Source of the DNA: Deltaproteobacteria bacterium
Lineage (GTDB): Bacteria > UBA10199 > JACPAL01 > JAHFST01
Direction: 5' to 3'
DNA: 64,000 bases
Assembly (NCBI GenBank): GCA_023265625.1
Contig: JAHFST010000014.1
Coordinates: 8,005 to 72,004 of the forward strand
Positions 1 through 64,000 of the stretch are shown here, piece after piece (positions within the stretch are counted from its first letter, which is position 1; each line of letters starts with the position of its first letter). The notes below the pieces were generated by a model. The model did no database searches. It worked only from the letters and a program-made list of their open reading frames with translations, and had not been told where the DNA came from. Made by a program: the position numbers and the translations under genes.

Positions 1-183
1 GAACGCGAGCTCATTCTCAAGGCCTTGCAAAAAAGCGGTGGCAACAAAAACCAGGCGGCGATGCTCTTGAAGTTGAATCGGACGACGTTGTTGGAGAAAA
101 TCCGAAAATGCCGCCTGGAGAAGGAGGTTAAATCACTGACTCATGGAACCGGTACCCAACAGACAACTGCTGCTGGTCGATGA
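1..183 (+). CDS. sigma54-dependent transcriptional activator, C-terminal fragment (Fis-type HTH); 5' end outside window
   Basis: Frame 1 reads ERELILKALQKSGGNKNQAAMLLKLNRTTLLEKIRKCRL..., the typical Fis-family HTH tail of NtrC-type activators. TGA at 181-183. Overlaps the next gene by 41 nt. Confidence 0.6.
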   Translation, partial: ERELILKALQKSGGNKNQAAMLLKLNRTTLLEKIRKCRLEKEVKSLTHGTGTQQTTAAGR

Positions 184-1570
184 CGAACCAGCGTTGATCG
201 AGTTATTCCAAAGAATAGCCCAGAAGAAATCGTACGGCCTGCTGCTGGCCCGCGACGGGGGCGAGGCCTTGGAAATTCTCACCAAACATCCGGTGGATGT
301 GGCCCTGCTCGATTTGAATCTCAAGGGGTTATCCGGGCTGCAAGTCTTGGAACATCTTAAAAAAACACAGGTGGATACCGAGGCCATCGTGATCACGGGT
401 CGCGCGACCGTGGAATCCGCCATCGCCGCCCTTAAAATGGGGGCTTACGATTACATCACGAAACCCTTTGACGATGTGGATCAGCTTTGCCTGCGCATTG
501 AGAAGGCGATGGAAAAAGTCGCCCTGGTGCGCCGCTTGCATAAATTAGAGCAGGGTCATGTGGCGTCGGGGGATTTTTTGGATTTTGTCGGTAAGAGTCA
601 GAAGATGCGGGAGGTTTATGCCCTGATCGGGCATGTGGCCTCCGGTCTGTCGAATGTGCTGATCTTGGGAGAGAGCGGCACGGGCAAGGAGTTGGTGGCG
701 GCCGCGATCCATCAGAAGAGTGAACGACGCGACGGCCCTTTTACGGTGATCAATTGCGCCGCCGTTCCCGAGACCTTGTTAGAGAGCGAACTCTTTGGTT
801 ACGTCAAAGGGGCTTTTACGGGGGCGGTGGGCGATAAGACGGGTTTGTTTGAACAGGCGCAGGGCGGAACCATTTTTTTGGATGAGATTGGCGATATCTC
901 GGCCGCCATGCAGGTGAAGTTGCTCAGGGTCTTGCAAGACGGGGAGATTCGTCGCGTCGGGGGCAATCGGGTCTATTATTCCAATGCGCGGGTGATTGCG
1001 GCCACCAATCAGGACTTGGCGCAACTGGTCAAAAAGAAACTGTTTCGGGAAGACCTGTTTTATCGCCTGAACGTGATCAGCATCCAAGTGCCGCCGCTTC
1101 GGGAACGCGCCGAAGACATTCCCTTGTTGGCCTACCATTTTTTGCGGGAATTTGCCGAGCGCTTGAGGCGCCCTGTGCAAAAAATTTCCGTGGACGCCAT
1201 GCAATCGTTGCAGGCCTATCGTTGGCCCGGCAATGTGAGGGAGTTGGAAAACGCGATGGAACGCGCCGTCGTGTTGACGCACGGGGACACCGTTACGGCC
1301 AAGGATTTGCCCGCCAATTTGCTCGGGGCGGTTTTTTATCTGCCGGATGACCATGAACAACAGGAATTAAACCATCTACCTTATCAGGAGGCCAAAGAGC
1401 GCGCGGTGAATAACTTCAATAAAAACTATGTCCTTTATTTGCTAAAACAGGCGGGCGGAAATCTTTCCACGGCGTCCTTGAAGGCGGGGATGGATCGGAG
1501 TAATTTTAAAAAGATTGTAAAAAAATGCGCAGTTAACGTAAAAGAAATCAAGAAAGGGCTGATGGGATGA
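143..1570 (+). CDS. NtrC-family sigma54-dependent response regulator (REC + AAA+ + Fis HTH)
   Basis: Canonical receiver (LLVDDEP, LLDLNL, ITG, TKPF). Walker A GESGTGKE, GAFTGA loop, C-terminal HTH. Confidence 0.9.
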   Translation: MEPVPNRQLLLVDDEPALIELFQRIAQKKSYGLLLARDGGEALEILTKHPVDVALLDLNLKGLSGLQVLEHLKKTQVDTEAIVITGRATVESAIAALKMGAYDYITKPFDDVDQLCLRIEKAMEKVALVRRLHKLEQGHVASGDFLDFVGKSQKMREVYALIGHVASGLSNVLILGESGTGKELVAAAIHQKSERRDGPFTVINCAAVPETLLESELFGYVKGAFTGAVGDKTGLFEQAQGGTIFLDEIGDISAAMQVKLLRVLQDGEIRRVGGNRVYYSNARVIAATNQDLAQLVKKKLFREDLFYRLNVISIQVPPLRERAEDIPLLAYHFLREFAERLRRPVQKISVDAMQSLQAYRWPGNVRELENAMERAVVLTHGDTVTAKDLPANLLGAVFYLPDDHEQQELNHLPYQEAKERAVNNFNKNYVLYLLKQAGGNLSTASLKAGMDRSNFKKIVKKCAVNVKEIKKGLMG

Positions 1571-2937
1571 ATACCGGACGCATTGGGGTGGTCGCCTTAC
1601 AGGAAAAATTCGACAAGAAGATCTCAGCCCTCCTCGGCAAGGAAGGGTGGGAGGTGCGCGAATTGGAACCCCATGTCCTCATCGAGGGGCCCTTGCCCGA
1701 TGTGGATGTTGTCTTGCTTTATTTCGGCAAGGATGGAGCGGAGGCCGGGTTGGCCTTTCTCCGGGCCGTTAAAGAGAAGAGCGAGGAGTTGCCGGTCATC
1801 TGTCTTTCCAAGTCGGTGGGGGTGGAACAAGTGGTTGGCCTGATGAAGGGCGGGGCGTTTGACTACTTTGAGATGCCCCCGCATTTTGGCAAATTAAAGC
1901 TCTCGTTGGGCAATGCGATTCGCACCACCCATCTGACCAAGAAGGTCATGGTGTTGGAGAGTCAAGTGGGGTGGCAGGGCAAGTTTGATGATTTGGTGGG
2001 CACCTCGGCCTCCATGTTGGAAATTTTCCAGATGATCCAGACGGTTTCCAAGAGTAATGCCACCGTTTTGGTCATGGGGGAGAGTGGGACTGGGAAGGAA
2101 TTGGTGGCGCGGGCGATTCACCGTCATTCGGACCGTTCCGCGAATAAATTTATCGACATCAACTGCGGGGCGATCCCAAAAGAATTGTTGGAGAACGAGC
2201 TCTTTGGTCACGAGCGAGGCGCCTACACGGGCGCCGATCGCCTGTACATTGGCAGTTGTGAAAGGGCCGGTGGTGGCACGCTCTTTTTAGACGAAGTCAG
2301 CGAGATGGATGCCGCCTTGCAAGTGAAGTTGCTGCGCGTCATTCAGGAGCGTTGTCTGACCCGCGTGGGTGGGACGGAGCGCATCGAGCTTGATATCCGG
2401 ATTGTCGCCGCCACCAACAAAGACCTGCGGGCGGAGGTCACCAAGGGGACTTTTCGCGAGGATCTCTTTTACCGGCTCAATGTGGTGCCGATCGTGATTC
2501 CTCCCCTGCGCGTCCGGCCCGACGATGTCCCGCTGTTGGCCCAACATTTTTTGGAAAAATTTAACGAAGAAAATCGCAAGCGCTTCAAAGGATTCACCCC
2601 GGAGGCGATGGAAGTTTTGATGAACTATGATTGGCCGGGTAATGTGCGGGAATTGGAGAATAATATCGAACGCGTGGTGGTCTTGTCTGATGACAGCAAG
2701 GTCAAGCCCGCTCATTTACCGCGTTTTATTGTGAATACGGAAAAGAAGCTGATCAAAAACCTGTTTCCCGGCGGGGATGCGTATCAGAAGATATTGTCGC
2801 TCGATCAGGTGGAACGTTATGCGATCGAAGCGGCGATTAACCGGTGCCGCGGGGATGTGCTGGTGGCGGCCCGTAAGCTGGGGATAGGCCAGGCCACCCT
2901 CTACCGCAAAATCAAACGATATAAAATACGCGTGTAA
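1567..2937 (+). CDS. sigma54-dependent activator with degenerate (pseudo)receiver N-domain
   Basis: [22 protein letters not shown]-type AAA+ core and HTH (GIGQATLYRKIKRY). The N-domain lacks the acidic pocket: LLYFGKDG replaces LLDxxMP, and FEMP replaces xKP. ATGA overlap with the upstream gene. Confidence 0.85.
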   Translation: MNTGRIGVVALQEKFDKKISALLGKEGWEVRELEPHVLIEGPLPDVDVVLLYFGKDGAEAGLAFLRAVKEKSEELPVICLSKSVGVEQVVGLMKGGAFDYFEMPPHFGKLKLSLGNAIRTTHLTKKVMVLESQVGWQGKFDDLVGTSASMLEIFQMIQTVSKSNATVLVMGESGTGKELVARAIHRHSDRSANKFIDINCGAIPKELLENELFGHERGAYTGADRLYIGSCERAGGGTLFLDEVSEMDAALQVKLLRVIQERCLTRVGGTERIELDIRIVAATNKDLRAEVTKGTFREDLFYRLNVVPIVIPPLRVRPDDVPLLAQHFLEKFNEENRKRFKGFTPEAMEVLMNYDWPGNVRELENNIERVVVLSDDSKVKPAHLPRFIVNTEKKLIKNLFPGGDAYQKILSLDQVERYAIEAAINRCRGDVLVAARKLGIGQATLYRKIKRYKIRV

Positions 2938-2960
2938 GGGCGTATGCAATACGCCCCTAC
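2934..2960. repeat. palindromic element copy (GTAAGGGCGTATGCAATACGCCCCTAC), intergenic
   Basis: Begins inside the stop codon of the upstream gene. Same family as 4832-4859 and 53957-53984. Confidence 0.8.
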
Positions 2961-2969
2961 AGGTTTCCT

Positions 2970-3986
2970 ATGGCTGTATATGCTGTCATCATGGCGGGAG
3001 GAAGTGGGACGCGGCTCTGGCCGCTCTCGCGCGAGGGCTTTCCCAAATTTCTCTTGCCGCTCTTTCCGGCATCTTTGTTGGAGCTGGCGGTGCGCCGTGT
3101 GCAACCGTTTATCCCCCTGAAAAACGTGCGGATTGTCTGCGGTGTCAAACAGTACCAGGCGATTCGCAAGTCGCTGCCATTTCTCAAAAAACAGAATTTT
3201 ATTATCGAGCCGACGGGCCGTAACACCGCGCCTTGTATTGGCTTGGCGGCGGCTATTTTGTCGCGACAAGACCCGCGGGCCTTGCTCGTGATCTTGCCCG
3301 CCGATCCGTTGATTCGCAATCGACGCTCGTTTCAAGCGAGTGTGCGGCAGGCGGTGCGATTTGCGACCCAGCACGAGGCGATAATGACGGTGGGGATTAA
3401 GCCGCGGTCGCCGCATACGGGTTATGGCTACATTGAAACGGAACAGCCCAAGCAAGCGGGTGTGTTTAAGGTCAAGCAGTTTACCGAAAAACCGGATGCC
3501 AAGACGGCTCAACGTTATGTGCAGGGTCAGCGTCATCTTTGGAACACCGGTATCTTTGTCGGACGCGCGGCGGTTTTTCTTTCTGAACTCAAACGCTGGG
3601 AACCGAAGCTTGCGCGGGGTTTAGGGACACTCGCAACGGGTCGGGTCACCTTGGCGGCTTATCGTCGCTTGCCGGCTATCTCGATTGACTATGCCGTGGC
3701 CGAACGCAGTGACAAGATGTGGACGGTGCCGGCGACGTTTGATTGGGAGGATATTGGTGATTTGCAGGTGTTGAGCAACTTGCAAGGTCAGGCCCCTGAT
3801 GTGTCCATTGGTTCAAATCGCGTCGCTGTCATCGGCAAAAAACGATTTGTCGCCACGGTTGGGGTGCAAGATTTGGTGATTGTCGAAACCCCCGATGCCT
3901 TGCTGATTGTCCAGAGAGATCAGGTGCAGCGTGTCAAAGAGGTAGTTGACCTCTTGAAGAAAAAAGGGGTAGCACGCCTGCTGTGA
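2970..3986 (+). CDS. manC: mannose-1-phosphate guanylyltransferase-like nucleotidyltransferase
   Basis: N-terminal AVIMAGGSGTRLWPLSR sugar-nucleotidyltransferase signature. 338 aa, no PMI domain. Confidence 0.75.
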   Translation: MAVYAVIMAGGSGTRLWPLSREGFPKFLLPLFPASLLELAVRRVQPFIPLKNVRIVCGVKQYQAIRKSLPFLKKQNFIIEPTGRNTAPCIGLAAAILSRQDPRALLVILPADPLIRNRRSFQASVRQAVRFATQHEAIMTVGIKPRSPHTGYGYIETEQPKQAGVFKVKQFTEKPDAKTAQRYVQGQRHLWNTGIFVGRAAVFLSELKRWEPKLARGLGTLATGRVTLAAYRRLPAISIDYAVAERSDKMWTVPATFDWEDIGDLQVLSNLQGQAPDVSIGSNRVAVIGKKRFVATVGVQDLVIVETPDALLIVQRDQVQRVKEVVDLLKKKGVARLL

Positions 3987-5320
3987 CGCGCCTTCCGCTG
4001 GATGACTACGCACAGTTTACCCGCCACCTGGGCGATCGGGAATTCTTCGGCATGAAGCTCGGCCTGGAACGAGTCCAGGCGGTCTTGCAGCGCCTGGGAA
4101 ATCCGGAACGAAATTTTTCTTCTATTCATATTGCCGGGACTAACGGTAAGGGATCGACCGCCTGCTTTTTGGCAGGCATCCTGCGTCAGGCTGGATACAG
4201 GGTAGGGCTCTATACCTCGCCTCATCTTGTTGATTTTTGCGAGCGGATCCGTGTGGGGGCGCAGCATCCGCCAGAGGCGGATCAGCCTCCGGCTGAAGCG
4301 GCGCCCCTACATATCACCCCCGATGATGTTCTGAGGTTGGGACGAATCATTACGGATTGTGAAACCGAACCCTTGACCTTTTTTGAGATGACGACCGTGA
4401 TGGCCCTGCTGTATTTTGCGGAACATAATACAGGGGCGTATGGCGATACGCCCCTACTGGCCATCTTAGAGACAGGTTTAGGCGGACGACTGGATGCTAC
4501 CAATGTAGTGACGCCGTTGGTTTCTGTCATCACGACTATCGGGTTCGATCACCAGCAGTACCTGGGGGATTCCTTAGAAAAGATTGCGGCGGAAAAGGGG
4601 GGGATCATCAAACCGGGGGTGCCTGTGGTGTGTGGCGTTAGTGACCCCGGGCCGCGGCAGGTTTTGGAACGGATGGCCGCGGAACGAAAGGCCCCCTGGA
4701 TCCCTGTGGGGGCGTATGGCAATACGCCCCTACAAGACCGCGATTATCCCTTGGGTTTGGCCGGGGAATATCAGCGGTTAAATGCGGCCTTGGCGGTGGC
4801 GGTTGTTAATTTATTGGCAAATGGGGGTCCTGTAGGGGCGTATTGCAATACGCCCCTACAAAACATCACCGATGCACAGATTCGCGCAGGCCTGCTCCAG
4901 GCCCGTTGGCCAGGCCGATTAGAATCAATCCAAACCCCGGGAGGCCAGGACATCCTGCTAGACGGCGCCCATAACGTGCCAGCCATGCAAGCATTGGTCG
5001 ATCACCTCAAAAAAACCTATGCCCAGCGCCCGATCCATCTTCTATTTGGAGCCATGTCGGACAAGGATTGGCCGGCGATGCTGCGTTTGTTAGCCCCCCT
5101 CTGTCAGCAGGCGACATTTGTCCGGCCTAACCTCAAACGGGCCGAAGATCCCCTACGGTTTCAAGAATTAGCCCAATCCGTCGGGTTACGATCCGAGGTG
5201 GTCCCAGCCGTGGCAAAGGGGTTCTCCCAGGCTATGGCAGGCCTGCCTCGGGATGGTCTCTTACTGGTGACGGGGTCTTTGTTTGTCGTTGGAAACGTTC
5301 ATGAATTGCTAAAATTTTAA
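3983..5320 (+). CDS. folC: bifunctional folylpolyglutamate synthase / dihydrofolate synthase
   Basis: Mur-ligase family motifs HIAGTNGKGST, ETGLGGRLDATN, DGAHN. ATGA-type overlap with manC. Carries three in-frame palindrome copies. Confidence 0.85.
   Translation: MTRLPLDDYAQFTRHLGDREFFGMKLGLERVQAVLQRLGNPERNFSSIHIAGTNGKGSTACFLAGILRQAGYRVGLYTSPHLVDFCERIRVGAQHPPEADQPPAEAAPLHITPDDVLRLGRIITDCETEPLTFFEMTTVMALLYFAEHNTGAYGDTPLLAILETGLGGRLDATNVVTPLVSVITTIGFDHQQYLGDSLEKIAAEKGGIIKPGVPVVCGVSDPGPRQVLERMAAERKAPWIPVGAYGNTPLQDRDYPLGLAGEYQRLNAALAVAVVNLLANGGPVGAYCNTPLQNITDAQIRAGLLQARWPGRLESIQTPGGQDILLDGAHNVPAMQALVDHLKKTYAQRPIHLLFGAMSDKDWPAMLRLLAPLCQQATFVRPNLKRAEDPLRFQELAQSVGLRSEVVPAVAKGFSQAMAGLPRDGLLLVTGSLFVVGNVHELLKF
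4430..4457. repeat. palindromic element copy inside folC (ACAGGGGCGTATGGCGATACGCCCCTAC)
   Basis: Translated in frame as T-GAYGDTPL-L. Confidence 0.8.
4706..4733. repeat. palindromic element copy inside folC (GTGGGGGCGTATGGCAATACGCCCCTAC)
   Basis: Translated in frame as V-GAYGNTPL-Q. Confidence 0.8.
4831..4860. repeat. palindromic element copy inside folC (TGTAGGGGCGTATTGCAATACGCCCCTACA, perfect 30-nt palindrome)
   Basis: Translated in frame as [10 protein letters not shown]; exactly 10 codons. Confidence 0.85.
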
Positions 5321-5359
5321 CACGCAACTCGCCCCCCCGAGGTTGCCGATAATGGATAC

Positions 5360-6559
5360 ATGTCAGATCCGGATAAGATTGATGGTAGATGCACTCAGTT
5401 GCCTTATGAAGTGGATCCTGGGTCTGTGAAATGGATGCAGGAGTATTTTGCCAAGCATCCAGAGGCAAAGTCGATTCCCAGTAAAGAGGTTCCGGGTATC
5501 CACAAAAAGGCTGCGGAATCGGTTCGAGGACAACTGGAGGACCATTTCAAGGGGGCCAGTCGGGCTGATCTGGCGAGATTTATTGAAGTTGGAAGTCACT
5601 ACTGTGACTGGCAACAAGCCATGGGACAGGAGTGGCAAGTGGTTTCAAAGGCCCTGATTCAGGATATCGAGCAGAAGGTGCCCGCGCTCAAGGGGAAGGT
5701 GAGTTTGGTTCCGGAACGCGACTACAATCAATGGGTGGTGCGTCTTGAGGTCAAGGGTCGGATGGCCCATAATGACCCGCACCTACGGGATTTGCAACGC
5801 ACGGTGTTGGGTTATTTTCAGCGACGGTTGAATGGTCCCGATAAGGCCCCGTTACGCTATTTGGTGAAATGGACCTTGGCCGGAGACTGGAAAAATTCCA
5901 GGGCCTCATTGTTGCTCTTACCGCTCTTATTTTTAGGGACTTCCTCCCATTATGGCAATGGGGACGGCTTTGATGGGCGCGGTACGGCGGCCTCGACTCC
6001 GGGATTAACATTGATATTCAGTCAATATCATTTAACGGCGGCTCAGCGTTATGGAGCCACGGGAACCGTTAATTTGTGCCAAGGTCCCACTGGGGGAACT
6101 ATTTGCATCAAGAATGACAAGGGACCCTATGGCGTCCCGCGCGAATTTGACGTGACGCCGGCGGTGGCGCAAAAGGTGGACGGCGCCCATGGCTATTTCC
6201 CAATGAAAATGTCTATTTTTGGGATGGATGGCAAAAACTTTGCCGATCAAACCATGGTGTTTCCCGGCATCGGAACTTTTACCACGCCTACGACTTTGGA
6301 TGACAAGGGCCATGTGCTCCTGGCGGTCTTTCCCAAGACAATAGATCCAATTGTGCTGATGGCGCAGCTGCCTCCGGCGTTGCAACAAAACTTTCGATCG
6401 CAACAGATCAATTCCAACGGTCAAGTGTTCAACGTCATTGTTTCCAGCCAGGAAATGGCAAAGCCCAGGGATTTCAATGCAGTCATCAAAAAAATTCATG
6501 ATATCTCCGGCCTTCGCCCCGGTTGGATTTCCACTGACCAACTGTACGCCCGCCAGTAA
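5360..6559 (+). CDS. hypothetical protein with one central hydrophobic segment
   Basis: 399-aa ORF with coding-like composition. SLLLLPLLFLGTS is a candidate TM segment. No motif recognised. Confidence 0.5.
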   Translation: MSDPDKIDGRCTQLPYEVDPGSVKWMQEYFAKHPEAKSIPSKEVPGIHKKAAESVRGQLEDHFKGASRADLARFIEVGSHYCDWQQAMGQEWQVVSKALIQDIEQKVPALKGKVSLVPERDYNQWVVRLEVKGRMAHNDPHLRDLQRTVLGYFQRRLNGPDKAPLRYLVKWTLAGDWKNSRASLLLLPLLFLGTSSHYGNGDGFDGRGTAASTPGLTLIFSQYHLTAAQRYGATGTVNLCQGPTGGTICIKNDKGPYGVPREFDVTPAVAQKVDGAHGYFPMKMSIFGMDGKNFADQTMVFPGIGTFTTPTTLDDKGHVLLAVFPKTIDPIVLMAQLPPALQQNFRSQQINSNGQVFNVIVSSQEMAKPRDFNAVIKKIHDISGLRPGWISTDQLYARQ

Positions 6560-6562
6560 ACG

Positions 6563-6610
6563 TTGACAAACCAGTCAGGTTATATTACTATTTTAAATAA
6601 AAGTAATATA
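6563..6610 (+). promoter_or_regulatory. sigma70-type promoter plus inverted-repeat operator of the RHH/PIN operon
   Basis: TTGACA (6563-6568), 17-nt spacer, TACTAT (6586-6591). Inverted repeat TATATTACT (6581-6589) / AGTAATATA (6602-6610) spans the -10 and ends 1 nt before the ATG. Confidence 0.5.
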
Positions 6611-6611
6611 T

Positions 6612-6905
6612 ATGGATACCATCTTCTCACTCAAAATGCCCTCGTCCCTGTTGACTCAATTGGAGACGATGGCCCATCAAACGGCCCGTACGCGCGGGGC
6701 CTTGATCCGGGAGGCCGTGGTATTCTTCATGGAGCGGCACGGGTCTTTGGAGGCCCAGATTGACGGAATCACCAAGGCCATTCGGAGCGGCAAGAAACCT
6801 CATGTGACGGTCGACTGGAAGGAACTGCGCCGGTGCGCCGCCTCTGGGGAATGCCACGAGTCTCCAGAACAAGAAGTCCTGCGCGGACGGCATCGCGGTT
6901 TATGA
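6612..6905 (+). CDS. ribbon-helix-helix (CopG/VapB-like) antitoxin
   Basis: N-terminal beta-strand plus helix pattern (FSLKMPSSLLTQLETMAHQTARTRGALIREAV). ATGA overlap with the downstream PIN gene. Confidence 0.7.
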   Translation: MDTIFSLKMPSSLLTQLETMAHQTARTRGALIREAVVFFMERHGSLEAQIDGITKAIRSGKKPHVTVDWKELRRCAASGECHESPEQEVLRGRHRGL

Positions 6906-7342
6906 AAAGACTGTTTATTGATTCCGACCTCTTTGTGCGCGATCTGCGTTACCCGCGCGATGCGCGTACGGCCATCAACTCCCGGTTTTTGGAACGGGTC
7001 AAGAAGGGGACCCTGCGCGGGGCCACCTCCATCTTCAACGTCCTGGAGGTCTGCGGCATCCTGTCTCACAACTATTCCGTGTCGCAGTTAACCGGCCTGT
7101 ACGCCGATTTTTGTTCCCACTACCGCCTGCAAGTTTTCTTTCCCGCCGATGAGGATGGGGGACTGCAATACGACATTGCCAAGATTTTCACCCAGATGCA
7201 AAAGAAGCAAAGCCTGGGTGATGCCCAGATCGGTTATGTGGTGGAGCGTTTCTCCAATCAAATCTCCTCGTTTGTATCCTGGAACGCCGCTCACTTTGTC
7301 GGCAAATTTTCCGTCCCGGTGGTGACACCGGAGCATTTTTAA
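6902..7342 (+). CDS. PIN-domain toxin (VapC-like)
   Basis: MKRLFIDSD... gives the first acidic residue, then LEV, LGDAQ and SWNAAHF at positions expected for PIN acidic residues. Start taken at the ATG overlapping the antitoxin stop; the ORF-track start at 6833 is an upstream extension. Confidence 0.65.
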   Translation: MKRLFIDSDLFVRDLRYPRDARTAINSRFLERVKKGTLRGATSIFNVLEVCGILSHNYSVSQLTGLYADFCSHYRLQVFFPADEDGGLQYDIAKIFTQMQKKQSLGDAQIGYVVERFSNQISSFVSWNAAHFVGKFSVPVVTPEHF

Positions 7343-7395
7343 GCCCATTTTGATGGTTAATTGACTTCACAAAACCCCTTTGCTAGGACCTCTCA

Positions 7396-8031
7396 GTGGA
7401 TAAAGTCACGCTGTTCTTTCTATTTTTTCCCGCATTCTTATTTTCGTTGTCCTTTCATGAATGCGCCCATGCGTGGACCGCGAATCGCCTGGGAGACTCG
7501 ACGGCCCGGCTCTTGGGGCGGATGACCTTGAACCCGATCCCGCATATTGACCTGCTGGGCACCATTTTGTTGCCCATGCTGACCTTCATGGCCCCCACCG
7601 GGTTGATACCCATTGGGGGCTGGGCCAAGCCGGTTCCGGTCAACTACGCGCGTCTCCAAGGGGGACGCAAAGGGGTTTTGCTGGTGGCCTTGGCGGGCCC
7701 GGCTTCCAATATCTTGCTCGCGGTGGTTTTTGCCCTGTTATTGCGCGGCCTGCTCTTGGCGGGAATTAATGTCACCGGGGCCGATGCCTTGTTTGGTATC
7801 TTTGAGATCGGAGTTTTCATTAATCTGGGATTGGCTTTTTTTAATTTGATCCCGATCCATCCCCTGGACGGCGGCAAGGTCTTGGAGGGGATTTTGCCCT
7901 ACCGGTGGTTGCCCGTCTTTGACCAGGTGAATCGTTACGGGATGTGGATTTTGATTGCCTCCTTTTACCTTGGGTTGTTACGTATTATCTGGATCCCGGT
8001 GCGATTGGCGGGGGCCCTGTTACTGCCATGA
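7396..8031 (+). CDS. site-2 protease family (M50) membrane metalloprotease
   Basis: HECAHAW (HExxH) in the first TM region, multiple TM segments, NLIPIHPLDGG motif. Confidence 0.8.
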   Translation: MDKVTLFFLFFPAFLFSLSFHECAHAWTANRLGDSTARLLGRMTLNPIPHIDLLGTILLPMLTFMAPTGLIPIGGWAKPVPVNYARLQGGRKGVLLVALAGPASNILLAVVFALLLRGLLLAGINVTGADALFGIFEIGVFINLGLAFFNLIPIHPLDGGKVLEGILPYRWLPVFDQVNRYGMWILIASFYLGLLRIIWIPVRLAGALLLP

Positions 8032-9014
8032 AACAAAAAATACGAGTGGTGAGCGGCATGCGTCCTACCGGTAAGCTCCATCTGGGGCATTACCATGGGG
8101 TGTTGCGCAATTGGCTCCAGTTGCAACAGGACTATGACTGTTTCTTTTTTATCGCCGATTGGCATGCCTTGACCACCGAGTATGCCGAGCCGGGGGTGAT
8201 TCGGGATTATCGCCGTGAGCTGCTGGCCGACTGGCTGGCGGTGGGGTTGGATCCCGAGCATGCGACGCTCTTCGTCCAATCGGAGGTCAAGGCCCATGCT
8301 GAGCTTCATTTGTTGCTTTCGATGATCACCCCCCTGGGGTGGTTGGAACGCGTTCCTTCTTACAAGGACATGCGGCAGGAGCTGAGCCACAAGGATCTTT
8401 CCACCTATGGTTTTTTGGGCTACCCGCTCTTGCAGGCGGCCGACATCGCGCTCTACGACGGGGCCAAGGTCCCGGTGGGGATTGATCAGGTCCCGCATAT
8501 TGAATTGGCGCGGGAAATTGTGCGCCGGTTTAATTCACTCTATGGTAAAACCATGGTCGAGCCGCAGGCGATGCTGACCAAGGCCCCCAAATTGCTCGGG
8601 ACGGATGGGAAAAAAATGAGCAAGAGTTTGAACAACTGCGTTTATCTTTCCGATTCATCGGAAGAGTTGCGGAAAAAGTTGATGCCGGCGATCACGGATC
8701 CGGCCCGGATGCGTCGTACCGACCCGGGCAACCCAGAGGTGTGCCTGATTTTTGACCTGCACAAGCTGCACACCCCGCCGGAAGAGGTGACGCGTATTGA
8801 CGGAGATTGCCGGACGGCGGCGATAGGTTGTGTCGATTGTAAAAAAACGTTATTTTCAGGGCTCGATGCCTTTTTGGATCCGATTCGAAAAAAGCGCGAA
8901 TTGTTCTTGCAGGATACGGCGCGCCTTGATGAGATCGCCTTTCAGGGCAAGCAGCGGGCCGAACAAGTGGCCGGTGACACCATGGATCGGGTGAGGAAGG
9001 CGATGAAGCTATGA
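8028..9014 (+). CDS. trpS: tryptophan--tRNA ligase
   Basis: MKQKIRVVSGMRPTGKLHLGHYHG (HIGH motif) and KMSKS. ATGA overlap with the M50 gene. The ORF-track start at 7944 is an upstream extension. Confidence 0.9.
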   Translation: MKQKIRVVSGMRPTGKLHLGHYHGVLRNWLQLQQDYDCFFFIADWHALTTEYAEPGVIRDYRRELLADWLAVGLDPEHATLFVQSEVKAHAELHLLLSMITPLGWLERVPSYKDMRQELSHKDLSTYGFLGYPLLQAADIALYDGAKVPVGIDQVPHIELAREIVRRFNSLYGKTMVEPQAMLTKAPKLLGTDGKKMSKSLNNCVYLSDSSEELRKKLMPAITDPARMRRTDPGNPEVCLIFDLHKLHTPPEEVTRIDGDCRTAAIGCVDCKKTLFSGLDAFLDPIRKKRELFLQDTARLDEIAFQGKQRAEQVAGDTMDRVRKAMKL

Positions 9015-9736
9015 GTGATAATTTGGCTGAGGTGAATTATAAAATTGAGCTGGATGCCTTTGAAGGCCCGTTGGATCTCCTCCTCTACCTGGTCAAAAAA
9101 GAGGATATTGATATCTATGATATCCCCATTTCTCACCTGCTCGGGGAATATTTAAAATATATCGAACTGGCCGAAGAATTGAATATCGACTTGGCGGGCG
9201 AGTTTATCGAGATGGCTTCGGAGTTGGCCTACATCAAGTCAAAGATGCTCCTGCCCGAGAGCCAGATGGAAGAAGAAGAGGGGCCGGACCCGAGGGCGGA
9301 TTTGGTGGCTCGGCTCATTGAATATCAAAAATTTAAAGGTGCCGCCCAGGCCCTGATGGCACGGCCGTTGTTGGGACGCGATGTCTTCAATCGTCCCGCC
9401 TCATTGCCGGAGGCAGAGGTAGATGCTGGGCTTGACGTTGATTTGCTGGCCTTGTTGGCCGCCTTCGAAGGGGTGTTGAAACGACTCCCCCAGGATAAGG
9501 CCCATGAGGTCTATCGGGAACGGGTGGGGGTCTCGGAACGCATCATTGAATTGGTGGAATTTTTTCGGGATAAGGGTGAAGTGCGTTTTATCGATCTTTT
9601 TAGGGAGCATCGGACCCGTCAGGAAGTGGTCGTGACCCTCTTGGCCATTTTGGAGATGGCACGACAAAAATTGCTGCGGGTGACTCAGGGAAAGGTGTAT
9701 GGGGAGATCGTGGTGCATCCGGCGATAACGGCATAA
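9011..9736 (+). CDS. scpA: segregation and condensation protein A
   Basis: LDAFEGPLDLLLYLVKKEDIDIYDIPI is the kleisin ScpA N-terminus. ATGA overlap with trpS. Confidence 0.85.
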   Translation: MSDNLAEVNYKIELDAFEGPLDLLLYLVKKEDIDIYDIPISHLLGEYLKYIELAEELNIDLAGEFIEMASELAYIKSKMLLPESQMEEEEGPDPRADLVARLIEYQKFKGAAQALMARPLLGRDVFNRPASLPEAEVDAGLDVDLLALLAAFEGVLKRLPQDKAHEVYRERVGVSERIIELVEFFRDKGEVRFIDLFREHRTRQEVVVTLLAILEMARQKLLRVTQGKVYGEIVVHPAITA

Positions 9737-9742
9737 ATTCAA

Positions 9743-9766
9743 GGGCGCAGCAAGCGGCGCCCCTAC
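9743..9766. repeat. variant palindrome (GGGCGCAGCAAGCGGCGCCCCTAC) between scpA and scpB
   Basis: GC-rich hairpin ending in the family-typical CCCCTAC. Confidence 0.5.
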
Positions 9767-9777
9767 AGGAGAAAATT

Positions 9778-10491
9778 ATGGAACTAAAAAATCTCATGGA
9801 AGCCGTGGTCTTTGCGGCGGGTCGTACCGTGGCGGTGGGGGAGGTTTTGTCGCTGGTGGAGGCCACCGAGACGGGGCTGCAGGTAACCCGTAAGGAAATC
9901 GAGCAGGCCTTTGGGGAATTGGTGCAAGAATGGCAGGAACGTGGCCGGGGTTTTACCTTGGAAGAAGTCGCGGGGGGGTATGAGTTCCGCAGTCGGCCGG
10001 AGTATGCGCCGATGCTGGCCGTGCTGAACCAATCGCGCCCCCAGCGACTGTCAACTCCCGCCATTGAGAGCCTGGCGGTGATTGCCTATCGACAACCGGT
10101 GACACGGGGCGAGCTTGAGTCGTTGCGTGGGGTGGATTGTGCCGGGGTGCTGAAAAGCTTGAGTGAGCGTAACCTGATTCGTGCGATTGGCCGTAAAGAG
10201 GAGCCGGGACGTCCGTTGTTGTACGGCACCACCCACGACTTCTTAGAATTATTCGGCTTGAAAGATTTGGGAGAATTGCCTCCCTTGAAGGAGTTTGAGG
10301 AAAAAATTCGCGAGCATCAAGAGGTCGCTCCCCTGACGATTGCGGACCTGACCACGGCGCCTGAAGAGTTCGAGGCGTTGGACGGAGAGGATCAAAAGGC
10401 CCTGGACGACTTGGAAACCTCCTTGGCCGAGCTCAAGGCCGTGGAGAAAAAAATGGTGCCCGAGGAAATCAAGGAAGAGCAGGCGGTATGA
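9778..10491 (+). CDS. scpB: SMC-Scp complex subunit ScpB
   Basis: Winged-helix pattern EAVVFAAGRTV ... SLAVIAYRQPVTRGELESLRGVD. AGGAGA SD upstream. Confidence 0.85.
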   Translation: MELKNLMEAVVFAAGRTVAVGEVLSLVEATETGLQVTRKEIEQAFGELVQEWQERGRGFTLEEVAGGYEFRSRPEYAPMLAVLNQSRPQRLSTPAIESLAVIAYRQPVTRGELESLRGVDCAGVLKSLSERNLIRAIGRKEEPGRPLLYGTTHDFLELFGLKDLGELPPLKEFEEKIREHQEVAPLTIADLTTAPEEFEALDGEDQKALDDLETSLAELKAVEKKMVPEEIKEEQAV

Positions 10492-10925
10492 AAATGAACC
10501 GGTATTTTTGGCTGCTGCTTTTTGTGGCGCTTCCAGCCGTGGGACATGCCGATTACAAGGCTCGTTGCATTGGGGGCGATGGTAAATCCGGGCGTTGTTC
10601 GTTGCTGGTGGGTGATGCCACGTTAAAAATACATTATTCTTTGGGGAACCTGGATGTCGTGATCCCTGGTGGGCAAATTACGGCCCTGAATACGGGGCGT
10701 CCCAATGACCATAAAAACTTTGCCATCGCGCTGCAAGAAGGCGGGGGCACCATTACCTTGCCACTCGCCACGCAACAGGCCGATGAAATTCCGTTGGGTA
10801 TTGCCTTTGTCAATGACCAGGGAGTATCCCAGGCGGTATTGGTCCTGATCAAGGATGCTCAAAAAGCCGAGGCCCTGAAACTCCAGCTAGAAACAATCCG
10901 TAAACGTCCCGAGACACGCCCGTAA
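10488..10925 (+). CDS. hypothetical secreted protein
   Basis: Signal peptide MKMNRYFWLLLFVALPAVGHA. ATGA overlap with scpB. Confidence 0.55.
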   Translation: MKMNRYFWLLLFVALPAVGHADYKARCIGGDGKSGRCSLLVGDATLKIHYSLGNLDVVIPGGQITALNTGRPNDHKNFAIALQEGGGTITLPLATQQADEIPLGIAFVNDQGVSQAVLVLIKDAQKAEALKLQLETIRKRPETRP

Positions 10926-10940
10926 GACCCGTGGTTAACC

Positions 10941-10969
10941 TTGACAATTCACGGCACTAGGGTACAACC
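10941..10969 (+). promoter_or_regulatory. possible sigma70 promoter of the tRNA gene
   Basis: TTGACA at 10941-10946, 16-nt spacer, TACAAC. About 12 nt upstream of the tRNA 5' end. Confidence 0.3.
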
Positions 10970-10980
10970 GCCCCACTGAT

Positions 10981-11054
<74 letters not shown>

Positions 11055-11060
11055 TATTCC

Positions 11061-11099
11061 GAAACGCCGCTTGATTCATTTTTGAGTCAGCGGCGTTTC
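11061..11099 (+). terminator. hairpin terminator candidate after the tRNA
   Basis: GAAACGCCGCT (11061-11071) pairs with AGCGGCGTTTC (11089-11099), followed by a T-rich tract (TGTTAT). Confidence 0.45.
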
Positions 11100-13094
11100 T
11101 GTTATCTAGACATACGGACAAAGGCTGTGTTACTTTTTCATCCTGTGGTGGAATATTCATCTTACGGGCTTTTGGATATTCGTTTTTCTGATTTTACGGC
11201 GCGGCATGTGTTTGCTGCCAAGTTGCGATTGGTCATCCTGCTGGGGTTTTGGGGGATGTGTTTTCTTTTTTATCCGGGTCTTCTGCTCCTGAAACAACCG
11301 ATTGTCCTCATTATCAGCGGGACTTTTGTCGTCACCACCATCTGCTACATTTTTATCCTGAAAGGCCTCGCCCCGATTTTTTTCTTCATCATTGAATTGG
11401 CGGCCGATGTGGCCGCCCAGACCGTGGTGGTTTACCTGACCGGCGGCGTGAGCAGTAATTTTTTCACCATTTACATCATCTACTGCTGTGCCGGCGGGTT
11501 GTTCTACAACTACAAGGTTTCCGCGGTGATTGCGTTGTTGAGCCTGCTTTTTTATTCCGGGTTGTTGTTGTCGACGCATCTCGGATGGATCACGGTGTTC
11601 AATTATCCGTTTCGGGAGATAGGGTTGTTTCCGCAAAGCCCGCTATTCCAGAACTGGTCTGTATTGGCCATTTTTTTGGTCATTGGAATTTATGGCATTC
11701 GGATCGCCCATCATTTTACGCAAGTGCGGGAAAATGCCCTGGAATCAAAAAACCGTGAACTTGTTTCGCTGAATCGAGTCTCTTCCACGACACGCGGTGG
11801 CTACGATCTGGATCTGGTCCGTCGTGAAGTTATTCAAGGCGTCAAGCAAGGGTTGGGTTATGAGGCGGCTTTTTTGTTATTTCGTGATGAAGAAAAGGGT
11901 GTGATGCGTCCTTACATTCCCAAGGATGAGAATTACGGGGATCTTTTTGAGCAAGCGATCGGTCAATTCTTGGAGGGTACGGCTTTTTCTTTGAACAACG
12001 AAGAAAATCTCATTGCCCAGGTGATTCATAAAAAGAAGGTGTTTATTCGCTACGAACTCTCCGCCCTGACCAGCGGATCGATCCCGCCCATCCCCAAAGA
12101 AACGGCGGAGCTTTTACAAAAGAAATATGGGTTGCGAAAATTCATCGCCGCTCCGTTGGTGGCCGAGCAGAAGATCTTTGGGGTGCTGGTGGCGGTGACG
12201 CGCGACCCGTGGATTGAGCCGGATGCCGTCAAGGCCTTTGAGGGGTTTTCCGATCAGGCGGCCCTGGTCATCGATAACGTTTTGTTAATTGAGAAGTTGA
12301 GGCAGCAAAACGCCGAACTCGAGCGAGTCAGCCGGGTCAAGTCGGAATTTTTATCGACGATGAGCCATGAATTAAGAACCCCTCTGACGGCCATTATTGG
12401 ATTTTCAGAGTTGTTGTTGGACGGGGCGATGGGAGATTTGACCGGGGATCAAAAGGAGAGCCTCCGGGAGGTGCTGACCAACGGGGAGAGCTTGTTGGAT
12501 CTGATTAATAGTTTGTTGGACCTCGCCAAGATCGAATCGGGCAAGATGGAGTTTCATTTGGAGCCGGTTGATTTGTCGGGCCTGTTGGATCGTATCGAAG
12601 GCATGATTCATTCCTTAATACACAAAAAATCCCACCAATTGAGCCTCCAGGTGCCCCAGGAATTACGGCTCATCTATGCGGATGAGAAAAAATTGCAGCA
12701 GATTTTACTCAATTTGATCTCAAATGCGATTAAGTTTACCCCCGATGAGGGAAAAATTGTGGTGGCGATTAAACATTACGAGAGGTCTCTTCCTAAAGAG
12801 ATCACCACCCACATTCGCTCGCTAGGAAATTTTTCAAATGGGGCTATTGAGTTTTCGGTGAGCGACAACGGCATTGGTATTCCGGCAAAACATTTGGGAA
12901 AAATCTTTAATTCCTTTCAGCAGGTCGACAGCTCGTTTACCCGTGAACATCAAGGCACCGGGCTGGGGCTGGCCCTGACGCGTCAGTTCGTCGAATTGCA
13001 TGGGGGGGAGATTTGGGTGGAAAGCCGGCCGGATCAGGGATCGGTTTTTACTTTTCTACTCCCATGGGTCACTGGGACCCCTGCATTAAATTAG
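11082..13094 (+). CDS. sensor histidine kinase (polytopic membrane domain + GAF + HisKA + HATPase_c)
   Basis: About 6 TM segments, SHELRTPL H-box, N/G boxes (LISNAIKFT, DNGIGI, GTGLGL). The true start is probably downstream (e.g. GTG 11127 or 11208), because 11082 lies inside the tRNA terminator hairpin. Confidence 0.85.
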   Translation: MSQRRFCYLDIRTKAVLLFHPVVEYSSYGLLDIRFSDFTARHVFAAKLRLVILLGFWGMCFLFYPGLLLLKQPIVLIISGTFVVTTICYIFILKGLAPIFFFIIELAADVAAQTVVVYLTGGVSSNFFTIYIIYCCAGGLFYNYKVSAVIALLSLLFYSGLLLSTHLGWITVFNYPFREIGLFPQSPLFQNWSVLAIFLVIGIYGIRIAHHFTQVRENALESKNRELVSLNRVSSTTRGGYDLDLVRREVIQGVKQGLGYEAAFLLFRDEEKGVMRPYIPKDENYGDLFEQAIGQFLEGTAFSLNNEENLIAQVIHKKKVFIRYELSALTSGSIPPIPKETAELLQKKYGLRKFIAAPLVAEQKIFGVLVAVTRDPWIEPDAVKAFEGFSDQAALVIDNVLLIEKLRQQNAELERVSRVKSEFLSTMSHELRTPLTAIIGFSELLLDGAMGDLTGDQKESLREVLTNGESLLDLINSLLDLAKIESGKMEFHLEPVDLSGLLDRIEGMIHSLIHKKSHQLSLQVPQELRLIYADEKKLQQILLNLISNAIKFTPDEGKIVVAIKHYERSLPKEITTHIRSLGNFSNGAIEFSVSDNGIGIPAKHLGKIFNSFQQVDSSFTREHQGTGLGLALTRQFVELHGGEIWVESRPDQGSVFTFLLPWVTGTPALN

Positions 13095-13329
13095 ACCATC
13101 TTCCCGAAATTAAACGATTTTACTGTTAAGTTCCTGAATTTTTAGGTATATATGGGATCGCTTGGGGCACAGTCCATCGATTCACAGGTTGGGCAGCATC
13201 CTGTCAGAGGTCCCGAAATGGGTTCACGCTTTTGGTGTACCTTGCAGGGTGTATACCGGTGATGTGTGGACGGCCTGATAACTCTCGTTGGGCATAAAGC
13301 CAGAGGAGGGTTGTCTAGGGAGAGGGCGA

Positions 13330-14286
13330 TTGCTGGGGATTAGAAAATATACATGGGTTCTGCATATTGCGACCATCGCGGTCTGCGCCTATTTTGTGGC
13401 GCAGGGAGTTTCAACTTATGTGGCCAGTCTTCTCGATACGGGAACACCCCCTGCGGCGGTTCGGCAGGCAAAAGAGGTGGTCGCGTCTGATGCGGAGGCA
13501 AACCCGGAGGCTTATCAGGTTATCGCGGAGCGTAATATTTTTGATTCGTCGGGTTCGGCTGTGGCAACCGAAGAGGCCGCATCGGAAGAGACTGAGGAGC
13601 TCACTCCCGGTGAGATGGGACCGGCGGTTAAAACCAGTTTGGATATCACCCTGGGGGGGACCTTGGTGATTGGTGACGGATTGGATCGGCGCTCATCGGC
13701 CCTGGTTTCCTCGGGCAAGGCTAAGGAAGGGAAGGTTTATTTTGTTGGGGACACAGAAAGTTTTTCCCCCAACGTGAAGATTACCAAGGTAGAGAAGAAT
13801 CGTATCGAATTTATGAATGGCAATAAGTTGGAATTTGCCGAATTGGAAGACGGCTCCAAGGAAAAAAGCATATTTGCCTCGCGCGATGAGGTTTTTGGAA
13901 AAGGTACGGGAGGTTTGGATAAGAAGACCGCCGAGGAGGCGAAGCCCGTCGGCGCTGAAGGGGCAGAAGAGGGACTGATTGTGGTGGATCAAAAGGAAAT
14001 CAACAATGCCTTGGCCAATCTCGACCAGCTTTACTCAGAGGTTAGGCTCGTACCCAACTTCTCTGGGGGGCAATCCAAGGGACTTAAGCTACTTTCTGTA
14101 AAACCCGGAAGCCTTGTTTCCAAATTGGGCATTCGACGTGGAGATGTACTTGAAAAAATTAATGGAGAAGAGTTAGATATCAAACGCGGGATGGAGTTGT
14201 TTACTCAGCTCAAGGATTTGAAAAATTTCTCGATGGATATTGTGCGCGGAGGCAAAAATAAAACCTTGGCCTATGAAATCAGGTAG
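13330..14286 (+). CDS. gspC: type II secretion system protein GspC (TM + PDZ)
   Basis: N-terminal TM (VLHIATIAVCAYFVAQ), C-terminal PDZ (GLKLLSVKPGSLVSKLGIRRGDVLEKING), position ahead of gspD. TTG 13330 has a GGGAGAGGG SD; 13288 is an alternative start. Confidence 0.7.
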   Translation: MLGIRKYTWVLHIATIAVCAYFVAQGVSTYVASLLDTGTPPAAVRQAKEVVASDAEANPEAYQVIAERNIFDSSGSAVATEEAASEETEELTPGEMGPAVKTSLDITLGGTLVIGDGLDRRSSALVSSGKAKEGKVYFVGDTESFSPNVKITKVEKNRIEFMNGNKLEFAELEDGSKEKSIFASRDEVFGKGTGGLDKKTAEEAKPVGAEGAEEGLIVVDQKEINNALANLDQLYSEVRLVPNFSGGQSKGLKLLSVKPGSLVSKLGIRRGDVLEKINGEELDIKRGMELFTQLKDLKNFSMDIVRGGKNKTLAYEIR

Positions 14287-16795
14287 GTGGATTTTAGCCG
14301 TTGCCGGGATCGTGGCGTCGAGCGCGATGTTTGCGGCAGAGATGACTCCGCTCGGCTCCAAGGGGCCTAACCCCACGGTGGCCCCGCCGCCCGAGGTTAA
14401 TGCCCCCGCCGTGCCGCCAGCTCCGAGGCCGGGTAGCATTCCCGCGACGGTAGCCCCCGTGCCGGAGACTCAGGCCGTCGCGCCGCTCCCTCGTACGAAT
14501 CCTCCCGCATTTTCCCCGGACACATTGCCTGCCAATCCTCTGATCTCTCAAGACAGAAATGCGCCAGCCCCCGTTACCCCCCGGTCTGAGACGGTGCCGG
14601 ATGTGTCTCAGCCCTTAACGGGTGTGCCCGCAGAAACCATCGCCCAGATTGAGAAGCAGGTTGAAGAGGAGGGGATGTATTTTAATGTGGCGGATGAGGA
14701 TATCCGTGAGGTGATCAAGCAAATCAGTCGGGCCTTGGGGAAAAATTTCTTATTGGACGATAAGGTCAAGGGCAAGATCAGTATTATCAGTGAGCGCAAG
14801 ATGACGAAGGACGAAATTTGGGAGGCCTTCCAGTCGTCCCTAGAGGTGATTGGGTACACCTTGGTGCAAGGTCCGGCTGGCCTGCTTCGCTTTGTGCCCA
14901 CCAAAGAAGCCATCCAGAGTCCGATTGATTTCTACACGGAAGATACCCCTTTTACCGATCGGTTTATCACTCGCCTGATCACCTTAAAAAATATCAGTGC
15001 GACGGATATGTCGAATGCCATCAAGGGTATGGTTTCCAAAGAGGGTAATCTTTTTGCCTACCCCGTGACCAATACTCTCATTATTACCGATACGGGGACG
15101 AATATTGATCGCCTGGTCCGTTTGATTCAGCAACTTGATCGAGAAGGGCCCCAGGAGGTCATGGAGATCATTGCCGTACTCTATGCGGATGCCAAGGATG
15201 TGGCGGCTAAAATCAGTCAGATCTACGATGCGGATAAGGGGCAGGCCGCTGCTGCGCCCCGTCCCAGAAGGGCGGGGGGCAAGGATGAGGAAGATGAGAA
15301 GGCGATCCGGAAAATTATTCCCGACGAGCGCACCAATTCATTGATCGTCTTGGCCTCCAAGCGTGCCATTCAGGATATTCACGATTTGGTGAAGCAGTTG
15401 GATGTGCCGCTGACGAAGGGTTCTGGGGTGGTGCATGTTTACTATCTGAATCATGCGAGGGCCAAGGATATCGCCGCCGTCCTGTCGGCCTTGAGCGGAC
15501 AGGTGGGGCAAACCAAGGGGGACGACAAGGGCAACAAGACTGGGGCAGCCGCACTCAGCGGATTGTCGGGACAAGCCAGCCAGTTTTTTGACAAATGGAC
15601 TGTCACCGCCGACGAATCCAATAATGCCTTGGTGATTACGGCCGCCCCCAAGGATTATGACACCTTGGTGAATAGTGTCATTGCCAAACTCGATATTCCC
15701 AGACGCCAGGTTTATGTGGAGGCCGTCATTGTCGAGCTTTCCGTTTCTCAGGATCAACAACTAGGGACGGGGGCCATTGGCGGCAAGAGCTTGAATCTTG
15801 GGGGTGCCGATTTGGCCTTGTTTGGCAGCACCTTTGGTTTTCTGGATCCGACCAAACTGCTGAGCGGGGCCATTGGGGCTGGCAGTAACGATACCAACAC
15901 CATCAACACCCCAAGTTCTACGGGGGGAGCGGCGAATAGTATCTCGGTGCCGGGTTTTTTCACCGCCTTGCAGATGACTCAGGGAAACACCGAGGTCAAT
16001 ATCCTTTCCACCCCGAATATTTTGACCCTTGATAACGAAGAAGCTGAGATCAAAGTGGGTCAAAAAATCCCGTTTCCCAGTGGCACCGCGACCACTATTG
16101 GCGGGAGTTTTCAAACAACCTTTACGCGTGAAGATGTGGCGCTCACTCTGAAAATTAAACCGCAAATTAGCGAGAGTGATACGATTCGTTTGCAGGTGGA
16201 ACAAACCGACCGCGAAGTCTTGCCGAACCAGCAGCAAGCCGTTGTAGCCTCTGGCGGCGGTCCCGCCACGACGGAGCGCTCCTTGAAGACCTCGATCGTG
16301 GCCACCAACCACCAGACCATCGTGTTGGGCGGATTGATCAAGGATAAGAATACCACCGTGACGAACAAGATCCCTCTCTTGGGGGACATCCCCGTCCTGG
16401 GGTATCTCTTCAAGACACGCCAGAAAAACAAGCAGAAGGTTAATTTGGTGGTTTTTTTGACCCCGCATATTATTCATGATGCGCGTGATTTCCTCAGCAT
16501 TTTGGAGAAAAAGATCGATGAGAAGAATGCCTTTATCAGTGAAAATTTCAGTAAGTCGCAGCAGAAACAGATTCACCGTTCCCTGGAAGTTCATGCCAGT
16601 CAGTTGCTCAAATATACCGGGCCGAGCGCTCAGTATACGGATGAGGATAAATTCCCGATCGGTGAAATAGCCCCGACTTACGCCCCTACCGAGCCGGCGC
16701 CTGTTGATAAGGCTGCAGCCCCCGCTAAGAAAAAAGCTCCTCCGGTAAGCGCCCCCCCTTACCATCCCGAGGAAGATATCGATCTCGCGCCCTAA
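14273..16795 (+). CDS. gspD: type II secretion system secretin GspD
   Basis: Signal peptide MKSGRWILAVAGIVASSAMFA, N0-N3 domains, secretin core (VPLLGDIPVLGYLFK). Pro-rich linkers at both ends. The ORF-track start at 14240 is an upstream extension. Confidence 0.9.
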   Translation: MKSGRWILAVAGIVASSAMFAAEMTPLGSKGPNPTVAPPPEVNAPAVPPAPRPGSIPATVAPVPETQAVAPLPRTNPPAFSPDTLPANPLISQDRNAPAPVTPRSETVPDVSQPLTGVPAETIAQIEKQVEEEGMYFNVADEDIREVIKQISRALGKNFLLDDKVKGKISIISERKMTKDEIWEAFQSSLEVIGYTLVQGPAGLLRFVPTKEAIQSPIDFYTEDTPFTDRFITRLITLKNISATDMSNAIKGMVSKEGNLFAYPVTNTLIITDTGTNIDRLVRLIQQLDREGPQEVMEIIAVLYADAKDVAAKISQIYDADKGQAAAAPRPRRAGGKDEEDEKAIRKIIPDERTNSLIVLASKRAIQDIHDLVKQLDVPLTKGSGVVHVYYLNHARAKDIAAVLSALSGQVGQTKGDDKGNKTGAAALSGLSGQASQFFDKWTVTADESNNALVITAAPKDYDTLVNSVIAKLDIPRRQVYVEAVIVELSVSQDQQLGTGAIGGKSLNLGGADLALFGSTFGFLDPTKLLSGAIGAGSNDTNTINTPSSTGGAANSISVPGFFTALQMTQGNTEVNILSTPNILTLDNEEAEIKVGQKIPFPSGTATTIGGSFQTTFTREDVALTLKIKPQISESDTIRLQVEQTDREVLPNQQQAVVASGGGPATTERSLKTSIVATNHQTIVLGGLIKDKNTTVTNKIPLLGDIPVLGYLFKTRQKNKQKVNLVVFLTPHIIHDARDFLSILEKKIDEKNAFISENFSKSQQKQIHRSLEVHASQLLKYTGPSAQYTDEDKFPIGEIAPTYAPTEPAPVDKAAAPAKKKAPPVSAPPYHPEEDIDLAP

Positions 16796-16823
16796 CGTTT
16801 TTTGAGGTATCATGTGAGGTATC

Positions 16824-18542
16824 ATGGAAGAACGTAGCCTAGGTGCCATTCTCTTAGAGACCAGCGCTCTCACCCAAGAACAACTGGATCATGCCCTGAC
16901 CTTTCAGAAGGAAAAAGGCATCCGGTTGGGGGATGCCCTGGTGCAGCTGAAGTTCTTGCGTCAGGAGGACATTTTAAGGGGGATCTCCATCCAAATGGGG
17001 ATGGAGTATTTGAATCGTGTCAATCCCGACGAGATCCCGACGGATCTTATTTCGAATATCCCGCTGAATTATGCCAAAAAAAACGAGGTCCTGCCGATCA
17101 AGGAAGAAAATGGCGAGGTGTGGGTGGCGATGTCGGATCCCTTGAATCATTATGTGGTGGATGACCTGAGGATATTTTTTGGCAAACCCGTGAGGTGTGT
17201 GATCGCCAATGCCTATGAGATTGTCGGGGCCATTAACAGCATCTATAACAAGATGAGCGATGTGGGGGATAAAGGTGTTGAGGAGTTGGAAGGCGGCAAT
17301 CTCGACACGATCGGCCAAGAGTTGGAGGAGGTGCAAGACCTGCTGGAATCCGCCGATGAGGCACCCATTATTCGCTTGGTCAATTCCTTGTTGTTTCGCG
17401 CGGTGAAGCAGAAGGCCTCGGACGTGCATTTTGAACCCTTCGATCGGGAATATATTGTACGTTTTCGGATGGACGGGGTGCTTTACGATATCATGCATCC
17501 CCCCAAAAAAGCCCAAGCGGCCATCACCTCGCGGATCAAGATTATGGCGGCCTTGAACATCGCCGAAAAGCGGCTTCCGCAAGACGGACGCATTCGGATC
17601 AAGATCGCCGGCAAGGATATTGATCTCCGCGTTTCCACGGTCCCGACGGCCCATGGAGAATCCATTGTGTTGCGTCTCCTCGATGCCAGTCAGGTGGTGT
17701 TGGATATGGAAAAGCTGGGTATCTCGGGCAAAGTCTTGGGCCATATGGGTCAGCTCATTGAGAAGAGTCACGGTATTCTATTAGTCACGGGACCCACCGG
17801 GAGCGGTAAGACCACCACCCTCTATGCGGCCTTGGCCAAGATCAATACCCCCGACGTGAAAATAATGACGGTGGAAGATCCGATCGAATACCAGTTGCAT
17901 GGGATCAACCAGATTCCGGTGAATGCCAAAATTGACCTGACCTTTGCGGCGGGCCTGCGCGCCATCCTGCGGCAGGATCCTGATGTCGTGCTCGTGGGTG
18001 AAATTCGTGACAAAGAGACCGCGGAGATTGCGATCCAGGCCTCTCTGACCGGACATTTGGTCCTTTCCACCTTGCATACCAACGATTCGGCCTCTTCGGT
18101 GACGCGCTTGATTGACATGGGGGTTGAGCCTTTTTTGGTGGCTTCGTCTGTCTTGGCAATCTTGGCCCAGCGCTTGGTGCGGAGCGTGTGCCGTGATTGC
18201 GCCCGGAAATATACCCCCACCGAGGTGGAGTTGTCGTTGGCCGGACTGACGCCCGCCGATCTCAAGGGCAAGCAACTGTACCGGGCGGTGGGGTGTGATC
18301 GTTGCATGCAAACGGGTTATGCGGGACGGATTGGCATCCATGAACTGCTCATTATGGATGAAGACGTGCGCAATATGATTATGAAGAATGTGGATGCCGC
18401 GGCGATTAAAAGAGTGGCCATGTCACGAGGGATGGCGACGCTGCGGGAAGACGGCATTCAGAAGGCGATTCGCGGGTTGACCACGTTGGAAGAGGTGATG
18501 ATGCTGACTCAGGAAGATGTGCAGAGAGAGAAAGTTGCCTAA
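16824..18542 (+). CDS. gspE: type II secretion ATPase GspE
   Basis: T2SSE N-domain, Walker A GPTGSGKTTT, Asp/His boxes, tetracysteine CRDC...CDRC. Confidence 0.92.
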   Translation: MEERSLGAILLETSALTQEQLDHALTFQKEKGIRLGDALVQLKFLRQEDILRGISIQMGMEYLNRVNPDEIPTDLISNIPLNYAKKNEVLPIKEENGEVWVAMSDPLNHYVVDDLRIFFGKPVRCVIANAYEIVGAINSIYNKMSDVGDKGVEELEGGNLDTIGQELEEVQDLLESADEAPIIRLVNSLLFRAVKQKASDVHFEPFDREYIVRFRMDGVLYDIMHPPKKAQAAITSRIKIMAALNIAEKRLPQDGRIRIKIAGKDIDLRVSTVPTAHGESIVLRLLDASQVVLDMEKLGISGKVLGHMGQLIEKSHGILLVTGPTGSGKTTTLYAALAKINTPDVKIMTVEDPIEYQLHGINQIPVNAKIDLTFAAGLRAILRQDPDVVLVGEIRDKETAEIAIQASLTGHLVLSTLHTNDSASSVTRLIDMGVEPFLVASSVLAILAQRLVRSVCRDCARKYTPTEVELSLAGLTPADLKGKQLYRAVGCDRCMQTGYAGRIGIHELLIMDEDVRNMIMKNVDAAAIKRVAMSRGMATLREDGIQKAIRGLTTLEEVMMLTQEDVQREKVA

Positions 18543-18547
18543 CCATT

Positions 18548-19780
18548 ATGCCTGCCTTTGAATATCACGGGATCAACACCCAGGGAAAGAATTGTTCCGG
18601 GACCATCGATGCGGATTCCGAGCGTGGGGCCCGGCTCAAGATACGGAAGATCGGGGTTTTCCCCACGTCCATTTCTTTGGAAGGCCAGAGCCGCACCAAG
18701 GGACTCTCCCTGAATGCGAATGTCAATCTGGCAAAATATTTTGAGAGTGTTTCCAACAAAGAAGTGGCGGGCATGACGCGCCAACTCTCCACGTTACTCA
18801 CGGCCCATATCCCCTTGGTCGAGGCCATTGCGGCCCTGGTGGACCAAGTGGAGAATCCCAAGTTGCGCCGGGCCTTGAGTGCCATCAAGGAACAGGTGGT
18901 GCAAGGGGTCAAGTTTTCCGACGCCTTGGCGGCACACCCCGCCATTTTTTCCAAACTTTTTATCTATATGGTGGCCGCGGGGGAGACGTCCGGGGCCATG
19001 GAGACGGTCATGCTGCGCTTGGCCGAATTGATGGAAAAGGCGGCGCAACTACAAGGCAAGATCATCGGGGCTCTGATGTATCCGGCGATCATGGGTTTTG
19101 TGAGTCTTTCTTTGGTTAGTTTTTTGGTGGTCTATGTGGTGCCTAAGGTGACCAAGATCTTTGAAGATGTGCATGCGACCTTGCCCCTCCCCACGAAGAT
19201 CCTCATTGCCACGAGCGATTTCCTGGGCAGTTATTGGTACCTGGCCATTGGGATGACGGTGGGGGGCGTTTATGGATTCAAGCGTTTCATTAAGACTCCC
19301 AAGGGAAAGGATCTTTGGGATGCCTTCACCCTGAAGGCCCCTATTTTTGGAAAATTGTTCCGCATGTTGGCGATTGCGCGCTTTACCCGGACCCTGGCCA
19401 CCCTGCTGGCCAGTGGCGCTCAACTGTTGAATTCACTGGAGATTGTCAAAAATATCGTGCAAAATAACGTCCTGATGCGGGTCATTGAAGAGACCCGTGT
19501 CAGTGTCCGTGAAGGGCAGAGTTTGGCAGAGCCACTGAGGCGAAGTGGCCAATTCCCCCCGATAGTGACCCATATGATTGCGGTCGGGGAGAGAACGGGA
19601 GAGCTGGAACCCATGTTGAATCGAGTGGCCGATGATTTTGAAGCTCAGATTGATACGATGGTGGGGACTCTGACCACTTTGCTTGAACCCATCATGATTT
19701 TGGTGATGGGCGGTGTGGTCTCTTTTATTGTCATGTCCATTTTGTTGCCGATTCTACAACTGAATGATTTAGGGTCGTAA
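18548..19780 (+). CDS. gspF: type II secretion inner-membrane platform GspF
   Basis: Duplicated T2SSF domains, 3 TM, 410 aa, follows gspE. Confidence 0.9.
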   Translation: MPAFEYHGINTQGKNCSGTIDADSERGARLKIRKIGVFPTSISLEGQSRTKGLSLNANVNLAKYFESVSNKEVAGMTRQLSTLLTAHIPLVEAIAALVDQVENPKLRRALSAIKEQVVQGVKFSDALAAHPAIFSKLFIYMVAAGETSGAMETVMLRLAELMEKAAQLQGKIIGALMYPAIMGFVSLSLVSFLVVYVVPKVTKIFEDVHATLPLPTKILIATSDFLGSYWYLAIGMTVGGVYGFKRFIKTPKGKDLWDAFTLKAPIFGKLFRMLAIARFTRTLATLLASGAQLLNSLEIVKNIVQNNVLMRVIEETRVSVREGQSLAEPLRRSGQFPPIVTHMIAVGERTGELEPMLNRVADDFEAQIDTMVGTLTTLLEPIMILVMGGVVSFIVMSILLPILQLNDLGS

Positions 19781-19793
19781 AAAGGGGGAAACA

Positions 19794-20270
19794 ATGAATT
19801 TTAAGAATTTTAAGAAGATCACGAATCAATCCGGCATGACCCTGATCGAAATCATGGTGGTCATCACCATCTTGGGCATGATCGCGACCATTGTGACGGT
19901 CAACGTTTTGGGGCGGCTCGATCAGGCAAAGGTGAGCGCGGCCAAGACCCAGATCAAAAATATTGAAACCGCCCTCGATGAGTTTCGCAGAGATAATGGT
20001 TTTTACCCCTCCACGGAGCAGGGATTGATGGCCCTCGTGAAGAAGCCGAGCTCAGGTCGTGTCCCAAAAACTTACCCGAAGGGCGGTTATTTGAAGGGTA
20101 ATAATGTTCCCAAGGATCCTTGGAGTTGTGAGTTTGCTTACACCTCCCAGGGGGAGGGGGATCAGCCCTATGAGATTATGTCTTATGGTGCCGACTGCGA
20201 AGAAGGGGGCGAGGATGCGAATGCCGATATCCGCAGTTCGGAGATTGGGGTCGAGAAGCAGTCGGAGTGA
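19794..20270 (+). CDS. gspG: major pseudopilin GspG
   Basis: Prepilin leader ending G|MTLIEIMVV, conserved LDEFRRDNGFYPSTEQGL. Confidence 0.9.
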   Translation: MNFKNFKKITNQSGMTLIEIMVVITILGMIATIVTVNVLGRLDQAKVSAAKTQIKNIETALDEFRRDNGFYPSTEQGLMALVKKPSSGRVPKTYPKGGYLKGNNVPKDPWSCEFAYTSQGEGDQPYEIMSYGADCEEGGEDANADIRSSEIGVEKQSE

Positions 20271-20856
20271 GTCTGGCATTACCCTCATTGAGCTCATGGT
20301 CGCCATCACCATTATTGGGGTGATGTTCGGGGTGGCGGCTAGCGGGTTGCGTCGTTTTACCAGTGCCAATCTAAAAGACAGTTCCAGCCATTTAGGCGCG
20401 ATGTTGCGTTATCTTTCCAACAAAGCGGTGACGGACAACGTTTACCTTCGTGTCGTCTATGATCTGGAAGGCGGCAACTATTGGGTGGAGGAGAGTTCGG
20501 AGAAGTTTCTGATTCAGAAGGAATCCGAGGGTGTGAAAAAAGGGCAGAAGGATGAAGGTGATGAGGCCGAAGAAGACCATGCCAAGGAATTATTTCAAAA
20601 GTCAGATTCCAAGTTGTTAAAAAGCACTAAACTGTTGTCCGGGGTTCGGTTCAAAGACGTTTATGTGGATTATCTTGGTCAGAAGGTGGAGCAAAGCCAA
20701 GCCTACACCTATTTTTTCCCAGATGGTTATGCTACGGGGACCATTATTCACCTGCAAGAGGAGGAGGATGCCGATAATGTTTTTTCGATTGCCCTCTCCG
20801 CGCTTTCCGGTCGTGTTCGAGTGGTTTCGGAATACCTGGAGCCGCAGGGTTCTTAG
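20215..20856 (+). CDS. gspH: minor pseudopilin GspH
   Basis: Prepilin-type SESG|ITLIELMVAITIIG. Start uncertain (ATG 20215/20221 or TTG 20245). Confidence 0.6.
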   Translation: MRMPISAVRRLGSRSSRSESGITLIELMVAITIIGVMFGVAASGLRRFTSANLKDSSSHLGAMLRYLSNKAVTDNVYLRVVYDLEGGNYWVEESSEKFLIQKESEGVKKGQKDEGDEAEEDHAKELFQKSDSKLLKSTKLLSGVRFKDVYVDYLGQKVEQSQAYTYFFPDGYATGTIIHLQEEEDADNVFSIALSALSGRVRVVSEYLEPQGS

Positions 20857-21331
20857 GGCAGAAGCGGGTTTTAATCTGCTCGAGGTCATGATCGCCATTG
20901 CCATCCTGGCGGTCTCTTTGATGGCCTTGTTCAATTTTGAAAGTACGTCCCTGCTGGCCTCTTCCCGCGCCCAACGCACTTCTACCGCCACTCAGCTGGC
21001 CCGTCTCAAGATGGCCGAGGTCATTTTAGATTTGGAAAATAAGATAAAAAAAGGAGAGTTTCCCGAGGAACGGGAAGAATCCGGAACTTTTGATGGGGAA
21101 GATTTTTCAGATTATCGTTGGAAACTCGTGGTGAAAAAAGTGGAGATCCCGCCCCCGCCCGCCAAGGAAGGTCAGGCCGACATGATGGCGCAAGTTTTTT
21201 CCATGGTCTCGGAACAATTGTCAAAACTGTCGCGGGAAGTGCGCCTGACGGTTTCCTGGATGGAGTTTGATGAGGAGGTGGATGGGATGACTTTGGTGAC
21301 CCATGTTGTCAATACGCAGGGAGGGTTTTGA
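20777..21331 (+). CDS. gspI: minor pseudopilin GspI
   Basis: AEAG|FNLLEVMIAIAILAV prepilin motif. Start uncertain (ATG 20777 or GTG 20813). Confidence 0.6.
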   Translation: MFFRLPSPRFPVVFEWFRNTWSRRVLRAEAGFNLLEVMIAIAILAVSLMALFNFESTSLLASSRAQRTSTATQLARLKMAEVILDLENKIKKGEFPEEREESGTFDGEDFSDYRWKLVVKKVEIPPPPAKEGQADMMAQVFSMVSEQLSKLSREVRLTVSWMEFDEEVDGMTLVTHVVNTQGGF

Positions 21332-22053
21332 GAATCTTCTCTAAAAGGGCCGGCTTTACCCTAATCGAAGTGTTGGTCTCCGTGACCCTTTTGGCCATCA
21401 TTGCCATGCTGGTCTGGCAGGCGATGGGGAGTACCGTCAAGTCAAAGGCCCGTTTTGAGGGGCAGGATGAGGCCTTTCGTAGCGCCAGTTTGGCCTTGGA
21501 TCGGGTCTCTCGCGATCTGCAGATGTCCTTTCTCTTTTCCAATCTGGAGCTGTTGGGAGTTACCTCCAATGGGGAACAGGTGACAAAAAATGCCTTTATT
21601 GGCAGCGATCAAGGGAGCCTTGACAAGGTGACCTTCGTGACCTTTGGGCACGTGCGTTACCTGCGTGACAGCAAGGAATCGGACCAGGCGGAGGTCAGTT
21701 ATTTTGTGGAGTCCGGTGGCGCCGAAGAGTCAAACGACGAGGAAAACACGAGTAGCCCGGAAGGGCAGATCCTCAAAAAACGTGAGTCCTCGCCACCCGA
21801 TGCCCAACCGGAGGAGGGGGGGAAGATCAGCATCTTGTTGGACGGGGTGAAGGAGTTTAACCTCCGTTACTACGATGCGGAGAAGGGGGAGTATGTGGAT
21901 GCCTGGGATTCGACGGGTGTGGATCGGTTGAACAAGTTGCCACGGGCCGTGGAGATTACCTTGGGAGTTCAGAGTCCCGTGGATGAAGATCAGGTGTTGA
22001 AATTTAAAACCGTGGTGTTGCTCGAAATGGCCCCGGGGCCGAACGATTTTTAG
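21328..22053 (+). CDS. gspJ: minor pseudopilin GspJ
   Basis: MRIFSKRAG|FTLIEVLVSV. ATGA-type overlap with gspI. Confidence 0.65.
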   Translation: MRIFSKRAGFTLIEVLVSVTLLAIIAMLVWQAMGSTVKSKARFEGQDEAFRSASLALDRVSRDLQMSFLFSNLELLGVTSNGEQVTKNAFIGSDQGSLDKVTFVTFGHVRYLRDSKESDQAEVSYFVESGGAEESNDEENTSSPEGQILKKRESSPPDAQPEEGGKISILLDGVKEFNLRYYDAEKGEYVDAWDSTGVDRLNKLPRAVEITLGVQSPVDEDQVLKFKTVVLLEMAPGPNDF

Positions 22054-22055
22054 CC

Positions 22056-23366
22056 ATGATAAAAAAAATCAAAAATCAGTCCGGAGTCGCCCTCATCTTG
22101 GTCATGACCTCCCTCCTGATCTTGACCACCCTGGTGGTTGATTTTGCGTACAGTACGCATGTTGCCTCCGAAGTGGCGGCCAGTCAGCGAGATCGGCTCA
22201 AGGCTTATTATCTGGCCCGTTCCGGGCTTAATTTTCTTAAACTGCAATTGTTTGTTGAAAAGAAACTGCGGAGCCAATTTGCCAGCATGTTGCAACAGAT
22301 GCAGGGATCGGGGGTGACGTCGGCCCCCCTATGCTCTCAGATCCCGCTCTCCAGCGGTTTGCTTCGTCAAGTCGCGGCTGGGGACGATCCCTTTGCATCG
22401 AAGGATGAGCCGAAGCCGGAAGGGGAAGATCAGGCGGATAAAAAATCTGCTAAGAAAAAAGAGACCAAATCGGCTGGCGCGAACGATACCTTTGAAGGGT
22501 TATCCCATTCGGATTCGGAATTTCTCCAGTTTGACGGGGATTTTGAGGGTAATTGCCAGACCGAGGAAACCAAGATGAATCTGAACTTATTTCGCGTGCC
22601 GCCCGCGGCGGTTCCAGCTCAAGGTGCCGGGGCGACGGCTATTCCCGCACCGGTGACGGCCGGCATGCAACAATATGAGGAACAGAAAAATTTCCTATTG
22701 GCCCTGTTGAGTCAGCCGCAATTTGATTTTTTGGCCACGGAGGATCGTAAGAAATTAGTCAACGCCATCGCCGACTGGGTGGATGCCAATGACCGCATCA
22801 ATGAATCACCCGGTGTGGAAGGGGCCCTGGAAGAATCGGAATATAATGGTTCCGACATCAAATATAAGGTGAAAAATGGTCGCTTCGCCAGCTTGCAGGA
22901 ACTCCTATTGGTGGCGGGTATGACGGATGATATTTTTGAGGCCATGAAGGATTCAGTGACGGTGTATGGCGATCAAAAAATCAATCTTTGTCAGGCCACC
23001 GACCAAACGGTTCGGGCCTTCGTGTTAAAATTTGTGCAATCTTCCGCCGGGGCCATTGTCTTGGACCCGAAGGACGAGCAACGCTGGACTATTATTGCCA
23101 CGGCGTTGAAATTGATTTGTGAGCAGGCCAATCCCCAGCCTAATCAGGTGGCGGCGGCGATTGCCACGGCCCTTGGCCAGGGGACGGAAGGAGGGGCGCA
23201 AGGACTGGCGGGTCGGATGGCCAGTCAGATCACAACCACGAATCGGTTTTTTCGTTTGGAAGGGACGGGATCTGTTAACCAAGCCACCGTACGGATTCAG
23301 GCGGTGGTGGATACGGCAAGCTCCAACCCAACAGCTTGGAAAACCCTTTATTTTCAAGTGGAATAA
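22056..23366 (+). CDS. gspK: minor pseudopilin GspK
   Basis: QSGVALILVMTSLLIL (no Glu5, typical of GspK), 436 aa, operon position. Confidence 0.7.
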   Translation: MIKKIKNQSGVALILVMTSLLILTTLVVDFAYSTHVASEVAASQRDRLKAYYLARSGLNFLKLQLFVEKKLRSQFASMLQQMQGSGVTSAPLCSQIPLSSGLLRQVAAGDDPFASKDEPKPEGEDQADKKSAKKKETKSAGANDTFEGLSHSDSEFLQFDGDFEGNCQTEETKMNLNLFRVPPAAVPAQGAGATAIPAPVTAGMQQYEEQKNFLLALLSQPQFDFLATEDRKKLVNAIADWVDANDRINESPGVEGALEESEYNGSDIKYKVKNGRFASLQELLLVAGMTDDIFEAMKDSVTVYGDQKINLCQATDQTVRAFVLKFVQSSAGAIVLDPKDEQRWTIIATALKLICEQANPQPNQVAAAIATALGQGTEGGAQGLAGRMASQITTTNRFFRLEGTGSVNQATVRIQAVVDTASSNPTAWKTLYFQVE

Positions 23367-23382
23367 GCGTAAAAGGGGAGGT

Positions 23383-25011
23383 ATGTCACAGCGTATTCTG
23401 GGTGTCGATATTGGCAGTTATTCCATCAAAATTGCCGAGGTGGAGCAAAAATTTCGTCATTTTGAATTGGTGGGTTTTTACGAACAACCCTTGGTGGTCG
23501 TGGAAGGCCAGCCTTGGGAAGCGGCGATTTCCGCGGCGCTGATGAAGCTTAGCGAGGAGTACAACCTCCCAAAAGATCATATTTATGCCGCCCTCTCAGG
23601 CCAGGTGATGGCCTTTCGGCAGATCACGCTCCCTTTCGGTGATTTTAAAAAAATTGACACAACCATCGAGTTTGAGATGGAAAATTACGTCCCGTTGCCC
23701 TTGGACGAATTGCTGATTGATTATCAAATCCTTTTCTCCAGCAAGACACAGTCCAATATCTTGATTGGTTATACCCGTACCCGCGAAATGGTTCGGCTCA
23801 TGACGGCGTTTTCCGGGGCGGATCTCGACCCACGGTTTGTTGGGGCTGAGCCGATTGAAATGGCCCATTTGCTCAAATTAGGGATGATTCAACCCGAAGG
23901 GGCTTTTTGTTTGCTCGACATGGGGCATGAAAAAACGAATGTGATGATTTTTTCGGGACAACAATTGGCCTATGCGCGTTCGATTATGGTGGGAGGTCGT
24001 TGCCTGACTCAAGCGGTGGCCGAGGCCCTGAAGATCCCCCATTCCGAGGCGGAAAAAATGAAAACCGAATTAGGCGATGTGGGCAATGGGTCGGAGGATA
24101 TGGACGCGATGACCCAGCAAATTGCCAATGCGATCAAGGGCGCCCTGCAAAGTTTTATTATTCAATTGCGCCAAACATTACTTTCCTATCAGGAAAATCA
24201 AGGGCAGGCCGTTCAGGCGATCCTGCTCTGTGGCGGGACCAGCCGTCTGATTGGCATGGATCAATATCTTTCCAGCCAGGTGCGCATGAACGTCAGTTTT
24301 GCCGATTGTCTGGATGCCCCCTTTAACAAATTGGCCGATGCGACCTGGTGCCGGCCCGTGGTGCCGATGGCCCTTTGCTTGGCGTATCGTGGCGTTATCG
24401 GGGTGGGGCTGAAAGACATTCAATTTTGTCGCGGAGAATTTTCTTACAAGGGGGAGATGCGTGAAATTGGCGTGTGGGCCAAACAGGTTGCCGTGATGAT
24501 GGTGATCTCGGCCCTGTTTATTTTGGGGACCTTTTTTACCAGCTATTTTACCTTGCGGGGCCGGGTGAAGGCCCAACAAGCCAAGATTGCCGCCATTACA
24601 GCCACTATTTTACCCGATCTCCCGCCAAAAAGCCGGGCTAAAACCAGCACCGTTTTATCAGCCTTGGATGGCAAGATTTCCGAAATGAAGGACCGGCAAA
24701 AGAAGATGGAAGAGGAAGTGACACTTTCCGTGATGGAGGTGTTGAAGGGGATTTCTAGCACCATGCCGCCTCGGGAACAACTGACAATGGATATCAACGA
24801 ATTAACCTTGGTGTCAAAACGAGTGCGCTTGCAGGGAGACACCAATTCTTTTGAAGCCATCGATCTCATCAAAAACGGTTTGAGCCAGTCACCCCTGTTT
24901 AAAAATATTTCGACGGGAAATGTGCGCAAGGGACCCAAGGGTGAGGTGAAATTTGACATGTCTTTTGACCTCGTGGATGGAGAGGAAGGAGGGGAGTCTC
25001 GTGGCACTTAA
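23383..25011 (+). CDS. gspL: GspL (PilM-like actin-fold cytoplasmic domain + TM + periplasmic domain)
   Basis: ILGVDIGSYSIKIAEVE N-terminus, central TM (VAVMMVISALFILGTFF). GGAGG SD before ATG 23383. The ORF-track start at 23119 overlaps gspK. Confidence 0.7.
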   Translation: MSQRILGVDIGSYSIKIAEVEQKFRHFELVGFYEQPLVVVEGQPWEAAISAALMKLSEEYNLPKDHIYAALSGQVMAFRQITLPFGDFKKIDTTIEFEMENYVPLPLDELLIDYQILFSSKTQSNILIGYTRTREMVRLMTAFSGADLDPRFVGAEPIEMAHLLKLGMIQPEGAFCLLDMGHEKTNVMIFSGQQLAYARSIMVGGRCLTQAVAEALKIPHSEAEKMKTELGDVGNGSEDMDAMTQQIANAIKGALQSFIIQLRQTLLSYQENQGQAVQAILLCGGTSRLIGMDQYLSSQVRMNVSFADCLDAPFNKLADATWCRPVVPMALCLAYRGVIGVGLKDIQFCRGEFSYKGEMREIGVWAKQVAVMMVISALFILGTFFTSYFTLRGRVKAQQAKIAAITATILPDLPPKSRAKTSTVLSALDGKISEMKDRQKKMEEEVTLSVMEVLKGISSTMPPREQLTMDINELTLVSKRVRLQGDTNSFEAIDLIKNGLSQSPLFKNISTGNVRKGPKGEVKFDMSFDLVDGEEGGESRGT

Positions 25012-25585
25012 GACAAAATATTCGCCCTTACAAAAGATGTCACTGGAAAATGTTTTCAACGCGTATCAAGTGCTGTCTCCGCAAAATAAACTGGTGGCCA
25101 CGGCCATTGGCGGCATTGCGGTGCTTTGCTTGCTGTTATTTCCCTTAACGGTTATCTCGAGGCAGTTGAGCGCCTTGAAGAAGGACATTACCACTTCGCA
25201 AAAATCGTATCGCCAGGTTTCCGCCAAGGTGGAGGAGCTGGAACAGGTGAAGACCGATTTGGAGGCCTTGGAAGCGACCTTCAAAAAGGACAATGCCTCC
25301 CTGACCAGTAAAATCGAGGGGATGGCCCGGGATGCGGGATTGACGGTCAGCCAACTCAAGGAGAAGCCCGCCCAGGAGACTGATTTTTTGGAGATTAATA
25401 CCGTTGAGGTCAAGATCTCCCAGGCGGCCTTGCCGGAGTTGATGGATTTTTTCTACAAAATCGAGCATGCCCCCAATGGCCTGATGAGAATTCGGAAACT
25501 AGAATTGAAGACGCAACGGGCGAGCCGGCAGCATTTAGATGTTACTTTTGAGGTTGCCACCTTAGTCCTAAAGAAGGAAGCCTGA
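25001..25585 (+). CDS. gspM: GspM
   Basis: Single TM (LVATAIGGIAVLCLLLFPL), size and position. GTG 25001 has a GGAGGGGAG SD; ATG 25037 is an alternative start. Confidence 0.55.
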   Translation: MALKTKYSPLQKMSLENVFNAYQVLSPQNKLVATAIGGIAVLCLLLFPLTVISRQLSALKKDITTSQKSYRQVSAKVEELEQVKTDLEALEATFKKDNASLTSKIEGMARDAGLTVSQLKEKPAQETDFLEINTVEVKISQAALPELMDFFYKIEHAPNGLMRIRKLELKTQRASRQHLDVTFEVATLVLKKEA

Positions 25586-26490
25586 TGCCCCTGTGGCTTA
25601 AAGTCATTGTCTATCCGATTGTCGGGTTGTTGTTTCTAGTCTTTTTTTCGCTGCTGCTATTTCCATTCGATAGTCTCAAGGATCGCGGCATCCAAGAATT
25701 GCAGCATAGCTTGGGGGATGGTTACGATATTCAAATCAAGAGTGTGTCCTACCGCCCCTTGACGACGGTGTTGCTCAAGGGGGTGAAGATCGCCCTGAAG
25801 ACGGATGAAAAACAGGCGGTCAAGTTTGAGAAGGTGAAGTTGCACTTCAGTCCTGCCGCCTTGTTCAATAAGGAAGTTGCGTTAGACTTCGATCTCAAGG
25901 ATGAGAAAAGTCATGTCGAGGGGTCATTTCTGAACAATGCGGAGGTTTTAAAGATTGATTCCAGCCTGGAACATTTTGATTTGGCGATCGTGCGGTTTTT
26001 GTTGGATCGTTGGAAGATCCCGATCGAGGGGATTTTGTCAGGAACGATTGCGCTGGAATGGTATTGGGATAACCCGTTGAGAAATATGGGCCAGATGAGT
26101 TTACAGTGGGAGACCCTGCAGCTGGGGGCCATGCAAATCCCCGGGGCCATCGATCTGCCCGCCATGGCGTTGGTCTCGGAGGGCAAGGGGGATTCTAAGA
26201 TTGACCTGAAAATTAATCGGGCGAATTGGACGGTGGAAGACTTGGAGTTACATGGCACCGACCTCGATCTGACCCTGAATGGCAAGGTCTACGGGGCCAA
26301 GCAATTGGATAATTATCGGTTCAACCTGAGAGGCGATTTTAAGCTCGCCCCTGAATTGATCCAGAAGTTGCCGCTATTAGCCGTGATCGATGCCCAAAAG
26401 ACCGCAGAGGGGGTCTATCCCCTCACTGTGACCGGACGGTTGTCTAAGCCGAATATTCGGATTGGTGAGTTTAAGGTGCCGTTGTTCTAG
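25585..26490 (+). CDS. gspN: GspN-like protein
   Basis: N-terminal TM, about 300 aa, last gene of the gsp operon, TGATG coupling with gspM. Assignment is by position. Confidence 0.5.
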   Translation: MPLWLKVIVYPIVGLLFLVFFSLLLFPFDSLKDRGIQELQHSLGDGYDIQIKSVSYRPLTTVLLKGVKIALKTDEKQAVKFEKVKLHFSPAALFNKEVALDFDLKDEKSHVEGSFLNNAEVLKIDSSLEHFDLAIVRFLLDRWKIPIEGILSGTIALEWYWDNPLRNMGQMSLQWETLQLGAMQIPGAIDLPAMALVSEGKGDSKIDLKINRANWTVEDLELHGTDLDLTLNGKVYGAKQLDNYRFNLRGDFKLAPELIQKLPLLAVIDAQKTAEGVYPLTVTGRLSKPNIRIGEFKVPLF

Positions 26491-26517
26491 TAGGGGTTCA
26501 AAATTTTGAACCCCTAC
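26490..26517. repeat. perfect 28-nt palindrome GTAGGGGTTCAAAATTTTGAACCCCTAC at the end of the gsp operon
   Basis: Starts in the gspN stop codon. Shares GTAGGGG...CCCCTAC ends with the folC/ruv element. May act as a terminator, but no T-tract follows. Confidence 0.7.
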
Positions 26518-26609
26518 CCGGAGTCCGCGCATCCCACAATCTGAGGTCTAAAGTCCCCGGAAACCTGAATAATATTCATATAACTATCTAATATTAAACA
26601 ATATTTTAC

Positions 26610-26625
26610 AGGCACGATTCTTGCT
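26610..26625 (+). promoter_or_regulatory. sigma54 (-24/-12) promoter
   Basis: AGGCACGATTCTTGCT matches TGGCAC-N5-TTGCW at 14 of the 15 non-N positions tested (TGGCACG + TTGCW), with exact GG-N10-GC spacing. An AT-rich tract lies upstream. Confidence 0.7.
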
Positions 26626-26639
26626 CTATCTAAAGGATT

Positions 26640-29600
26640 GTGAGGCTCCCTCTTTTAACATTACTAACGCTGGCACTTTCTCTGGTGCTGTTTCCTGTCA
26701 AGGGTTGGAGCAATCCTCTGTGTGCTCCTGGGTCTCCCGGCTGTGTGGGCGGGACGACGGGGGGATTTACGACCGGAGGCCTTACGGGAGGGGGGACTCT
26801 CCCTGGTCCCTGTACAAATTTTGATATCAAGCAATGCACGCTGGGGGATCCCTGTAAGACGGCCACTTGTGTGGAATATGTTGATGCAAGTCATGCTAAG
26901 CAGGCGAAGTGTGGGCCTGTGACGGACTTGCCTGATCCTGAGAGTGGGTTGAAGACGGAATGTAATGACCGAGTTTGTGACTCGAACCAAGGTGGATGGG
27001 TCGATAAGCCTCTGGATGGCATTTCCTGCGATGACGGGGATTTGTGCAACGGGAAAGAGGTTTGTCAGGCTGGGAGTTGCCAGGCGGGAGCCAAGGTTGT
27101 TGTCCCAGCGTCAACCACTTGTCAGACGTTTAGTTGCGATACGGCCACTGGACTGGTTGTGAGCAAGAACAAGGCGGATGGGACTCCCATTGCCGATGAT
27201 GGGAATGTTTGCACGAATGACGTTTGCCAAGGGGGAAAAGAGATCCATCCGAATAAGGCCAACGGGACTATTTTAGGCGTTGATGGGAATGCCTGCACTC
27301 AGGATATCTGTCAAAATGGGAAGGCATACCCTGCGGTGAGCGATGGGACCAAGATTGCCGACGATGGCAATCTCTGTACAGACGATATTTGCAAGGCGGG
27401 GAAACCTGTTCATCCCGTATTGTCTGATGGCACTTTATGTAGTGATGGGGATGCCTGCAATGGGCCGGAGGTTTGTCAGTCCGGATTGTGCAAGGCAGGG
27501 ACTCCTCCAGTGAAGCCGCAGGATAGTTTATGCACGACCTATGTTTGCGACAAGATTACAGGTTATGTGGCTCAATCTAAAGCGGATGGAACCCCGATCG
27601 CGGATGATGGAAATAGTTGTACGAACGACATTTGCCAGGGGGGTAAAGAGACCCATCCGGCGACTGCCGATGGAACAAAGATCCCTGATGATGGCAATCC
27701 TTGCACCGTAGATCAATGCAAGGGGGGAAAAGGGGTTCATGAAGCCAATGACAGCCTGATTCCTTCGGATGATGGAAATGAATGCACCAATGATCTTTGT
27801 GTCGGTGGCCAGGCGGTGCATCCAAATAACAATAAAATTTTATCAAGCGACAATAATGTTTGTACAGACGATGTTTGTAAGGATGGCGTCAAATATCCTA
27901 CTAAGGCGGATGGAACTCCCATTGCTGATGACGGGAATATTTGTACGAACGACATTTGTCAGGCAGGTAAAGAGGCTCATCCGGCGATGGCCGATGGAAC
28001 AAAGATCCCTGATGATGGCAATCCTTGTACCGTAGATCAATGCAAGGGGGGAAAAGGGGTTCATGAAGCCAATGACAGCCTGATTCCTTCGGATGATGGA
28101 AATGAATGCACCAATGATCTTTGTGTCGGTGGCCAGGCGGTGCATCCAAATAACAATAAAATTTTATCAAGCGACAATAATGTTTGTACAGACGATGTTT
28201 GTAAGGATGGCGTCAAATATCCTACTAAGGCGGATGGAACTCCCATTGCTGATGACGGGAATATTTGTACGAACGACATTTGTCAGGCAGGTAAAGAGGC
28301 TCATCCGGCGATGGCCGATGGAACAAAGATCCCTGATGATGGCAATCCTTGTACCGTAGATCAATGCAAGGGGGGAAAAGGGGTTCATGAAGCCAATGAC
28401 AGCCTGATTCCTTCGGATGATGGAAATGAATGCACCAATGATCTTTGTGTCGGTGGCCAGGCGGTGCATCCAAATAACAATAAAATTTTATCAAGCGACA
28501 ATAATGTTTGTACAGACGATGTTTGTAAGGATGGCGTCAAATATCCTACTAAGGCGGATGGAACTCCCATTGCTGATGACGGGAATATTTGTACGAACGA
28601 CATTTGCCAGGGAGGTAAAGAATCTCATCCGGCGGTGGCCGATGGAACCGTCCTGGGTAATACGGACAGCAATATCTGTACCCAGGACCGGTGCATTAAT
28701 GGCCAAGCACAGCATGAGGTTATTCTAGCGGAAGATGACCACGATGCTTGCACGAAGGATCTTTGCGATCCCACCTTTGGGATGAAACATGAATTGATCG
28801 ACAAGAGCGAAATGGACGACAACAACGACTGCACGATCGATTATTGTGACAAAAACAACGGGGTGCAACATAAAGCTGTTGGCTCGAATGATGGTGATGC
28901 CTGCACGGTAGATACCTGTGATGCACAGGGGGGTGTCAAGCATGGCCCAGTAGACACGGATGATGGAGATCCATGTACCCTGGATTCTTGTGATCCGGCA
29001 ACCGGAGTCCAACACATCGCCATCGCTGATGAAGCTTGCGTTGCAAAACCGGCTTGTACGCCCATTGTTTGTCCGGCCGTTGTCCAGGCGGATGAGAATG
29101 GCAAGGCCATCTTGGCTTGCCAAATCAATTTCAATTTTGAATTTGCGGATGAGTTTCAATACGTCCAATACAAAGAAGGTATTTTTATTGATTGTAACCA
29201 AGACGCGTTATTTGCACAGGGAGATGATATTGATGGGTATACTGGGCAGTGCCAGTCGCACGTTACGTTTATCTCAAACCAGGCGACCCAGTTGAATATC
29301 CAGGCCTATGTGCGCAAATCAATCATTGGACAAGGTCCGATCACCTTTTGTCCCGCAGCGGTTACCGTGATGCCGCCCTTGCCGGCTTTCAAGGAACCTC
29401 CCCCTCCTCCTCCGATAACTCCCCCAACTCCTGTGAAAGATCCCCAGACACCCCCGAAGGATTCCCCGATTATTCCGGAACCTATTGCGGATCATAAAAC
29501 AGACGCGGATCCAATTGTAACCGCTCCTGTTGAGAATCCTATTCCCCAAGATAAAATTCCGACTCCTGTGGCACAGCCAGTTGACACCAATCCTTCCTCT

Positions 29601-30395
29601 GCCAATCCACCTTCTACTGATACTCCCAGTGCGGTTGTCCCAGAACAAAAACAGAACGGCCAAATTGTCAATGTTGCCAAGGAACAACAGCATCAGGAAG
29701 CGATGCCAAGTCTTGTTCTTCCCAACCTTCAGGTCATGATTTGCCCCGAGGGATGGCACGAGGCGATCGTCAGTTCTGGGCCGAACATGGGGAAGAGGAT
29801 ACCTTTGGATGAGGCCTGTCCTGATTTTCCTGATGAGCTTTTCAAAAAAGGTTTAGATAATTTAGATCCCAATGTGAAGGCGCTGGTAAACCCGATGGGT
29901 GCCTTTGTTCATGACTCAGATAATAAAGAATTATTGCATCAGATTAGCCAACTCACGATTTCGGCCTTTGACAGTTACCTCAAGGGGGCAGATCTTCCGA
30001 TACTGGGTGTCAGTCTCCCTAAGGGGGAATCACAAAATGGGACTTTGGTGCTCGAAGATCAATTGCCATCCAGGACTGTATTGAACAAATTGTTGCTTCG
30101 TGGCCAGTCCAGTATCTCCGTTAAGGACGATGGTTCCATCCTGGTGCCTTCGATCAGTCCTGCGGAACTTGCTCAGCTGGTGCCGAACCAGCCTCAGGCG
30201 TTGGCACTCAATGCGACGTCTCCATTTGGCCCAGCGGACTCGATCTTCACCGTGGTTCCCGTTTTGGGAACAGAAGGGGGAGGTCGCGGGGGCTGTAGTT
30301 TGATGTTGGAGTCCTCGGTACGTTCTCATCAGGCTGTTGGGGAGGCCTTGCAAAAGATGTCATGGCATGATTGGATTGTTTCCTGGTTCCATTAG
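26640..30395 (+). CDS. large secreted Cys-rich repeat protein (about 27-aa DDGNxCTxDxCxxGxxxH modules), Pro-rich spacer, C-terminal GGCSL motif
   Basis: Signal peptide MRLPLLTLLTLALSLVLFPVKG. Dozens of two-Cys modules. PPPPPITPPTPVKDPQTPP linker. GTG start. Confidence 0.8.
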   Translation: MRLPLLTLLTLALSLVLFPVKGWSNPLCAPGSPGCVGGTTGGFTTGGLTGGGTLPGPCTNFDIKQCTLGDPCKTATCVEYVDASHAKQAKCGPVTDLPDPESGLKTECNDRVCDSNQGGWVDKPLDGISCDDGDLCNGKEVCQAGSCQAGAKVVVPASTTCQTFSCDTATGLVVSKNKADGTPIADDGNVCTNDVCQGGKEIHPNKANGTILGVDGNACTQDICQNGKAYPAVSDGTKIADDGNLCTDDICKAGKPVHPVLSDGTLCSDGDACNGPEVCQSGLCKAGTPPVKPQDSLCTTYVCDKITGYVAQSKADGTPIADDGNSCTNDICQGGKETHPATADGTKIPDDGNPCTVDQCKGGKGVHEANDSLIPSDDGNECTNDLCVGGQAVHPNNNKILSSDNNVCTDDVCKDGVKYPTKADGTPIADDGNICTNDICQAGKEAHPAMADGTKIPDDGNPCTVDQCKGGKGVHEANDSLIPSDDGNECTNDLCVGGQAVHPNNNKILSSDNNVCTDDVCKDGVKYPTKADGTPIADDGNICTNDICQAGKEAHPAMADGTKIPDDGNPCTVDQCKGGKGVHEANDSLIPSDDGNECTNDLCVGGQAVHPNNNKILSSDNNVCTDDVCKDGVKYPTKADGTPIADDGNICTNDICQGGKESHPAVADGTVLGNTDSNICTQDRCINGQAQHEVILAEDDHDACTKDLCDPTFGMKHELIDKSEMDDNNDCTIDYCDKNNGVQHKAVGSNDGDACTVDTCDAQGGVKHGPVDTDDGDPCTLDSCDPATGVQHIAIADEACVAKPACTPIVCPAVVQADENGKAILACQINFNFEFADEFQYVQYKEGIFIDCNQDALFAQGDDIDGYTGQCQSHVTFISNQATQLNIQAYVRKSIIGQGPITFCPAAVTVMPPLPAFKEPPPPPPITPPTPVKDPQTPPKDSPIIPEPIADHKTDADPIVTAPVENPIPQDKIPTPVAQPVDTNPSSANPPSTDTPSAVVPEQKQNGQIVNVAKEQQHQEAMPSLVLPNLQVMICPEGWHEAIVSSGPNMGKRIPLDEACPDFPDELFKKGLDNLDPNVKALVNPMGAFVHDSDNKELLHQISQLTISAFDSYLKGADLPILGVSLPKGESQNGTLVLEDQLPSRTVLNKLLLRGQSSISVKDDGSILVPSISPAELAQLVPNQPQALALNATSPFGPADSIFTVVPVLGTEGGGRGGCSLMLESSVRSHQAVGEALQKMSWHDWIVSWFH
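27582..28648. repeat. 3.3 tandem copies of a 324-bp (108-codon) unit inside the Cys-rich protein gene
   Basis: Copies 27906-28229 and 28230-28553 look identical by eye. Copy 27582-27905 differs only in its first ~130 nt. A partial fourth copy runs to ~28648. The ORF track shows identical spurious ORFs at period 324. Confidence 0.9.
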
Positions 30396-30396
30396 G

Positions 30397-31659
30397 ATGC
30401 CCCCAATGCCCTTTCTCAGTTTCTTTCGTGGTGCCAACGAGGTCATGCGATTCCCGCTCCCGCCCGGTCCTGTCAAGATAGGTCGTCATCCCAGTTGCGA
30501 CATTAACCTCCCTGACGAAGCCATTTCTCGTTTTCATGCGGTGATTGAATTGCGTGGCGAGCAGTTTTGGATTGTGGATCAGAGCCGGAATGGGACGGCC
30601 TGCAATGGCCAACCCGTGGATAGCCAAGTTTTGCTGGATCGAGATGAATTAACCCTGGGGCCCTGGCGCGTGGTTTTTGTCCAAGAGGAGTCTTGGAGCG
30701 AACGCGAGACGGCGGTGGTGAAACAGAAAAGTTCTACCCGGACATTTTGCGGCATGGTGGGTCGGTGTGAAGAGATCCAGAAGGTCTTTTCCTTGATTGA
30801 AAAGGTGGCCAAGGGGGATTTGACGATCATGATTTTGGGAGAGACGGGGAGCGGTAAAGAGCTCGTGGCCCGGGCGATTCATGATTTGTCGCTGCGGGCG
30901 CGTGAGCCTTTTGTGACCCTCAATTGTGGGGCCATCTCGCCGCAGTTGATTGAATCGGAATTATTCGGCCATGAAAAGGGCGCCTTTACGGGGGCGATTT
31001 CAAGGCATACCGGGGCCTTTGAGCAGGGCTCCAATGGGACCCTGTTTCTCGATGAGGTTGGGGAGTTACCCTTGGAATTGCAGCCAAAGTTATTGCGTGT
31101 TTTGGAGCATCAGCGGTTTAGACGGGTGGGGGGGCAGGAAGAGATCAATACCGATGTGCGAATTTTGGCGGCGACTCATCAAAATTTGGAAACCAAAATT
31201 CGCGATGGGCAATTTAGGGAAGACCTATTTTTTCGCCTGTATGGGGTGCCCATTGTCATCCCGCCACTGCGAGAGCGCTCCGAAGATATTCCCCTGCTGG
31301 TTGATTTCTTTCTGGGGCAACTTCAGTCGGGAACTTATAAGAAGCCGAGTGCGAAGACGATGGAAAAACTGAAAAAATATCCCTGGAAGGGTAATGTTCG
31401 GGAGCTCAAGAACACGCTTGCCAGGGCGCTTTTGTTGTCCACCGGGAAGGAAATTCTCCCCTCAGACGTGATTTTTCCGGAATGGAAACAGCCTGAACCT
31501 CAGAGTGTTACGTTGCAAAATCGAGAGTTGGACAACATTCGCGATGCCTTGAAAAGACACCAATGGAACAAAAGTGCCGCCGCCGCCGAACTGGGTATTG
31601 CCAAATCAACGCTCTTTCAGAGGATTAGAGATTACAATATTAAAGACGAGGGGTACTAA
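30397..31659 (+). CDS. FHA-domain sigma54-dependent transcriptional activator
   Basis: FHA ([42 protein letters not shown]), AAA+ ([14 protein letters not shown]), HTH ([14 protein letters not shown]). ATG 30397 sits directly after the upstream stop. Confidence 0.85.
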
Positions 31660-31877
31660 GGCGTGGTCATCTCGACACTGGCCGCCTGGAGACCTTTGGC
31701 GCCCTGGGTAATTTCAAAAGTCACTTCTTGTCCTTCTTTCAAAGACTTAAAGCCATCGCCTTGAATGGCAGAGTAATGGACAAACACATCTTCCCCATTT
31801 TCCTGTTCGATAAAGCCAAAACCTTTGGCATTATTAAACCACTTGACCTTACCCTTAACGCGTTCCCCTTCAGACAT
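31656..31877 (-). CDS. cold-shock protein (CspA family)
   Basis: [16 protein letters not shown] (RNP1) and DVFVHYS (RNP2). 73 aa from the internal ATG of the 100-aa ORF. Confidence 0.9.
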
Positions 31878-31975
31878 GATGAACCCTTTCGCTGTGTGTT
31901 GTGACGATTCGTGCTGTTGGTAGTATAGGGGGAAAGGGGTGTCAAGGGGTTCCCGCAAGCGGGTTCCCGCGAGCT

Positions 31976-32248
31976 TTAGGGGCTACCCAGTTCAATGACA
32001 ATTTCATCGGGTTTCACGTACCCCATGCGTTCATGAATCATCTTCTCAAGGTAGTGAGAGTCTTTAAGTCGTACGACTTCTTCTTGCAGCTTGGTATTTT
32101 TGTCCGCCATCTCAAAATTTTCCTGCTTCAAGCGCTGCTCGGCCGCTCGCAACCTTTGTAATTTAAAAAACCCCTGATCGCCAAAGAGGCAGAGCAGCAC
32201 CAAGACGAAGGTAAAAGCCAAAAATTTGAGATAACGCATCACACGCAT
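31976..32248 (-). CDS. ftsB: septum formation initiator FtsB/DivIC-like
   Basis: N-terminal TM, coiled coil, then C-terminal [10 protein letters not shown] motif. Start uncertain (32248/32239/32272). Confidence 0.65.
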
Positions 32249-32336
32249 ACGGTTAACCGTTAGATTTAACACAACTTTGTTTAAGGCGCGAGCTGTAAGT
32301 GATAAAGACGGAGGTTTTTTTACTCGCCTGCATTTG

Positions 32337-32364
32337 TTGACAAGATTTATGAGTAGGATATAAT
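32337..32364 (+). promoter_or_regulatory. consensus sigma70 promoter of the mazEF-like operon
   Basis: TTGACA (32337-32342), 16-nt spacer, TATAAT (32359-32364). AAGGAGGGG SD before ATG 32390. Confidence 0.65.
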
Positions 32365-32389
32365 GTCATACCGATAAGGAGGGGATTTT

Positions 32390-32629
32390 ATGGCGGTGGC
32401 AAAAGTGGCAATTACTCTCGATAGGAAGTTATTGAGTCAGGTAGATGGTCTCGTGCAGCGAGGTCGTTTTTCCAACAGGAGTCAGGCTATCCAGGCGGCG
32501 GTACGGGAAAATTTGCATCGTTGGGAGCGCAGGCGTTTGGTACAGGAAGTCATGAAACTCGATACGGATGAGGAGAGGGGTTTTGCTGAGGAAGTTTTTA
32601 CGGGAGAGTCTCCTTGGCCAGAGTACTGA
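32390..32629 (+). CDS. RHH (CopG-type) antitoxin of a MazF/PemK toxin
   Basis: VAITLDRKLLSQVDGLVQRGRFSNRSQAIQAAVRE RHH pattern. Overlaps the toxin gene. Confidence 0.7.
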   Translation: MAVAKVAITLDRKLLSQVDGLVQRGRFSNRSQAIQAAVRENLHRWERRRLVQEVMKLDTDEERGFAEEVFTGESPWPEY

Positions 32630-32952
32630 GAGGCGAAATCTATTGGGCCGATCTCGACCCCGTGAAGGGCCATGAGCAAGCGGGCCGTCGACCGGTCTTG
32701 GTGATCAGCCATGATATCCTCAACGAACGTTCAGGCACCGTGATCGCCTTGGCGCTTACCAGTAAATCACCCAAGGCGGGTTATCCTCTGACCTACGGTC
32801 CCCTCAAGCAGTCACGATTAGCAAAACTCTCGTGGGTCAAGATCAACCAGATCAGGACCATTTCCACAGAACGGTTGGGAGACAGGATAGCGAAAGTTGC
32901 CGAAGAAGAGATGCAGGATGTCATTGAAGGTCTCCTGGAGCTGGTTGGGTAG
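32614..32952 (+). CDS. mazF: MazF/PemK-family endoribonuclease toxin
   Basis: RGEIYWADLDPVKGHEQAGRRPVLVISHD is the hallmark MazF N-terminus. Confidence 0.8.
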   Translation: MARVLRGEIYWADLDPVKGHEQAGRRPVLVISHDILNERSGTVIALALTSKSPKAGYPLTYGPLKQSRLAKLSWVKINQIRTISTERLGDRIAKVAEEEMQDVIEGLLELVG

Positions 32953-32972
32953 TAAAGTATTAGTAAAGTATT

Positions 32973-33269
32973 TTGACTTTAGGAGAATTTGTCGATAGGT
33001 TCAAGCCCGACTCACCCATGCAATTTCTCGAGCTCCTCAAAAAAGTTGAAAAATCAAAAATTCGGTATAGCAAAAAAAAGATGCCCAATAAGAAAAAAGG
33101 CGGTTTTCGATATTATCGAACCCAAGAGCAAATTCGAGATTACATGAGGGTACCCGCGGAAAAAAAACTGCGCTGGCTCGAAGACATGTGGCGTTTCAAT
33201 CGCGAAGTGGCCCGTTCCAACCCAAAGATCGCCGAGATTCAAGAAAAGTTCCGCCAAGGGAAAATTTAG
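32973..33269 (+). CDS. hypothetical small basic protein
   Basis: 98-aa ORF (TTG start), Lys/Arg-rich, no motif recognised. Confidence 0.35.
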   Translation: MTLGEFVDRFKPDSPMQFLELLKKVEKSKIRYSKKKMPNKKKGGFRYYRTQEQIRDYMRVPAEKKLRWLEDMWRFNREVARSNPKIAEIQEKFRQGKI

Positions 33270-33288
33270 GCGGCGGCCCTTCGTCTTC

Positions 33289-34314
33289 TTAAACTCCGGG
33301 AATCGGTAGGAGTGAAAGAGGTAGAATGGAGGCTGGGTTTCGCTTAACTAGGGTTTCATAAAGCAAGAATGCCCTTTGGTCCCAATCCATACCCAGGTCG
33401 TCGGCCAGATCCCGCCGGACTTCAACCGGTTCGGTCAAATAGAGGCCTATTCCTCCAAGGAGGTCTTGCAATGTGTTCGGTTCTTGATCCGGATGGCCTT
33501 CCAAGAAGCGTTTCAACAAGACATCCTGACGTTCCATTCTGCCTGCCAATTTTCGATAGAAATCAAACCGCAGTGCGGCGTAGTGGCCCGATCCGCAAAT
33601 CACTTCGGCCGCGTAGCTTCGTACGGAGGAGGGAAGATCGGGGCGACGCGCTGGTGCTTTGTCCAGGATGGTCCAGCCTTTTTGCTCGGCCAGGCGCCGA
33701 AATTTTGAATCGGGCTTCACCGCAAAAACTTGGGCCCAGCCGAATTGGAGGGCCATGTCGCGGTCCCAATAGGAGTCGGTATAGACCGCATGGGCCGTAA
33801 GACCTTGGGCCTCAAAAAGGGCGCCCAGAATATTGGGTTTTTTCCTTCCCGTGACCGGCATCGGCCAAAAACCATCATTGACGTACAGATGGTCCGCTTG
33901 AAGACGCCGCAGCAGCGGTTCGGCAAAGGGACGAAAGGCTCCGGTGATCAGGACAGTGGTCTGCAGGTTGGCGCGTCGCAGGGCCAACTCCTCCGCCATA
34001 TGGGGAAAGATCAGGTGTCCCAGGTCCTGTTCGGAAAATTGTGCGAGCTTTTCCTTGTACAAGGGATGTTGGCTGAGCCTTTGGGACCACTTCAACAAGG
34101 GGCGCAGGCTCCCAAAAGAGGGTACCCTACTCCAGGCCCACAAGGGGAGGGTGAATGGGTGGGCCAGGACTCCGAGCAGGGCCAAAGGGTGGTTCTTGGC
34201 CAGATAGTTTATTCCCATGCGTCCGCTATTGGGAGCAAGGGTGCCGTCGAGGTCGAAGGCGACCGCCATCTTTCGGGCGGCTGTGGGAAGTCGTGAAAGG
34301 GGGAGCAACATCAC
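33289..34314 (-). CDS. HAD-IB family hydrolase fused to an unknown ~115-aa C-terminal domain
   Basis: HAD motifs FDLDGTL (I), ITGA (II), GRKKP (III), YTDSYWDRD (IV). GTGATG start overlaps the stop of the 1893-aa gene. Confidence 0.7.
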   Translation of the reverse strand: MMLLPLSRLPTAARKMAVAFDLDGTLAPNSGRMGINYLAKNHPLALLGVLAHPFTLPLWAWSRVPSFGSLRPLLKWSQRLSQHPLYKEKLAQFSEQDLGHLIFPHMAEELALRRANLQTTVLITGAFRPFAEPLLRRLQADHLYVNDGFWPMPVTGRKKPNILGALFEAQGLTAHAVYTDSYWDRDMALQFGWAQVFAVKPDSKFRRLAEQKGWTILDKAPARRPDLPSSVRSYAAEVICGSGHYAALRFDFYRKLAGRMERQDVLLKRFLEGHPDQEPNTLQDLLGGIGLYLTEPVEVRRDLADDLGMDWDQRAFLLYETLVKRNPASILPLSLLPIPGV

Positions 34315-37300
34315 GCCGCTGCTTGCGTTTTTTTCGGGATGAACGCTTCTTTATGGGCCCGTTTTACCATATCGCGGATGGTCTCGTGATCCTTAGGATC
34401 GGCATGGCGCCAGAGTGCTTCTGCCAGACGTTTGAAACGGGCCTTGCCTTCCTCTGTGTCCTCTTCGCGTGCGAACAATTCGGCATGATGGACCAACAGC
34501 TCTTGGGCCTTGGCCTGATTGTCTTTGAGGGCGGCAAGGATGTCATAGGCGTTACGCTCACTGGGGAAGAAGATGTGGATCAAGTTCTGCACGAAATCTC
34601 CCAAGCCCGGCCATTCAAAGTCGTCAAAGATTCTCGCCAATCGTCTGATGCTGGCTTCAAAACCATGCTCGTCCATCCGAATGCGCGTGACCTGGAGGAA
34701 TCCACCCACTAGGCTTTGCTCTCCTCCGCTCAAGAGGATTGCTTCCTGGAGAAGACGGTCGAGTAGTTGTTGGCCGACTTCCATATCGGAAGTAGGGGCC
34801 ACCTCACCTCGGGCGGTTCGTTGTGTCCTAATGTCATCAATGATGCTGTTGACCACTCCCACGAGGAGAGACTGCATGGCAGGGCCCACTCCTAGCTTTA
34901 AAATCTCTTGCATGTCTTTACCGGCATTTTTTAGTCCCCCGAACACATGTGCCGCACCCAGAAAACCGTCGTAACCTCCCTGCACAGCTTCCTGGAGATG
35001 ATCACCAACGCTTGCAATGTGTCCTCGGATAAGTTCTTGATGACGTCTTAACGTCAATCTCACTTCGGCCGGCACCCGTTCATCTGAGGCCAATTTTTCC
35101 ACGGCCCAGTTTAGGAGTTGCGGTCCCAAAACCTTGGCAACGACACCGTATGCCTCCACCATTTTACGGGGCTCCATGGGGTAGTCCTTGTCAGTGATGG
35201 AACGAGCCAAACGTAACAAGAGGTTTTTCTCGCGCGAGCTTTTGCTCGTGAGCGACAAGGCATAAGTGCCGATCAGGAGTAACGCTTGTATGGCCTTGCT
35301 TTGCGGCAGATCTTTGCCGATGGCCCCGGCGGCTTGATGCTGAGCGAGATTGCCGATCCACATGAGGGTCGTTTTGAGTTGGTCCAGCGCGCCGCTTCGT
35401 TCCATCTTAGGATAGTCGGGCTTTTGACGAACCGCATGCACCTGGTCATTGTAGAGACGTTTGGTCAGGAGGTCGGACAAGAGTTCATGAGCCCTTGGCC
35501 TATGTTCAGCTTTCAAGAGAAGGATGGCCCGTTCGAGCATGGTATGTTCGGATTGTTTCATTAAGGGACGAAACGATCCCTTTTTCGGCCTTAGCCGTTC
35601 GACCGCGCTTTTTTTACGATAGGGTGAAGCCCCAGCGATCAATGCTCCGTCTTGTTCCAATAATTCCGCCAGTTCCCGAGCGGTTCTTGCCATGGACTCT
35701 AATTCTGGCTTTGCCATTGCTCTCAAGTCATTAAAGGTCGCTACAGCCAGGTCTTTGGCTTTTCGAGAACTTTCTAGATAAAGGCCGCGGGTATCTTTTC
35801 TCCTGATCGGAATAGTCATGGGGTCATCGTTGAGTCCCTTGACCTTATCGGTGCGTCGTGCCCGTGCCACTAAGGTCCATTGGGGAGGTGATTCGACTTC
35901 TCCCACACCGTCTCGTTCCATGGCACGGAGGGTGGAGAGGACGGACCCATCCCGTCCCCTGTTGAGCCGGGCCTTGGCATGACTATCCGGTTGTGGCCCC
36001 ATCGATCGGACGGCGATGTATCGCTCCAATGGATTGGCCGTAAAACGTTCCGGCTGGTAGACCCTCACTTGTGTGGGCATGATGCCAAACGGATTGAGGC
36101 CTAGGCTGCGTTTTTCCGAACTTTCTCCGCGCCGATTGGCGGAGACCGCGTGCCATGCGTTGACCGCCCGATCGTCGGCCAAGTCATCGTAAGGGCACAG
36201 GCCGCGATATTTGCAATGGACATCCCCTTTGTTTCTCAGGATCAGCTCGATGTCATGACGTTCCGCATCGGTGAAGAGGGGTTCCCCTCCCGGGCCTCTT
36301 GCCAGTGGGTCGAAGTGGGCCGCGCGGTAACGGTTCAAGATCGAGGTCACATACTCGGCTATCTGGGTCCGCGTGATGATTTTCTTTTCCGCGATGGCTT
36401 GTCGGATGGCGTTTTCGATATCCTGTTCCCTCCATCCGTAGAAATCGATCCCCAATAAGGCGTTGAAAAAGGCCCGCGCCAGCGGTGTTTTTGTGGCGTT
36501 TTTGGCCATCTCATAGATGCGCGATTCCATCGTTGAGCTGTACAGGACCGGGGCCTTACCCGTTTGAGCGCGGTAACCGATCAGAAAAGCCACCGCCTCG
36601 GGGCGGAGGTTGATGTGTTCCGTGAACTGGGTGATCTTGGAGAGGAACTGTTCTTCATCCTCAACGGAGCGAGGGGGTCCCGTCATCCAATCGACCACTT
36701 CCCGATACAAGATATCGGGGATGTCCTCTTCGATTTCAAAGACATGGTCCCAGAGAAAACCGTCGCCATCGAATGCCGTGGTCGTTCCATGGGCCACATT
36801 TTTTTCCCCCTTGGAAGCGCCACGTTGTACCATCTCTTGCAAGACCCGCCGGGCCGTATCCGTGCCTTGTTTGGGGAATCCTTTCAGGAGGGCCTTCGCC
36901 CGATCGGGCGGCATGACTCGGTCTAAACGGAGTTGTTCGGGAGTGCGTATTGTCTTGGCCTCACGACGGCCTCGCGTGTCATACGACGGCGGAGGAGACA
37001 TGTCGGTCAAGCGATCCACCATGTGTCGATAGGTCCCGTGCCAACTCTCATACATCTGTTCTTCACGGGGCAGGGCACGCAGCTCCGCTTCCCGATGTTT
37101 TTGTGCTTCATTTTGTGCTGGAGCGACGGCCAGATCCATCATGGCCGAGGCGTCTTCCTCTTGCAGCCAGAGGACGGCGCAGTTGTTCACCTTTTGCATC
37201 AGATAGTCCATGTCGCCTTCCGAGAGAGGCGAGCCGTCTTCATAGGTGAATGAAACACCATGACCTGCCAGCGCCTCTTTGACCTCTTCTCCACTGAGCA

Positions 37301-39992
37301 GGCTCCTGGATAAGATGGGGAGCATAAAACCGATGTGTCGCGCCACATCGCGCGTGATATTCAGCCCGCCATCCTGATTAATATTGTCCAACATCTGGGC
37401 GACCCTTGCCTCTAATTGATTGGAGGCGTCCAAGTTCCAAGTCTTTTCCGGGGTAGCCAAGTTACCGCCGTGAATGATCGGTTGCAGGACGATTGGGCGA
37501 CCATGACCTTTGGAACGTTGTTGCCAGATCGAGGCGACTCGTACCTCCATACCGGTGGCATAGGCATCAGTCACGATGCGAGCGGCATGAAGATTGGCAT
37601 AAGAAATTTCGCCATCTTTCCCAATTTTTGTGGGGGTTCGGTAATGGGAAAAACCGACCCCGGAACCATCGCGTGTTCCCGTAAAGTAAAACATCGATTC
37701 CTTGGTAAAGAGCAGCATTTCATAGAGCAGTTCCAAGACGGCATCGGCCCCCTTGGTGCGATCCAAAATCCCGGCCATGGCCTTTCCATAGGGACCGGCC
37801 AGGGGCATATCGGCGGCACCGCCCTGCATGAGTTGCGGCGTGGGTAGGCCCAAGGTTGCCATATAGACAAAGATGCGGAATTCCTCGATCCCGGTGTGAT
37901 TGGCGAGTGCTAGGATGGGCAGCAGATAATGTTGGAGTCTCTTAAAATATCCCTCAGGATAGACCTTGTGCTCCGGATCGGAGAGCTCCAGATCGGGTTC
38001 CGGGCTTTGGCGCAGGGTGAGGACCGCCTGATCCTGCAATCCATAAACGATTGTTTTGCCGCCAGTGCCCTTGCGGAACCCGGAACCGGCGGTGCTTGCC
38101 TTGGCATGGACATAATTTCTGTCGGTTGCCTTACGATCGGCCAAATTAAACCATTTGTTGATGGTATCGTTGAGGGTGAGCCCCAGCTCATCCCGTAGGA
38201 CGCCGAATTTATCCATGAAATCGGCCAGCCAGGAACGGACATCGTCCGGATTGATCCCGCGTGAGATGGCCTCTTCAAAGGCGGTGAAGACGTTGTTATC
38301 CGCGAACGAAATCCAGGAAGGCCGTGTGGGATGTTGGTGGATCTTGTACAAATCTTCCAGAAAAAGATTGATCACATAGGCCATCAACGCCATCTCGGCC
38401 TTGTTTTTGGAATTGCGGCTGTGAGGACGGGCACTGACATCCTCGCCACTGGCAAGTCCCTTCCAATATTTTATGTTATCCCTATGTTTTGTCTCCAACA
38501 GGGCCATGCACTCTGCAAAATAGTCCTGATGATCGGTAACGACGGGCTGTCCCGCCGCCGTGGCAAAGTTACTGAGGCGATTAAACTCGGCATGGAAACG
38601 TTCGACTTGGAACTGATAATCCAGCTCTTCACGCTCCAGGGTCAATTCTGTTTGTAGTTCTTGATGCCTCCAAGTGGCCGGGGCAATGTGTTTCAAAAAG
38701 GACTTCATTTCTTGCTGATAGGCGGTTTCTGTTTCTCGGTAATGGGCCACCGCCGTCGAGACGGAGTCGATGGCGGGAGAGTGCCATTGAATCTGTTTTT
38801 CGGGTTGATCAAAGGGGAACAGTTGTTCTCGGAAAAAGGTCAGGTCTTCTTCGTCCGTATCCAGGATTTGATAGCCGGCCAGCAGGCGCCCATAAACCCG
38901 CTTGGCATGGGCCGACAACAGGTCCAGTCGATGAAATTCTCCCCTATTTTTTTCCACATCCCGTGCGACTGTGGCCCAGCCGGTCAAGCTGTCAAAGACA
39001 TAGTTGGCCTCCAAGGCCAGGGCTTGACGTTTGAGGAAACCGACCACTTCCGGGTCGGGACTGGGGCCTGCTGCGTAGAGTTCCGCCTCGTGACGCGCCT
39101 CTAAAATGCTGAAGCGCAACGGATCAATGCCGCGGGAAGACAGATATTTGTTGTCGTAGATGGCCCGTTCGAGACGGTCTTTGGCCTCATTCAAAATCTT
39201 GGGGCTCGGTCGTCCACCCGCTGCTTCAATGGCCTTCAGGACCTCCTGATTAGACGCTTCGTAGCGATCATGAAGTTTTACGATCTGCGCTGCGGTTCTC
39301 ATGTAACTGTCACGTGCGGGCTGCGGCATCCGGGTGAGCTGATCCTGGTAATAGGCGTCCAGCGCGGTATCGTCGTGTTGTGCAGCCTCCATCATGCGCC
39401 GTTTTTCCTCGCGGCTGTTGGGTCGGGGGATCGCGGCTTGCACAGTGCGGGTGTGGCGGAAACAACCGGGTTCATTTTCAAAGGGCTTTTCAGGCGGTTG
39501 GATACCAATGGCCTGTCTGGTCTGCTCTAGTCCGAGTCCGATCGCATCACTCACCACTGTGCCACCGGGGCTGAGGGTGGGACTCCCGCCGCGACCCGGG
39601 ATGAAGCGACTGGGGAGCGGTATTTGGCCCGGCACCAGGTCTGTTGGGGCCGAGGCCATGACAAAGGCCTCCAGCGAGCCGCCTTGGGTCAAGCGTTGCA
39701 AGGTCATGGAGAGTTCGGACAGGGAAATTTCTGAAACACTGCTATCGGACAATGATCCTAAAAGGGCTCGGTCCATCACCCCCAAGAGGCGAAAACCAGA
39801 TTGGCCAGTTTGACCCAGGACGGTGTTTAATTCGAGACCGGCCTGCAGCAGGCTGGCCCGAACGGTCTCCGGGGCTACTCGTTCCGCCTCCCAGGTGCGG
39901 AGGGACGACAGAGTTGCCTGCGCCCACCCCGTGAAGCTTGCCGCTCCGATGGGAGGGGAGGCTGTTCCAGTGGTTGTTGGAAGCACACCCAT
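34311..39992 (-). CDS. giant orphan protein (1893 aa), no recognisable domain
   Basis: Uninterrupted 5.7-kb ORF with coding-like composition. Only short spurious ORFs lie on the opposite strand. No Walker A, HExxH or GxSxG found by eye. No signal peptide or TM seen. Confidence 0.75.
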   Translation of the reverse strand: MGVLPTTTGTASPPIGAASFTGWAQATLSSLRTWEAERVAPETVRASLLQAGLELNTVLGQTGQSGFRLLGVMDRALLGSLSDSSVSEISLSELSMTLQRLTQGGSLEAFVMASAPTDLVPGQIPLPSRFIPGRGGSPTLSPGGTVVSDAIGLGLEQTRQAIGIQPPEKPFENEPGCFRHTRTVQAAIPRPNSREEKRRMMEAAQHDDTALDAYYQDQLTRMPQPARDSYMRTAAQIVKLHDRYEASNQEVLKAIEAAGGRPSPKILNEAKDRLERAIYDNKYLSSRGIDPLRFSILEARHEAELYAAGPSPDPEVVGFLKRQALALEANYVFDSLTGWATVARDVEKNRGEFHRLDLLSAHAKRVYGRLLAGYQILDTDEEDLTFFREQLFPFDQPEKQIQWHSPAIDSVSTAVAHYRETETAYQQEMKSFLKHIAPATWRHQELQTELTLEREELDYQFQVERFHAEFNRLSNFATAAGQPVVTDHQDYFAECMALLETKHRDNIKYWKGLASGEDVSARPHSRNSKNKAEMALMAYVINLFLEDLYKIHQHPTRPSWISFADNNVFTAFEEAISRGINPDDVRSWLADFMDKFGVLRDELGLTLNDTINKWFNLADRKATDRNYVHAKASTAGSGFRKGTGGKTIVYGLQDQAVLTLRQSPEPDLELSDPEHKVYPEGYFKRLQHYLLPILALANHTGIEEFRIFVYMATLGLPTPQLMQGGAADMPLAGPYGKAMAGILDRTKGADAVLELLYEMLLFTKESMFYFTGTRDGSGVGFSHYRTPTKIGKDGEISYANLHAARIVTDAYATGMEVRVASIWQQRSKGHGRPIVLQPIIHGGNLATPEKTWNLDASNQLEARVAQMLDNINQDGGLNITRDVARHIGFMLPILSRSLLSGEEVKEALAGHGVSFTYEDGSPLSEGDMDYLMQKVNNCAVLWLQEEDASAMMDLAVAPAQNEAQKHREAELRALPREEQMYESWHGTYRHMVDRLTDMSPPPSYDTRGRREAKTIRTPEQLRLDRVMPPDRAKALLKGFPKQGTDTARRVLQEMVQRGASKGEKNVAHGTTTAFDGDGFLWDHVFEIEEDIPDILYREVVDWMTGPPRSVEDEEQFLSKITQFTEHINLRPEAVAFLIGYRAQTGKAPVLYSSTMESRIYEMAKNATKTPLARAFFNALLGIDFYGWREQDIENAIRQAIAEKKIITRTQIAEYVTSILNRYRAAHFDPLARGPGGEPLFTDAERHDIELILRNKGDVHCKYRGLCPYDDLADDRAVNAWHAVSANRRGESSEKRSLGLNPFGIMPTQVRVYQPERFTANPLERYIAVRSMGPQPDSHAKARLNRGRDGSVLSTLRAMERDGVGEVESPPQWTLVARARRTDKVKGLNDDPMTIPIRRKDTRGLYLESSRKAKDLAVATFNDLRAMAKPELESMARTARELAELLEQDGALIAGASPYRKKSAVERLRPKKGSFRPLMKQSEHTMLERAILLLKAEHRPRAHELLSDLLTKRLYNDQVHAVRQKPDYPKMERSGALDQLKTTLMWIGNLAQHQAAGAIGKDLPQSKAIQALLLIGTYALSLTSKSSREKNLLLRLARSITDKDYPMEPRKMVEAYGVVAKVLGPQLLNWAVEKLASDERVPAEVRLTLRRHQELIRGHIASVGDHLQEAVQGGYDGFLGAAHVFGGLKNAGKDMQEILKLGVGPAMQSLLVGVVNSIIDDIRTQRTARGEVAPTSDMEVGQQLLDRLLQEAILLSGGEQSLVGGFLQVTRIRMDEHGFEASIRRLARIFDDFEWPGLGDFVQNLIHIFFPSERNAYDILAALKDNQAKAQELLVHHAELFAREEDTEEGKARFKRLAEALWRHADPKDHETIRDMVKRAHKEAFIPKKTQAAA

Positions 39993-40048
39993 AGTTTTAA
40001 TTTATCCATGCCAGTCTTGAAGACCTGGAGCGGATAGATTTCCTCCCT

Positions 40049-40846
40049 TTATCCGGTTTTTTCCGTTTTGGCATTTGCGACTAGGATGCCCGAGTCAAAC
40101 AACAATACGCCGTCAAGCAGAGGGATGATGGTTGATTCATAATCGGTGTATAATTTTGCTCCATCGATCACCCCGGCCTCGAACTTCGCCAAAAGCTGGC
40201 AGCCTGTGTTCATGGCATCGGCAAGCTTTTTGGAGTCATAGGTGACCCCGATGTTGGCTTTGGGTAGTGCCAAGAGCCCCCGTGTCAGACCTCCTGCCAG
40301 TGCTCCTAAGAGCGGATTGGCTGTTGCAGCACCCACGGCAAGAGCTACCACGGGACCAGCAAATGCCTGGAGGTAACCCAGGAGTCCCGGCTTTGTGGCT
40401 CTGAGCAGTTTTAGCGGAGCCGCCCTTTTTGAGAAGTGTTTGACCGAGTCATGATCGGCGTTCATCACGAGCGTATTGATCAACATGGCGACAAACACAC
40501 CTTCCACGGTGGCATGAGCGCCAAACATGACGACATTGCCCACGCCGGCGAGACCCTGTGAGGCGGTGTCGGCAAAGGCGTGTCGTCCGGCCAACGCATT
40601 GACGCGGCGCTCTTCCGAGACGGATGCGAGCAGTTTGTGGCCTATTAGCGCAACCTGTTCATAGACATAACGGACCTTGGGATCAGTTGAATTCCCGGCC
40701 TTGCCAAAACGAGAGTTCATGGGGTCGACGACGTTTCTGGCCTCGATCGACTTACGGCCTCCGACAGACGCCGATTCGGCGACCCGTGTGAGGCCGCCCG
40801 CACCCATGCCGGTTAGGAACATAAAGCCACTTGTGAGATCCACCAT
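40049..40846 (-). CDS. hypothetical Gly/Ala-rich protein with glycine-zipper-like segment
   Basis: AAGGAGG SD. GPVVALAVGAATANPLLGALAGGLTRGLLAL. Confidence 0.6.
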   Translation of the reverse strand: MVDLTSGFMFLTGMGAGGLTRVAESASVGGRKSIEARNVVDPMNSRFGKAGNSTDPKVRYVYEQVALIGHKLLASVSEERRVNALAGRHAFADTASQGLAGVGNVVMFGAHATVEGVFVAMLINTLVMNADHDSVKHFSKRAAPLKLLRATKPGLLGYLQAFAGPVVALAVGAATANPLLGALAGGLTRGLLALPKANIGVTYDSKKLADAMNTGCQLLAKFEAGVIDGAKLYTDYESTIIPLLDGVLLFDSGILVANAKTEKTG

Positions 40847-40918
40847 AAAAATTCCTCCTTTTTCGTTCAGTTTATGACCGCCCTATGTTTATTATCGGCA
40901 GTCGGTGTTATTAGTTGC

Positions 40919-42187
40919 TTAGCCTGTTCTCAAAGTTTGATTTCCCTCATATGCTACCCATTTTTGAAGCTGACGGACGACCTCTTTAGCCGCTTCATAA
41001 CTGTCCGATTGGGCCATCAGGGGGGGTGGAGACCTGAGACCCAAATTGTCCAATATCCTCTGGGCTGCCTCGTTGTTTCGCTCCGAGTAAGTCAAAACGG
41101 GGAGAAGATGGACTCCGAGATTGCCGAATCGACCTTTCGAGCCATTTGACAGTTCCTTGTGAAAGTCCTTATGATCATGGTTTCTGGCGCCTTCCACCCA
41201 CGCCGGCAGATGAAACGGCCCCTTTTTCTTTCTTGTTAAGGTTTGCCACCACCCTGCTTTTTCAAGAGGATACATGGCGTTTGAAGGAGACAGTAAGATG
41301 ACTGGATTTTCGGTGGGACGTTCGTCGATTTGTAAATGAGCGAGGGCGCGAAGGGTATGGCGAACGCCATCACGGATCCCGATCAGGACCAGTGGTTTCC
41401 CGGGATAGAGCTCCACTTTTTCTTCCATCAGGGCGATATGCGCCTTTGTTGGAGCTTCCATGGCCCATTTCTTTTGAATCCCGGCCTGCCGCAACCCCCC
41501 TTTGTTTGACATTAGCGGGTCATAGGGACTGCCGATCAACGCAACATCAAATCCGTGAAAGTCATTGGACAACATCCGGGCCAATCTGTGAAAATCGTTG
41601 GGGAGGGCGAAATCAGGAAGGGCGACAATTACGCGGCCGCGCGTCTCATTCCTGGGTCGCGCCGCGGCTGCGGCGGGGCGATAGATCGGGAGTCCCGCTA
41701 TCCGTCTCATCGTAAAACCGGTCTTTTCGCAGGCCGCTTTCAATAGGGTGTTGTCCGATCTCGAGACGACGTTTTGGATATCGGCCAGCAAGCGGTTGGC
41801 GTGACGAATGACCAAACCTTGGCGCGTGAACCAATAGAGCACTCGTAAAAATCCGAATATTGCGGCGCTGGTGATGAGCCAAGAGATCAGGTGAGACTGC
41901 CCCATCGCCCCATTAAAATTCGCCACCGCCGCATCCACCTGATGCCCCACCGTTGACGCATGGTGTTGCAACTCCGGCACCTTTCCCAACTGCCCATCAA
42001 GGAGCCGTCCCAGCTCGGTGTCACTTGGGCCGGACAAGGCCTGTTTATAAAAATCGTCAAAGTTCGGGACCTTACCCGGGGCCTCCTGGCCAAGTGCCAC
42101 CCCGCTGGTGAACAGTGTAAGCGCACCAGCCACCGCTTTGCCGTGCTGCGTTGCGAGCGACTGCGTCAATTTTCCCGTAAAATTCAT
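40919..42187 (-). CDS. hypothetical membrane-associated protein (422 aa)
   Basis: N-terminal hydrophobic stretch AVAGALTLFTSGVALG, TM LISWLITSAAIFGFLRVLYWF. The C-terminal globular part is unassigned. Confidence 0.6.
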   Translation of the reverse strand: MNFTGKLTQSLATQHGKAVAGALTLFTSGVALGQEAPGKVPNFDDFYKQALSGPSDTELGRLLDGQLGKVPELQHHASTVGHQVDAAVANFNGAMGQSHLISWLITSAAIFGFLRVLYWFTRQGLVIRHANRLLADIQNVVSRSDNTLLKAACEKTGFTMRRIAGLPIYRPAAAAARPRNETRGRVIVALPDFALPNDFHRLARMLSNDFHGFDVALIGSPYDPLMSNKGGLRQAGIQKKWAMEAPTKAHIALMEEKVELYPGKPLVLIGIRDGVRHTLRALAHLQIDERPTENPVILLSPSNAMYPLEKAGWWQTLTRKKKGPFHLPAWVEGARNHDHKDFHKELSNGSKGRFGNLGVHLLPVLTYSERNNEAAQRILDNLGLRSPPPLMAQSDSYEAAKEVVRQLQKWVAYEGNQTLRTG

Positions 42188-42251
42188 AGCACTTATAGGA
42201 TCGGCAGGTTTGGGGAAAGGTTGCTAAAAAATCGGTTTTTTTTGAAAAAAA
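42090..42251. repeat. copy A of a duplicated ~160-bp segment (5' end of the 422-aa gene plus upstream control region)
   Basis: Aligns with 45003-45163. The non-coding core 42200-42251 is nearly identical between copies. Confidence 0.8.
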
Positions 42252-42334
42252 GTAAAAGTTGCCCGGAAGGTGTGACGGCACAAAAATGATCGACTTCGGT
42301 GGGATTTTAGATAAACAAATAGGGGGGGATTAAA

Positions 42335-42667
42335 ATGAAGCTGCCAAATTCTGAGTTGGTTCTCGTCGAGAAAGATAAAATTGTGAATTATCTTCTTTGT
42401 GCGGACCATCCTGATGGTGGTAGCAAGGCAAGGTTCTTTCAACGTTTTGGCTTTACTATAGGGGAATGGCCTGCTTTGGTACAAGCGCTGAGCAGGCATG
42501 GGCAGGAGAACGAGGTGATCATTAAGGTAGAATCTTCTTATGGGATGCGTTACACTGTTGAAGGATTGATTGAAGCACCGGATGGGCGTAAGCCTAGGAT
42601 ACGTACGGTATGGATTATAGAAAAAGAGGAGAAAAGGCCTCGTCTAATCACGGCTCATCCAGCATAG
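42335..42667 (+). CDS. DUF6883-like protein
   Basis: MKLPNSE..., DKIVNYLLCADHPDGGSKARFF..., GMRYTVEG..., RTVWIIEKEEKRPRLITAHP match my recollection of the DUF6883 family pattern. GGGGGGA SD. Confidence 0.6.
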   Translation: MKLPNSELVLVEKDKIVNYLLCADHPDGGSKARFFQRFGFTIGEWPALVQALSRHGQENEVIIKVESSYGMRYTVEGLIEAPDGRKPRIRTVWIIEKEEKRPRLITAHPA

Positions 42668-42678
42668 GGGGTGTTAAA

Positions 42679-42915
42679 ATGAAGGAACATGACCGAGTTG
42701 TTCTGAAGTGTGAATTGCCTGACCAAGGCCTAGAAGCTGGTGACGTAGGAACGATTGTACATATTTATAAAAATGGTGAGGCCTTTGAGGTCGAATTTGT
42801 TTCTCTTGATGGGGAAACAACAGTCCTGGCTACCGTTTCTTCTTCACAGGTGCGTTCCGTGCATAGGCGTGAAATTACTCATGCACGGCAGATGGAAACC
42901 AATCTTACAACATAG
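42679..42915 (+). CDS. DUF4926-like protein
   Basis: DRVVLKCELPDQGLEAGDVGTIVHIYKNGEAFEVEF matches the family pattern as I recall it. Paired with the DUF6883 gene. Confidence 0.6.
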   Translation: MKEHDRVVLKCELPDQGLEAGDVGTIVHIYKNGEAFEVEFVSLDGETTVLATVSSSQVRSVHRREITHARQMETNLTT

Positions 42916-42916
42916 C

Positions 42917-43287
42917 TCAGCAAATGTCTGTTGTACGTAGCAAAATGGATCCATTGAAATAATCGTCCAACGCCTTTTGGGTAATCGCACACAGCACGCG
43001 TTTTTTGCCGTCATTCCCGTTGAACAAAACAGCATCCCGATCAAGGTTGTACCGCTCCTTGGTTCCGAGAATACGAGCTTTCGTTGGTCCACCATGCCCA
43101 AGGTTGTCAGGATGACCATGACAGAGGATAGCTGGATGTCTTTCTCGCCATTCTCAAAACGCGAGAGGGTAGGCGTGCTGACACCGGCCAGTAGCGCCAA
43201 CTGTTTTTGTGTCAGCCGCTCTGCCTTGCGTCTTTGCTTCGCCTCTTCGACAAGTGCTGGCCAGTTAATTTGAAACTGCCGTTCCAT
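42917..43287 (-). pseudogene. XRE-type HTH + DUF1488-like gene disrupted by a frameshift near 43060
   Basis: From ATG 43287 (GGAGAAACG SD): MERQ...LTQKQLALLAGVSTPTLSRFENGEKD...LVFSEPRS. The alternative frame then continues ERYNLDRDAVLFNGNDGKKRVLCAITQKALDDYFNGS...* and stops at 42917. Confidence 0.55.
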
Positions 43288-43716
43288 CGTTTCTCCAATC
43301 GTTCCAACAATTGATCCCGCAATCCCTTCGGCCCGATGACTGACTTTGCCAAGGCGTGCATGGCGGATGAAAGCCAGGATGCGCCGGAAGAGACGATCCG
43401 CTTCGGCCGGAATGGACCCCGGTGTTTTCATAATGAAGCGGCCCATGTCTTCGTAAGCGCCCTGATATTTGTCGTCCGAAAAATGTCCCAAGAGTTGGTT
43501 GAATTCCTCGAAATGAATGCGCTTTCCCGATGCACTTCTGTCAAACCGGGGGATCACGAGTGCCTCCTCCTTGATGGAGGGTATTTTGGCGATTTCCATC
43601 TCCACCACATCGTCATTGGGCAAGAGTTTGCGCACGACGAGGCTGATGAGATATTCCAGGGCCATCAGGTGGGCCAGATGGCCAGACGCCAGCTTCTTGC
43701 GCTGGACACCGGACAA
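43288..43716 (-). pseudogene. hipA-like kinase fragment (middle part only)
   Basis: SLSGVQRKK, IPRFDR, IHFEEFNQLLG, KYQGAYED and ADRLFRRIL resemble HipA. The N-terminus and the catalytic DxHxKN region are missing. Fused in frame to the next gene. Confidence 0.5.
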
Positions 43717-43792
43717 AGAGGCCCTGCAGCCAATACACTTTATTAAAATAAAATATTGATTAAAACAAAATTATACTTTAATATACCCAAGT

Positions 43793-44971
43793 ATGTATAT
43801 TAAAAGAGAAATTTCAGATTATTTACAGAATCTTGCCAATCATTTTCCCGCGGTGATCCTGACCGGGGCCCGGCAAACGGGGAAGACCACCCTGCTCCAA
43901 CATCTATTTCCGCAACACCGCTTTGTGAGTCTTGACCTCCCTCAATTGGCCGAACTTGCCGAAAAAAACCCGCAGGAATTCTTCACGCAATATCCGCCAC
44001 CGGTGATCATTGATGAAATCCAATACGCCCCGGGACTGTTTCGTCACTTAAAGATCCTGTTGGATAAGTCACGACATCAGAAAGGCCGTTTTCTGCTGAC
44101 CGGTTCGCAAAAATTCAGCTTAATGAAAGAGGTTTCAGAGAGCCTGGCAGGACGCTGCGCCATTTTGGAATTAGACACCCTTTCGGCCCAGGAATTCCAA
44201 ACAACCCGCACAATGGATCCTGTTTCATGGTTGCAATTTCTGCTCCGTGGCGGATTCCCTGAACTGGCCGTCGAGCCCAATCTTCCGGCGGCTGATTTCT
44301 ACCGATCCTATGTGGCCACTTATTTGGAGCGCGACGTGCGATCTCTTTTGCAAATTGGCAACCTTCGGGATTTCGATCGTTTCATTCGGATGTGTGCGGC
44401 ACGCTGCGCACAATTGCTCAATTTAAGCGAACTGGCAAAAGACATCGGCATTTCCCCACCGACGGCCAAACAGTGGCTGTCCGTCTTGCAGGCCTCCAAC
44501 CAAATAGACCTGCTCGAACCCCACCTGCCCAACCGTGGCCAGCGCTTGGTAAAAACCCCTAAACTCTACTTCCGCGATACGGGCCTGCTTTGTTTTCTCT
44601 TGGGCCTCTCATCCGCCGAACAATTCCTCAACACCCCCTTGAGCGGCGCTATCTGGGAAAATTTCGTCTACGGCCAGCTCTCACGCGGGCTCCGGACACA
44701 CTCCACCGCCACCACCCTCTGGTTCTGGCGTGACACCTACGGACTGGAGGCCGACTTCCTGCTCGATCATGGCGACCGATTCACCTTGGTGGAGGCGAAA
44801 TGGCAAGAGCAGCCAGGAACAAAAGATGCCAAAAATCTGGAAAAAATCATCCCTCTTCTGGAAAAGTCCCGCCCTGTAAAAGGAATGATCCTGTGCCGAA
44901 CACCCCATTCCTATCCTCTCACCAAGACAACAACTGTCCAAAATGGCTTTTTGCAGACACCGCTCATTTGA
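43793..44971 (+). CDS. AAA-family ATPase with DUF4143-type C-terminal domain
   Basis: Walker A GARQTGKTT, Walker B VIIDEIQ. Size and overall pattern match AAA_14/DUF4143 proteins. AT-rich upstream junction. Confidence 0.75.
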   Translation: MYIKREISDYLQNLANHFPAVILTGARQTGKTTLLQHLFPQHRFVSLDLPQLAELAEKNPQEFFTQYPPPVIIDEIQYAPGLFRHLKILLDKSRHQKGRFLLTGSQKFSLMKEVSESLAGRCAILELDTLSAQEFQTTRTMDPVSWLQFLLRGGFPELAVEPNLPAADFYRSYVATYLERDVRSLLQIGNLRDFDRFIRMCAARCAQLLNLSELAKDIGISPPTAKQWLSVLQASNQIDLLEPHLPNRGQRLVKTPKLYFRDTGLLCFLLGLSSAEQFLNTPLSGAIWENFVYGQLSRGLRTHSTATTLWFWRDTYGLEADFLLDHGDRFTLVEAKWQEQPGTKDAKNLEKIIPLLEKSRPVKGMILCRTPHSYPLTKTTTVQNGFLQTPLI

Positions 44972-45002
44972 TGAGAGTTAGAAGATAAATGGAAGGTCAT
45001 TG

Positions 45003-45163
45003 CCAAATGCCACCCCGCTGGTGAGCAGCGTGCCTACCCCGACGGCCAGTTTGTCGCGCTGCGTTGCGAGCACCTGCGTCACATTTTTCGTGTCAAACAC
45101 AACACTTAAGCATCGGCAGGTTTGGGGAAAGGGTGCTAAAAAATTGGTTTTGTTTGAAAAAAA
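45003..45163. repeat. copy B of the duplicated segment (truncated 5' gene remnant plus control region)
   Basis: The minus strand reads ..VTQVLATQRDKLAVGVGTLLTSGVAFGN, versus KLTQSLATQHGKAVAGALTLFTSGVALGQ in copy A. The ATG is lost. Confidence 0.8.
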
Positions 45164-45173
45164 TTTTTGCGAA

Positions 45174-45866
45174 ATGAAGCAACAAAAAGGCCTGGTTGCC
45201 GATATAGGGGGTATGGGCAGCGGTGGTGACACAGTAACGACGTCGTTAAAGGTAGAGACTGTTTATAGTTACCTTGTTGGCGCCGACAAGAAAAATGGTC
45301 ATCGTGTTGGTGTGATGTACAGTTTGTCGCTCATGGAGAAGTCGGATGCGACGGATCGGGGTAGGCATGGCGGCGTTTTTTCACTCGGGTGGTACGACAA
45401 CGTGGGTCATTTTGGGGTGGATGATGCCTCTACGCAAATACGGTTGGGATGGATTTGGGATTCCTATCCTTGGATGGCCACGAGTGGTACGGGACGGAAA
45501 CAGTTTTTGGAGTTGAGTGCCGGGCTGGATGCCTCCTTGCATCATCCCTTATTGTCAGGGGCGGATCGAGGAGGGGGTGGCTCTGATTGTTTTACCACGG
45601 TCTCACAATCGGGACGGACGGTTACCTCTTGTGCTCAAAACCCGGGAGATGTGGAAAAGACCGACTCTCTTTGGCTCATTGGGCCTTATTTTGATTGTAA
45701 TGTCGTTTTTATGATTGTTAACGAGTTCCGTTTGACGATGGGCGTGAGTGTCCAACTTTCATTAATGGGTATCAGGCCTGGAGAGGGTGTTGTGGGACCG
45801 GGCAGTTTTGGGGACCGAGTGCTTAGTGTCGGGGTTAAGTTTTTTGGGATTGACGCACGTTTCTAA
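45174..45866 (+). CDS. hypothetical beta-rich protein ending in ...GIDARF
   Basis: ORF with coding-like composition. C-terminal aromatic residue. No signal peptide seen. Start uncertain (no SD). Confidence 0.5.
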   Translation: MKQQKGLVADIGGMGSGGDTVTTSLKVETVYSYLVGADKKNGHRVGVMYSLSLMEKSDATDRGRHGGVFSLGWYDNVGHFGVDDASTQIRLGWIWDSYPWMATSGTGRKQFLELSAGLDASLHHPLLSGADRGGGGSDCFTTVSQSGRTVTSCAQNPGDVEKTDSLWLIGPYFDCNVVFMIVNEFRLTMGVSVQLSLMGIRPGEGVVGPGSFGDRVLSVGVKFFGIDARF

Positions 45867-45882
45867 GCAATCATGAGGGATT

Positions 45883-46560
45883 ATGGGTGGTGGTGATAAA
45901 ACTTTTGCACTCTCTGCGGAGCTTAGTCCTCTAGGGTACCAGTATAGCCCAGGGGAGCCAGGAGACTCGAATGATCGGATGAGTTTTGGCTTTGAGTTAG
46001 CATTCTCAGCTCTTACTGAAAAAGGTTGGGATAACAATGCGACACAAGAATATGTGGAGGAGATGCATGGGTTCTTTTTGGGGTACCGCCCACGTTTGTA
46101 TCCTAGTGTCGCACCGACCGGATATCGTTTTGCACGAGGTGTGCAGAGTCTTGAGTTCGGTTATCGAGGTGGGAGTGGTCGGCAATCTTTATTTTCGGAC
46201 GATCCTAAAAATCCTTTGGGGAATTATCTTCATCTGTATTGGAAATTTGGCTTTTATGTGGATTGGGCTCATTCGGAATCAATAGGGGAATTTAAGGAGC
46301 GTGTTGGTCTCGATGTTGTGAAAGAATCAGATGTGAGACCTATTGATAGGTTGCAATCGGGATTGCTGCTTGCCACAGGGGTGGCGTTCCCGATATGGGA
46401 AAACAATCAGGATGCCCAGTTGGAATTTTGCTTATCAGGCTTTGTTAAAATGGGATTATGGTCTCAGGCGGAAGGAGAGGCGACTCGTTGGAATGTGGGC
46501 GCGCAAGTGGGGGCAATGGCCTCTTTCATTGCAACGTGGGGGACAGGACTTCATCAGTAA
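45883..46560 (+). CDS. hypothetical beta-rich protein
   Basis: TGAGGGA SD. 225 aa. No motif recognised. Confidence 0.5.
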   Translation: MGGGDKTFALSAELSPLGYQYSPGEPGDSNDRMSFGFELAFSALTEKGWDNNATQEYVEEMHGFFLGYRPRLYPSVAPTGYRFARGVQSLEFGYRGGSGRQSLFSDDPKNPLGNYLHLYWKFGFYVDWAHSESIGEFKERVGLDVVKESDVRPIDRLQSGLLLATGVAFPIWENNQDAQLEFCLSGFVKMGLWSQAEGEATRWNVGAQVGAMASFIATWGTGLHQ

Positions 46561-46608
46561 TTTTATCAATAACGTTTAACTATATAACCTAAAAGGAGGA
46601 GTAAAATC

Positions 46609-47412
46609 ATGGCACCACCAACAATTAATACTAACAATAGCAGTTCAGGCGTTTCGGGAGAGTTGTATCAGGATGATGTTCCTGCGGTGACTACTGAGGA
46701 AGCAACACCGGTTCAAGGGATTGATTATCAGGGGGCTTCGGGGAACCTGAAAAAGATATCTCCTCCTGAGACCCAACCGAAATCCTATCAAATTTTTGCG
46801 GGCGGAGAGGACCCTTTTCAGATCGGAGATCCAGTTGAAATGGGAACCCCCACGGCAGGAAAAGGCTTTGTCGGCGGCGTCGTTGTCGGTCAAAATCTGA
46901 TCATTACTTATGCAAATCGGTCTGCCAAGGGCAGTCATTTTGATGGTGAAATCGCTGATGGTTTTAAGGGAGCTCAGGTGGTCATTGACCTGTTGACAGG
47001 TAAAGACCCAAGGATCCTGAAAATGACCAAATCGGCCGATGAAGGATCTATCGTGCCCGGCAAAGATGGGAGCATTTCTTACAAGACCACCAAGAACGGC
47101 ATCACTGTGTTTCATGACCTGAAGTTTACGGTGTCAGGAAACACGGTTACATGGGAAAAGGGAAATAATCCGATTCCTGATGGTTGTCTTGGATTTAAAA
47201 GCAACAGTGGAAAATTTTCGATAGAGGATAAAGGACCAGGTAAGGCAAAAATCCATTGGGAAATCACGGCTCAAGAGCCCGATCTTTCGAAGCTAAGCGA
47301 CAAAGACAAGGAGCGGGTGAATGATCCTAACACCGAGGGAGAAGTGAAGACGGCTATCACATCGGCGTTGAAGTCCACTTTCCAATTATTGGGCGCGTTG
47401 TCGACTAATTGA
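46609..47412 (+). CDS. hypothetical protein
   Basis: Strong SD AAAGGAGGAG. 267 aa. Disordered-looking N-terminus, beta-rich remainder. Confidence 0.6.
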   Translation: MAPPTINTNNSSSGVSGELYQDDVPAVTTEEATPVQGIDYQGASGNLKKISPPETQPKSYQIFAGGEDPFQIGDPVEMGTPTAGKGFVGGVVVGQNLIITYANRSAKGSHFDGEIADGFKGAQVVIDLLTGKDPRILKMTKSADEGSIVPGKDGSISYKTTKNGITVFHDLKFTVSGNTVTWEKGNNPIPDGCLGFKSNSGKFSIEDKGPGKAKIHWEITAQEPDLSKLSDKDKERVNDPNTEGEVKTAITSALKSTFQLLGALSTN

Positions 47413-47440
47413 TATCAAGTTGAACGAGGGAGAGTAAAAC

Positions 47441-49474
47441 TTGAGTGCTCCAGAAGAAACAAAAGGAAATAATGGATTTGAGGCCCGTCTGTCCGGTTGG
47501 ACCAATACGGAATTTTGGTTCAACCGGACGGAGGCGGGTGCCTCGGGAGGGCCTATCCTGGTCAAGGACGGGGCGGCACTCCTTCCGGGAGATATTTATG
47601 TCTCTTTTCTGTCGGAGCATGTGACTGGTTCACAATACCCGGGTGGGGGGATGGTTTTCCTTGGGCGCGGTGCCAACCATTACCTTGGTACGATCGAAGA
47701 TGCCGATTTTTCAGTATTGGGGAGTGGTTTTGTCCCTTACGGGATGAGGCTGTCTTCCGAGGACTCTCAAACGGTGCTCAGTGGGAATTATTACGGCCTG
47801 CTGGGTCATCCCGCCCAGGTTTTTTTGGGTGACCGAAAGCTTCCCGGTTTTTTTCCGGTGGCCGTGACCAAAGAGGGGGTGTTGCTCTGTTATGACACGA
47901 CCCAAACGGGAAATCCTCAGGAGGTCATCGATAAATTAATTGCCAGTCATCGGGGTGAGATCAGTGAGTCTTTTCCTCATTTGGCACGGATCATGAATCG
48001 GCCTCCAGCGGAGCAGAGTTTTGCCTTGGTGGGTGAGGCGGCCCAAGAGGCGGGACAATGGTTGAAATCGACTCAGGGAAGGCTTTGCCAACCCTCGGGA
48101 ATCGCCGTTGATCTTCCGGCTAATCCCCTGGACCTGATAAAACAAGTACATCTGATGAGTGTGACAGAAGTGGACAATCCACTGCCCCTCCTGCCGGCAG
48201 TGGTTGCGTTACCTGCCGGGACGGCGGCTGTCTTTTATCCGGGAAAAAATCAGGCTATTCTTGAATATGTGTTGGACAGGACTAAGGACGGTTCCCTGCA
48301 AGGGAGTTTTAAGTATGGTGCCGATTTTCATTTGGGGGCGGTGGCTGCTCCTCATGGCTTCTCATTGGCTGGAGATATTGATTTTCATTCCTTCATCGAG
48401 GGATCCTTTGCGCCGATTAAGACGTTATCTAAATTGTTTTCCGTTCTGTTGAAAAACCCGGCTAATTTGATCGAAAAAATAACGGAGGCGACCCAGATAA
48501 AGATTCATGGCCCACTGAAAATGACCCTGCCTGATTCGAAAGATCAGGTGACCTTGAAGCCCGGTGACCGGGATGCTATTTTTAAGTATTTGGTGACAAC
48601 CGAAAAAAAAGCGGGGCAAGTGGTGGAGTTCACCATACAAGTTGCCGCCGCTTGTTGGGACTTTGCTGGTATCCAAATTAGCTCGGTTCAAGATGAAATT
48701 CCAGGGGTTGTGAAGGGATGTTTTACAACCGATCCTGCCCATGTGTCTGAGTCAAAATTAGGTACGGAAAAAATATCTCCAGGAGTGATTATTACCGCGA
48801 AGTTTGATGGCAATCACCTTGTGTCATTGGATCTTAGATTCCATGGGCGTGTCATTGATGCCGCCTTGCCGACGTATATTTCCGGCGAAGCTTATGGATT
48901 TTATGGTGTGCTGTATTCGGGTCAAATCACTGGGCATCTTCGTTTTGGGAATATTCAGAAGCAGGCGGGTGGCCCCCCGATTTTGGCCTTTGTCAAAGGG
49001 AGTGAGTTACGCTTGTTTAACGGAAAGCTCACCATGAACAAAAAGGACGTGATTGGTGATACCTACACCATTCCTCCAGCAGGTGCGGTGTCGATTGATT
49101 TGGAGACGGATGCAGGAGGAGGCTTTCATGTTTCTTCCCAAAAACTATTGAGCTTTGATGGTTTGGATGCATCCTTGGATGCGAAGGTGGGTTTTGTCGA
49201 TGCTAATGGCAAGGCGGTGGGTTGGGAACAGTTTGGCGAGGGGAAAGAGGCCTTTTCCTATCTTCCTTCTGCAAAGATTCAAGACCATTTGTTGCAGGTT
49301 ATTTTGACGGTGGTGAAACAGGGGGTTCCTAATCCCCCTGACACATCGATGACTTATTTTTGGGCGCCCCAGGAATTACTTCCAAAGATTACGTTGCCTA
49401 CCTCAGACGCCCAACCTTGGTATGATGAGTTCCGCAATAAGTTCTCTGATCCGTCTACGATTGAGAAAAAGTAG
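47441..49474 (+). CDS. hypothetical protein (677 aa)
   Basis: TTG start with GGGAGAG SD. Long ORF. No motif recognised. Confidence 0.6.
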   Translation: MSAPEETKGNNGFEARLSGWTNTEFWFNRTEAGASGGPILVKDGAALLPGDIYVSFLSEHVTGSQYPGGGMVFLGRGANHYLGTIEDADFSVLGSGFVPYGMRLSSEDSQTVLSGNYYGLLGHPAQVFLGDRKLPGFFPVAVTKEGVLLCYDTTQTGNPQEVIDKLIASHRGEISESFPHLARIMNRPPAEQSFALVGEAAQEAGQWLKSTQGRLCQPSGIAVDLPANPLDLIKQVHLMSVTEVDNPLPLLPAVVALPAGTAAVFYPGKNQAILEYVLDRTKDGSLQGSFKYGADFHLGAVAAPHGFSLAGDIDFHSFIEGSFAPIKTLSKLFSVLLKNPANLIEKITEATQIKIHGPLKMTLPDSKDQVTLKPGDRDAIFKYLVTTEKKAGQVVEFTIQVAAACWDFAGIQISSVQDEIPGVVKGCFTTDPAHVSESKLGTEKISPGVIITAKFDGNHLVSLDLRFHGRVIDAALPTYISGEAYGFYGVLYSGQITGHLRFGNIQKQAGGPPILAFVKGSELRLFNGKLTMNKKDVIGDTYTIPPAGAVSIDLETDAGGGFHVSSQKLLSFDGLDASLDAKVGFVDANGKAVGWEQFGEGKEAFSYLPSAKIQDHLLQVILTVVKQGVPNPPDTSMTYFWAPQELLPKITLPTSDAQPWYDEFRNKFSDPSTIEKK

Positions 49475-49608
49475 CAGAGAGTTTTTCCCAGACCGATGGT
49501 CCTCTCCAAAAATTTACTAGAAGTTATTGCAATAAATTTATAGAACTTGACGCTTATTTATTATGAAATAACAAGAAACTTTTTCCGTGATGAGCCGATA
49601 ATACTGTT

Positions 49609-52600
49609 GTGATAAGTAGGCGTCTCTCTCAGTGGATTTTTTTTCTAGTTTTTTGCCTCATCAGCTTGATGGGTGGTGTGGCCCACGCCGGTGTTTGTTG
49701 GATCATGGTCCAAGTGGATGGTGGTAGTTGTCAAAGCTGCGACCAGTCGCTTCGCAGCCATCTCGAAAATGCCGATCAATGCGAAGTCACTGTTTTCCCG
49801 GACGAGCTCAAGGACAGTGCGGGTCAGACCACTATCGACGAGCATGTCGATATCGTCTCTTTCGACCCGACCAATGGCATCACCCATGCCACCATCTCCC
49901 AAGGAACCATCGATGTCTCCCAGGCGTCGTATGAACAGAGCATCTACATCCGCAATCCGGACGGATACGACAAACAGAGCGACATCTTCGCCGAATCCCT
50001 GACCAAGTCGGACGGGAGTTCCTTTCAACCCCTGATGGATTGCACCACGACTCAGGCACGGATTTATTTCGAGCATGTGAGCATTCACCTCCTGCGCCCG
50101 ACAGGAATCCCTTACATGGGCACCAAGGAGCTGAAACAGGCCTTTATCCCGGGCTGTTTTTGTGACGAGGCGAAGGGGTGTTTGATCAAGGCGGTGGATC
50201 CGGCGGGCTTGGCCGAGAAGGATGGCGATAAAATTCCCGATGTTTCGGATAATTGTAAAAATAAGAAGAACGCCGATCAAGCCGACAAGGATGGTGATGG
50301 GATTGGGGATGTGTGTGACAATTGCCCCGACCAGGTGAATGTCAATCAGAAGGATGAGGATGGAGACAAGGTTGGTGATGTCTGTGACGCGACCAAGGAC
50401 GGTGACAAGGATGGGGTGGACGATGCCTATGATAATTGTCCCAACCAGGCGAATGCCGATCAGGCGGACCTGGACGATGATGGGATCGGGAGTGTCTGCG
50501 ACGATTTGGAGTTTATTTTTTCTTTTTATTATCCCGTCATCAATTGGGTGGAGATCCTCAAGATCCTGCCACTGTTGGATCCGGATGGGGATGGGGTTCT
50601 CTTCAATGACAATTGTCCCGAGGTGAAGAATGAAGACCAGACCGATTCGGACGGGGATGGAAAGGGGGACGCCTGTGATTTTGATCCCCCTCCTGCGGAC
50701 GACGATGAGGACAATGACGGGGTGAAGGATGACGCGGACAACTGCCCGAACCGGAAGAACCCCGGACAAGAGGATGGGGATCTGGACAGCAAGGGGGATG
50801 TTTGTGACGCGGAGTTTGTCTGTCCGAAGGGGTATGTGAGTGAGACCCAGACTGCCCCGGGGAAAAAACAGGGGCAAACGGTCTGTGTGCCAGGGCCCGA
50901 TACCGATGGGGATGGGATCCCGGATGGACTGGACAATTGCCCTACGCGAAAAAATCCGAATCAAGAGGATGCCAATGGAGACGGCCAAGGGAATGCTTGC
51001 CAAAAGTGTCCTGAGGGACAGCAGTCCAAAAAGGGTATCTGTGTGGATAAGCCGCCTGTCCCTGTGGAGTGCCCGCAGAACGAGATCAAGCTCTCCGATG
51101 GGAGCTGTCAGGCCTGTGCCCAAGGGGAGGTGGTGGTGGAGGGTGCCTGTGTGAAGCCTGTCCCGCCGGACACTGACGGGGATGGGACGCCGGATGAGCA
51201 GGATGCCTGCCCGAAGGATAAGGATAACGACCAAGACCAGGACGGGGTCTGTGGTGATCTTGACAACTGTTCGACCCTGGCCAATCCGGATCAGTTGAAC
51301 ACCGATGGGGATCAGTTGGGTGATCTCTGTGACCCGATCCCCTGTCTAGCAACGCAGTTCCAGGATGGGACAAAATGCGTGGATCAATGCCCGGAGGGGA
51401 CCCATCCGGAAGCAGGGGAATGTGTTGCTTGTCTCCCCGGTGAAGTGGTGGTGAACAACGCCTGCGTCAAGCCGCCTCCGCCGGACACCGATGGGGATGG
51501 GACGCCGGATGAGCAGGATGCTTGTCCCAAAGACAAAGACAACGATCAAGATATCGATGGGGTTTGTGGCGACACCGACAACTGTCCGACGATTGCCAAT
51601 CCGGATCAGAAGAATGCCGATGGGGACCAACTGGGAGACCTCTGCGACTCGATTCCCTGTGTGGAGGGACAGTTTCAAAATGGGAACCAATGTGTGGCCC
51701 AGTGTCCGGCAGGGAGTGTCCCCAAGGAGGGGAAATGCCTCTTGTGTGGGGCTGGCGAGGTGGTGATTGACGATGCCTGTGTGCTGCCAGTGGATACCGA
51801 TGGGGATGGGACAGCGGATGGGCAAGATTCTTGCCCCAAGGATAAAGATAATGATCTGGATCAGGATGGGGTCTGTGGCGATGTCGATAATTGCCCCAAG
51901 GTTTCCAATCCCGATCAGACTGACACCAGTGGGGATGGTCAAGGAGACGCTTGCCAGGGTTGTGTTGTTGGAGAACACGTGGAGGGGGGGCTCTGTGTGA
52001 AGGATGTGGTGCCGCCCAAGGTGTGTCAGTCCGGAGAGATTCTGCAGGGAGATCAGTGTGTGGCCTGTGCGACAGATGAGGAAGTCAAAGATAACCAGTG
52101 CGTGAAGCAAGGGTCGCCTTCTGTGGTCTGTCAACCGACTGAGATTCAACTGATCGATGGGAGTTGTCAGGCCTGTGCCGCCGATGAAGAGGTTAAGGGG
52201 AATGTGTGTGTCCCCATTGTCCCCCCGCTGGTGGTTTGTCAGGAGAACGAGATTCTTCAGGATGGGGTGTGTGTGAAGCAGCCCTCGACTCCCCCGGTAG
52301 TGATCCCGCCCGACCAAGACGAGGATGGGGTGGAGGACGGGGATAATTGCCCAACCGCGGCCAATCCCGGACAGACTGACACCGATGGTGATGGTCTTGG
52401 GGATGACTGCGACGTTGTCCTGCCTATCTCAGTGGATCCAGACCAGGATGGGTTGAGTAGCGCCGTGGATAATTGCCCTGCCATTTCCAATGCCGATCAG
52501 AAGGACGGTGACCACGACGGGATCGGCGATGCCTGTGACCCTAATCCCTCGATCAACGAGGTGAATGTTGAAACGGATAACTTTGAAACCAGCATCTCAA

Positions 52601-52638
52601 GTAAGGCCACCGGTGGGTGTAGTTTGATCCTGCAGTAA
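49609..52638 (+). CDS. secreted thrombospondin type 3 repeat (TSP3) protein with C-terminal GGCSL motif
   Basis: Signal peptide ...LISLMGGVAHA. Many DxDxDGxxDxxDNCPxxxNxDQxDxDGDGxGDxCD units. Three diverged ~100-aa super-repeats. Confidence 0.85.
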   Translation: MISRRLSQWIFFLVFCLISLMGGVAHAGVCWIMVQVDGGSCQSCDQSLRSHLENADQCEVTVFPDELKDSAGQTTIDEHVDIVSFDPTNGITHATISQGTIDVSQASYEQSIYIRNPDGYDKQSDIFAESLTKSDGSSFQPLMDCTTTQARIYFEHVSIHLLRPTGIPYMGTKELKQAFIPGCFCDEAKGCLIKAVDPAGLAEKDGDKIPDVSDNCKNKKNADQADKDGDGIGDVCDNCPDQVNVNQKDEDGDKVGDVCDATKDGDKDGVDDAYDNCPNQANADQADLDDDGIGSVCDDLEFIFSFYYPVINWVEILKILPLLDPDGDGVLFNDNCPEVKNEDQTDSDGDGKGDACDFDPPPADDDEDNDGVKDDADNCPNRKNPGQEDGDLDSKGDVCDAEFVCPKGYVSETQTAPGKKQGQTVCVPGPDTDGDGIPDGLDNCPTRKNPNQEDANGDGQGNACQKCPEGQQSKKGICVDKPPVPVECPQNEIKLSDGSCQACAQGEVVVEGACVKPVPPDTDGDGTPDEQDACPKDKDNDQDQDGVCGDLDNCSTLANPDQLNTDGDQLGDLCDPIPCLATQFQDGTKCVDQCPEGTHPEAGECVACLPGEVVVNNACVKPPPPDTDGDGTPDEQDACPKDKDNDQDIDGVCGDTDNCPTIANPDQKNADGDQLGDLCDSIPCVEGQFQNGNQCVAQCPAGSVPKEGKCLLCGAGEVVIDDACVLPVDTDGDGTADGQDSCPKDKDNDLDQDGVCGDVDNCPKVSNPDQTDTSGDGQGDACQGCVVGEHVEGGLCVKDVVPPKVCQSGEILQGDQCVACATDEEVKDNQCVKQGSPSVVCQPTEIQLIDGSCQACAADEEVKGNVCVPIVPPLVVCQENEILQDGVCVKQPSTPPVVIPPDQDEDGVEDGDNCPTAANPGQTDTDGDGLGDDCDVVLPISVDPDQDGLSSAVDNCPAISNADQKDGDHDGIGDACDPNPSINEVNVETDNFETSISSKATGGCSLILQ

Positions 52639-52922
52639 AAAATATTGCTCCCATTGTTTTCCCAAGTCGTGATAGAGTCGTCTCGTCTATGAGAATTGTT
52701 GGCAAAAGACGAGAGAGGGTCGATCATCTGAAGGATGCCTCCATCTTGCTAAGAACCATCAATCGATTGCGGAAATTTTCCTTAATTCCGAAAGGGGTCT
52801 ATCGTTTTTCATCTTCAGAAGAGGCTACTGATTCGCCTCAAAGATACGGTGCGACCGGGTGACAAAATGGATGTGTTGTATTTGCAAAGGGTGTTGGATG
52901 AGGAGAAAAAAGTTTAGTCTGA

Positions 52923-53945
52923 CTAAAACAACTTGTCCTGCCCCACCTTCTTGACCAACCCCAAATGTTGATACGCCAAATCAGTCGCCACCCGGCCACG
53001 GGGGGTACGGTCGATGTAGCCGCATTGGATCAAGTAGGGTTCATAGACATCTTCGATGGTTTCTTTTTCCTCGCTGACGGCGGAGGAGAGGGTTTCGACG
53101 CCGACCGGGCCGCCGGAGAATTTTTCGATGATGGTGGTGAGGATCTTGCGGTCCATCATGTCAAAACCCTTTTCGTCCACTTCGAGAAGTTGCAGTCCAT
53201 CGCGGGCGGTCTTGAGGTCGATGACGCCGGAGCCGCGCACATCGGCGAAGTCACGGACGCGGCGTAGCAGGCGGTTGGTGATGCGCGGGGTGCCGCGGGA
53301 GCGGCGGGCGAGTTCCATGGCACCGTCTTTTTCCAAAGGAATTTTGAGGATGTGCGCGGAGCGATGGGCGATGCGGCAGAGCTCTTCCTGGGTGTAAAAG
53401 TCGAGGCGGGCCTGGATGCCGAAACGGTCGCGCAGCGGCGAGGTCAAGAGCCCGGCCCTAGTGGTGGCGCCGATCAAGGTGAAGCGGGGCAGGTCGAGCT
53501 TGATCGTCTTGGCGGACGGGCCTTGGCCGATCAGGATGTCGAGTTTGTAGTCCTCCATCGCGGGGTAGAGGATCTCCTCCACCACATGGCTCAAGCGGTG
53601 GATCTCATCAATGAACAAGACGTCAAAGGGTTCCAGATTGGTCAAGATAGCGGCCAAGTCGCCCGGGCGCTCGATCACCGGTCCGGAGGTGGTTTTTAGG
53701 CCGACCCCCAATTCCAAGGCGATCACATTGGCGAGCGAGGTTTTTCCCAGGCCTGGTGGGCCATAGAAGAGGGCGTGATCGAGGGACTCTTTCCGCTTCT
53801 TGGCGGCCTGGATAAAGATGGAGAGTTTTTCTTTGACCTTCTCTTGGCCGATGTATTCTTCGAAATTTTTGGGGCGAAGCGAGACCTCGACTTGTTTTTC
53901 TTCTTCTTGGGGGATGGGGGATAGGGGGGAATTGTCTCGTTGCAT
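52923..53945 (-). CDS. ruvB: Holliday junction branch migration helicase RuvB
   Basis: GPPGLGKTS Walker A, DEIHRL, highly conserved throughout. Confidence 0.95.
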
Positions 53946-53956
53946 ATGTGGTTCCT

Positions 53957-53984
53957 GTAGGGGCGTATTACAATACGCCCCTAC
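53957..53984. repeat. palindromic element copy (GTAGGGGCGTATTACAATACGCCCCTAC) between ruvA and ruvB
   Basis: Same family as the folC copies. Confidence 0.85.
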
Positions 53985-53988
53985 AATG

Positions 53989-54588
53989 TCAACCGCCCGA
54001 TAAAGACCTTAACGCCTGTTTAATCACCGATTCAAGCGGAATCCCCTCCTGGATTGGAATTCGAGCCAGGGTTCGTTCCGCTGGGGCCCGCTGGTAGCCC
54101 AGGTTCATCAGCGCGGAGAGGGCCTCCTCGAAGAGCAGCCCGCGTGATCCAGGGCTTGTATCCATGTCGGGAGTGGCGGCCAGCAAGTCCACGATCTTAT
54201 CCTTGAGTTCCAACACCATCCGCTCGGCGGTTTTTTTCCCGATGCCGGAAATGGCCGTGAGTCGGAGTAGGTCCTCGCGGCGCAGGGCCTCGATCAATTC
54301 CCGGGGAGGAATCCCCGAGAGGATCGTCAGGGCCAATTTGCTGCCAATCCCGCTGACCGAGATCAATTTTTCAAACAGGCGTTTTTCCGTTTCTTCGATA
54401 AAGCCAAACAGCGAGATGTCATCCTCCCGCACCGTGGTATGGATTAAGAGAAACACCTCTTGTCCCAGGGACGGGAGTTTTTCCAGGCTGCGCAGCGAGA
54501 GAAAGACCTTGTAGCCAATGCCGCCGACGTCCACGATGGAGTAGATGGGGGATTTAACAAGCATTTTTCCGCGCAGGGATGCGATCAT
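53989..54588 (-). CDS. ruvA: Holliday junction DNA-binding protein RuvA
   Basis: MIASLRGK..., VGGIGYKV, HhH motifs ([22 protein letters not shown]). Confidence 0.92.
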
Positions 54589-54617
54589 ATTTTCATAACT
54601 CCCATAACACCCCCCAG

Positions 54618-54685
54618 CCCCCCTCTTACATTAAGAGGGGGGAGAAAACACCACTGTCTTTACCCCCTCTTAATGTAAGAGGGGG
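54618..54685. repeat. inverted pair of CCCCCTCTTA-NNN-TAAGAGGGGG hairpins between ruvC and ruvA
   Basis: 54618-54642 (11-bp stem, loop CAT) and 54663-54685 (10-bp stem, loop ATG) are reverse complements of each other, 20 nt apart. Confidence 0.75.
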
Positions 54686-54694
54686 ATGGGGGAG

Positions 54695-55177
54695 TTAGCT
54701 TTTCAATACCTGATTCGTATGCAAATGGCAAATAGCCACTGCCAGTGCATCCGAGGCGTTTTCTTCGGCGAGTTCCGGGAGTTTTAAGATCATCTGCACC
54801 ATCTTTTGGATCTGTTCCTTGCCCGCCCGGCCATAGCCCGTGGTGGCCTGCTTGATGGCGGTTGCGGAATATTCAAAGACGGGGAGTCCCGATTGGGCGG
54901 CGGCCAACAACGCGACACCGCGGCTCTGGCCCAGTTTCAGGGCACTGGCGACATTTTTGGCGAAGAAGACCTGTTCGACGGCGACGGCATCGGGACGATA
55001 CGTGGTGAGGGCCTGGAGCAGGGCGCGATGGATTTGTTCGAGACGTTCGGGGAGGGAAGCGGCCGGTTTGGGCCTGAGACAACCGTTATCGACATGGACC
55101 AACTGACCGCCATTTTTTTCGACCACCCCATAGCCCATGAAGTGACTGCCCGGATCTATCCCAAAGACCCGCATCAA
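54695..55177 (-). CDS. ruvC: crossover junction endodeoxyribonuclease RuvC
   Basis: RVFGIDPGS..., conserved acidic residues, ...[11 protein letters not shown]. Confidence 0.92.
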
Positions 55178-55923
55178 CCACCCATCCGCTCCATCTCCTC
55201 CTTGGAGATATCAAAATTGGAGTAGACGTTTTGTACATCGTCATTGTCTTCCAAGGCCTCGATCAGTTTGATCATACGTTCGGCCTCAGAGCCGGTGAGC
55301 GTGACAGAATTTTGCGGGACCATCGTGACCTCGGCGGTGCCCGGCTTCATTCCCTTGTCGAGCAGGGTTTTTTTGACGGCTTCAAAGGCGCTTGGTTCGG
55401 TAAGTACGGTGAAGTGCTCATCATCATCTTTGATATCCTCGGCGCCGGCATCCAGGGCGGCCTCCATCAAGGTGTCTTCGGCGACATCCTTTTTGTCAAA
55501 GATCAGGATACCTTTCTTGGAGAAATTCCAGGCGACACACCCAGCCTCTCCCAAATTGCCGCCGTTCTTGGATAGGACGTTGCGAATCTCAGACAAGGTG
55601 CGGTTGCGATTGTCGGTCAACACGTCAAATATCACGGCGGTGCCCCCGGGACCATAACCTTCCATCACACTCTCTTCGTAGGTGATGCCTTCCAGTTCTC
55701 CCGTACCACGCTTGATGGCGCGCGTGACGTTATCGGCCGGCATATTGGCGGCTCGGGCTTTTTCCAGCACGGTGCGCAGGCGCGGATTGCCGTCGGGATC
55801 GCCGCCGCCGTTTTTAGCCGCCACGGCGATTTCCCGGATCAGTTTGGTAAAGATCCGACCCCGTTTGGCGTCAGACGCGCCTTTTTTACGCTTGATGGTG
55901 GCCCATTTGGAATGTCCGGACAT
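55174..55923 (-). CDS. yebC: YebC/PmpR-family transcriptional regulator
   Basis: [28 protein letters not shown] is the family N-terminus. Confidence 0.92.
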
Positions 55924-56021
55924 GTTTAGTTTCTCCTCTCCCCCTCCTTACAAAGGAGAGGGGACGCATTCTCGTTACGAAGTAGCATGAACGGAAAACA
56001 GATTTCAAACAAAATAAGGCA

Positions 56022-57479
56022 TTATTGCACCTGAAACGACCGAACCGTCTTAGTTTGCTGATGGGATAATTTATCGTGCAAGGTGACTTCCACCTGATAT
56101 TTCCCCGAGATCGCCTGGGGGTTCAGGTCAAATTGAGTGGCGATGGTGAGAGACTTGAGCCACGTGATCGTCGTTGTGTTGCCATTGAGGAGTCCGGGGG
56201 CCGTTAAAATCACCTCGCCATCGGGGCCCTGAATCAGTAGATCACCCTGGACCATGGGGCGTGAACCCTTCATTTGGAATCCCGATATCTTCAGGCCGAG
56301 ATTGACCCTTTCGCCTGGTTTAAACGAGTCTTTTAAATCGATAGATTCAATACGCAGCTGCGGTTGGATATAGCGCATGACGAGAGGGGGAATGACCGGT
56401 AGTTCGTGGGAACCCAGCATAATTTTCAAATCATTCTTCAAAAAGTTCTGCGGGTTCACACTCCCGGCAAATCCCGCTGCCCCGGCAAGCGAGAGCATGA
56501 AGGGAATTGCAAACCAACCGCGCCAACCCTTGCGGCTAACCACCACGATGGTTCCGGAACACAAATCCCCCAACCTTTGTTTCTGCCGGGAAAGCAGGAC
56601 CAGGAGATAGCTTAAGGGATTGAGATCCAAGGGGAGGAACAGGTAGCGCAAGAGAATGGTGGCGAAGCTTGGGGAGGTTCCTTCTTCCGTGAGCACCTTG
56701 AGACCCAACAAACATTTGCCGAACGTCGTGTGAAACCAGGCCTCCGAACAGACCATGTACAGGAGGGTCAGGGCGGGGATGAGATTGAGGAGCGCGAGCG
56801 CCACGAGAGGTTTTTGTACGGGGATCGCCAATAAAAGACCGTAGGTAAAGACCGCCATCAAAACGATATCGAACAACAAGGCGATGGCCCTGCGCAAGGT
56901 GCCACCCGGAGGGGCGGAGGCATCCGGAAGGATGGGGTGCAATTTTTTACTGAGAAAGGTGCCGGCCAGCAGGTCGCCCAGGCGTTGATGATGATGGGTT
57001 GCCTCGGCAAACCCCGCCCCGGTCAGCCAAAAAAGCGGGTAATCAATGACGCGAAAAAGATTGCGGATCAAAACGGAAAAAATCGACGGGGTGCCACCGC
57101 GTATCTTGCGCAACGAGGTGCCGGCCAATAATTTTCCGAAAGTGGCGGTCAACACCCCTTCAAGGCAGAAGAAATAGAGGAAATAACCGGCCGTCAATCC
57201 GGTGGCTGCCAAGAAACGGTTTTGTTTTAAATGGGTCAGTACGACGGGTACATTTTTGGGATCCAAATGACGGTAGGCGATGTATCCTGCGAAGATTAAA
57301 TACAGCAGTATGACATGATCCGTGACCCACGCGGCAAATCGTTCCCGGAGATTGGCAATACGGTAGTCGGAAGGAAGATTAATGGGTTCGTCGGACTCCG
57401 GGGGCGCGGGGCTAAACAGTTGTGCGTCGGGGATGGGAGTGGATTCCTGGGTGGGTTCGTCGATGAGGTTTTCAGTCAT
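56022..57479 (-). CDS. RDD-family membrane protein (two RDD modules + C-terminal beta domain)
   Basis: RFAAWVTDHVILLYL and RRAIALLFDIVLM RDD-like segments with QRLGDL motifs. Multiple TM segments. Confidence 0.65.
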   Translation of the reverse strand: MTENLIDEPTQESTPIPDAQLFSPAPPESDEPINLPSDYRIANLRERFAAWVTDHVILLYLIFAGYIAYRHLDPKNVPVVLTHLKQNRFLAATGLTAGYFLYFFCLEGVLTATFGKLLAGTSLRKIRGGTPSIFSVLIRNLFRVIDYPLFWLTGAGFAEATHHHQRLGDLLAGTFLSKKLHPILPDASAPPGGTLRRAIALLFDIVLMAVFTYGLLLAIPVQKPLVALALLNLIPALTLLYMVCSEAWFHTTFGKCLLGLKVLTEEGTSPSFATILLRYLFLPLDLNPLSYLLVLLSRQKQRLGDLCSGTIVVVSRKGWRGWFAIPFMLSLAGAAGFAGSVNPQNFLKNDLKIMLGSHELPVIPPLVMRYIQPQLRIESIDLKDSFKPGERVNLGLKISGFQMKGSRPMVQGDLLIQGPDGEVILTAPGLLNGNTTTITWLKSLTIATQFDLNPQAISGKYQVEVTLHDKLSHQQTKTVRSFQVQ

Positions 57480-58171
57480 GTTAAGATGTCCAAGAGGCGA
57501 TCTGGATGATCGCTGATGATCCCGTCAACACCCAAACGAATCATCGCCTTCATATCATTTTCCCGGTTGACCGTCCAAACAAAAAACCTCTTTCCCCGGT
57601 GATGGCAACGGGCCACCAAGTTGGGATGGAGGGTGTCCAGAGAACCATGGAGTGAATAAAGTTTCATAACAGGGGTGAGCCAGGGACGCAGCGAGGATTT
57701 TTTGGCATAGAGATAGCCACGATTTATCTCGGGGGCCAACCAGCGGAGCCTGAGAAGGGCCAAGGGGTTGAAGGCAGACAGCAGGATGGAATCAGCCAAC
57801 TTTTTAGCCCGGAGGATGTCGATTATTTTTCTTTCGTGAGTCGGTCGTGCCAGGACGGTTTTTACCTCGAGATTGAGGAGACAGCGATCCTGCACCAGAT
57901 CGAGGAGGTCCTGAAGCGTGGGAATGCGTTCGCCAAAAACACGAATGTTGCGGATTTGCTGGTAATCCGACTTTTCTATTTCTAAGGGGTTACCGGCCAG
58001 GCGGGCTAATGTGTCGTCATGAAAGACCAAGATGGTTCCGTCTCGGGTCATGCGGAGATCGACCTCGATGCCGTCCACCTTCAAATCCAAGGCGGCCTGG
58101 ATGGCGGCGAGGGTGTTTTCCCCGGCGTTTTTGGTGAAACCGCGGTGGGCGATGACGAGGGGGCGGTTCAT
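57476..58171 (-). CDS. glycerophosphodiester phosphodiesterase family protein
   Basis: VIAHRGF...ENTLAAI...GIEVDLRMTRDGTILVFHDDTL GDPD signature. Confidence 0.85.
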   Translation of the reverse strand: MNRPLVIAHRGFTKNAGENTLAAIQAALDLKVDGIEVDLRMTRDGTILVFHDDTLARLAGNPLEIEKSDYQQIRNIRVFGERIPTLQDLLDLVQDRCLLNLEVKTVLARPTHERKIIDILRAKKLADSILLSAFNPLALLRLRWLAPEINRGYLYAKKSSLRPWLTPVMKLYSLHGSLDTLHPNLVARCHHRGKRFFVWTVNRENDMKAMIRLGVDGIISDHPDRLLDILT

Positions 58172-58890
58172 GTCTCCCCCCTAGATATTTCATAGTGCAC
58201 AATCGCCAACGCCACCAGCGCCGCCGTCTCCGCGCGCAAGGTCTGCGCGCCCAGGGTGACCACGAGACATCCGGTTGCCTTGGCCTGTGTCACTTCGTTT
58301 TGCGAAAATCCCCCTTCAGGACCGATCAAGATGCACAGCGGTTTCTCTGAAGGTGTGTTAAATATTTCCCGAATGGGCACGGCCGGGGTTCCTTCCCAAC
58401 AAAGAATGGCCGACTGATCTTGCAACTCTTTGAGAACCTCGACAAAGGTCATGGTAGGATTGACGATTGGCCGATTGTCTCGGCCGCATTGCTTCACGGC
58501 CTGGTCGCAGATTTTTTGCCATCGCTCCGTCTTGTCTTTCCCGGTCAACTTGACGACGGTGCGTTCCGAAGTGAATGGATGGATTTCATCCACACCCAGT
58601 TCGGTGGATTTTTGCAAGACCCACTCCATTTTTTCCCCCTTGAGGAGGGCTTGATACAAAATGATGGGGCGGGGGTTTTGTGACGATGCCAGTTTTTTTT
58701 CCAAATAGACAGTGACCACCTTAACGCCGACTTCATCGATTCGGCCCAAAAATGCTGCTTGCCCGTCAAACAATCTTACCGCTGCGCCGCGTTGCAGGCG
58801 AAAAACATTGCGGATATGATGAGATTCATCTTGGGCCAGCTCTACAGTTTCGCCTACCTGATACCCCGGGGGGATGAGAAATTGTGGCAT
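58168..58890 (-). CDS. rsmE: 16S rRNA (uracil1498-N3)-methyltransferase RsmE
   Basis: PUA-like N-domain and SPOUT C-domain (ILIGPEGGFS, LGAQTLRAETA). Confidence 0.85.
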   Translation of the reverse strand: MPQFLIPPGYQVGETVELAQDESHHIRNVFRLQRGAAVRLFDGQAAFLGRIDEVGVKVVTVYLEKKLASSQNPRPIILYQALLKGEKMEWVLQKSTELGVDEIHPFTSERTVVKLTGKDKTERWQKICDQAVKQCGRDNRPIVNPTMTFVEVLKELQDQSAILCWEGTPAVPIREIFNTPSEKPLCILIGPEGGFSQNEVTQAKATGCLVVTLGAQTLRAETAALVALAIVHYEISRGET

Positions 58891-58899
58891 AAGATGAAA

Positions 58900-60321
58900 T
58901 TATTTTTCCTGTAAGACCACGGTTTCTTCATTCTCAAATTTGAATTTTGGAATTAAAATAGGTTGACGCATGAACGTCCAATAATTCAACGCCTGTAATT
59001 TTCTATTGAGCAATAAAAAAGCGGCTACGACGGCGATGAGACAGGCGCCGGTGTAGCCAAAACCATAGGCGGAGAATCCGATACGCAGGGTGACGAGGGT
59101 CAAGACGGTGTTGAGGATAAAATAAATCAGGCAGACGTAAAAAGCGTCCTTCTGCAGGTCAAAATAAAACAAGATATTCAACAGGATGAGAAAGCCCATT
59201 TGCAAAAAACTACCGAGGATGCCGATACGAAACACCCCCATCTGGTAGGGATTAAGATGGAAGGCGTCGGCAATTTGATAAACAAACATGATGACCAGTC
59301 CGCTGATGATGCCTTGAAAAAGCACAAAGCGCTGGAAATGTTCGGTGAGGTTGTCGAGAATGGCCTCCCGCTTGGCGCGGATGGTTCCCAGGTCCGCGCG
59401 TTCCCGGACGGATTGGTAATAACCGTGATAATGCTGGACAAAAGAGGTTTCCATTTGAATCAGAAAAAAAGCCATCGAAGGCACGATGGTGATGAAGGCT
59501 AAAAACATCGGGGTGTCGTAGTTGGAGTAAATCTTAAGCCCCGGAGCCACGGTTTCACCCAGGTTGGAATGCCAAAAGATCAGCTTGTCGATCCAGATGC
59601 CCAAATTGTAAAAAACGCCGACGAGCACCAGGTAGGGATATTTTTTGAGGTAAGTCAGAACCCCGTAATCGTAACTGAGGGAGAGGCCGAACTCGAAAAA
59701 AATACGGATGGTTAAGGTGAGGAAGGTGATGCCCTGGCCCAGGGTGTATCCGGCCAAAAATCCGGAGAGTCCATGGGCGCGCCCCATGTGAATGGCTGCC
59801 GCGCAACCGAAAACGGCCCCAAAGGCAAAGGCAAAGACAATCCAGAGGTAATCGCGCGAGGCGGATAGGAACAGCATGGCAATCCAGATACCGTTGATGA
59901 AGAGATAGAGGATGTAGACGAGCCACTTGGTGCCGAAGGGGAGATCCAGTCGCAGCAAAAATAGGATGGCCACAATGGTTTGGAAGATAAAGACCACCTG
60001 CAGGACAAAAAGAAAAGTGGGGGTAAAGAGATAGGCTTGTTTTAGGTAATAGCGATCCGCAATATATCGGGTCACGATATACATGACGGGTCCGACCCCG
60101 ATAAGTGAGAAGGCAAATATGTAGATGATCAAACTTTGAAAGAGGTTGGAATCGGCTGTTTCGAGACTGCCCTGAATGGTCGCGCGAATGATGGCCAAAG
60201 AGACGATGACGACCAGGAGCGGGCCGGTGGCGATGATCGACGAATAAAAATAGGCGCGGATCAGGTCGGTAAAAGAACCTGACGCGAGCAATTTTTGTAA
60301 TCTAAAACCGATCCCGGCCAT
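58900..60321 (-). CDS. pelG: Pel exopolysaccharide export protein PelG
   Basis: MAGIGFRLQKLL... N-terminus and ~12 TM, typical of PelG. Adjacent to pelF. Confidence 0.8.
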   Translation of the reverse strand: MAGIGFRLQKLLASGSFTDLIRAYFYSSIIATGPLLVVIVSLAIIRATIQGSLETADSNLFQSLIIYIFAFSLIGVGPVMYIVTRYIADRYYLKQAYLFTPTFLFVLQVVFIFQTIVAILFLLRLDLPFGTKWLVYILYLFINGIWIAMLFLSASRDYLWIVFAFAFGAVFGCAAAIHMGRAHGLSGFLAGYTLGQGITFLTLTIRIFFEFGLSLSYDYGVLTYLKKYPYLVLVGVFYNLGIWIDKLIFWHSNLGETVAPGLKIYSNYDTPMFLAFITIVPSMAFFLIQMETSFVQHYHGYYQSVRERADLGTIRAKREAILDNLTEHFQRFVLFQGIISGLVIMFVYQIADAFHLNPYQMGVFRIGILGSFLQMGFLILLNILFYFDLQKDAFYVCLIYFILNTVLTLVTLRIGFSAYGFGYTGACLIAVVAAFLLLNRKLQALNYWTFMRQPILIPKFKFENEETVVLQEK

Positions 60322-60329
60322 ATTTTCCC

Positions 60330-61790
60330 CTACAAATTTCGTTCATACAGATTAAGATACCGACTAAACAAATCATCCTGATCATAATAACTTTGGATCC
60401 GCGCCCTGCCGGCTTCTGAGCAGCTTTTGTAGAGGGCGGGGTCCTGGATGAGTTTGAGGATGGCGGTGGCGGTTGACTCGGGGCTGGATACCTCGGTCAA
60501 CAGGCCGCTTTTTCCCAAAATCTTGTCCGGTTCATCACGGCCCTCCAGCATCTCGCGGCAGGCCCCCACATCGGTGGCGACCATCGGGATACCGGCCAGG
60601 TTGGCCTCCAAGATGACATAAGGCTGGGCCTCGGAAAGACTGGTTAGGACCACCACGTCAAGGAATTGGTAGTACTCCCTGACATTGACCGGCCCGGTAA
60701 ACGAGATGTTCTCCTCAAGATTGAGCGTCTCCACCAATAGTTTACATTCATCATAATAATCGCGCTCTTCTGTAAACGGACCAATCACATGAAACTGGGC
60801 CTTCGGTAAGGTCTTTAAGACGAGACGCGCCGCCAAGATGAAGGTCTTAATATCCTTAATATTGACCACGCGGCCGATCAGGGCAATCTGGGGATGGGGA
60901 CGGTTGTTACGCCGGATCTCGAGGGTGCCACGGATGTCAATGCCATTGGGGATAATGGAGATTTTTTCTGGCTCGGCCCCGCTCAAGATTTGCCTCACCT
61001 TATTTCCCTCGAACAGGGTGAAGATTTGATCGCAGGCGTGGTAGGTGATGCCATTCATGAGCTGAAACATCCGGATCCACCAGGTCTTAAAAAATGAGAG
61101 TTCCCGCTCGGCCCGAAAATGTCTTTGCTCCCGTTCATAGATCCAATTGGCCTGGGAGATTTCCAAAGTGCGTTCATGGGTGTAGATCCCATGCTCCGTC
61201 AAAAACAACTTGCCGCCGTGGCTTTGTCGGGCGATGGCGCTGATGAGGCCGGCATAGCCCGTGGAGATGGAGTGATAAATTTTGGCGGCTGGAATCTCGG
61301 CGGTGAGCGATTGCAAAAGCGGGAGATGCGTGCCGCGCCAGGTCCAGAAAAAATCTATGTAGGAAATACCCGGTGAATAACGGTCATAAAAATAGTTCAA
61401 TAAATCGAAGATTTTTTCGGAGCTGAAAAAGCTCTGGGTATCAAAACAGGATTGTTCGCCGCGGAATAGCTCGTAAAACTTCCGGAAAGAATCAAAGCAA
61501 TTGGTTTCGAGCTCCTCATAAAAGGTGCGGATCAACTCATAATCCTGCGGTTTGGGTTTCCGTTTTTTCTGCGGGGCGAGATTGTAATCGTGAAGGTAGA
61601 TTTCCTTGAGATAGAGCACGTTATTGGGGACCTCATACTTCAGGCGCCGCGTCGGATCCGAATGCGGGGCGATATAAACAATGCCAAAACGGATATCACG
61701 CATGGCGGTGATGAGCTGGTGCACCCAGGTCGAGACGCCACCGGCTACATAGGGATAGGTGCCTTCAAGAAAAAAACAGACATCGATCAT
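60330..61790 (-). CDS. pelF: GT4 glycosyltransferase PelF
   Basis: DVCFFLEGTYPYVAGGVSTWVHQLI matches the PelF N-terminal signature. GT4 E-x7-E region near the C-terminus. Confidence 0.8.
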   Translation of the reverse strand: MIDVCFFLEGTYPYVAGGVSTWVHQLITAMRDIRFGIVYIAPHSDPTRRLKYEVPNNVLYLKEIYLHDYNLAPQKKRKPKPQDYELIRTFYEELETNCFDSFRKFYELFRGEQSCFDTQSFFSSEKIFDLLNYFYDRYSPGISYIDFFWTWRGTHLPLLQSLTAEIPAAKIYHSISTGYAGLISAIARQSHGGKLFLTEHGIYTHERTLEISQANWIYEREQRHFRAERELSFFKTWWIRMFQLMNGITYHACDQIFTLFEGNKVRQILSGAEPEKISIIPNGIDIRGTLEIRRNNRPHPQIALIGRVVNIKDIKTFILAARLVLKTLPKAQFHVIGPFTEERDYYDECKLLVETLNLEENISFTGPVNVREYYQFLDVVVLTSLSEAQPYVILEANLAGIPMVATDVGACREMLEGRDEPDKILGKSGLLTEVSSPESTATAILKLIQDPALYKSCSEAGRARIQSYYDQDDLFSRYLNLYERNL

Positions 61791-63787
61791 GGCGGGGAAG
61801 TCTCCAATCCAGAAAGCCGTCGCAAGGATCTCGCCGCCAAGGCATGATGCGGTATCCTTTTTTCATCACAGAGGATCGAAACAAGCAGGGGAATCGCGCC
61901 TCGATCTCCCGTATTGCCCAACAGGTTGATAATCGACCCTTGCAGGTCTTGATCATGTTCCGTTAGCCAGGATTCCAAAATGCTGAATGGCAGTTTAAAC
62001 TGTATTTTCCCCTCAAGCCGGTTCATGATGGAGATCAAAAAATTAATATCGGAGCGTCGTTCTTTGAGTTCTAAAAAAAGCGTTTCCAGGGAGAGCCGAT
62101 GGTGGGTGAAGAAGGCCGAAAACACCTCGATCAGCAGGGGTTTAAAGCCGGACGATAAGAGGTCGAGAGCGGGATCGAGCAGCGCTTTGGCCAATGACAG
62201 CGCATGGGGGCCCTTCATGCCGGCCTCTTGGGATAGTTTTAACAGGAGCGGCACGACGTCCCGGTCGTTGCGATACTCCCGCAACAAGTCAATGGAGAGC
62301 ACAGGCTGCTGAATAAAAAGTTGCACAATACTGCCGCGAAAATAATCGAGCGAGACCGGATCCGTTTCCCTCAGCATCGCTTGCAAGAGCGGTTTTAGGG
62401 TCACGCTGTTATTGGTGATACGCAGCGTCTGGGCCGCCAGGTAGCGAATGTTGAGGTTCTCGTTGGAGAGCAGTCCGATCAAGTCCTGGGTCAGTCGCGT
62501 ATCGAGGGCATCGTAGGCGTTATGATTGATCAGATGCCTGAGGATGACCTGTTTGAGCAATAAATTGATCTCCGGCTGTTCCAGGTAATGGACAATGCGC
62601 GCGATGTCGTTTTTCGAATAAAGATTAAGCAGCGCATTCAACGCGGCGTAAGCGGTTAACAAGGGGCCCGTGACGAGTTTTTCCAAATCGGGGATGGCGT
62701 CCTGGTGCTGCACGTTTCCCAAGGCTTCAAGGATGGCAATCCTCTCCGGCTCATTTTGGCAGGTATGGAGCCGCTTCAAGAAGGTGGTGCAGAGCGAGCG
62801 CGAACCGCGTTCCAACTCAGCCAGGTAGAGCATGGCCTTGTGTCGGATCGCCAGTTGAGAATGACTCATCATTTTTCGGAGACTTGTTTTGAGGCATTCC
62901 TTGGGCATCTCCATCAGGATGGCCTCAGCCTTGAGGATGACGGCCTTGTTGCCATCGGCAATGCAGGTATTCATCAGATTTTCGATGGTTTTTTCATTGG
63001 GAAAATGCCGCAGGGTCATTAAGGCCTCCTGCCGCACGATGGGTTCCGGATCTTGTTTGACAAGGAGGAAGAGCTGATCCAGATCATGCTTCGTCGGCCT
63101 TCTGCGCAGGATCCAGAGGGCGGCCTGCCTCATGACGGGCGAGGGATGGTGGATTATTTTTAATAGGATCTTGTGGGCCTGAAAGAGTTTGGCCTCATAG
63201 TTGGCGCCCAGGACCATTAAGCTGCGGTATTGGATTTCCTCGCGCGCGTCGTGCAAAAAAGGCAGGATGACCGGGATGACGCGCCGATCCGGCAAATAGC
63301 GCAGCGCCCGCAGGATGATCAGCAAAAGCTCTTCGTCGGCCGTCGGGATCATGTTAAGCAGGGGTTCGACTAATTTTGTCTCACCGGCGCTGGCCAAGGT
63401 CTCGATCGCGTAGCGTCTGACTTGGGCCCGTGGAGAGTCAAGCAAGGGGAGGAGTTGCTCCATTTTTTTGTTGTAATGGCTGCGCGCAAACGCCTTTTTG
63501 GCGGTTTCAAAGACATGATTGTTCTCGTCTTGCAGCAGTTGGGTGAGATATTGGAGCGAGCGCTCCTCTTGAATGTGGGCCAGGAAACGGCAGAACAGCA
63601 CTTTGAGGATGGGATCATGGCCATGCAGGATGCGCTCGGTTTCCTGCCGGGCCTCGGGAATCACCAGGCTGTAGAGGCCAAACCAGGCGGCAAAGCGCAA
63701 ATCCTCACTGGGACTCTCGATGTCTTTCCGGATTTTTTCCAAGGAGGTCACGTAAAGACCCCCCACCATTGTTGCAGCGCGTTCCAT
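61787..63787 (-). CDS. HEAT-repeat protein in the pel cluster
   Basis: Repeated ~31-aa units with D..P.VR..A...L pattern. ATGA overlap with pelF. Start may instead be GTG 63751 (GTGA coupling to the upstream stop). Confidence 0.65.
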   Translation of the reverse strand: MERAATMVGGLYVTSLEKIRKDIESPSEDLRFAAWFGLYSLVIPEARQETERILHGHDPILKVLFCRFLAHIQEERSLQYLTQLLQDENNHVFETAKKAFARSHYNKKMEQLLPLLDSPRAQVRRYAIETLASAGETKLVEPLLNMIPTADEELLLIILRALRYLPDRRVIPVILPFLHDAREEIQYRSLMVLGANYEAKLFQAHKILLKIIHHPSPVMRQAALWILRRRPTKHDLDQLFLLVKQDPEPIVRQEALMTLRHFPNEKTIENLMNTCIADGNKAVILKAEAILMEMPKECLKTSLRKMMSHSQLAIRHKAMLYLAELERGSRSLCTTFLKRLHTCQNEPERIAILEALGNVQHQDAIPDLEKLVTGPLLTAYAALNALLNLYSKNDIARIVHYLEQPEINLLLKQVILRHLINHNAYDALDTRLTQDLIGLLSNENLNIRYLAAQTLRITNNSVTLKPLLQAMLRETDPVSLDYFRGSIVQLFIQQPVLSIDLLREYRNDRDVVPLLLKLSQEAGMKGPHALSLAKALLDPALDLLSSGFKPLLIEVFSAFFTHHRLSLETLFLELKERRSDINFLISIMNRLEGKIQFKLPFSILESWLTEHDQDLQGSIINLLGNTGDRGAIPLLVSILCDEKRIPHHALAARSLRRLSGLETSPP

Positions 63788-64000
63788 TCCGGATCGTTGG
63801 CCAAGCCCGACGGTTGTTTTTCCAAGAGGTGACGGACCAGCTCGCCGTACTGGCGGCTGTGAAAGTAGGCGTTACACCTCATCTTGGCAATGCGCAGGTG
63901 CTCGGCGGGGGCGGATGTTTCCAGCAGTGAAAGTATGTTTAGGAGCTGCGGCCACTCATGCCGGGCTTGGTAAATATCGCACAGGAGCCAATAGGCCTCC
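63748..64000 (-). CDS. TPR-like protein, C-terminal fragment (5' end outside window)
   Basis: The reverse strand reads EAYWLLCDIYQARHEWPQLLNILSLLE...RCNAYFHSRQYGELVRHLLEKQP...*; helical-repeat character; stop at 63748-63750. Confidence 0.5.
   Translation of the reverse strand, partial: EAYWLLCDIYQARHEWPQLLNILSLLETSAPAEHLRIAKMRCNAYFHSRQYGELVRHLLEKQPSGLANDPEWNALQQWWGVFT

Follow-up and report, generated by a model that had tools for sequence, protein, structure and literature searches.

The folC gene (3983..5320, + strand) of the 64-kb window, by which we mean the whole stretch of 64,000 nucleotides analysed, encodes a dihydrofolate synthase/folylpolyglutamate synthase of 445 aa in an intact ORF that hosts four palindromic insertions. 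We conclude, with a probability of roughly 0.8, that these palindromes are copies of a 28-nt double-foot REP (GTAG...CTAC), the substrate of a transposase of subclass 2.4 (RAYT group 4), which survive in folC as in-frame passengers in loops. Double-foot REPs have been tied to TnpA_REP subclass 2.4, RAYT group 4 (Quentin et al., 2018, BMC Genomics 19:475; PMC6006769), and since the anatomy of the present element matches the definition published there, we assign it to that type. The three in-frame copies reported by the first-pass annotation are exact motif matches and do share one frame; a fourth element, at 4253–4310, had been missed.

The element consists of a 9-bp stem in which GGGGCGTAT, starting GGG(G), pairs with ATACGCCCC across a 4-nt loop. 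Exact matches to GGGGCGTAT-N4-ATACGCCCC occur in the window at 4433–4454, 4709–4730, 4835–4856 and 53960–53981, three of them within folC and one between ruvA and ruvB; 0.01 matches are expected by chance, and none of 100 shuffles contained four or more. With one variant, the window holds four exact and one variant copies of the 28-nt type, plus one composite, per 64 kb. The element ends in a 5′ GT[AG]G foot and its 3′ reverse complement CTAC, and the base of the stem is formed by GGG/CCC. Copy 3, the ruv copy and the element at 26490 have a GTAG foot, copy 2 and the fourth element have GTGG instead, and the foot is decayed in copy 1 (ACAG) and at 2934 (GTAA); CTAC forms the 3′ end of every copy in the window, the 58-nt fourth element included. 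Predicted DNA hairpins range from −10.5 to −14.4 kcal/mol, and every copy folds with a z score of −4.0 to −8.6 against shuffled sequence. All three 28-nt folC copies have perfect stems, and copies 1 and 2 have degenerate feet. Outside the 28-mer, copies 2 and 3 and the ruv copy have CCT before and AA after in common. Complementarity of the flanks beyond 28 nt, measured at 89 sites, was 0.27–0.36 per position against 0.25 by chance, and being near chance it defines the 28-mer as the unit; the sole flank signal was a purine-rich 3′ side. Two reading frames of the 28-mer are open, as the first-pass annotation stated, and the third contains TAG. An Rfam search returned no known RNA family overlapping the elements. 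A half-site at 16678–16689 and a CCCCTAC at 5150 were set aside for want of a palindrome partner; a match with two mismatches at 25020–25031 was also set aside.

In the folC product Pfam recognizes Mur_ligase_M, weakly at 32 bits, and Mur_ligase_C. The protein has about 8000 homologues (best identity 52%) and keeps all the conserved FolC motifs, namely the P-loop GTNGKGS, ETGLGGRLDATN and DGAHN; 63 columns are invariant across 25 aligned sequences, the query included. The most upstream of the four insertions, the fourth element (GTGGGGGCGC...GCGCCCCTAC, 4253..4310, + strand), is 58 nt long and encodes V91–L109, an insertion of 15 aa. It joins the foot and bottom stem of the REP to two further hairpins, ATCCGCC-AGA-GGCGGAT and CAGCC-TCC-GGCTG, and is predicted to fold into a Y shape (−23.3 kcal/mol, z −5.2); the pattern GGGGCG-N25-55-CGCCCCTAC has one match, against 0.00 expected. 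Copy 1 (ACAGGGGCGTATGGCGATACGCCCCTAC, 4430..4457, + strand; hairpin z −5.3) encodes T150–L158, a net gain of 7 aa, and is placed directly before the strand LAILE-TGLGGRLDATN. Copy 2 (GTGGGGGCGTATGGCAATACGCCCCTAC, 4706..4733, + strand; hairpin z −5.6) encodes V242–L250, and copy 3, the perfect 28-mer GTAGGGGCGTATTGCAATACGCCCCTAC (4832..4859, + strand), encodes V284–L292(Q293), an insertion of 9–10 aa. With a flanking T and A, copy 3 does form the perfect 30-nt palindrome reported at 4831–4860; its description as exactly 10 codons holds for length but not for register, as its first base falls on the third position of a codon. Copies 1, 2 and 3 encode the peptides TGAYGDTPL, VGAYGNTPL and VGAYCNTPL, read in one frame, and all four folC elements begin at codon position 1; given two usable frames, a frame shared by four copies has a chance of about 1 in 8, and we gave it no weight. 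An example of a junction peptide for the folC inserts is GAYGDTPLLAILETGLGGR. An assembly artefact is ruled out: three contigs encode an identical FolC protein, and one of them, from another ENA sample, matches the window at 99.993% identity across 15,320 nt; moreover, the folC copies differ among themselves in loop and foot.

Outside folC, the repeat reported as intergenic at 2934–2960 is indeed present, not with the sequence first quoted but as a 27-nt variant with a 3-nt loop (GTAAGGGCGTATGCAATACGCCCCTAC; no strand assigned; hairpin z −4.0). Its mutated foot TAA (2935–2937) supplies the stop codon of a sigma-54 regulator ORF (1567..2937), which makes the copy not wholly intergenic, and it lies 10 nt upstream of an ORF resembling mannose-1-phosphate guanylyltransferase. 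The copy at 53957..53984 (GTAGGGGCGTATTACAATACGCCCCTAC; no strand assigned) is intergenic as described, within the 43-nt spacer between ruvA and ruvB, both on the minus strand, but its centre reads TTACAA and not TTGCAA. In relatives with 85–86% identical RuvB the ruvA–ruvB spacer is 16 nt or 6 nt long and devoid of the REP, so the site is empty there; compared with the 16-nt spacer, that of the window is longer by 27 nt. RuvB itself is 80% identical to that of MAGs labelled Deltaproteobacteria and 85–87% identical to that of contigs of which at least two come from groundwater metagenomes. A second double-foot REP family is represented by GTAGGGGTTCAAAATTTTGAACCCCTAC (26490..26517; no strand assigned; hairpin z −5.6); the TAG stop codon of ORF 25585..26490 ends on the first G of this element.

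Comparison of the query with 24 FolC orthologues, together with the solved FolC sequences of T. maritima and L. casei, shows that copies 1 and 3 are insertions. At copy 1 all 24 orthologues have a 7-residue gap, as do 1o5z and 1fgs, and the peptide of copy 3 is missing from 23 of the 24 and from L. casei FPGS. The 15-aa insertion of the fourth element is absent from 21 of the 24 orthologues, and the remaining three have insertions of their own there; solved FolC sequences lack its peptide too. Copy 2 makes the protein about 4–6 aa longer than its nearest orthologues and, because the region varies in length, is only probably an insertion on this alignment. The three insertions of 8–10 aa foreseen in the first-pass annotation are thus borne out for copy 3 and, at 7 aa, for copy 1, and in part only for copy 2. 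The closest orthologues are without all four elements, and none of the 24 has these copies. The one exception at copy 3, orthologue P0003 (49% identical), carries at the same position a different, sister double-foot REP with three compensatory pair changes. Orthologue P0006 is very similar to P0003 in its N-terminal sequence and in the flanking DNA, but its site is empty, and the insertion in P0003 therefore looks young. Both filled/empty pairs, P0003 against P0006 and the ruv spacers, show a net gain of 27 nt; exact junctions and target duplication are not readable in either, as their flanks are too diverged. For the folC of the window itself, a best identity of 52% and no close folC relative in the databases searched leave the insertions undatable and their exact junctions unreadable.

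An AF2 model of FolC (pLDDT 86.5; Foldseek TM 0.80 to E. coli FolC 1w7k) is consistent with an enzyme of normal fold around the insertions. The model places the fourth element at pLDDT 55–58 over residues 91–110, copy 1 in a loop between helix 133–149 and strand 158–163 (pLDDT 75), copy 2 in a loop following strand 239–241 (pLDDT 65) and copy 3 between helices 262–279 and 297–306 (pLDDT 55). All four insertions are thus modelled between secondary-structure elements, in low-confidence loops of an otherwise confident structure, with depressed pLDDT at each of them.

The motif is also found outside coding sequence in the window and in numerous further genomes, the same 28-mer being nearly unchanged in MAGs with many different phylum-level labels. 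In a sample of 127 copies from 120 loci the GTA/TAC flanks were kept in about 90%, although they lay outside the search pattern, and most copies were palindromic through the loop (TGCA, GGCC or CGCG). Unbiased clustering of the ORFs near these copies yielded a single family present in more than four loci, a Y1 transposase of about 190 aa found in 7 of the 120. It matches Pfam PF01797 and, with an E value of 1e-17 that falls below the model's cut-off, the NCBIfam REP-associated tyrosine transposase, and has the motifs NHxH, WQ and YIxNNP. At the transposase loci the REP occupies an in-frame position between HuH and Tyr, flanks the gene, or does both; at the same spot, different homologues read RGVLQYAPT or, in the other frame, VGAYCNTPL. 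Counting only Pfam-confirmed ORFs as real genes, the 28-mer is also in frame in an APRT-NUDIX-MTAP fusion, an Eco57I-type methylase and a TonB protein; several other long ORFs spanning copies were judged spurious from their low-complexity, Arg/Ala/Gly-rich translations. A tblastn search with two RAYT proteins found no RAYT gene in the 64-kb window or the 6 kb upstream. A literature search for the text of the 28-mer and its encoded peptides gave no match in the papers searched, and the family was therefore identified from its features.

Our preferred explanation is that the REP is a small non-autonomous element whose single-stranded hairpin would serve as substrate for an HuH/Y1 REP-associated tyrosine transposase. 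To our knowledge, transposition of a REP in vivo has not been demonstrated experimentally for any RAYT. Copies would have landed in the manC–folC region and elsewhere in the lineage, presumably moved by a RAYT of this organism, and those surviving in folC would be the ones that left the reading frame intact, did not use the frame with TAG and inserted into loops able to tolerate them. The outcome would be four extra loop peptides of 15, 7, about 5 and 9–10 aa on an otherwise normal FolC, which is presumably still active. That every insertion preserves the frame points to purifying selection on folC. As 28 nt is not a multiple of 3 and the net gains are +21, +27 and +27 to +30 nt, extra bases or small changes must have accompanied insertion. 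We consider the folC copies most likely to be neutral or slightly deleterious passengers and not functional parts of the enzyme. Passive tolerance alone, however, does not explain why five of the six copies fall within 1.9 kb (P about 2.5e-5), a clustering that may reflect short-range spread. A bolder version of the same idea, which we think rather unlikely, is that subclass 2.4 double-foot REPs are adapted to coding sequence, with the 28-mer in the transposase gene acting as a seed after transfer and the folC cluster arising by short-range hopping. The 28-mer reads the same on both strands and offers two open frames and a third that supplies a stop, and in this genome it seems to carry some neighbouring bases along; in the form CCT-28mer-AA it would make 33 nt, or 11 codons, allowing insertion without a frameshift. 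An in-frame REP inside the transposase gene could then found a new REP population after horizontal transfer, which would explain one 28-mer near-invariant across MAGs of many phyla.

The combination of perfect stems and decayed feet could also mean that selection acts on the hairpin, and not that the copies arrived recently. E. coli REPs and BIMEs reportedly bind IHF and gyrase and influence mRNA turnover. By analogy, the hairpins of folC might be kept for an action in cis, as RNA stem-loops that slow translation or set the lifetime of the mRNA, or as DNA bound by a host protein, the cluster being a regulatory device of folate metabolism. The 9-bp stems are perfect in the three 28-nt copies despite the freedom to vary at third codon positions, copies are gathered within folC and directly upstream of it in a highly non-random way, and the remaining copies sit at gene ends and in the ruvA–ruvB operon spacer, where REPs acting at the RNA level are typically located (Di Nocera et al., 2013, BMC Genomics 14:522; PMC3733652). 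Such a device is nevertheless unlikely in our view, since no orthologue shares the copies, an identical sequence lies in unrelated genes and spacers of many phyla, and perfect stems are equally expected from recent insertion or gene conversion.

Host processes acting without any RAYT, such as template switching at quasi-palindromes, conversion by REPs from elsewhere in the genome or a local duplication in folC itself, would account for the CCT/AA flanks of copies 2 and 3 and the ruv copy, which look as if copied together, and for the palindromy of the loop, which recognition of a hairpin does not need; the sister REP of P0003, with its compensatory changes, could likewise be a conversion of an older insertion. 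The empty site of P0006 speaks against conversion, however, and the near-chance complementarity beyond 28 nt, the strong association with the Y1 transposase gene and the difficulty of spreading one 28-mer through many phyla without a transferable protein partner make this origin very improbable. There is hardly any likelihood that this folC is a decaying or non-functional gene with a second, clean folC elsewhere in the genome. Four insertions in one 1.3-kb gene are unusual and the Mur_ligase_M score is weak, yet the ORF is intact over 445 codons with every conserved motif present, the model is confident outside the insertions, the manC–folC arrangement is the same in P0003 and P0006, and the preserved frame argues for purifying selection.

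A folC carrying in-frame REP passengers, the reading we prefer, is a well-documented natural case of a central metabolic enzyme gene tolerating four hairpin-encoded loop insertions, and it marks four permissive sites on the FolC/Mur-ligase fold. It also adds to the known hosts of double-foot REPs an uncultivated lineage, the closest named relatives of which are MAGs that carry the label Deltaproteobacteria. For work on REPs and RAYTs, the interest lies in one 28-mer almost unchanged across MAGs of many phylum-level labels. Notable too are the tight clustering in folC and the sister REPs at one folC site in 49%-identical orthologues.

Rickettsia palindromic elements (RPEs), reportedly described by Ogata et al. 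in 2000, are likewise palindromic repeats that lie in frame in functional genes and add surface peptides to their products. RPE-1 measures roughly 100–150 bp, is not known outside Rickettsia and is not known to carry a GTAG foot. The folC elements, in contrast, are 28 nt long (58 nt for the composite), have a GTAG foot, reside outside Rickettsia and show no sequence relation, so that membership of the RPEs is ruled out by size, foot and host; the shorter RPE-4 and RPE-6 belong to a CGTC class (PMC3733652). The RPE-like in-frame insertion of a dispersed repeat proposed in the first-pass annotation is supported by the orthologue gaps, the loop positions and the copies elsewhere, and the likeness holds for in-frame behaviour, but the closest relative is the GTAG double-foot REP. 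In the REPIN–RAYT systems known from Pseudomonas and E. coli (RAYT groups 2 and 3; Bertels & Rainey, 2011; PMC3116915), GTAG-footed hairpins are similarly believed to owe their mobility to a Y1 transposase that is domesticated and present in single copy. REPINs are inverted REP doublets, almost always extragenic, lineage-specific and vertically inherited. The present element is unlike these in being a single symmetric 28-mer, near-invariant across phyla and often in coding sequence; its identity as a REPIN is ruled out by the single hairpins, spaced 100–270 nt apart in folC, and by complementarity that stops at 28 nt.

The likeness to the subclass 2.4 system (PMC6006769) covers the 5′ GT[AG]G foot, its 3′ reverse complement C[TC]AC, a stem base of three G-C pairs, transposases about 190 aa long with NH[IFV]H, WQ and YIxNNP motifs, in-frame REPs located between HuH and Tyr inside the transposase gene, and a distribution scattered over many phyla. 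That study treats transposase genes and their flanks, whereas here the host gene is folC and the transposase of the organism is unseen. GTAG REPs wholly inside ORFs of known function have been described (PMC3733652), at times with two insertions per gene, as in uvrA of O. terrae and Thioalkalivibrio, with the TAG of the foot serving as a stop codon, and with different REPs at about one site in Xanthomonas recB orthologues; their positions in loops or linkers led to the proposal that they are neutral. The folC elements bear the marks of such in-frame intragenic REPs, as the ORF is intact and copies 1 and 3 and the fourth element are absent from most orthologues. FolC is not among the targets listed in that study, which does not cover this REP family or host lineage, and four elements in a 1.3-kb gene are denser than the cases it describes. 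In-frame GTAG REPs, several to a gene, are nonetheless already published (PMC3733652; PMC6006769), and folC is a further example of them and not a new element or mechanism.

The folC gene (3983..5320), a 445-codon open reading frame encoding Mur-ligase M and C domains, has a product with about 8000 homologues, those named by their source being dihydrofolate/folylpolyglutamate synthases. A search of the window for GGGGCGTAT-N4-ATACGCCCC gave four exact matches (4433–4454, 4709–4730, 4835–4856 and 53960–53981), against 0.01 expected by chance from shuffled sequence, and with their flanks these constitute 28-mers of the form GTAG-GGGCGTAT-loop-ATACGCCC-CTAC. Three of the 28-mers lie in folC (copies 1, 2 and 3, at 4430–4457, 4706–4733 and 4832–4859), where they share one frame and encode the peptides TGAYGDTPL, VGAYGNTPL and VGAYCNTPL; another (the ruv copy, 53957–53984) is inside the 43 nt ruvA–ruvB spacer. 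A fifth copy (2934–2960) is a 27 nt variant with a 3 nt loop and a foot changed to GTAA, whose TAA terminates the sigma-54 regulator gene upstream. A further, branched palindromic element of 58 nt in folC (4253–4310; hereafter the fourth element) starts with GTGGGGGCGC and ends with GCGCCCCTAC; it thus shares the foot and lower stem of the 28-mers, which are REPs, and contains two small perfect hairpins. Its pattern, GGGGCG-N25–55-CGCCCCTAC, has a chance expectation of 0.00, and its predicted fold is Y-shaped (−23.3 kcal/mol, z −5.2). All four folC elements start at codon position 1, as calculated from the start of the open reading frame. A stretch of 1.9 kb contains five of the six copies (P about 2.5e-5 if placement is uniform). 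An assembly artefact is excluded, because the FolC protein is recorded identically on three contigs, one of which comes from a different ENA sample and matches the window at 99.993% identity over 15.3 kb (sole mismatch at 671), and because copies 1–3 differ from one another in loop and foot. The observation of three in-frame palindromes in folC, made in the first-pass annotation, is confirmed.

The accompanying interpretation, that the palindromes are in-frame insertions, is supported by alignment of FolC with 24 orthologues (45–58% identity). Copy 1 corresponds to a clean 7-residue gap in all 24, directly before the strand leading into the ETGLGGRLDATN motif, and copy 3 to a 9–10-residue gap in 23; the fourth element, a 15-residue insertion (HPPEADQPPAEAAPL), is missing from 21. 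Around copy 2 the alignment varies in length, and there the window protein exceeds its nearest relatives by about 4–6 residues. Among solved FolC/FPGS proteins, the 7-residue gap at copy 1 is seen in that of T. maritima (1o5z) and in that of L. casei (1fgs), the second of which also has a 9-residue gap at copy 3. In an AlphaFold2 model of FolC (mean pLDDT 86.5, pTM 0.89; TM 0.80 when superposed on E. coli FolC), the main dips in pLDDT, at residues 91–110 (55–58), 151–160 (75), 241–250 (65) and 281–290 (55), are the four insertions, each of which is predicted to form a loop between secondary-structure elements; a further dip at 21–30 (65) is unrelated to them. The P-loop and the ETGLGGRLDATN and DGAHN motifs are all intact, and folC lies downstream of manC, as it does in two of the orthologues (P0003 and P0006). 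We conclude from these observations that this is the functioning folC, that it tolerates the four insertions in its loops and that its product is presumably active. A PAS histidine kinase gene and, after it, three consecutive sigma-54-dependent regulator genes directly precede manC–folC (window 1–2937; L122:3615–8955), the last of these regulator genes being the one that ends in the REP-derived TAA.

When one genome per species was scanned for the 22-mer core, at least 120 loci were found. Those listed come from MAGs labelled Cyanobacteria, Chloroflexi-type lineages (Anaerolineae and Chloroflexales), Planctomycetes, Nitrospirota, Omnitrophota, Atribacterota, candidate-phyla-radiation groups, Salinibacteraceae and many others, and one 28-mer, GTAGGGGCGTATTGCAATACGCCCCTAC, is almost invariant across many phylum-level labels, candidate-phyla-radiation groups included. 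Since descriptions of REP families usually present them as lineage-specific, such near-invariance across labels suggests that the partner transposase has spread widely by horizontal transfer or that constraint is strong. Among the matches listed, about 90% of copies have GTA/TAC flanks, which were not part of the search pattern, and TGCA is the commonest loop (57 of 127 copies), so that most copies are perfect 28 nt palindromes; flank complementarity past 28 nt is no more than chance. Long open frames, several of which look spurious, contain 17 of 126 copies among the matches listed. The genuine host genes include three confirmed by Pfam, for an APRT-NUDIX-MTAP fusion, an Eco57I-type methylase and a TonB protein, and two for proteins with C-terminal regions that, judged by eye, resemble secretion-sorting tails. 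An open reading frame of about 750 codons in an Omnitrophota MAG (L036, spanning 3343), with two in-frame copies (VRAYRNTPLR and VGAYRNTPLR), would be another multi-insertion case.

All open reading frames within 1.5 kb of 28-mer copies were clustered without prior assumption, and a protein of about 190 residues, present in seven loci, was the only family in more than four of the loci listed. It matches Pfam Y1_Tnp, and the NCBIfam model 'REP-associated tyrosine transposase' (RAYT) with E 1e-17 and 64 bits, under that model's 80-bit cut-off. The 28-mer flanks its gene and/or lies in frame within it, between the HuH motif (MPNHxHG) and the WQRNYYEH tyrosine region. Most of 120 database homologues have RGVLQYAPT at this position and several have VGAYCNTPL, which the same DNA encodes in its other open frame, in a search biased towards the motif by its presence in the query. 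The 64 kb window contains no RAYT. TnpA_REP subclass 2.4 (RAYT group 4) is defined by NH[IFV]H, WQ and YIxNNP motifs, and its 'double foot' REPs, with 5' GT[AG]G, 3' C[TC]AC and three G–C pairs at the stem bottom, are often in frame inside the transposase gene itself (Quentin et al., 2018; PMC6006769).

Relatives with RuvB 85–86% identical have a ruvA–ruvB spacer of 16 or 6 nt and no REP, the window spacer being 27 nt longer than the former. Orthologue P0003 (49% identical) has a sister double-foot REP, GTAGGGGCGGTTCGCGAACCGCCCCTAC (L121:1224–1251), where the window folC has copy 3; the reading frame is shared, the next codon is again CAA, and three compensatory pair changes distinguish the sister REP from the window element. 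P0006, closely similar to P0003 in N-terminal sequence and flanking DNA, has an empty site there (27 nt difference), and GTAGGGGCGGTTCGCGAACCGCCCCTAC recurs in frame inside a subclass 2.4-type RAYT gene of an unrelated MAG (L115:2322–2351). In two further orthologues, P0009 and P0024, the loop of the fourth element carries other in-frame hairpin repeats. The variable loops of FolC have thus taken up palindromic repeats repeatedly. The ruvC–ruvA spacer (106 nt) holds two inverted copies of a different hairpin at 54609–54695, CCCCCCTCTTA-CAT-TAAGAGGGGGG and CCCCCTCTTA-ATG-TAAGAGGGGG, which look like a REPIN-style doublet; in relatives ruvC and ruvA overlap and the doublet is absent, and a very similar one is in frame in P0009 folC (L128). 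A copy of a second REP family (26490–26517) stands directly upstream of a 1251-codon open reading frame (26640–30395) whose secreted-looking product has many Cys-rich repeats of about 40–45 residues around DDGNxCTxDxC.

In the best-supported reading, these non-autonomous REP hairpins would owe their spread to a Y1 transposase of subclass 2.4 that acts on single-stranded DNA, a step that we infer, and selection would then have retained insertions only where they kept the frame, brought in no stop codon and fell in tolerant loops. We know of no demonstration of REP transposition in vivo. Several features fall outside this simple account, namely the clustering, net gains of 21–30 nt from a 28 nt unit, perfect stems beside decayed feet, and a common flank: copies 2, 3 and the ruv copy share CCT before and AA after the 28-mer, giving 33 nt or 11 codons (4705–4736, 4829–4862, 53954–53986). 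This CCT...AA unit could mean that the mobile unit is slightly larger than the 28-mer or that certain targets are preferred; among the copies in other genomes the sole flank signal is a purine-rich 3' side. Three processes could each play a part in these features: spread over short distances, gene conversion, and selection that acts on the hairpin as a structure in RNA or DNA. A cis-regulatory role of the hairpins seems unlikely.

GTAG REPs entirely within genes of known function, sometimes two per gene, REP feet supplying TAG stop codons, and Xanthomonas recB orthologues in which distinct REPs occupy roughly one site have been reported in a study whose list of genes lacks folC (Di Nocera et al., 2013; PMC3733652). 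The 28-mer and its partner of about 190 residues match the published subclass 2.4 (PMC6006769). Elements of this kind, the transposase that partners them and their in-frame occurrence within genes have all been published already; the folC case is an unusually dense new example, in which both host and gene are new.

What the first reader, a model, noticed from the sequence alone, without database searches (positions are those of the whole stretch)
33289..42187. Four-gene operon built around an 1893-aa orphan protein: candidate undescribed system
Four co-directional, tightly packed minus-strand genes:
- A 422-aa protein with an N-terminal hydrophobic stretch and one TM segment.
- A 265-aa Gly/Ala-rich protein with a glycine-zipper-like segment.
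- An 1893-aa protein.
- A HAD-IB hydrolase fused to an unknown domain. Its GTGATG start overlaps the giant gene's stop, which implies translational coupling.

Reading the 1893-aa sequence by eye, I find no P-loop, HExxH, GxSxG, Fic or protease signature. I also find no internal repeats, no signal peptide and no TM segment.

The operon is flanked by toxin-antitoxin modules on both sides (mazEF at 32.4-33.0 kb; DUF6883/DUF4926 and hipA remnants at 42.3-43.7 kb). That is the typical context of accessory, defence or effector islands. A membrane protein, a glycine-zipper protein, a giant soluble protein and a phosphatase-like enzyme together do not match any described system that I know.
Basis: inference. 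Interest (0 to 1): 0.75.

Follow-up and report, generated by a model that had tools for sequence, protein, structure and literature searches.

The report
Giant protein with hidden acyltransferase core
The 1893-residue gene belongs to a rare, unnamed family of giant bacterial proteins that probably contains a lipid-type acyltransferase core, but the three genes packed around it are not its regular partners, so this is a new protein family and not a new four-gene system.

Summary
All four minus-strand ORFs exist exactly as described: tightly packed, with a giant/HAD stop-start overlap and native codon usage. The giant ORF is not an assembly artefact, because independent assemblies give the same sequence.

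The giant is not a true orphan. An exhaustive HMMER search found seven relatives, and eight loci were examined in all. The relatives are 1,440-2,366 aa long, 21-34% identical and colinear over the whole length. None has a Pfam, NCBIfam, PADLOC or PDB match.

In none of the other loci is a relative of the 422-aa, 265-aa or HAD protein next to the giant. A full-length HAD relative stands alone elsewhere. The "quartet" is therefore specific to this lineage.

Profile-profile comparison puts the centre of the giant (aa ~690-830) in the PlsC/GPAT (LPLAT) acyltransferase superfamily: 85% probability, E 6e-6, specific to that segment. H699-x4-E704, R745 and G772-T-R774 are invariant in the family. The Pfam model itself does not hit, and the AlphaFold model is poor there. 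A second, confidently folded alpha/beta domain (aa ~1010-1290) has invariant charged residues and no fold match.

Toxin-antitoxin genes lie within 2 kb of the giant in 4 of 8 loci; in one, giant plus TA splits a riboflavin operon.

Verdict: a new giant protein family, probably an acyl-transfer enzyme. The four-gene system is not supported.

The parts
40919..42187 (-). p422: lineage-specific protein with a signal-peptide-like N-terminus (aa ~17-34), one TM segment (aa 99-118) and a ~300-aa C-terminal domain of unknown family
   Evidence: ORF and translation. Hydropathy. No Pfam, NCBIfam, PADLOC or PDB hit. Only a self hit in 5.8 billion proteins. Native GC3 and codon usage.
40049..40846 (-). 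p265: Gly/Ala-rich small membrane protein with 3-4 hydrophobic segments. It has a good Shine-Dalgarno site (AAGGAGG) 8 nt upstream.
   Evidence: No family hit. Not homologous to the small membrane proteins next to other giants.
34311..39992 (-). Giant gene (1893 aa), a member of a rare unannotated family of 1,440-2,366-aa proteins
   Evidence: 30% identity over 1,902 aligned positions to P0005. Conservation is roughly even from aa ~100 to the C-terminus.
39438..39992 (-). Giant aa 1-185: variable, Pro/Gly-rich N-terminal region, probably disordered. It carries the family motif PPxDLxPG near aa 118-125.
   Evidence: Composition. Alignment. Lowest conservation of the protein.
38238..39350 (-). 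Giant aa ~215-585: all-helical domain with very long helices (one of 74 residues)
   Evidence: AlphaFold2 model, pLDDT 70-90. No fold match in the PDB.
37503..37925 (-). Giant aa ~690-830: divergent LPLAT (PlsC/GPAT-type) acyltransferase-like core. Motif residues are H699-x4-E704 (motif I), R745 (motif II) and G772-T773-R774 (motif III).
   Evidence: hhalign against a PF01553 mini-alignment: Prob 85%, E 6e-6, 113 columns. A control alignment gives 0.09%. In a sliding-window scan only this segment hits; all other windows and the reversed target give <=0.8%. The motif residues are invariant in the family. The Pfam HMM itself gives no hit, and the model is poor here (pLDDT <50).
36123..36965 (-). 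Giant aa ~1010-1290: confidently folded alpha/beta domain with invariant D1075, D1077, D1082, R1158, R1208, D1257, H1259, K1261, D1273, D1274, R1275 and N1278. It is also present in the family member that lacks the LPLAT part.
   Evidence: AlphaFold2 pLDDT 80-93. Invariant columns. No fold match in PDB or BFVD. No Pfam hit.
34314..35645 (-). Giant aa ~1450-1893: helical C-terminal region with moderately hydrophobic helices
33289..34314 (-). HAD-superfamily phosphatase-like gene with a conserved ~120-aa C-terminal extension. Its start overlaps the giant's stop.
   Evidence: PF12710, 52 bits. Catalytic motifs conserved in P0003 and P0004. Junction sequence. The relative in L004 is stand-alone.
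42084..42251 (-). The p422 upstream region plus its first ~35 codons. This is copy 1 of a ~170-nt direct repeat; copy 2 is at 44997-45163.
44997..45163 (-). Copy 2 of the repeat: a decayed duplicate of the p422 promoter and signal-peptide region. Together with copy 1 it brackets the block DUF6883/DUF4926, hipA remnant and DUF4143.
32390..32952 (+). mazEF-type toxin-antitoxin pair (RHH antitoxin + PemK toxin), convergent with the HAD gene. This is context, not part of the operon.
42335..42915 (+). DUF6883/DUF4926 gene pair, divergent from p422. This is context.

Best explanation
**What is there.** The four ORFs are real and are probably co-transcribed in this organism, but they are not a conserved multi-component system. 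Only the 1893-aa gene has relatives, and the same partners never recur next to them. It belongs to a rare, unannotated family of soluble giant proteins (about 1.4-2.4 thousand residues) found only in uncultured bacteria.

**Architecture of the family, N- to C-terminus:**
- a variable N-terminus;
- a long-helix domain;
- a divergent LPLAT (PlsC/GPAT-type) acyltransferase-like core that keeps the catalytic His-x4-acid dyad as H699-x4-E704, the motif II Arg (R745) and the motif III GTR (772-774);
- a second, well-folded alpha/beta domain with invariant acidic and basic residues and no recognisable fold;
- a helical C-terminal region.

**Proposed mechanism (inference).** The protein is a cytoplasmic acyl-transfer enzyme working at the inner face of the membrane. 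The His/Glu dyad would activate a hydroxyl or amine of an acceptor, possibly a phosphorylated one. The acceptor would then attack an acyl-ACP or acyl-CoA thioester. The flanking helical domains would act as scaffold or membrane-docking parts.

In this genome the translationally coupled HAD phosphatase may dephosphorylate the substrate or the product, by analogy with known HAD-acyltransferase fusions. The two small membrane proteins may tether the giant. These two links are specific to this lineage.

**Genomic behaviour.** The gene behaves as an accessory gene. It sits at a different chromosomal place in each genome, often with toxin-antitoxin modules.

**Shown:** the ORFs, the family, the lack of conserved partners, the motif conservation, the profile-profile similarity and the TA adjacency.

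**Inferred:** enzymatic activity, lipid substrate, membrane location and the role of the HAD protein.
For: - ORFs, spacing and overlap.
- Identical locus in independent assemblies.
- Family: 7 relatives in 1.84 billion representatives, plus L020 and L021. Full-length colinearity.
- Partners not conserved. The HAD relative is stand-alone in L004.
- LPLAT core: hhalign Prob 85%, E 6e-6, with motifs I-III in register. Control alignment 0.09%. Signal confined to aa 601-920 in a sliding-window scan, with reversed-target controls <=0.8%.
- N698, H699, E704, R745, G772, T773 and R774 are invariant in all members that have this domain.
- HX4D/E is the hallmark of GPAT/LPAAT-type enzymes (PMC6148475, PMC10593935).
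- In L016 and L020 a canonical PF01553 acyltransferase is encoded just downstream of the giant.
- A HAD-type phosphatase activity within a GPAT has a precedent: the sn-2 GPAT with phosphatase activity, a reference listed in PMC10593935.
- Native codon usage.
- No signal peptide or TM segment.
- TA genes beside the giant in the window, L018, L021 and L022.
Against: - The Pfam PF01553 HMM does not hit the giant, its mid domain or the family consensus, even at E <= 10.
- The family profile finds no PlsC or GPAT chain in the PDB.
- The AlphaFold model is unreliable exactly in this region (pLDDT <50), so the fold is unverified. Foldseek gives nothing.
- Motif III lacks its Glu (AGTR/TGTR), and motif IV is not evident.
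- One family member (P0011) lacks the whole LPLAT segment, so this domain cannot be the family's universal function.
- The universal alpha/beta domain has no assignable fold.
- The HAD link rests on one genome, plus a 20-codon hint in L005.
- The PF01553 comparison alignment had only 5 sequences.
Confidence: 0.5

Rival explanations
1. The four genes form a novel accessory system (defence, conflict or effector). The giant is the effector, the two membrane proteins are sensor or anchor, and the HAD enzyme is a modifier. The partners evolve so fast that homology is lost between genomes.
For: - Tight packing and stop-start overlap.
- TA modules flank the giant in 4 of 8 loci, and in L021 giant plus TA interrupts a riboflavin operon, as island cargo would.
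- Small, non-homologous TM or lipoprotein-like genes sit next to the giant in L018, L019, L020 and L022, as p265 does here.
Against: - No PADLOC hit for any of the four proteins.
- The partners are not detectably related in any other locus.
- L017 and L021 have no small unknown gene beside the giant.
- The HAD relative is stand-alone elsewhere.
- Codon usage is native.
- No relatives in plasmid, phage or IMG/VR collections.
- There is no nuclease, NTPase or other usual effector signature.
Confidence: 0.15
2. The giant is a non-enzymatic structural or scaffold protein (cytoskeleton-like or envelope-organising). The LPLAT-like segment is either a chance resemblance or a dead pseudo-enzyme domain.
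For: - Over half of the protein is long helices.
- PF01553 does not hit.
- Asp is replaced by Glu in motif I and Glu is lost in motif III.
- P0011 lacks the domain.
- Structural hits are only to helical repeat and coiled-coil proteins, at non-significant scores.
Against: - The His, the acid, the Arg and the GTR are invariant across members that are otherwise only 21-34% identical. That is not expected for a decayed domain.
- The hhalign signal is specific to this segment.
- The alpha/beta domain also keeps 12 invariant charged or polar residues, which suggests catalysis or ligand binding.
Confidence: 0.2
3. The giant is a secreted or injected toxin or effector, for example exported with help of the nearby type II secretion system or the membrane proteins. 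It would acylate a target in another cell.
For: - A T2SS gene cluster (gspC-F) lies 14-28 kb away in the same window.
- The size, the disordered N-terminus and the accessory behaviour resemble large effectors.
Against: - There is no Sec or Tat signal peptide, which T2SS substrates need.
- No secretion-system genes lie next to any homologue.
- No immunity-like gene is conserved next to it.
- The T2SS genes are on the opposite strand, far away and separated by unrelated genes.
Confidence: 0.08

Closest known systems
LPLAT / glycerolipid acyltransferase superfamily (Pfam PF01553: PlsC/LPAAT, GPAT, tafazzin-type)
   Same: - Motif I (H-x4-acid), motif II Arg and motif III GTR are present, in the same order and with the same spacing: H to R is 46 residues and R to GTR is 27-29.
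- Profile-profile probability is 85%.
- The HX4D/E charge relay defines these enzymes (PMC6148475).
   Different: - The Pfam model does not reach any threshold.
- Glu replaces Asp in motif I, motif III lacks its Glu, and motif IV is unclear.
- The domain is buried in the middle of a protein of about 1,900 aa. Canonical PlsC is about 250 aa.
- The fold is not verified.
PlsB-type large glycerol-3-phosphate acyltransferases (800-900 aa; e.g. PDB 9vuq, human GPAT1 8e4y)
   Same: In both, an LPLAT core is embedded between large, mostly helical accessory domains. These chains were used in the comparison alignment that the giant matches.
   Different: The giant is twice as long. It shows no sequence similarity outside the ~115-residue core and carries an extra alpha/beta domain with no counterpart.
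HAD phosphatase / acyltransferase pairs and fusions (plant sn-2 GPAT with phosphatase activity; annotated HAD-PlsC fusions such as M. tuberculosis Rv2483c, the latter from memory)
   Same: Here a HAD-type phosphatase with intact catalytic motifs is translationally coupled to a protein with an LPLAT-like core. The GPAT-phosphatase precedent is the reference listed in PMC10593935.
   Different: These are separate genes, not a fusion. The pairing is seen only in this genome, possibly also in L005. It is absent from all seven other giant loci, and the HAD relative in L004 is solitary.
Large single-gene or few-gene anti-phage systems in defence islands (those covered by PADLOC)
   Same: Large size, an accessory-like and variable chromosomal position, and frequent TA neighbours.
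   Different: No PADLOC model hits any of the four proteins. There is no NTPase, nuclease, TIR, SIR2 or protease signature. No partner gene is conserved.

Membership tests
LPLAT / PF01553 acyltransferase superfamily (giant aa ~690-830) | Motif I: catalytic H-x4-D/E dyad | tested here: met
   H699-TGIE-E704. His and Glu are invariant in all 7 family members that have the domain and align to the HxxxxD of PlsC/GPAT.
LPLAT / PF01553 acyltransferase superfamily (giant aa ~690-830) | Motif II (conserved Arg) and motif III (EGTR), in canonical order and spacing | tested here: inconclusive
   R745 and G772-T-R774 are invariant and align in register. The Glu of motif III is replaced by Ala/Thr/Ser. 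Motif IV is not identifiable.
LPLAT / PF01553 acyltransferase superfamily (giant aa ~690-830) | Significant match to the family's profile HMM | tested here: not met
   No PF01553 hit for the full protein, the mid domain or the family consensus, even at E <= 10. The family profile finds no PlsC or GPAT in PDB sequences.
LPLAT / PF01553 acyltransferase superfamily (giant aa ~690-830) | Profile-profile similarity specific to the domain | tested here: met
   hhalign Prob 85.1%, E 6.1e-6. Control alignment 0.09%. Of 17 sliding windows, only aa 601-820 (80.6%) and aa 701-920 (59.3%) hit. All reversed controls are <=0.8%. Caveat: the target alignment has only 5 sequences.
LPLAT / PF01553 acyltransferase superfamily (giant aa ~690-830) | LPLAT alpha/beta fold | tested here: inconclusive
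   The AlphaFold2 model has pLDDT <50 over aa ~590-890. Foldseek against the PDB gives no match.
LPLAT / PF01553 acyltransferase superfamily (giant aa ~690-830) | Acyl-CoA or acyl-ACP dependent acyl transfer | not testable with these tools
   Needs biochemistry.
HAD superfamily hydrolase (33289-34314) | Match to the HAD profile above the curated cut-off, plus catalytic motifs I-IV | tested here: met
   PF12710, 52.3 bits (cut-off 27), and PF00702, 29 bits (cut-off 26.4). DxDxT (D20, D22, T24), T123, K158 and D179/D183 are invariant in three homologues.
HAD subfamily IB (TIGR01488 / TIGR01490) | Score above the subfamily cut-off | tested here: not met
   TIGR01488 scores 19.9 bits against 45. 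TIGR01490 scores 19.7 bits against 98.3.
Known anti-phage defence systems (PADLOC-DB 2.0) | Any component matching a defence-system model | tested here: not met
   No hit at E <= 1 for any of the four proteins.
Conserved multi-gene system (operon-level family) | Co-occurrence of the same gene set in other genomes | tested here: not met
   Seven other loci with a giant homologue contain no relative of p422, p265 or HAD. p422 has no relative anywhere. The HAD relative is solitary in L004.
Type II toxin-antitoxin modules (flanks) | Toxin and antitoxin domain pair | tested here: met
   RHH_8/RHH_1 + PemK_toxin (106 bits) at 32390-32952. DUF6883 (122 bits) + DUF4926 (73.5 bits) at 42335-42915. The HipA_C fragment is fused to an HTH at 42844-43716.

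The most novel reading that the evidence does not exclude
The giants are a previously undescribed class of accessory 'mega-enzymes'. They combine an LPLAT-type acyltransferase core with a second catalytic-looking domain of a fold not yet seen. They move between chromosomal sites together with toxin-antitoxin modules and can even split core operons. Their role would be either a new kind of conflict or defence effector that acylates a cellular or invader target, or the synthesis of an unknown envelope lipid in uncultured lineages.
Probability: 0.25. Interest if true: 0.7.

Novelty: new variant of a known kind. Interest (0 to 1): 0.45.

Why it matters
If the central domain is a working LPLAT, this family would be by far the largest architecture known for that superfamily. 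It would point to an unknown acylation reaction, lipid or otherwise, in uncultured bacteria.

The second conserved domain folds confidently but matches nothing in the PDB or in viral structure predictions. That makes it a candidate new fold or new enzyme.

The recurrent pairing with TA modules and the insertion into a riboflavin operon suggest an accessory, possibly conflict-related role that current defence-system catalogues miss.

There is also a practical lesson. The 'orphan' label came from word-indexed search only. Exhaustive profile search was needed to find the family, and gene-neighbourhood comparison removed three of the four proposed components.

Tried and rejected
**Searches that gave nothing**
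- Word-index homology search of the giant: no hit.
- GTDB species-representative scan with the giant: no relative. The same scan with the HAD alignment gave only distant HAD domains of <=29% identity in Fibrobacterota, Chitinispirillaceae, Latescibacterota, Actinomycetota and Chloroflexi MAGs, so the organism could not be placed.
- PDB sequence searches with the single protein, the whole-family profile and the mid-domain profile: only noise, such as streptavidin, XPF and selenoprotein S.
- Foldseek of both AlphaFold models against the PDB and BFVD: only long helical proteins at TM <0.12.
- Plasmid, phage and IMG/VR searches: negative.
- Literature searches for the sample accessions and for 'giant protein / riboflavin operon': uninformative.

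**Ideas considered by eye and dropped or left open**
- An XPF/ERCC4 'GDY...ERK' nuclease motif in the mid domain: the Lys is not conserved.
- An ADP-ribosyltransferase R-STS-E pattern around 'FSSTM': the Arg is not conserved.
- A GT-A glycosyltransferase DxD motif (D1075-x-D1077) and a kinase-like 'DDRxEN' loop (aa 1273-1278): no fold support from Foldseek on a confident model. Left as open leads.

**Other negative results**
- No sigma-54 promoter lies upstream of p422.
- Synteny between the window and L004 through the neighbouring DUF4143 ATPases was rejected. They are only 23-27% identical, so they are paralogues.
- p265 against the Gly/Ala-rich membrane protein upstream of P0011: not significant (E 0.19).
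- A composition-based test for recent horizontal transfer of the four genes was negative: GC3 is 0.60-0.62, like the rest of the window.
Full report
**1. Observation**

The region contains exactly the four minus-strand ORFs described:
- HAD gene at 33289-34314;
- the 1893-aa gene at 34311-39992;
- a 265-aa gene at 40049-40846;
- a 422-aa gene at 40919-42187.

The gaps are 72 and 56 nt. The giant's TGA overlaps the GTG/ATG of the HAD gene (GCG GCG TGA TG). No terminator-like site falls in the gaps.

GC3 (0.60-0.62) and codon usage of all four genes match the rest of the window.

The same locus is 100% identical in independent assemblies: ENA ERZ27280176, ERZ27276474 and Logan SRR14366769. Logan SRR14366772 carries the same 1893-aa gene and the same neighbours. 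An assembly chimera is therefore excluded.

A regex and self-BLAST check confirms that the giant has no P-loop, HExxH or Fic motif and no internal repeat. The only GxSxG (aa 1058) is not conserved. Hydropathy shows no strong TM segment in the giant, one in p422 (aa 99-118, plus a signal-like N-terminus), and three to four in the Gly/Ala-rich p265.

The flanks are as stated: RHH + PemK/MazF at 32390-32952, DUF6883/DUF4926 at 42335-42915, and a HipA_C fragment fused to an HTH at 42844-43716.

**2. The giant is not an orphan**

No Pfam, NCBIfam or PADLOC model hits the giant, p265 or p422. Only the HAD gene hits (PF12710, 52 bits).

The word-indexed search of 5.8 billion proteins found nothing for the giant. 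A pattern scan of 185,579 GTDB species representatives also found nothing.

An exhaustive HMMER search with aa 200-1399 against 1.84 billion cluster representatives found seven relatives, with E from 1e-138 to 6.5e-10 and lengths of 470 (a fragment) to 2,366 aa. A metagenome scan added L020 and the full-length form of P0008 (L021, 2,014 aa).

BLASTP and MAFFT show colinear homology along the entire length, for example 30% identity over 1,902 positions to P0005. Conservation is roughly even from residue ~100 to the end. None of the relatives has a Pfam domain.

There are no relatives in plasmid, phage or IMG/VR collections.

**3. The quartet is not conserved**

I obtained the genomic context of seven other giants.
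- L016 and L020: the giant is followed by a 547/552-aa protein with a C-terminal PF01553 acyltransferase domain, then amidohydrolase and UbiD.
- L017: the giant lies between an amidohydrolase and PtsP plus futalosine-pathway genes.
- L018: two small paralogous ORFs precede the giant, next to an SLT-LysM gene and the ftsZ-ftsA-ftsQ-ddl-mur cluster. ParD and GIY-YIG genes lie 1.6 kb upstream.
- L019: the giant is surrounded by unknown genes.
- L021: the giant lies between ribD and ribE in a glyA-nrdR-ribD-[giant]-ribE-ribBA array on a 285-kb contig.
- L022: a 231-aa Gly/Ala-rich membrane protein precedes the giant, and an MNT/HEPN pair follows it.

BLASTP, phmmer (max sensitivity) and tblastn find no relative of p422, p265 or HAD in any of these loci.

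p422 has no relative at all.

The HAD protein has two relatives. One is 70% identical, on a 1-kb contig whose first 20 codons may be the end of a giant-like ORF (L005). The other is 37% identical over the full length including the C-terminal extension, and it stands alone beside an ATP-synthase operon (L004).

What recurs is only a loose theme: small, mutually unrelated membrane or lipoprotein-like genes sit next to the giant in five loci.

**4. What the giant is made of**

AlphaFold2, run with the 7-sequence family alignment, gives the following:
- a confident all-helical domain at aa ~215-585 (pLDDT 70-90, one helix of 74 residues);
- a poorly modelled middle (aa ~590-890, pLDDT <50);
- a confident alpha/beta domain at aa ~1010-1290 (pLDDT 80-93), extending to ~1450;
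- a helical C-terminal third.

Foldseek against the PDB and BFVD returns only long helical proteins, with TM-scores below 0.12.

By eye the middle carries the order and spacing of glycerolipid acyltransferase motifs. I then tested this.
- hhalign of the mid-domain alignment (A3) was run against a small PF01553 alignment. That alignment was built from the L016 and L020 acyltransferases and the PDB chains 9vuq, 5kym and 8e4y. The result is 85% probability, E 6e-6, over 113 columns. NHTGIEEF aligns to NHRSHLD, ILDR to TVDR, and FTGTR to IEGTR.
- A control against the HAD alignment gives 0.09%.
- A sliding-window scan of the whole family against the same target hits only aa 601-820 (80.6%) and 701-920 (59.3%). 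All other windows and all reversed-target controls are <=0.8%.
- N698, H699, E704, R745 and G772-T-R774 are invariant in every member that has the domain.
- HX4D/E is the defining charge-relay motif of GPAT/LPAAT-type enzymes (PMC6148475; PMC10593935).

Against membership:
- The Pfam HMM does not hit even the family consensus at E <= 10.
- The family profile does not retrieve PlsC or GPAT from PDB sequences.
- Motif III lacks its Glu.
- The fold is not verified.
- P0011 lacks the entire segment.

I therefore call it LPLAT-like with about 65% confidence.

The alpha/beta domain is universal in the family. It keeps D1075, D1077, D1082, R1158, R1208, D1257, H1259, K1261, D1273, D1274, R1275 and N1278 invariant, and it has no family or fold match. 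It is probably a second catalytic or ligand-binding module.

**5. Context and mobility**

TA genes lie within 2 kb of the giant in four of eight loci:
- the window: mazEF and DUF6883/DUF4926;
- L018: ParD;
- L021: a BrnA/CopG antitoxin 11 nt after the giant's stop, plus a frameshifted PemK;
- L022: an MNT/HEPN pair 69 nt after the stop.

In L021 the giant plus TA block interrupts a riboflavin operon that is normally contiguous (general knowledge). This points to insertion of accessory DNA.

In the window a ~170-nt direct repeat (42084-42251 and 44997-45163) duplicates the p422 upstream region (93% identical) and its signal-peptide codons (~71-80% identical, decayed). The two copies bracket the block of DUF6883/DUF4926, the hipA remnant and DUF4143. 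This upstream 'TA flank' is thus a secondary insertion or duplication at the p422 promoter, not part of an ancestral island architecture.

The overall picture is an old, ameliorated accessory gene that lands in different places, often with TA modules. PADLOC is negative.

**6. Mechanism (best guess, marked as inference)**

The giant is a cytoplasmic acyl-transfer enzyme. The H699/E704 dyad would deprotonate an acceptor hydroxyl or amine, which would then attack an acyl thioester. R745 and the GTR motif would hold a phosphate-bearing acceptor, as in PlsC and GPAT. The helical domains would provide scaffold or membrane docking. The second domain would carry out or regulate a further step.

In this genome the coupled HAD phosphatase has intact catalytic motifs. 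It could remove the phosphate of the substrate or the product. Precedents are GPATs with phosphatase activity (the reference listed in PMC10593935) and annotated HAD-PlsC fusions (from memory).

The canonical PF01553 gene just downstream of the giant in L016 and L020 fits a lipid theme. Because the partners vary and one member lacks the LPLAT part, I give the whole explanation 0.5 confidence.

Rivals:
- a fast-evolving conflict or defence system (0.15);
- a non-enzymatic scaffold with a dead domain (0.2);
- a secreted effector (0.08; no signal peptide, and no secretion genes nearby in any homologue).

**7. Limits**

- The organism could not be identified. It is absent from the GTDB representatives as far as the giant and HAD genes show. 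The gene content (sigma-54 activators with FHA domains, T2SS, Dicty_CTDC and TSP_3 repeat proteins) only suggests an uncultured Gram-negative lineage.
- The family alignment is shallow (8-9 sequences), which limits both AlphaFold and hhalign.

**8. Verdict**

'Orphan' and 'four-gene system' are not.

What is there is a new, rare family of giant proteins with a probable LPLAT-type acyltransferase core and a second domain of unknown fold. In this genome it is embedded in a lineage-specific operon with two membrane proteins and a HAD phosphatase.

Novelty: a new variant of a known kind. The enzyme superfamily is known; the architecture is unprecedented. Interest is moderate (0.45).

Noticed in passing
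window 42084-42251 and 44997-45163: A ~170-nt direct repeat. The p422 upstream region (55 nt, 93% identical) and its first ~35 codons (signal-peptide part, ~71-80% identical, ATG changed to GTG, frame dies soon after) occur a second time 2.9 kb away. The two copies bracket DUF6883/DUF4926, the hipA remnant and the DUF4143 ATPase. This suggests an insertion or duplication at the p422 promoter.
   Followed up: partly
window 42844-43716 (-): One 290-aa ORF combines a truncated HipA_C kinase domain (profile positions 31-130 of 213) with a C-terminal HTH_3 domain. It looks like a rearranged or decayed hipBA module. It overlaps the end of the DUF4926 gene on the other strand.
   Followed up: no
L021 9914-17051: A 2,014-aa giant homologue lies between ribD and ribE of a glyA-nrdR-ribD-ribE-ribBA array on a 285-kb metagenomic contig. 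A BrnA/CopG antitoxin gene and a frameshifted PemK/MazF toxin lie in the same insert. It looks like accessory cargo splitting a core operon.
   Followed up: partly
L016 7386-9029 and L020 6229-7887: A 547/552-aa protein with a canonical PF01553 acyltransferase domain at its C-terminus and an unknown ~330-aa N-terminal part is encoded directly downstream of the giant. In L020 a 312-aa membrane protein lies in between.
   Followed up: partly
L022 1687-6138 (P0011): This family member is 1,483 aa long and lacks the whole segment that holds the LPLAT-like core. It keeps the N-terminal block, the alpha/beta domain and the C-terminal helices. It is preceded by a 231-aa Gly/Ala-rich membrane protein and followed by an MNT/HEPN pair.
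   Followed up: partly
window 26640-30395 (+): A 1251-aa protein made of Dicty_CTDC Cys-rich repeats (148 bits). Its DNA shows a 324-nt periodicity: near-identical pattern hits at 27911, 28235 and 28559.
   Followed up: no
window 45174-52638 (+): Four consecutive genes without any Pfam match (230, 225, 267 and 677 aa) are followed by a 1009-aa thrombospondin type 3 repeat protein with a signal peptide. The 230-aa product ends in ...DARF, like outer-membrane beta-barrels. Before the 2.9-kb insertion this cluster would have been divergent from the p422 operon.
   Followed up: no
window 42188-42200 (-): p422 has no Shine-Dalgarno sequence. A TATAAG hexamer sits 4 nt before its ATG, so its mRNA may be leaderless. 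No consensus -35 or sigma-54 element was found.
   Followed up: no
window 143-2937, 30337-31659 and 13288-19780: There are three sigma-54 enhancer-binding proteins, one with an FHA domain, and a gspC-D-E-F type II secretion cluster. These are useful for placing the organism, which is not represented among the GTDB species representatives as far as the giant and HAD genes show.
   Followed up: no
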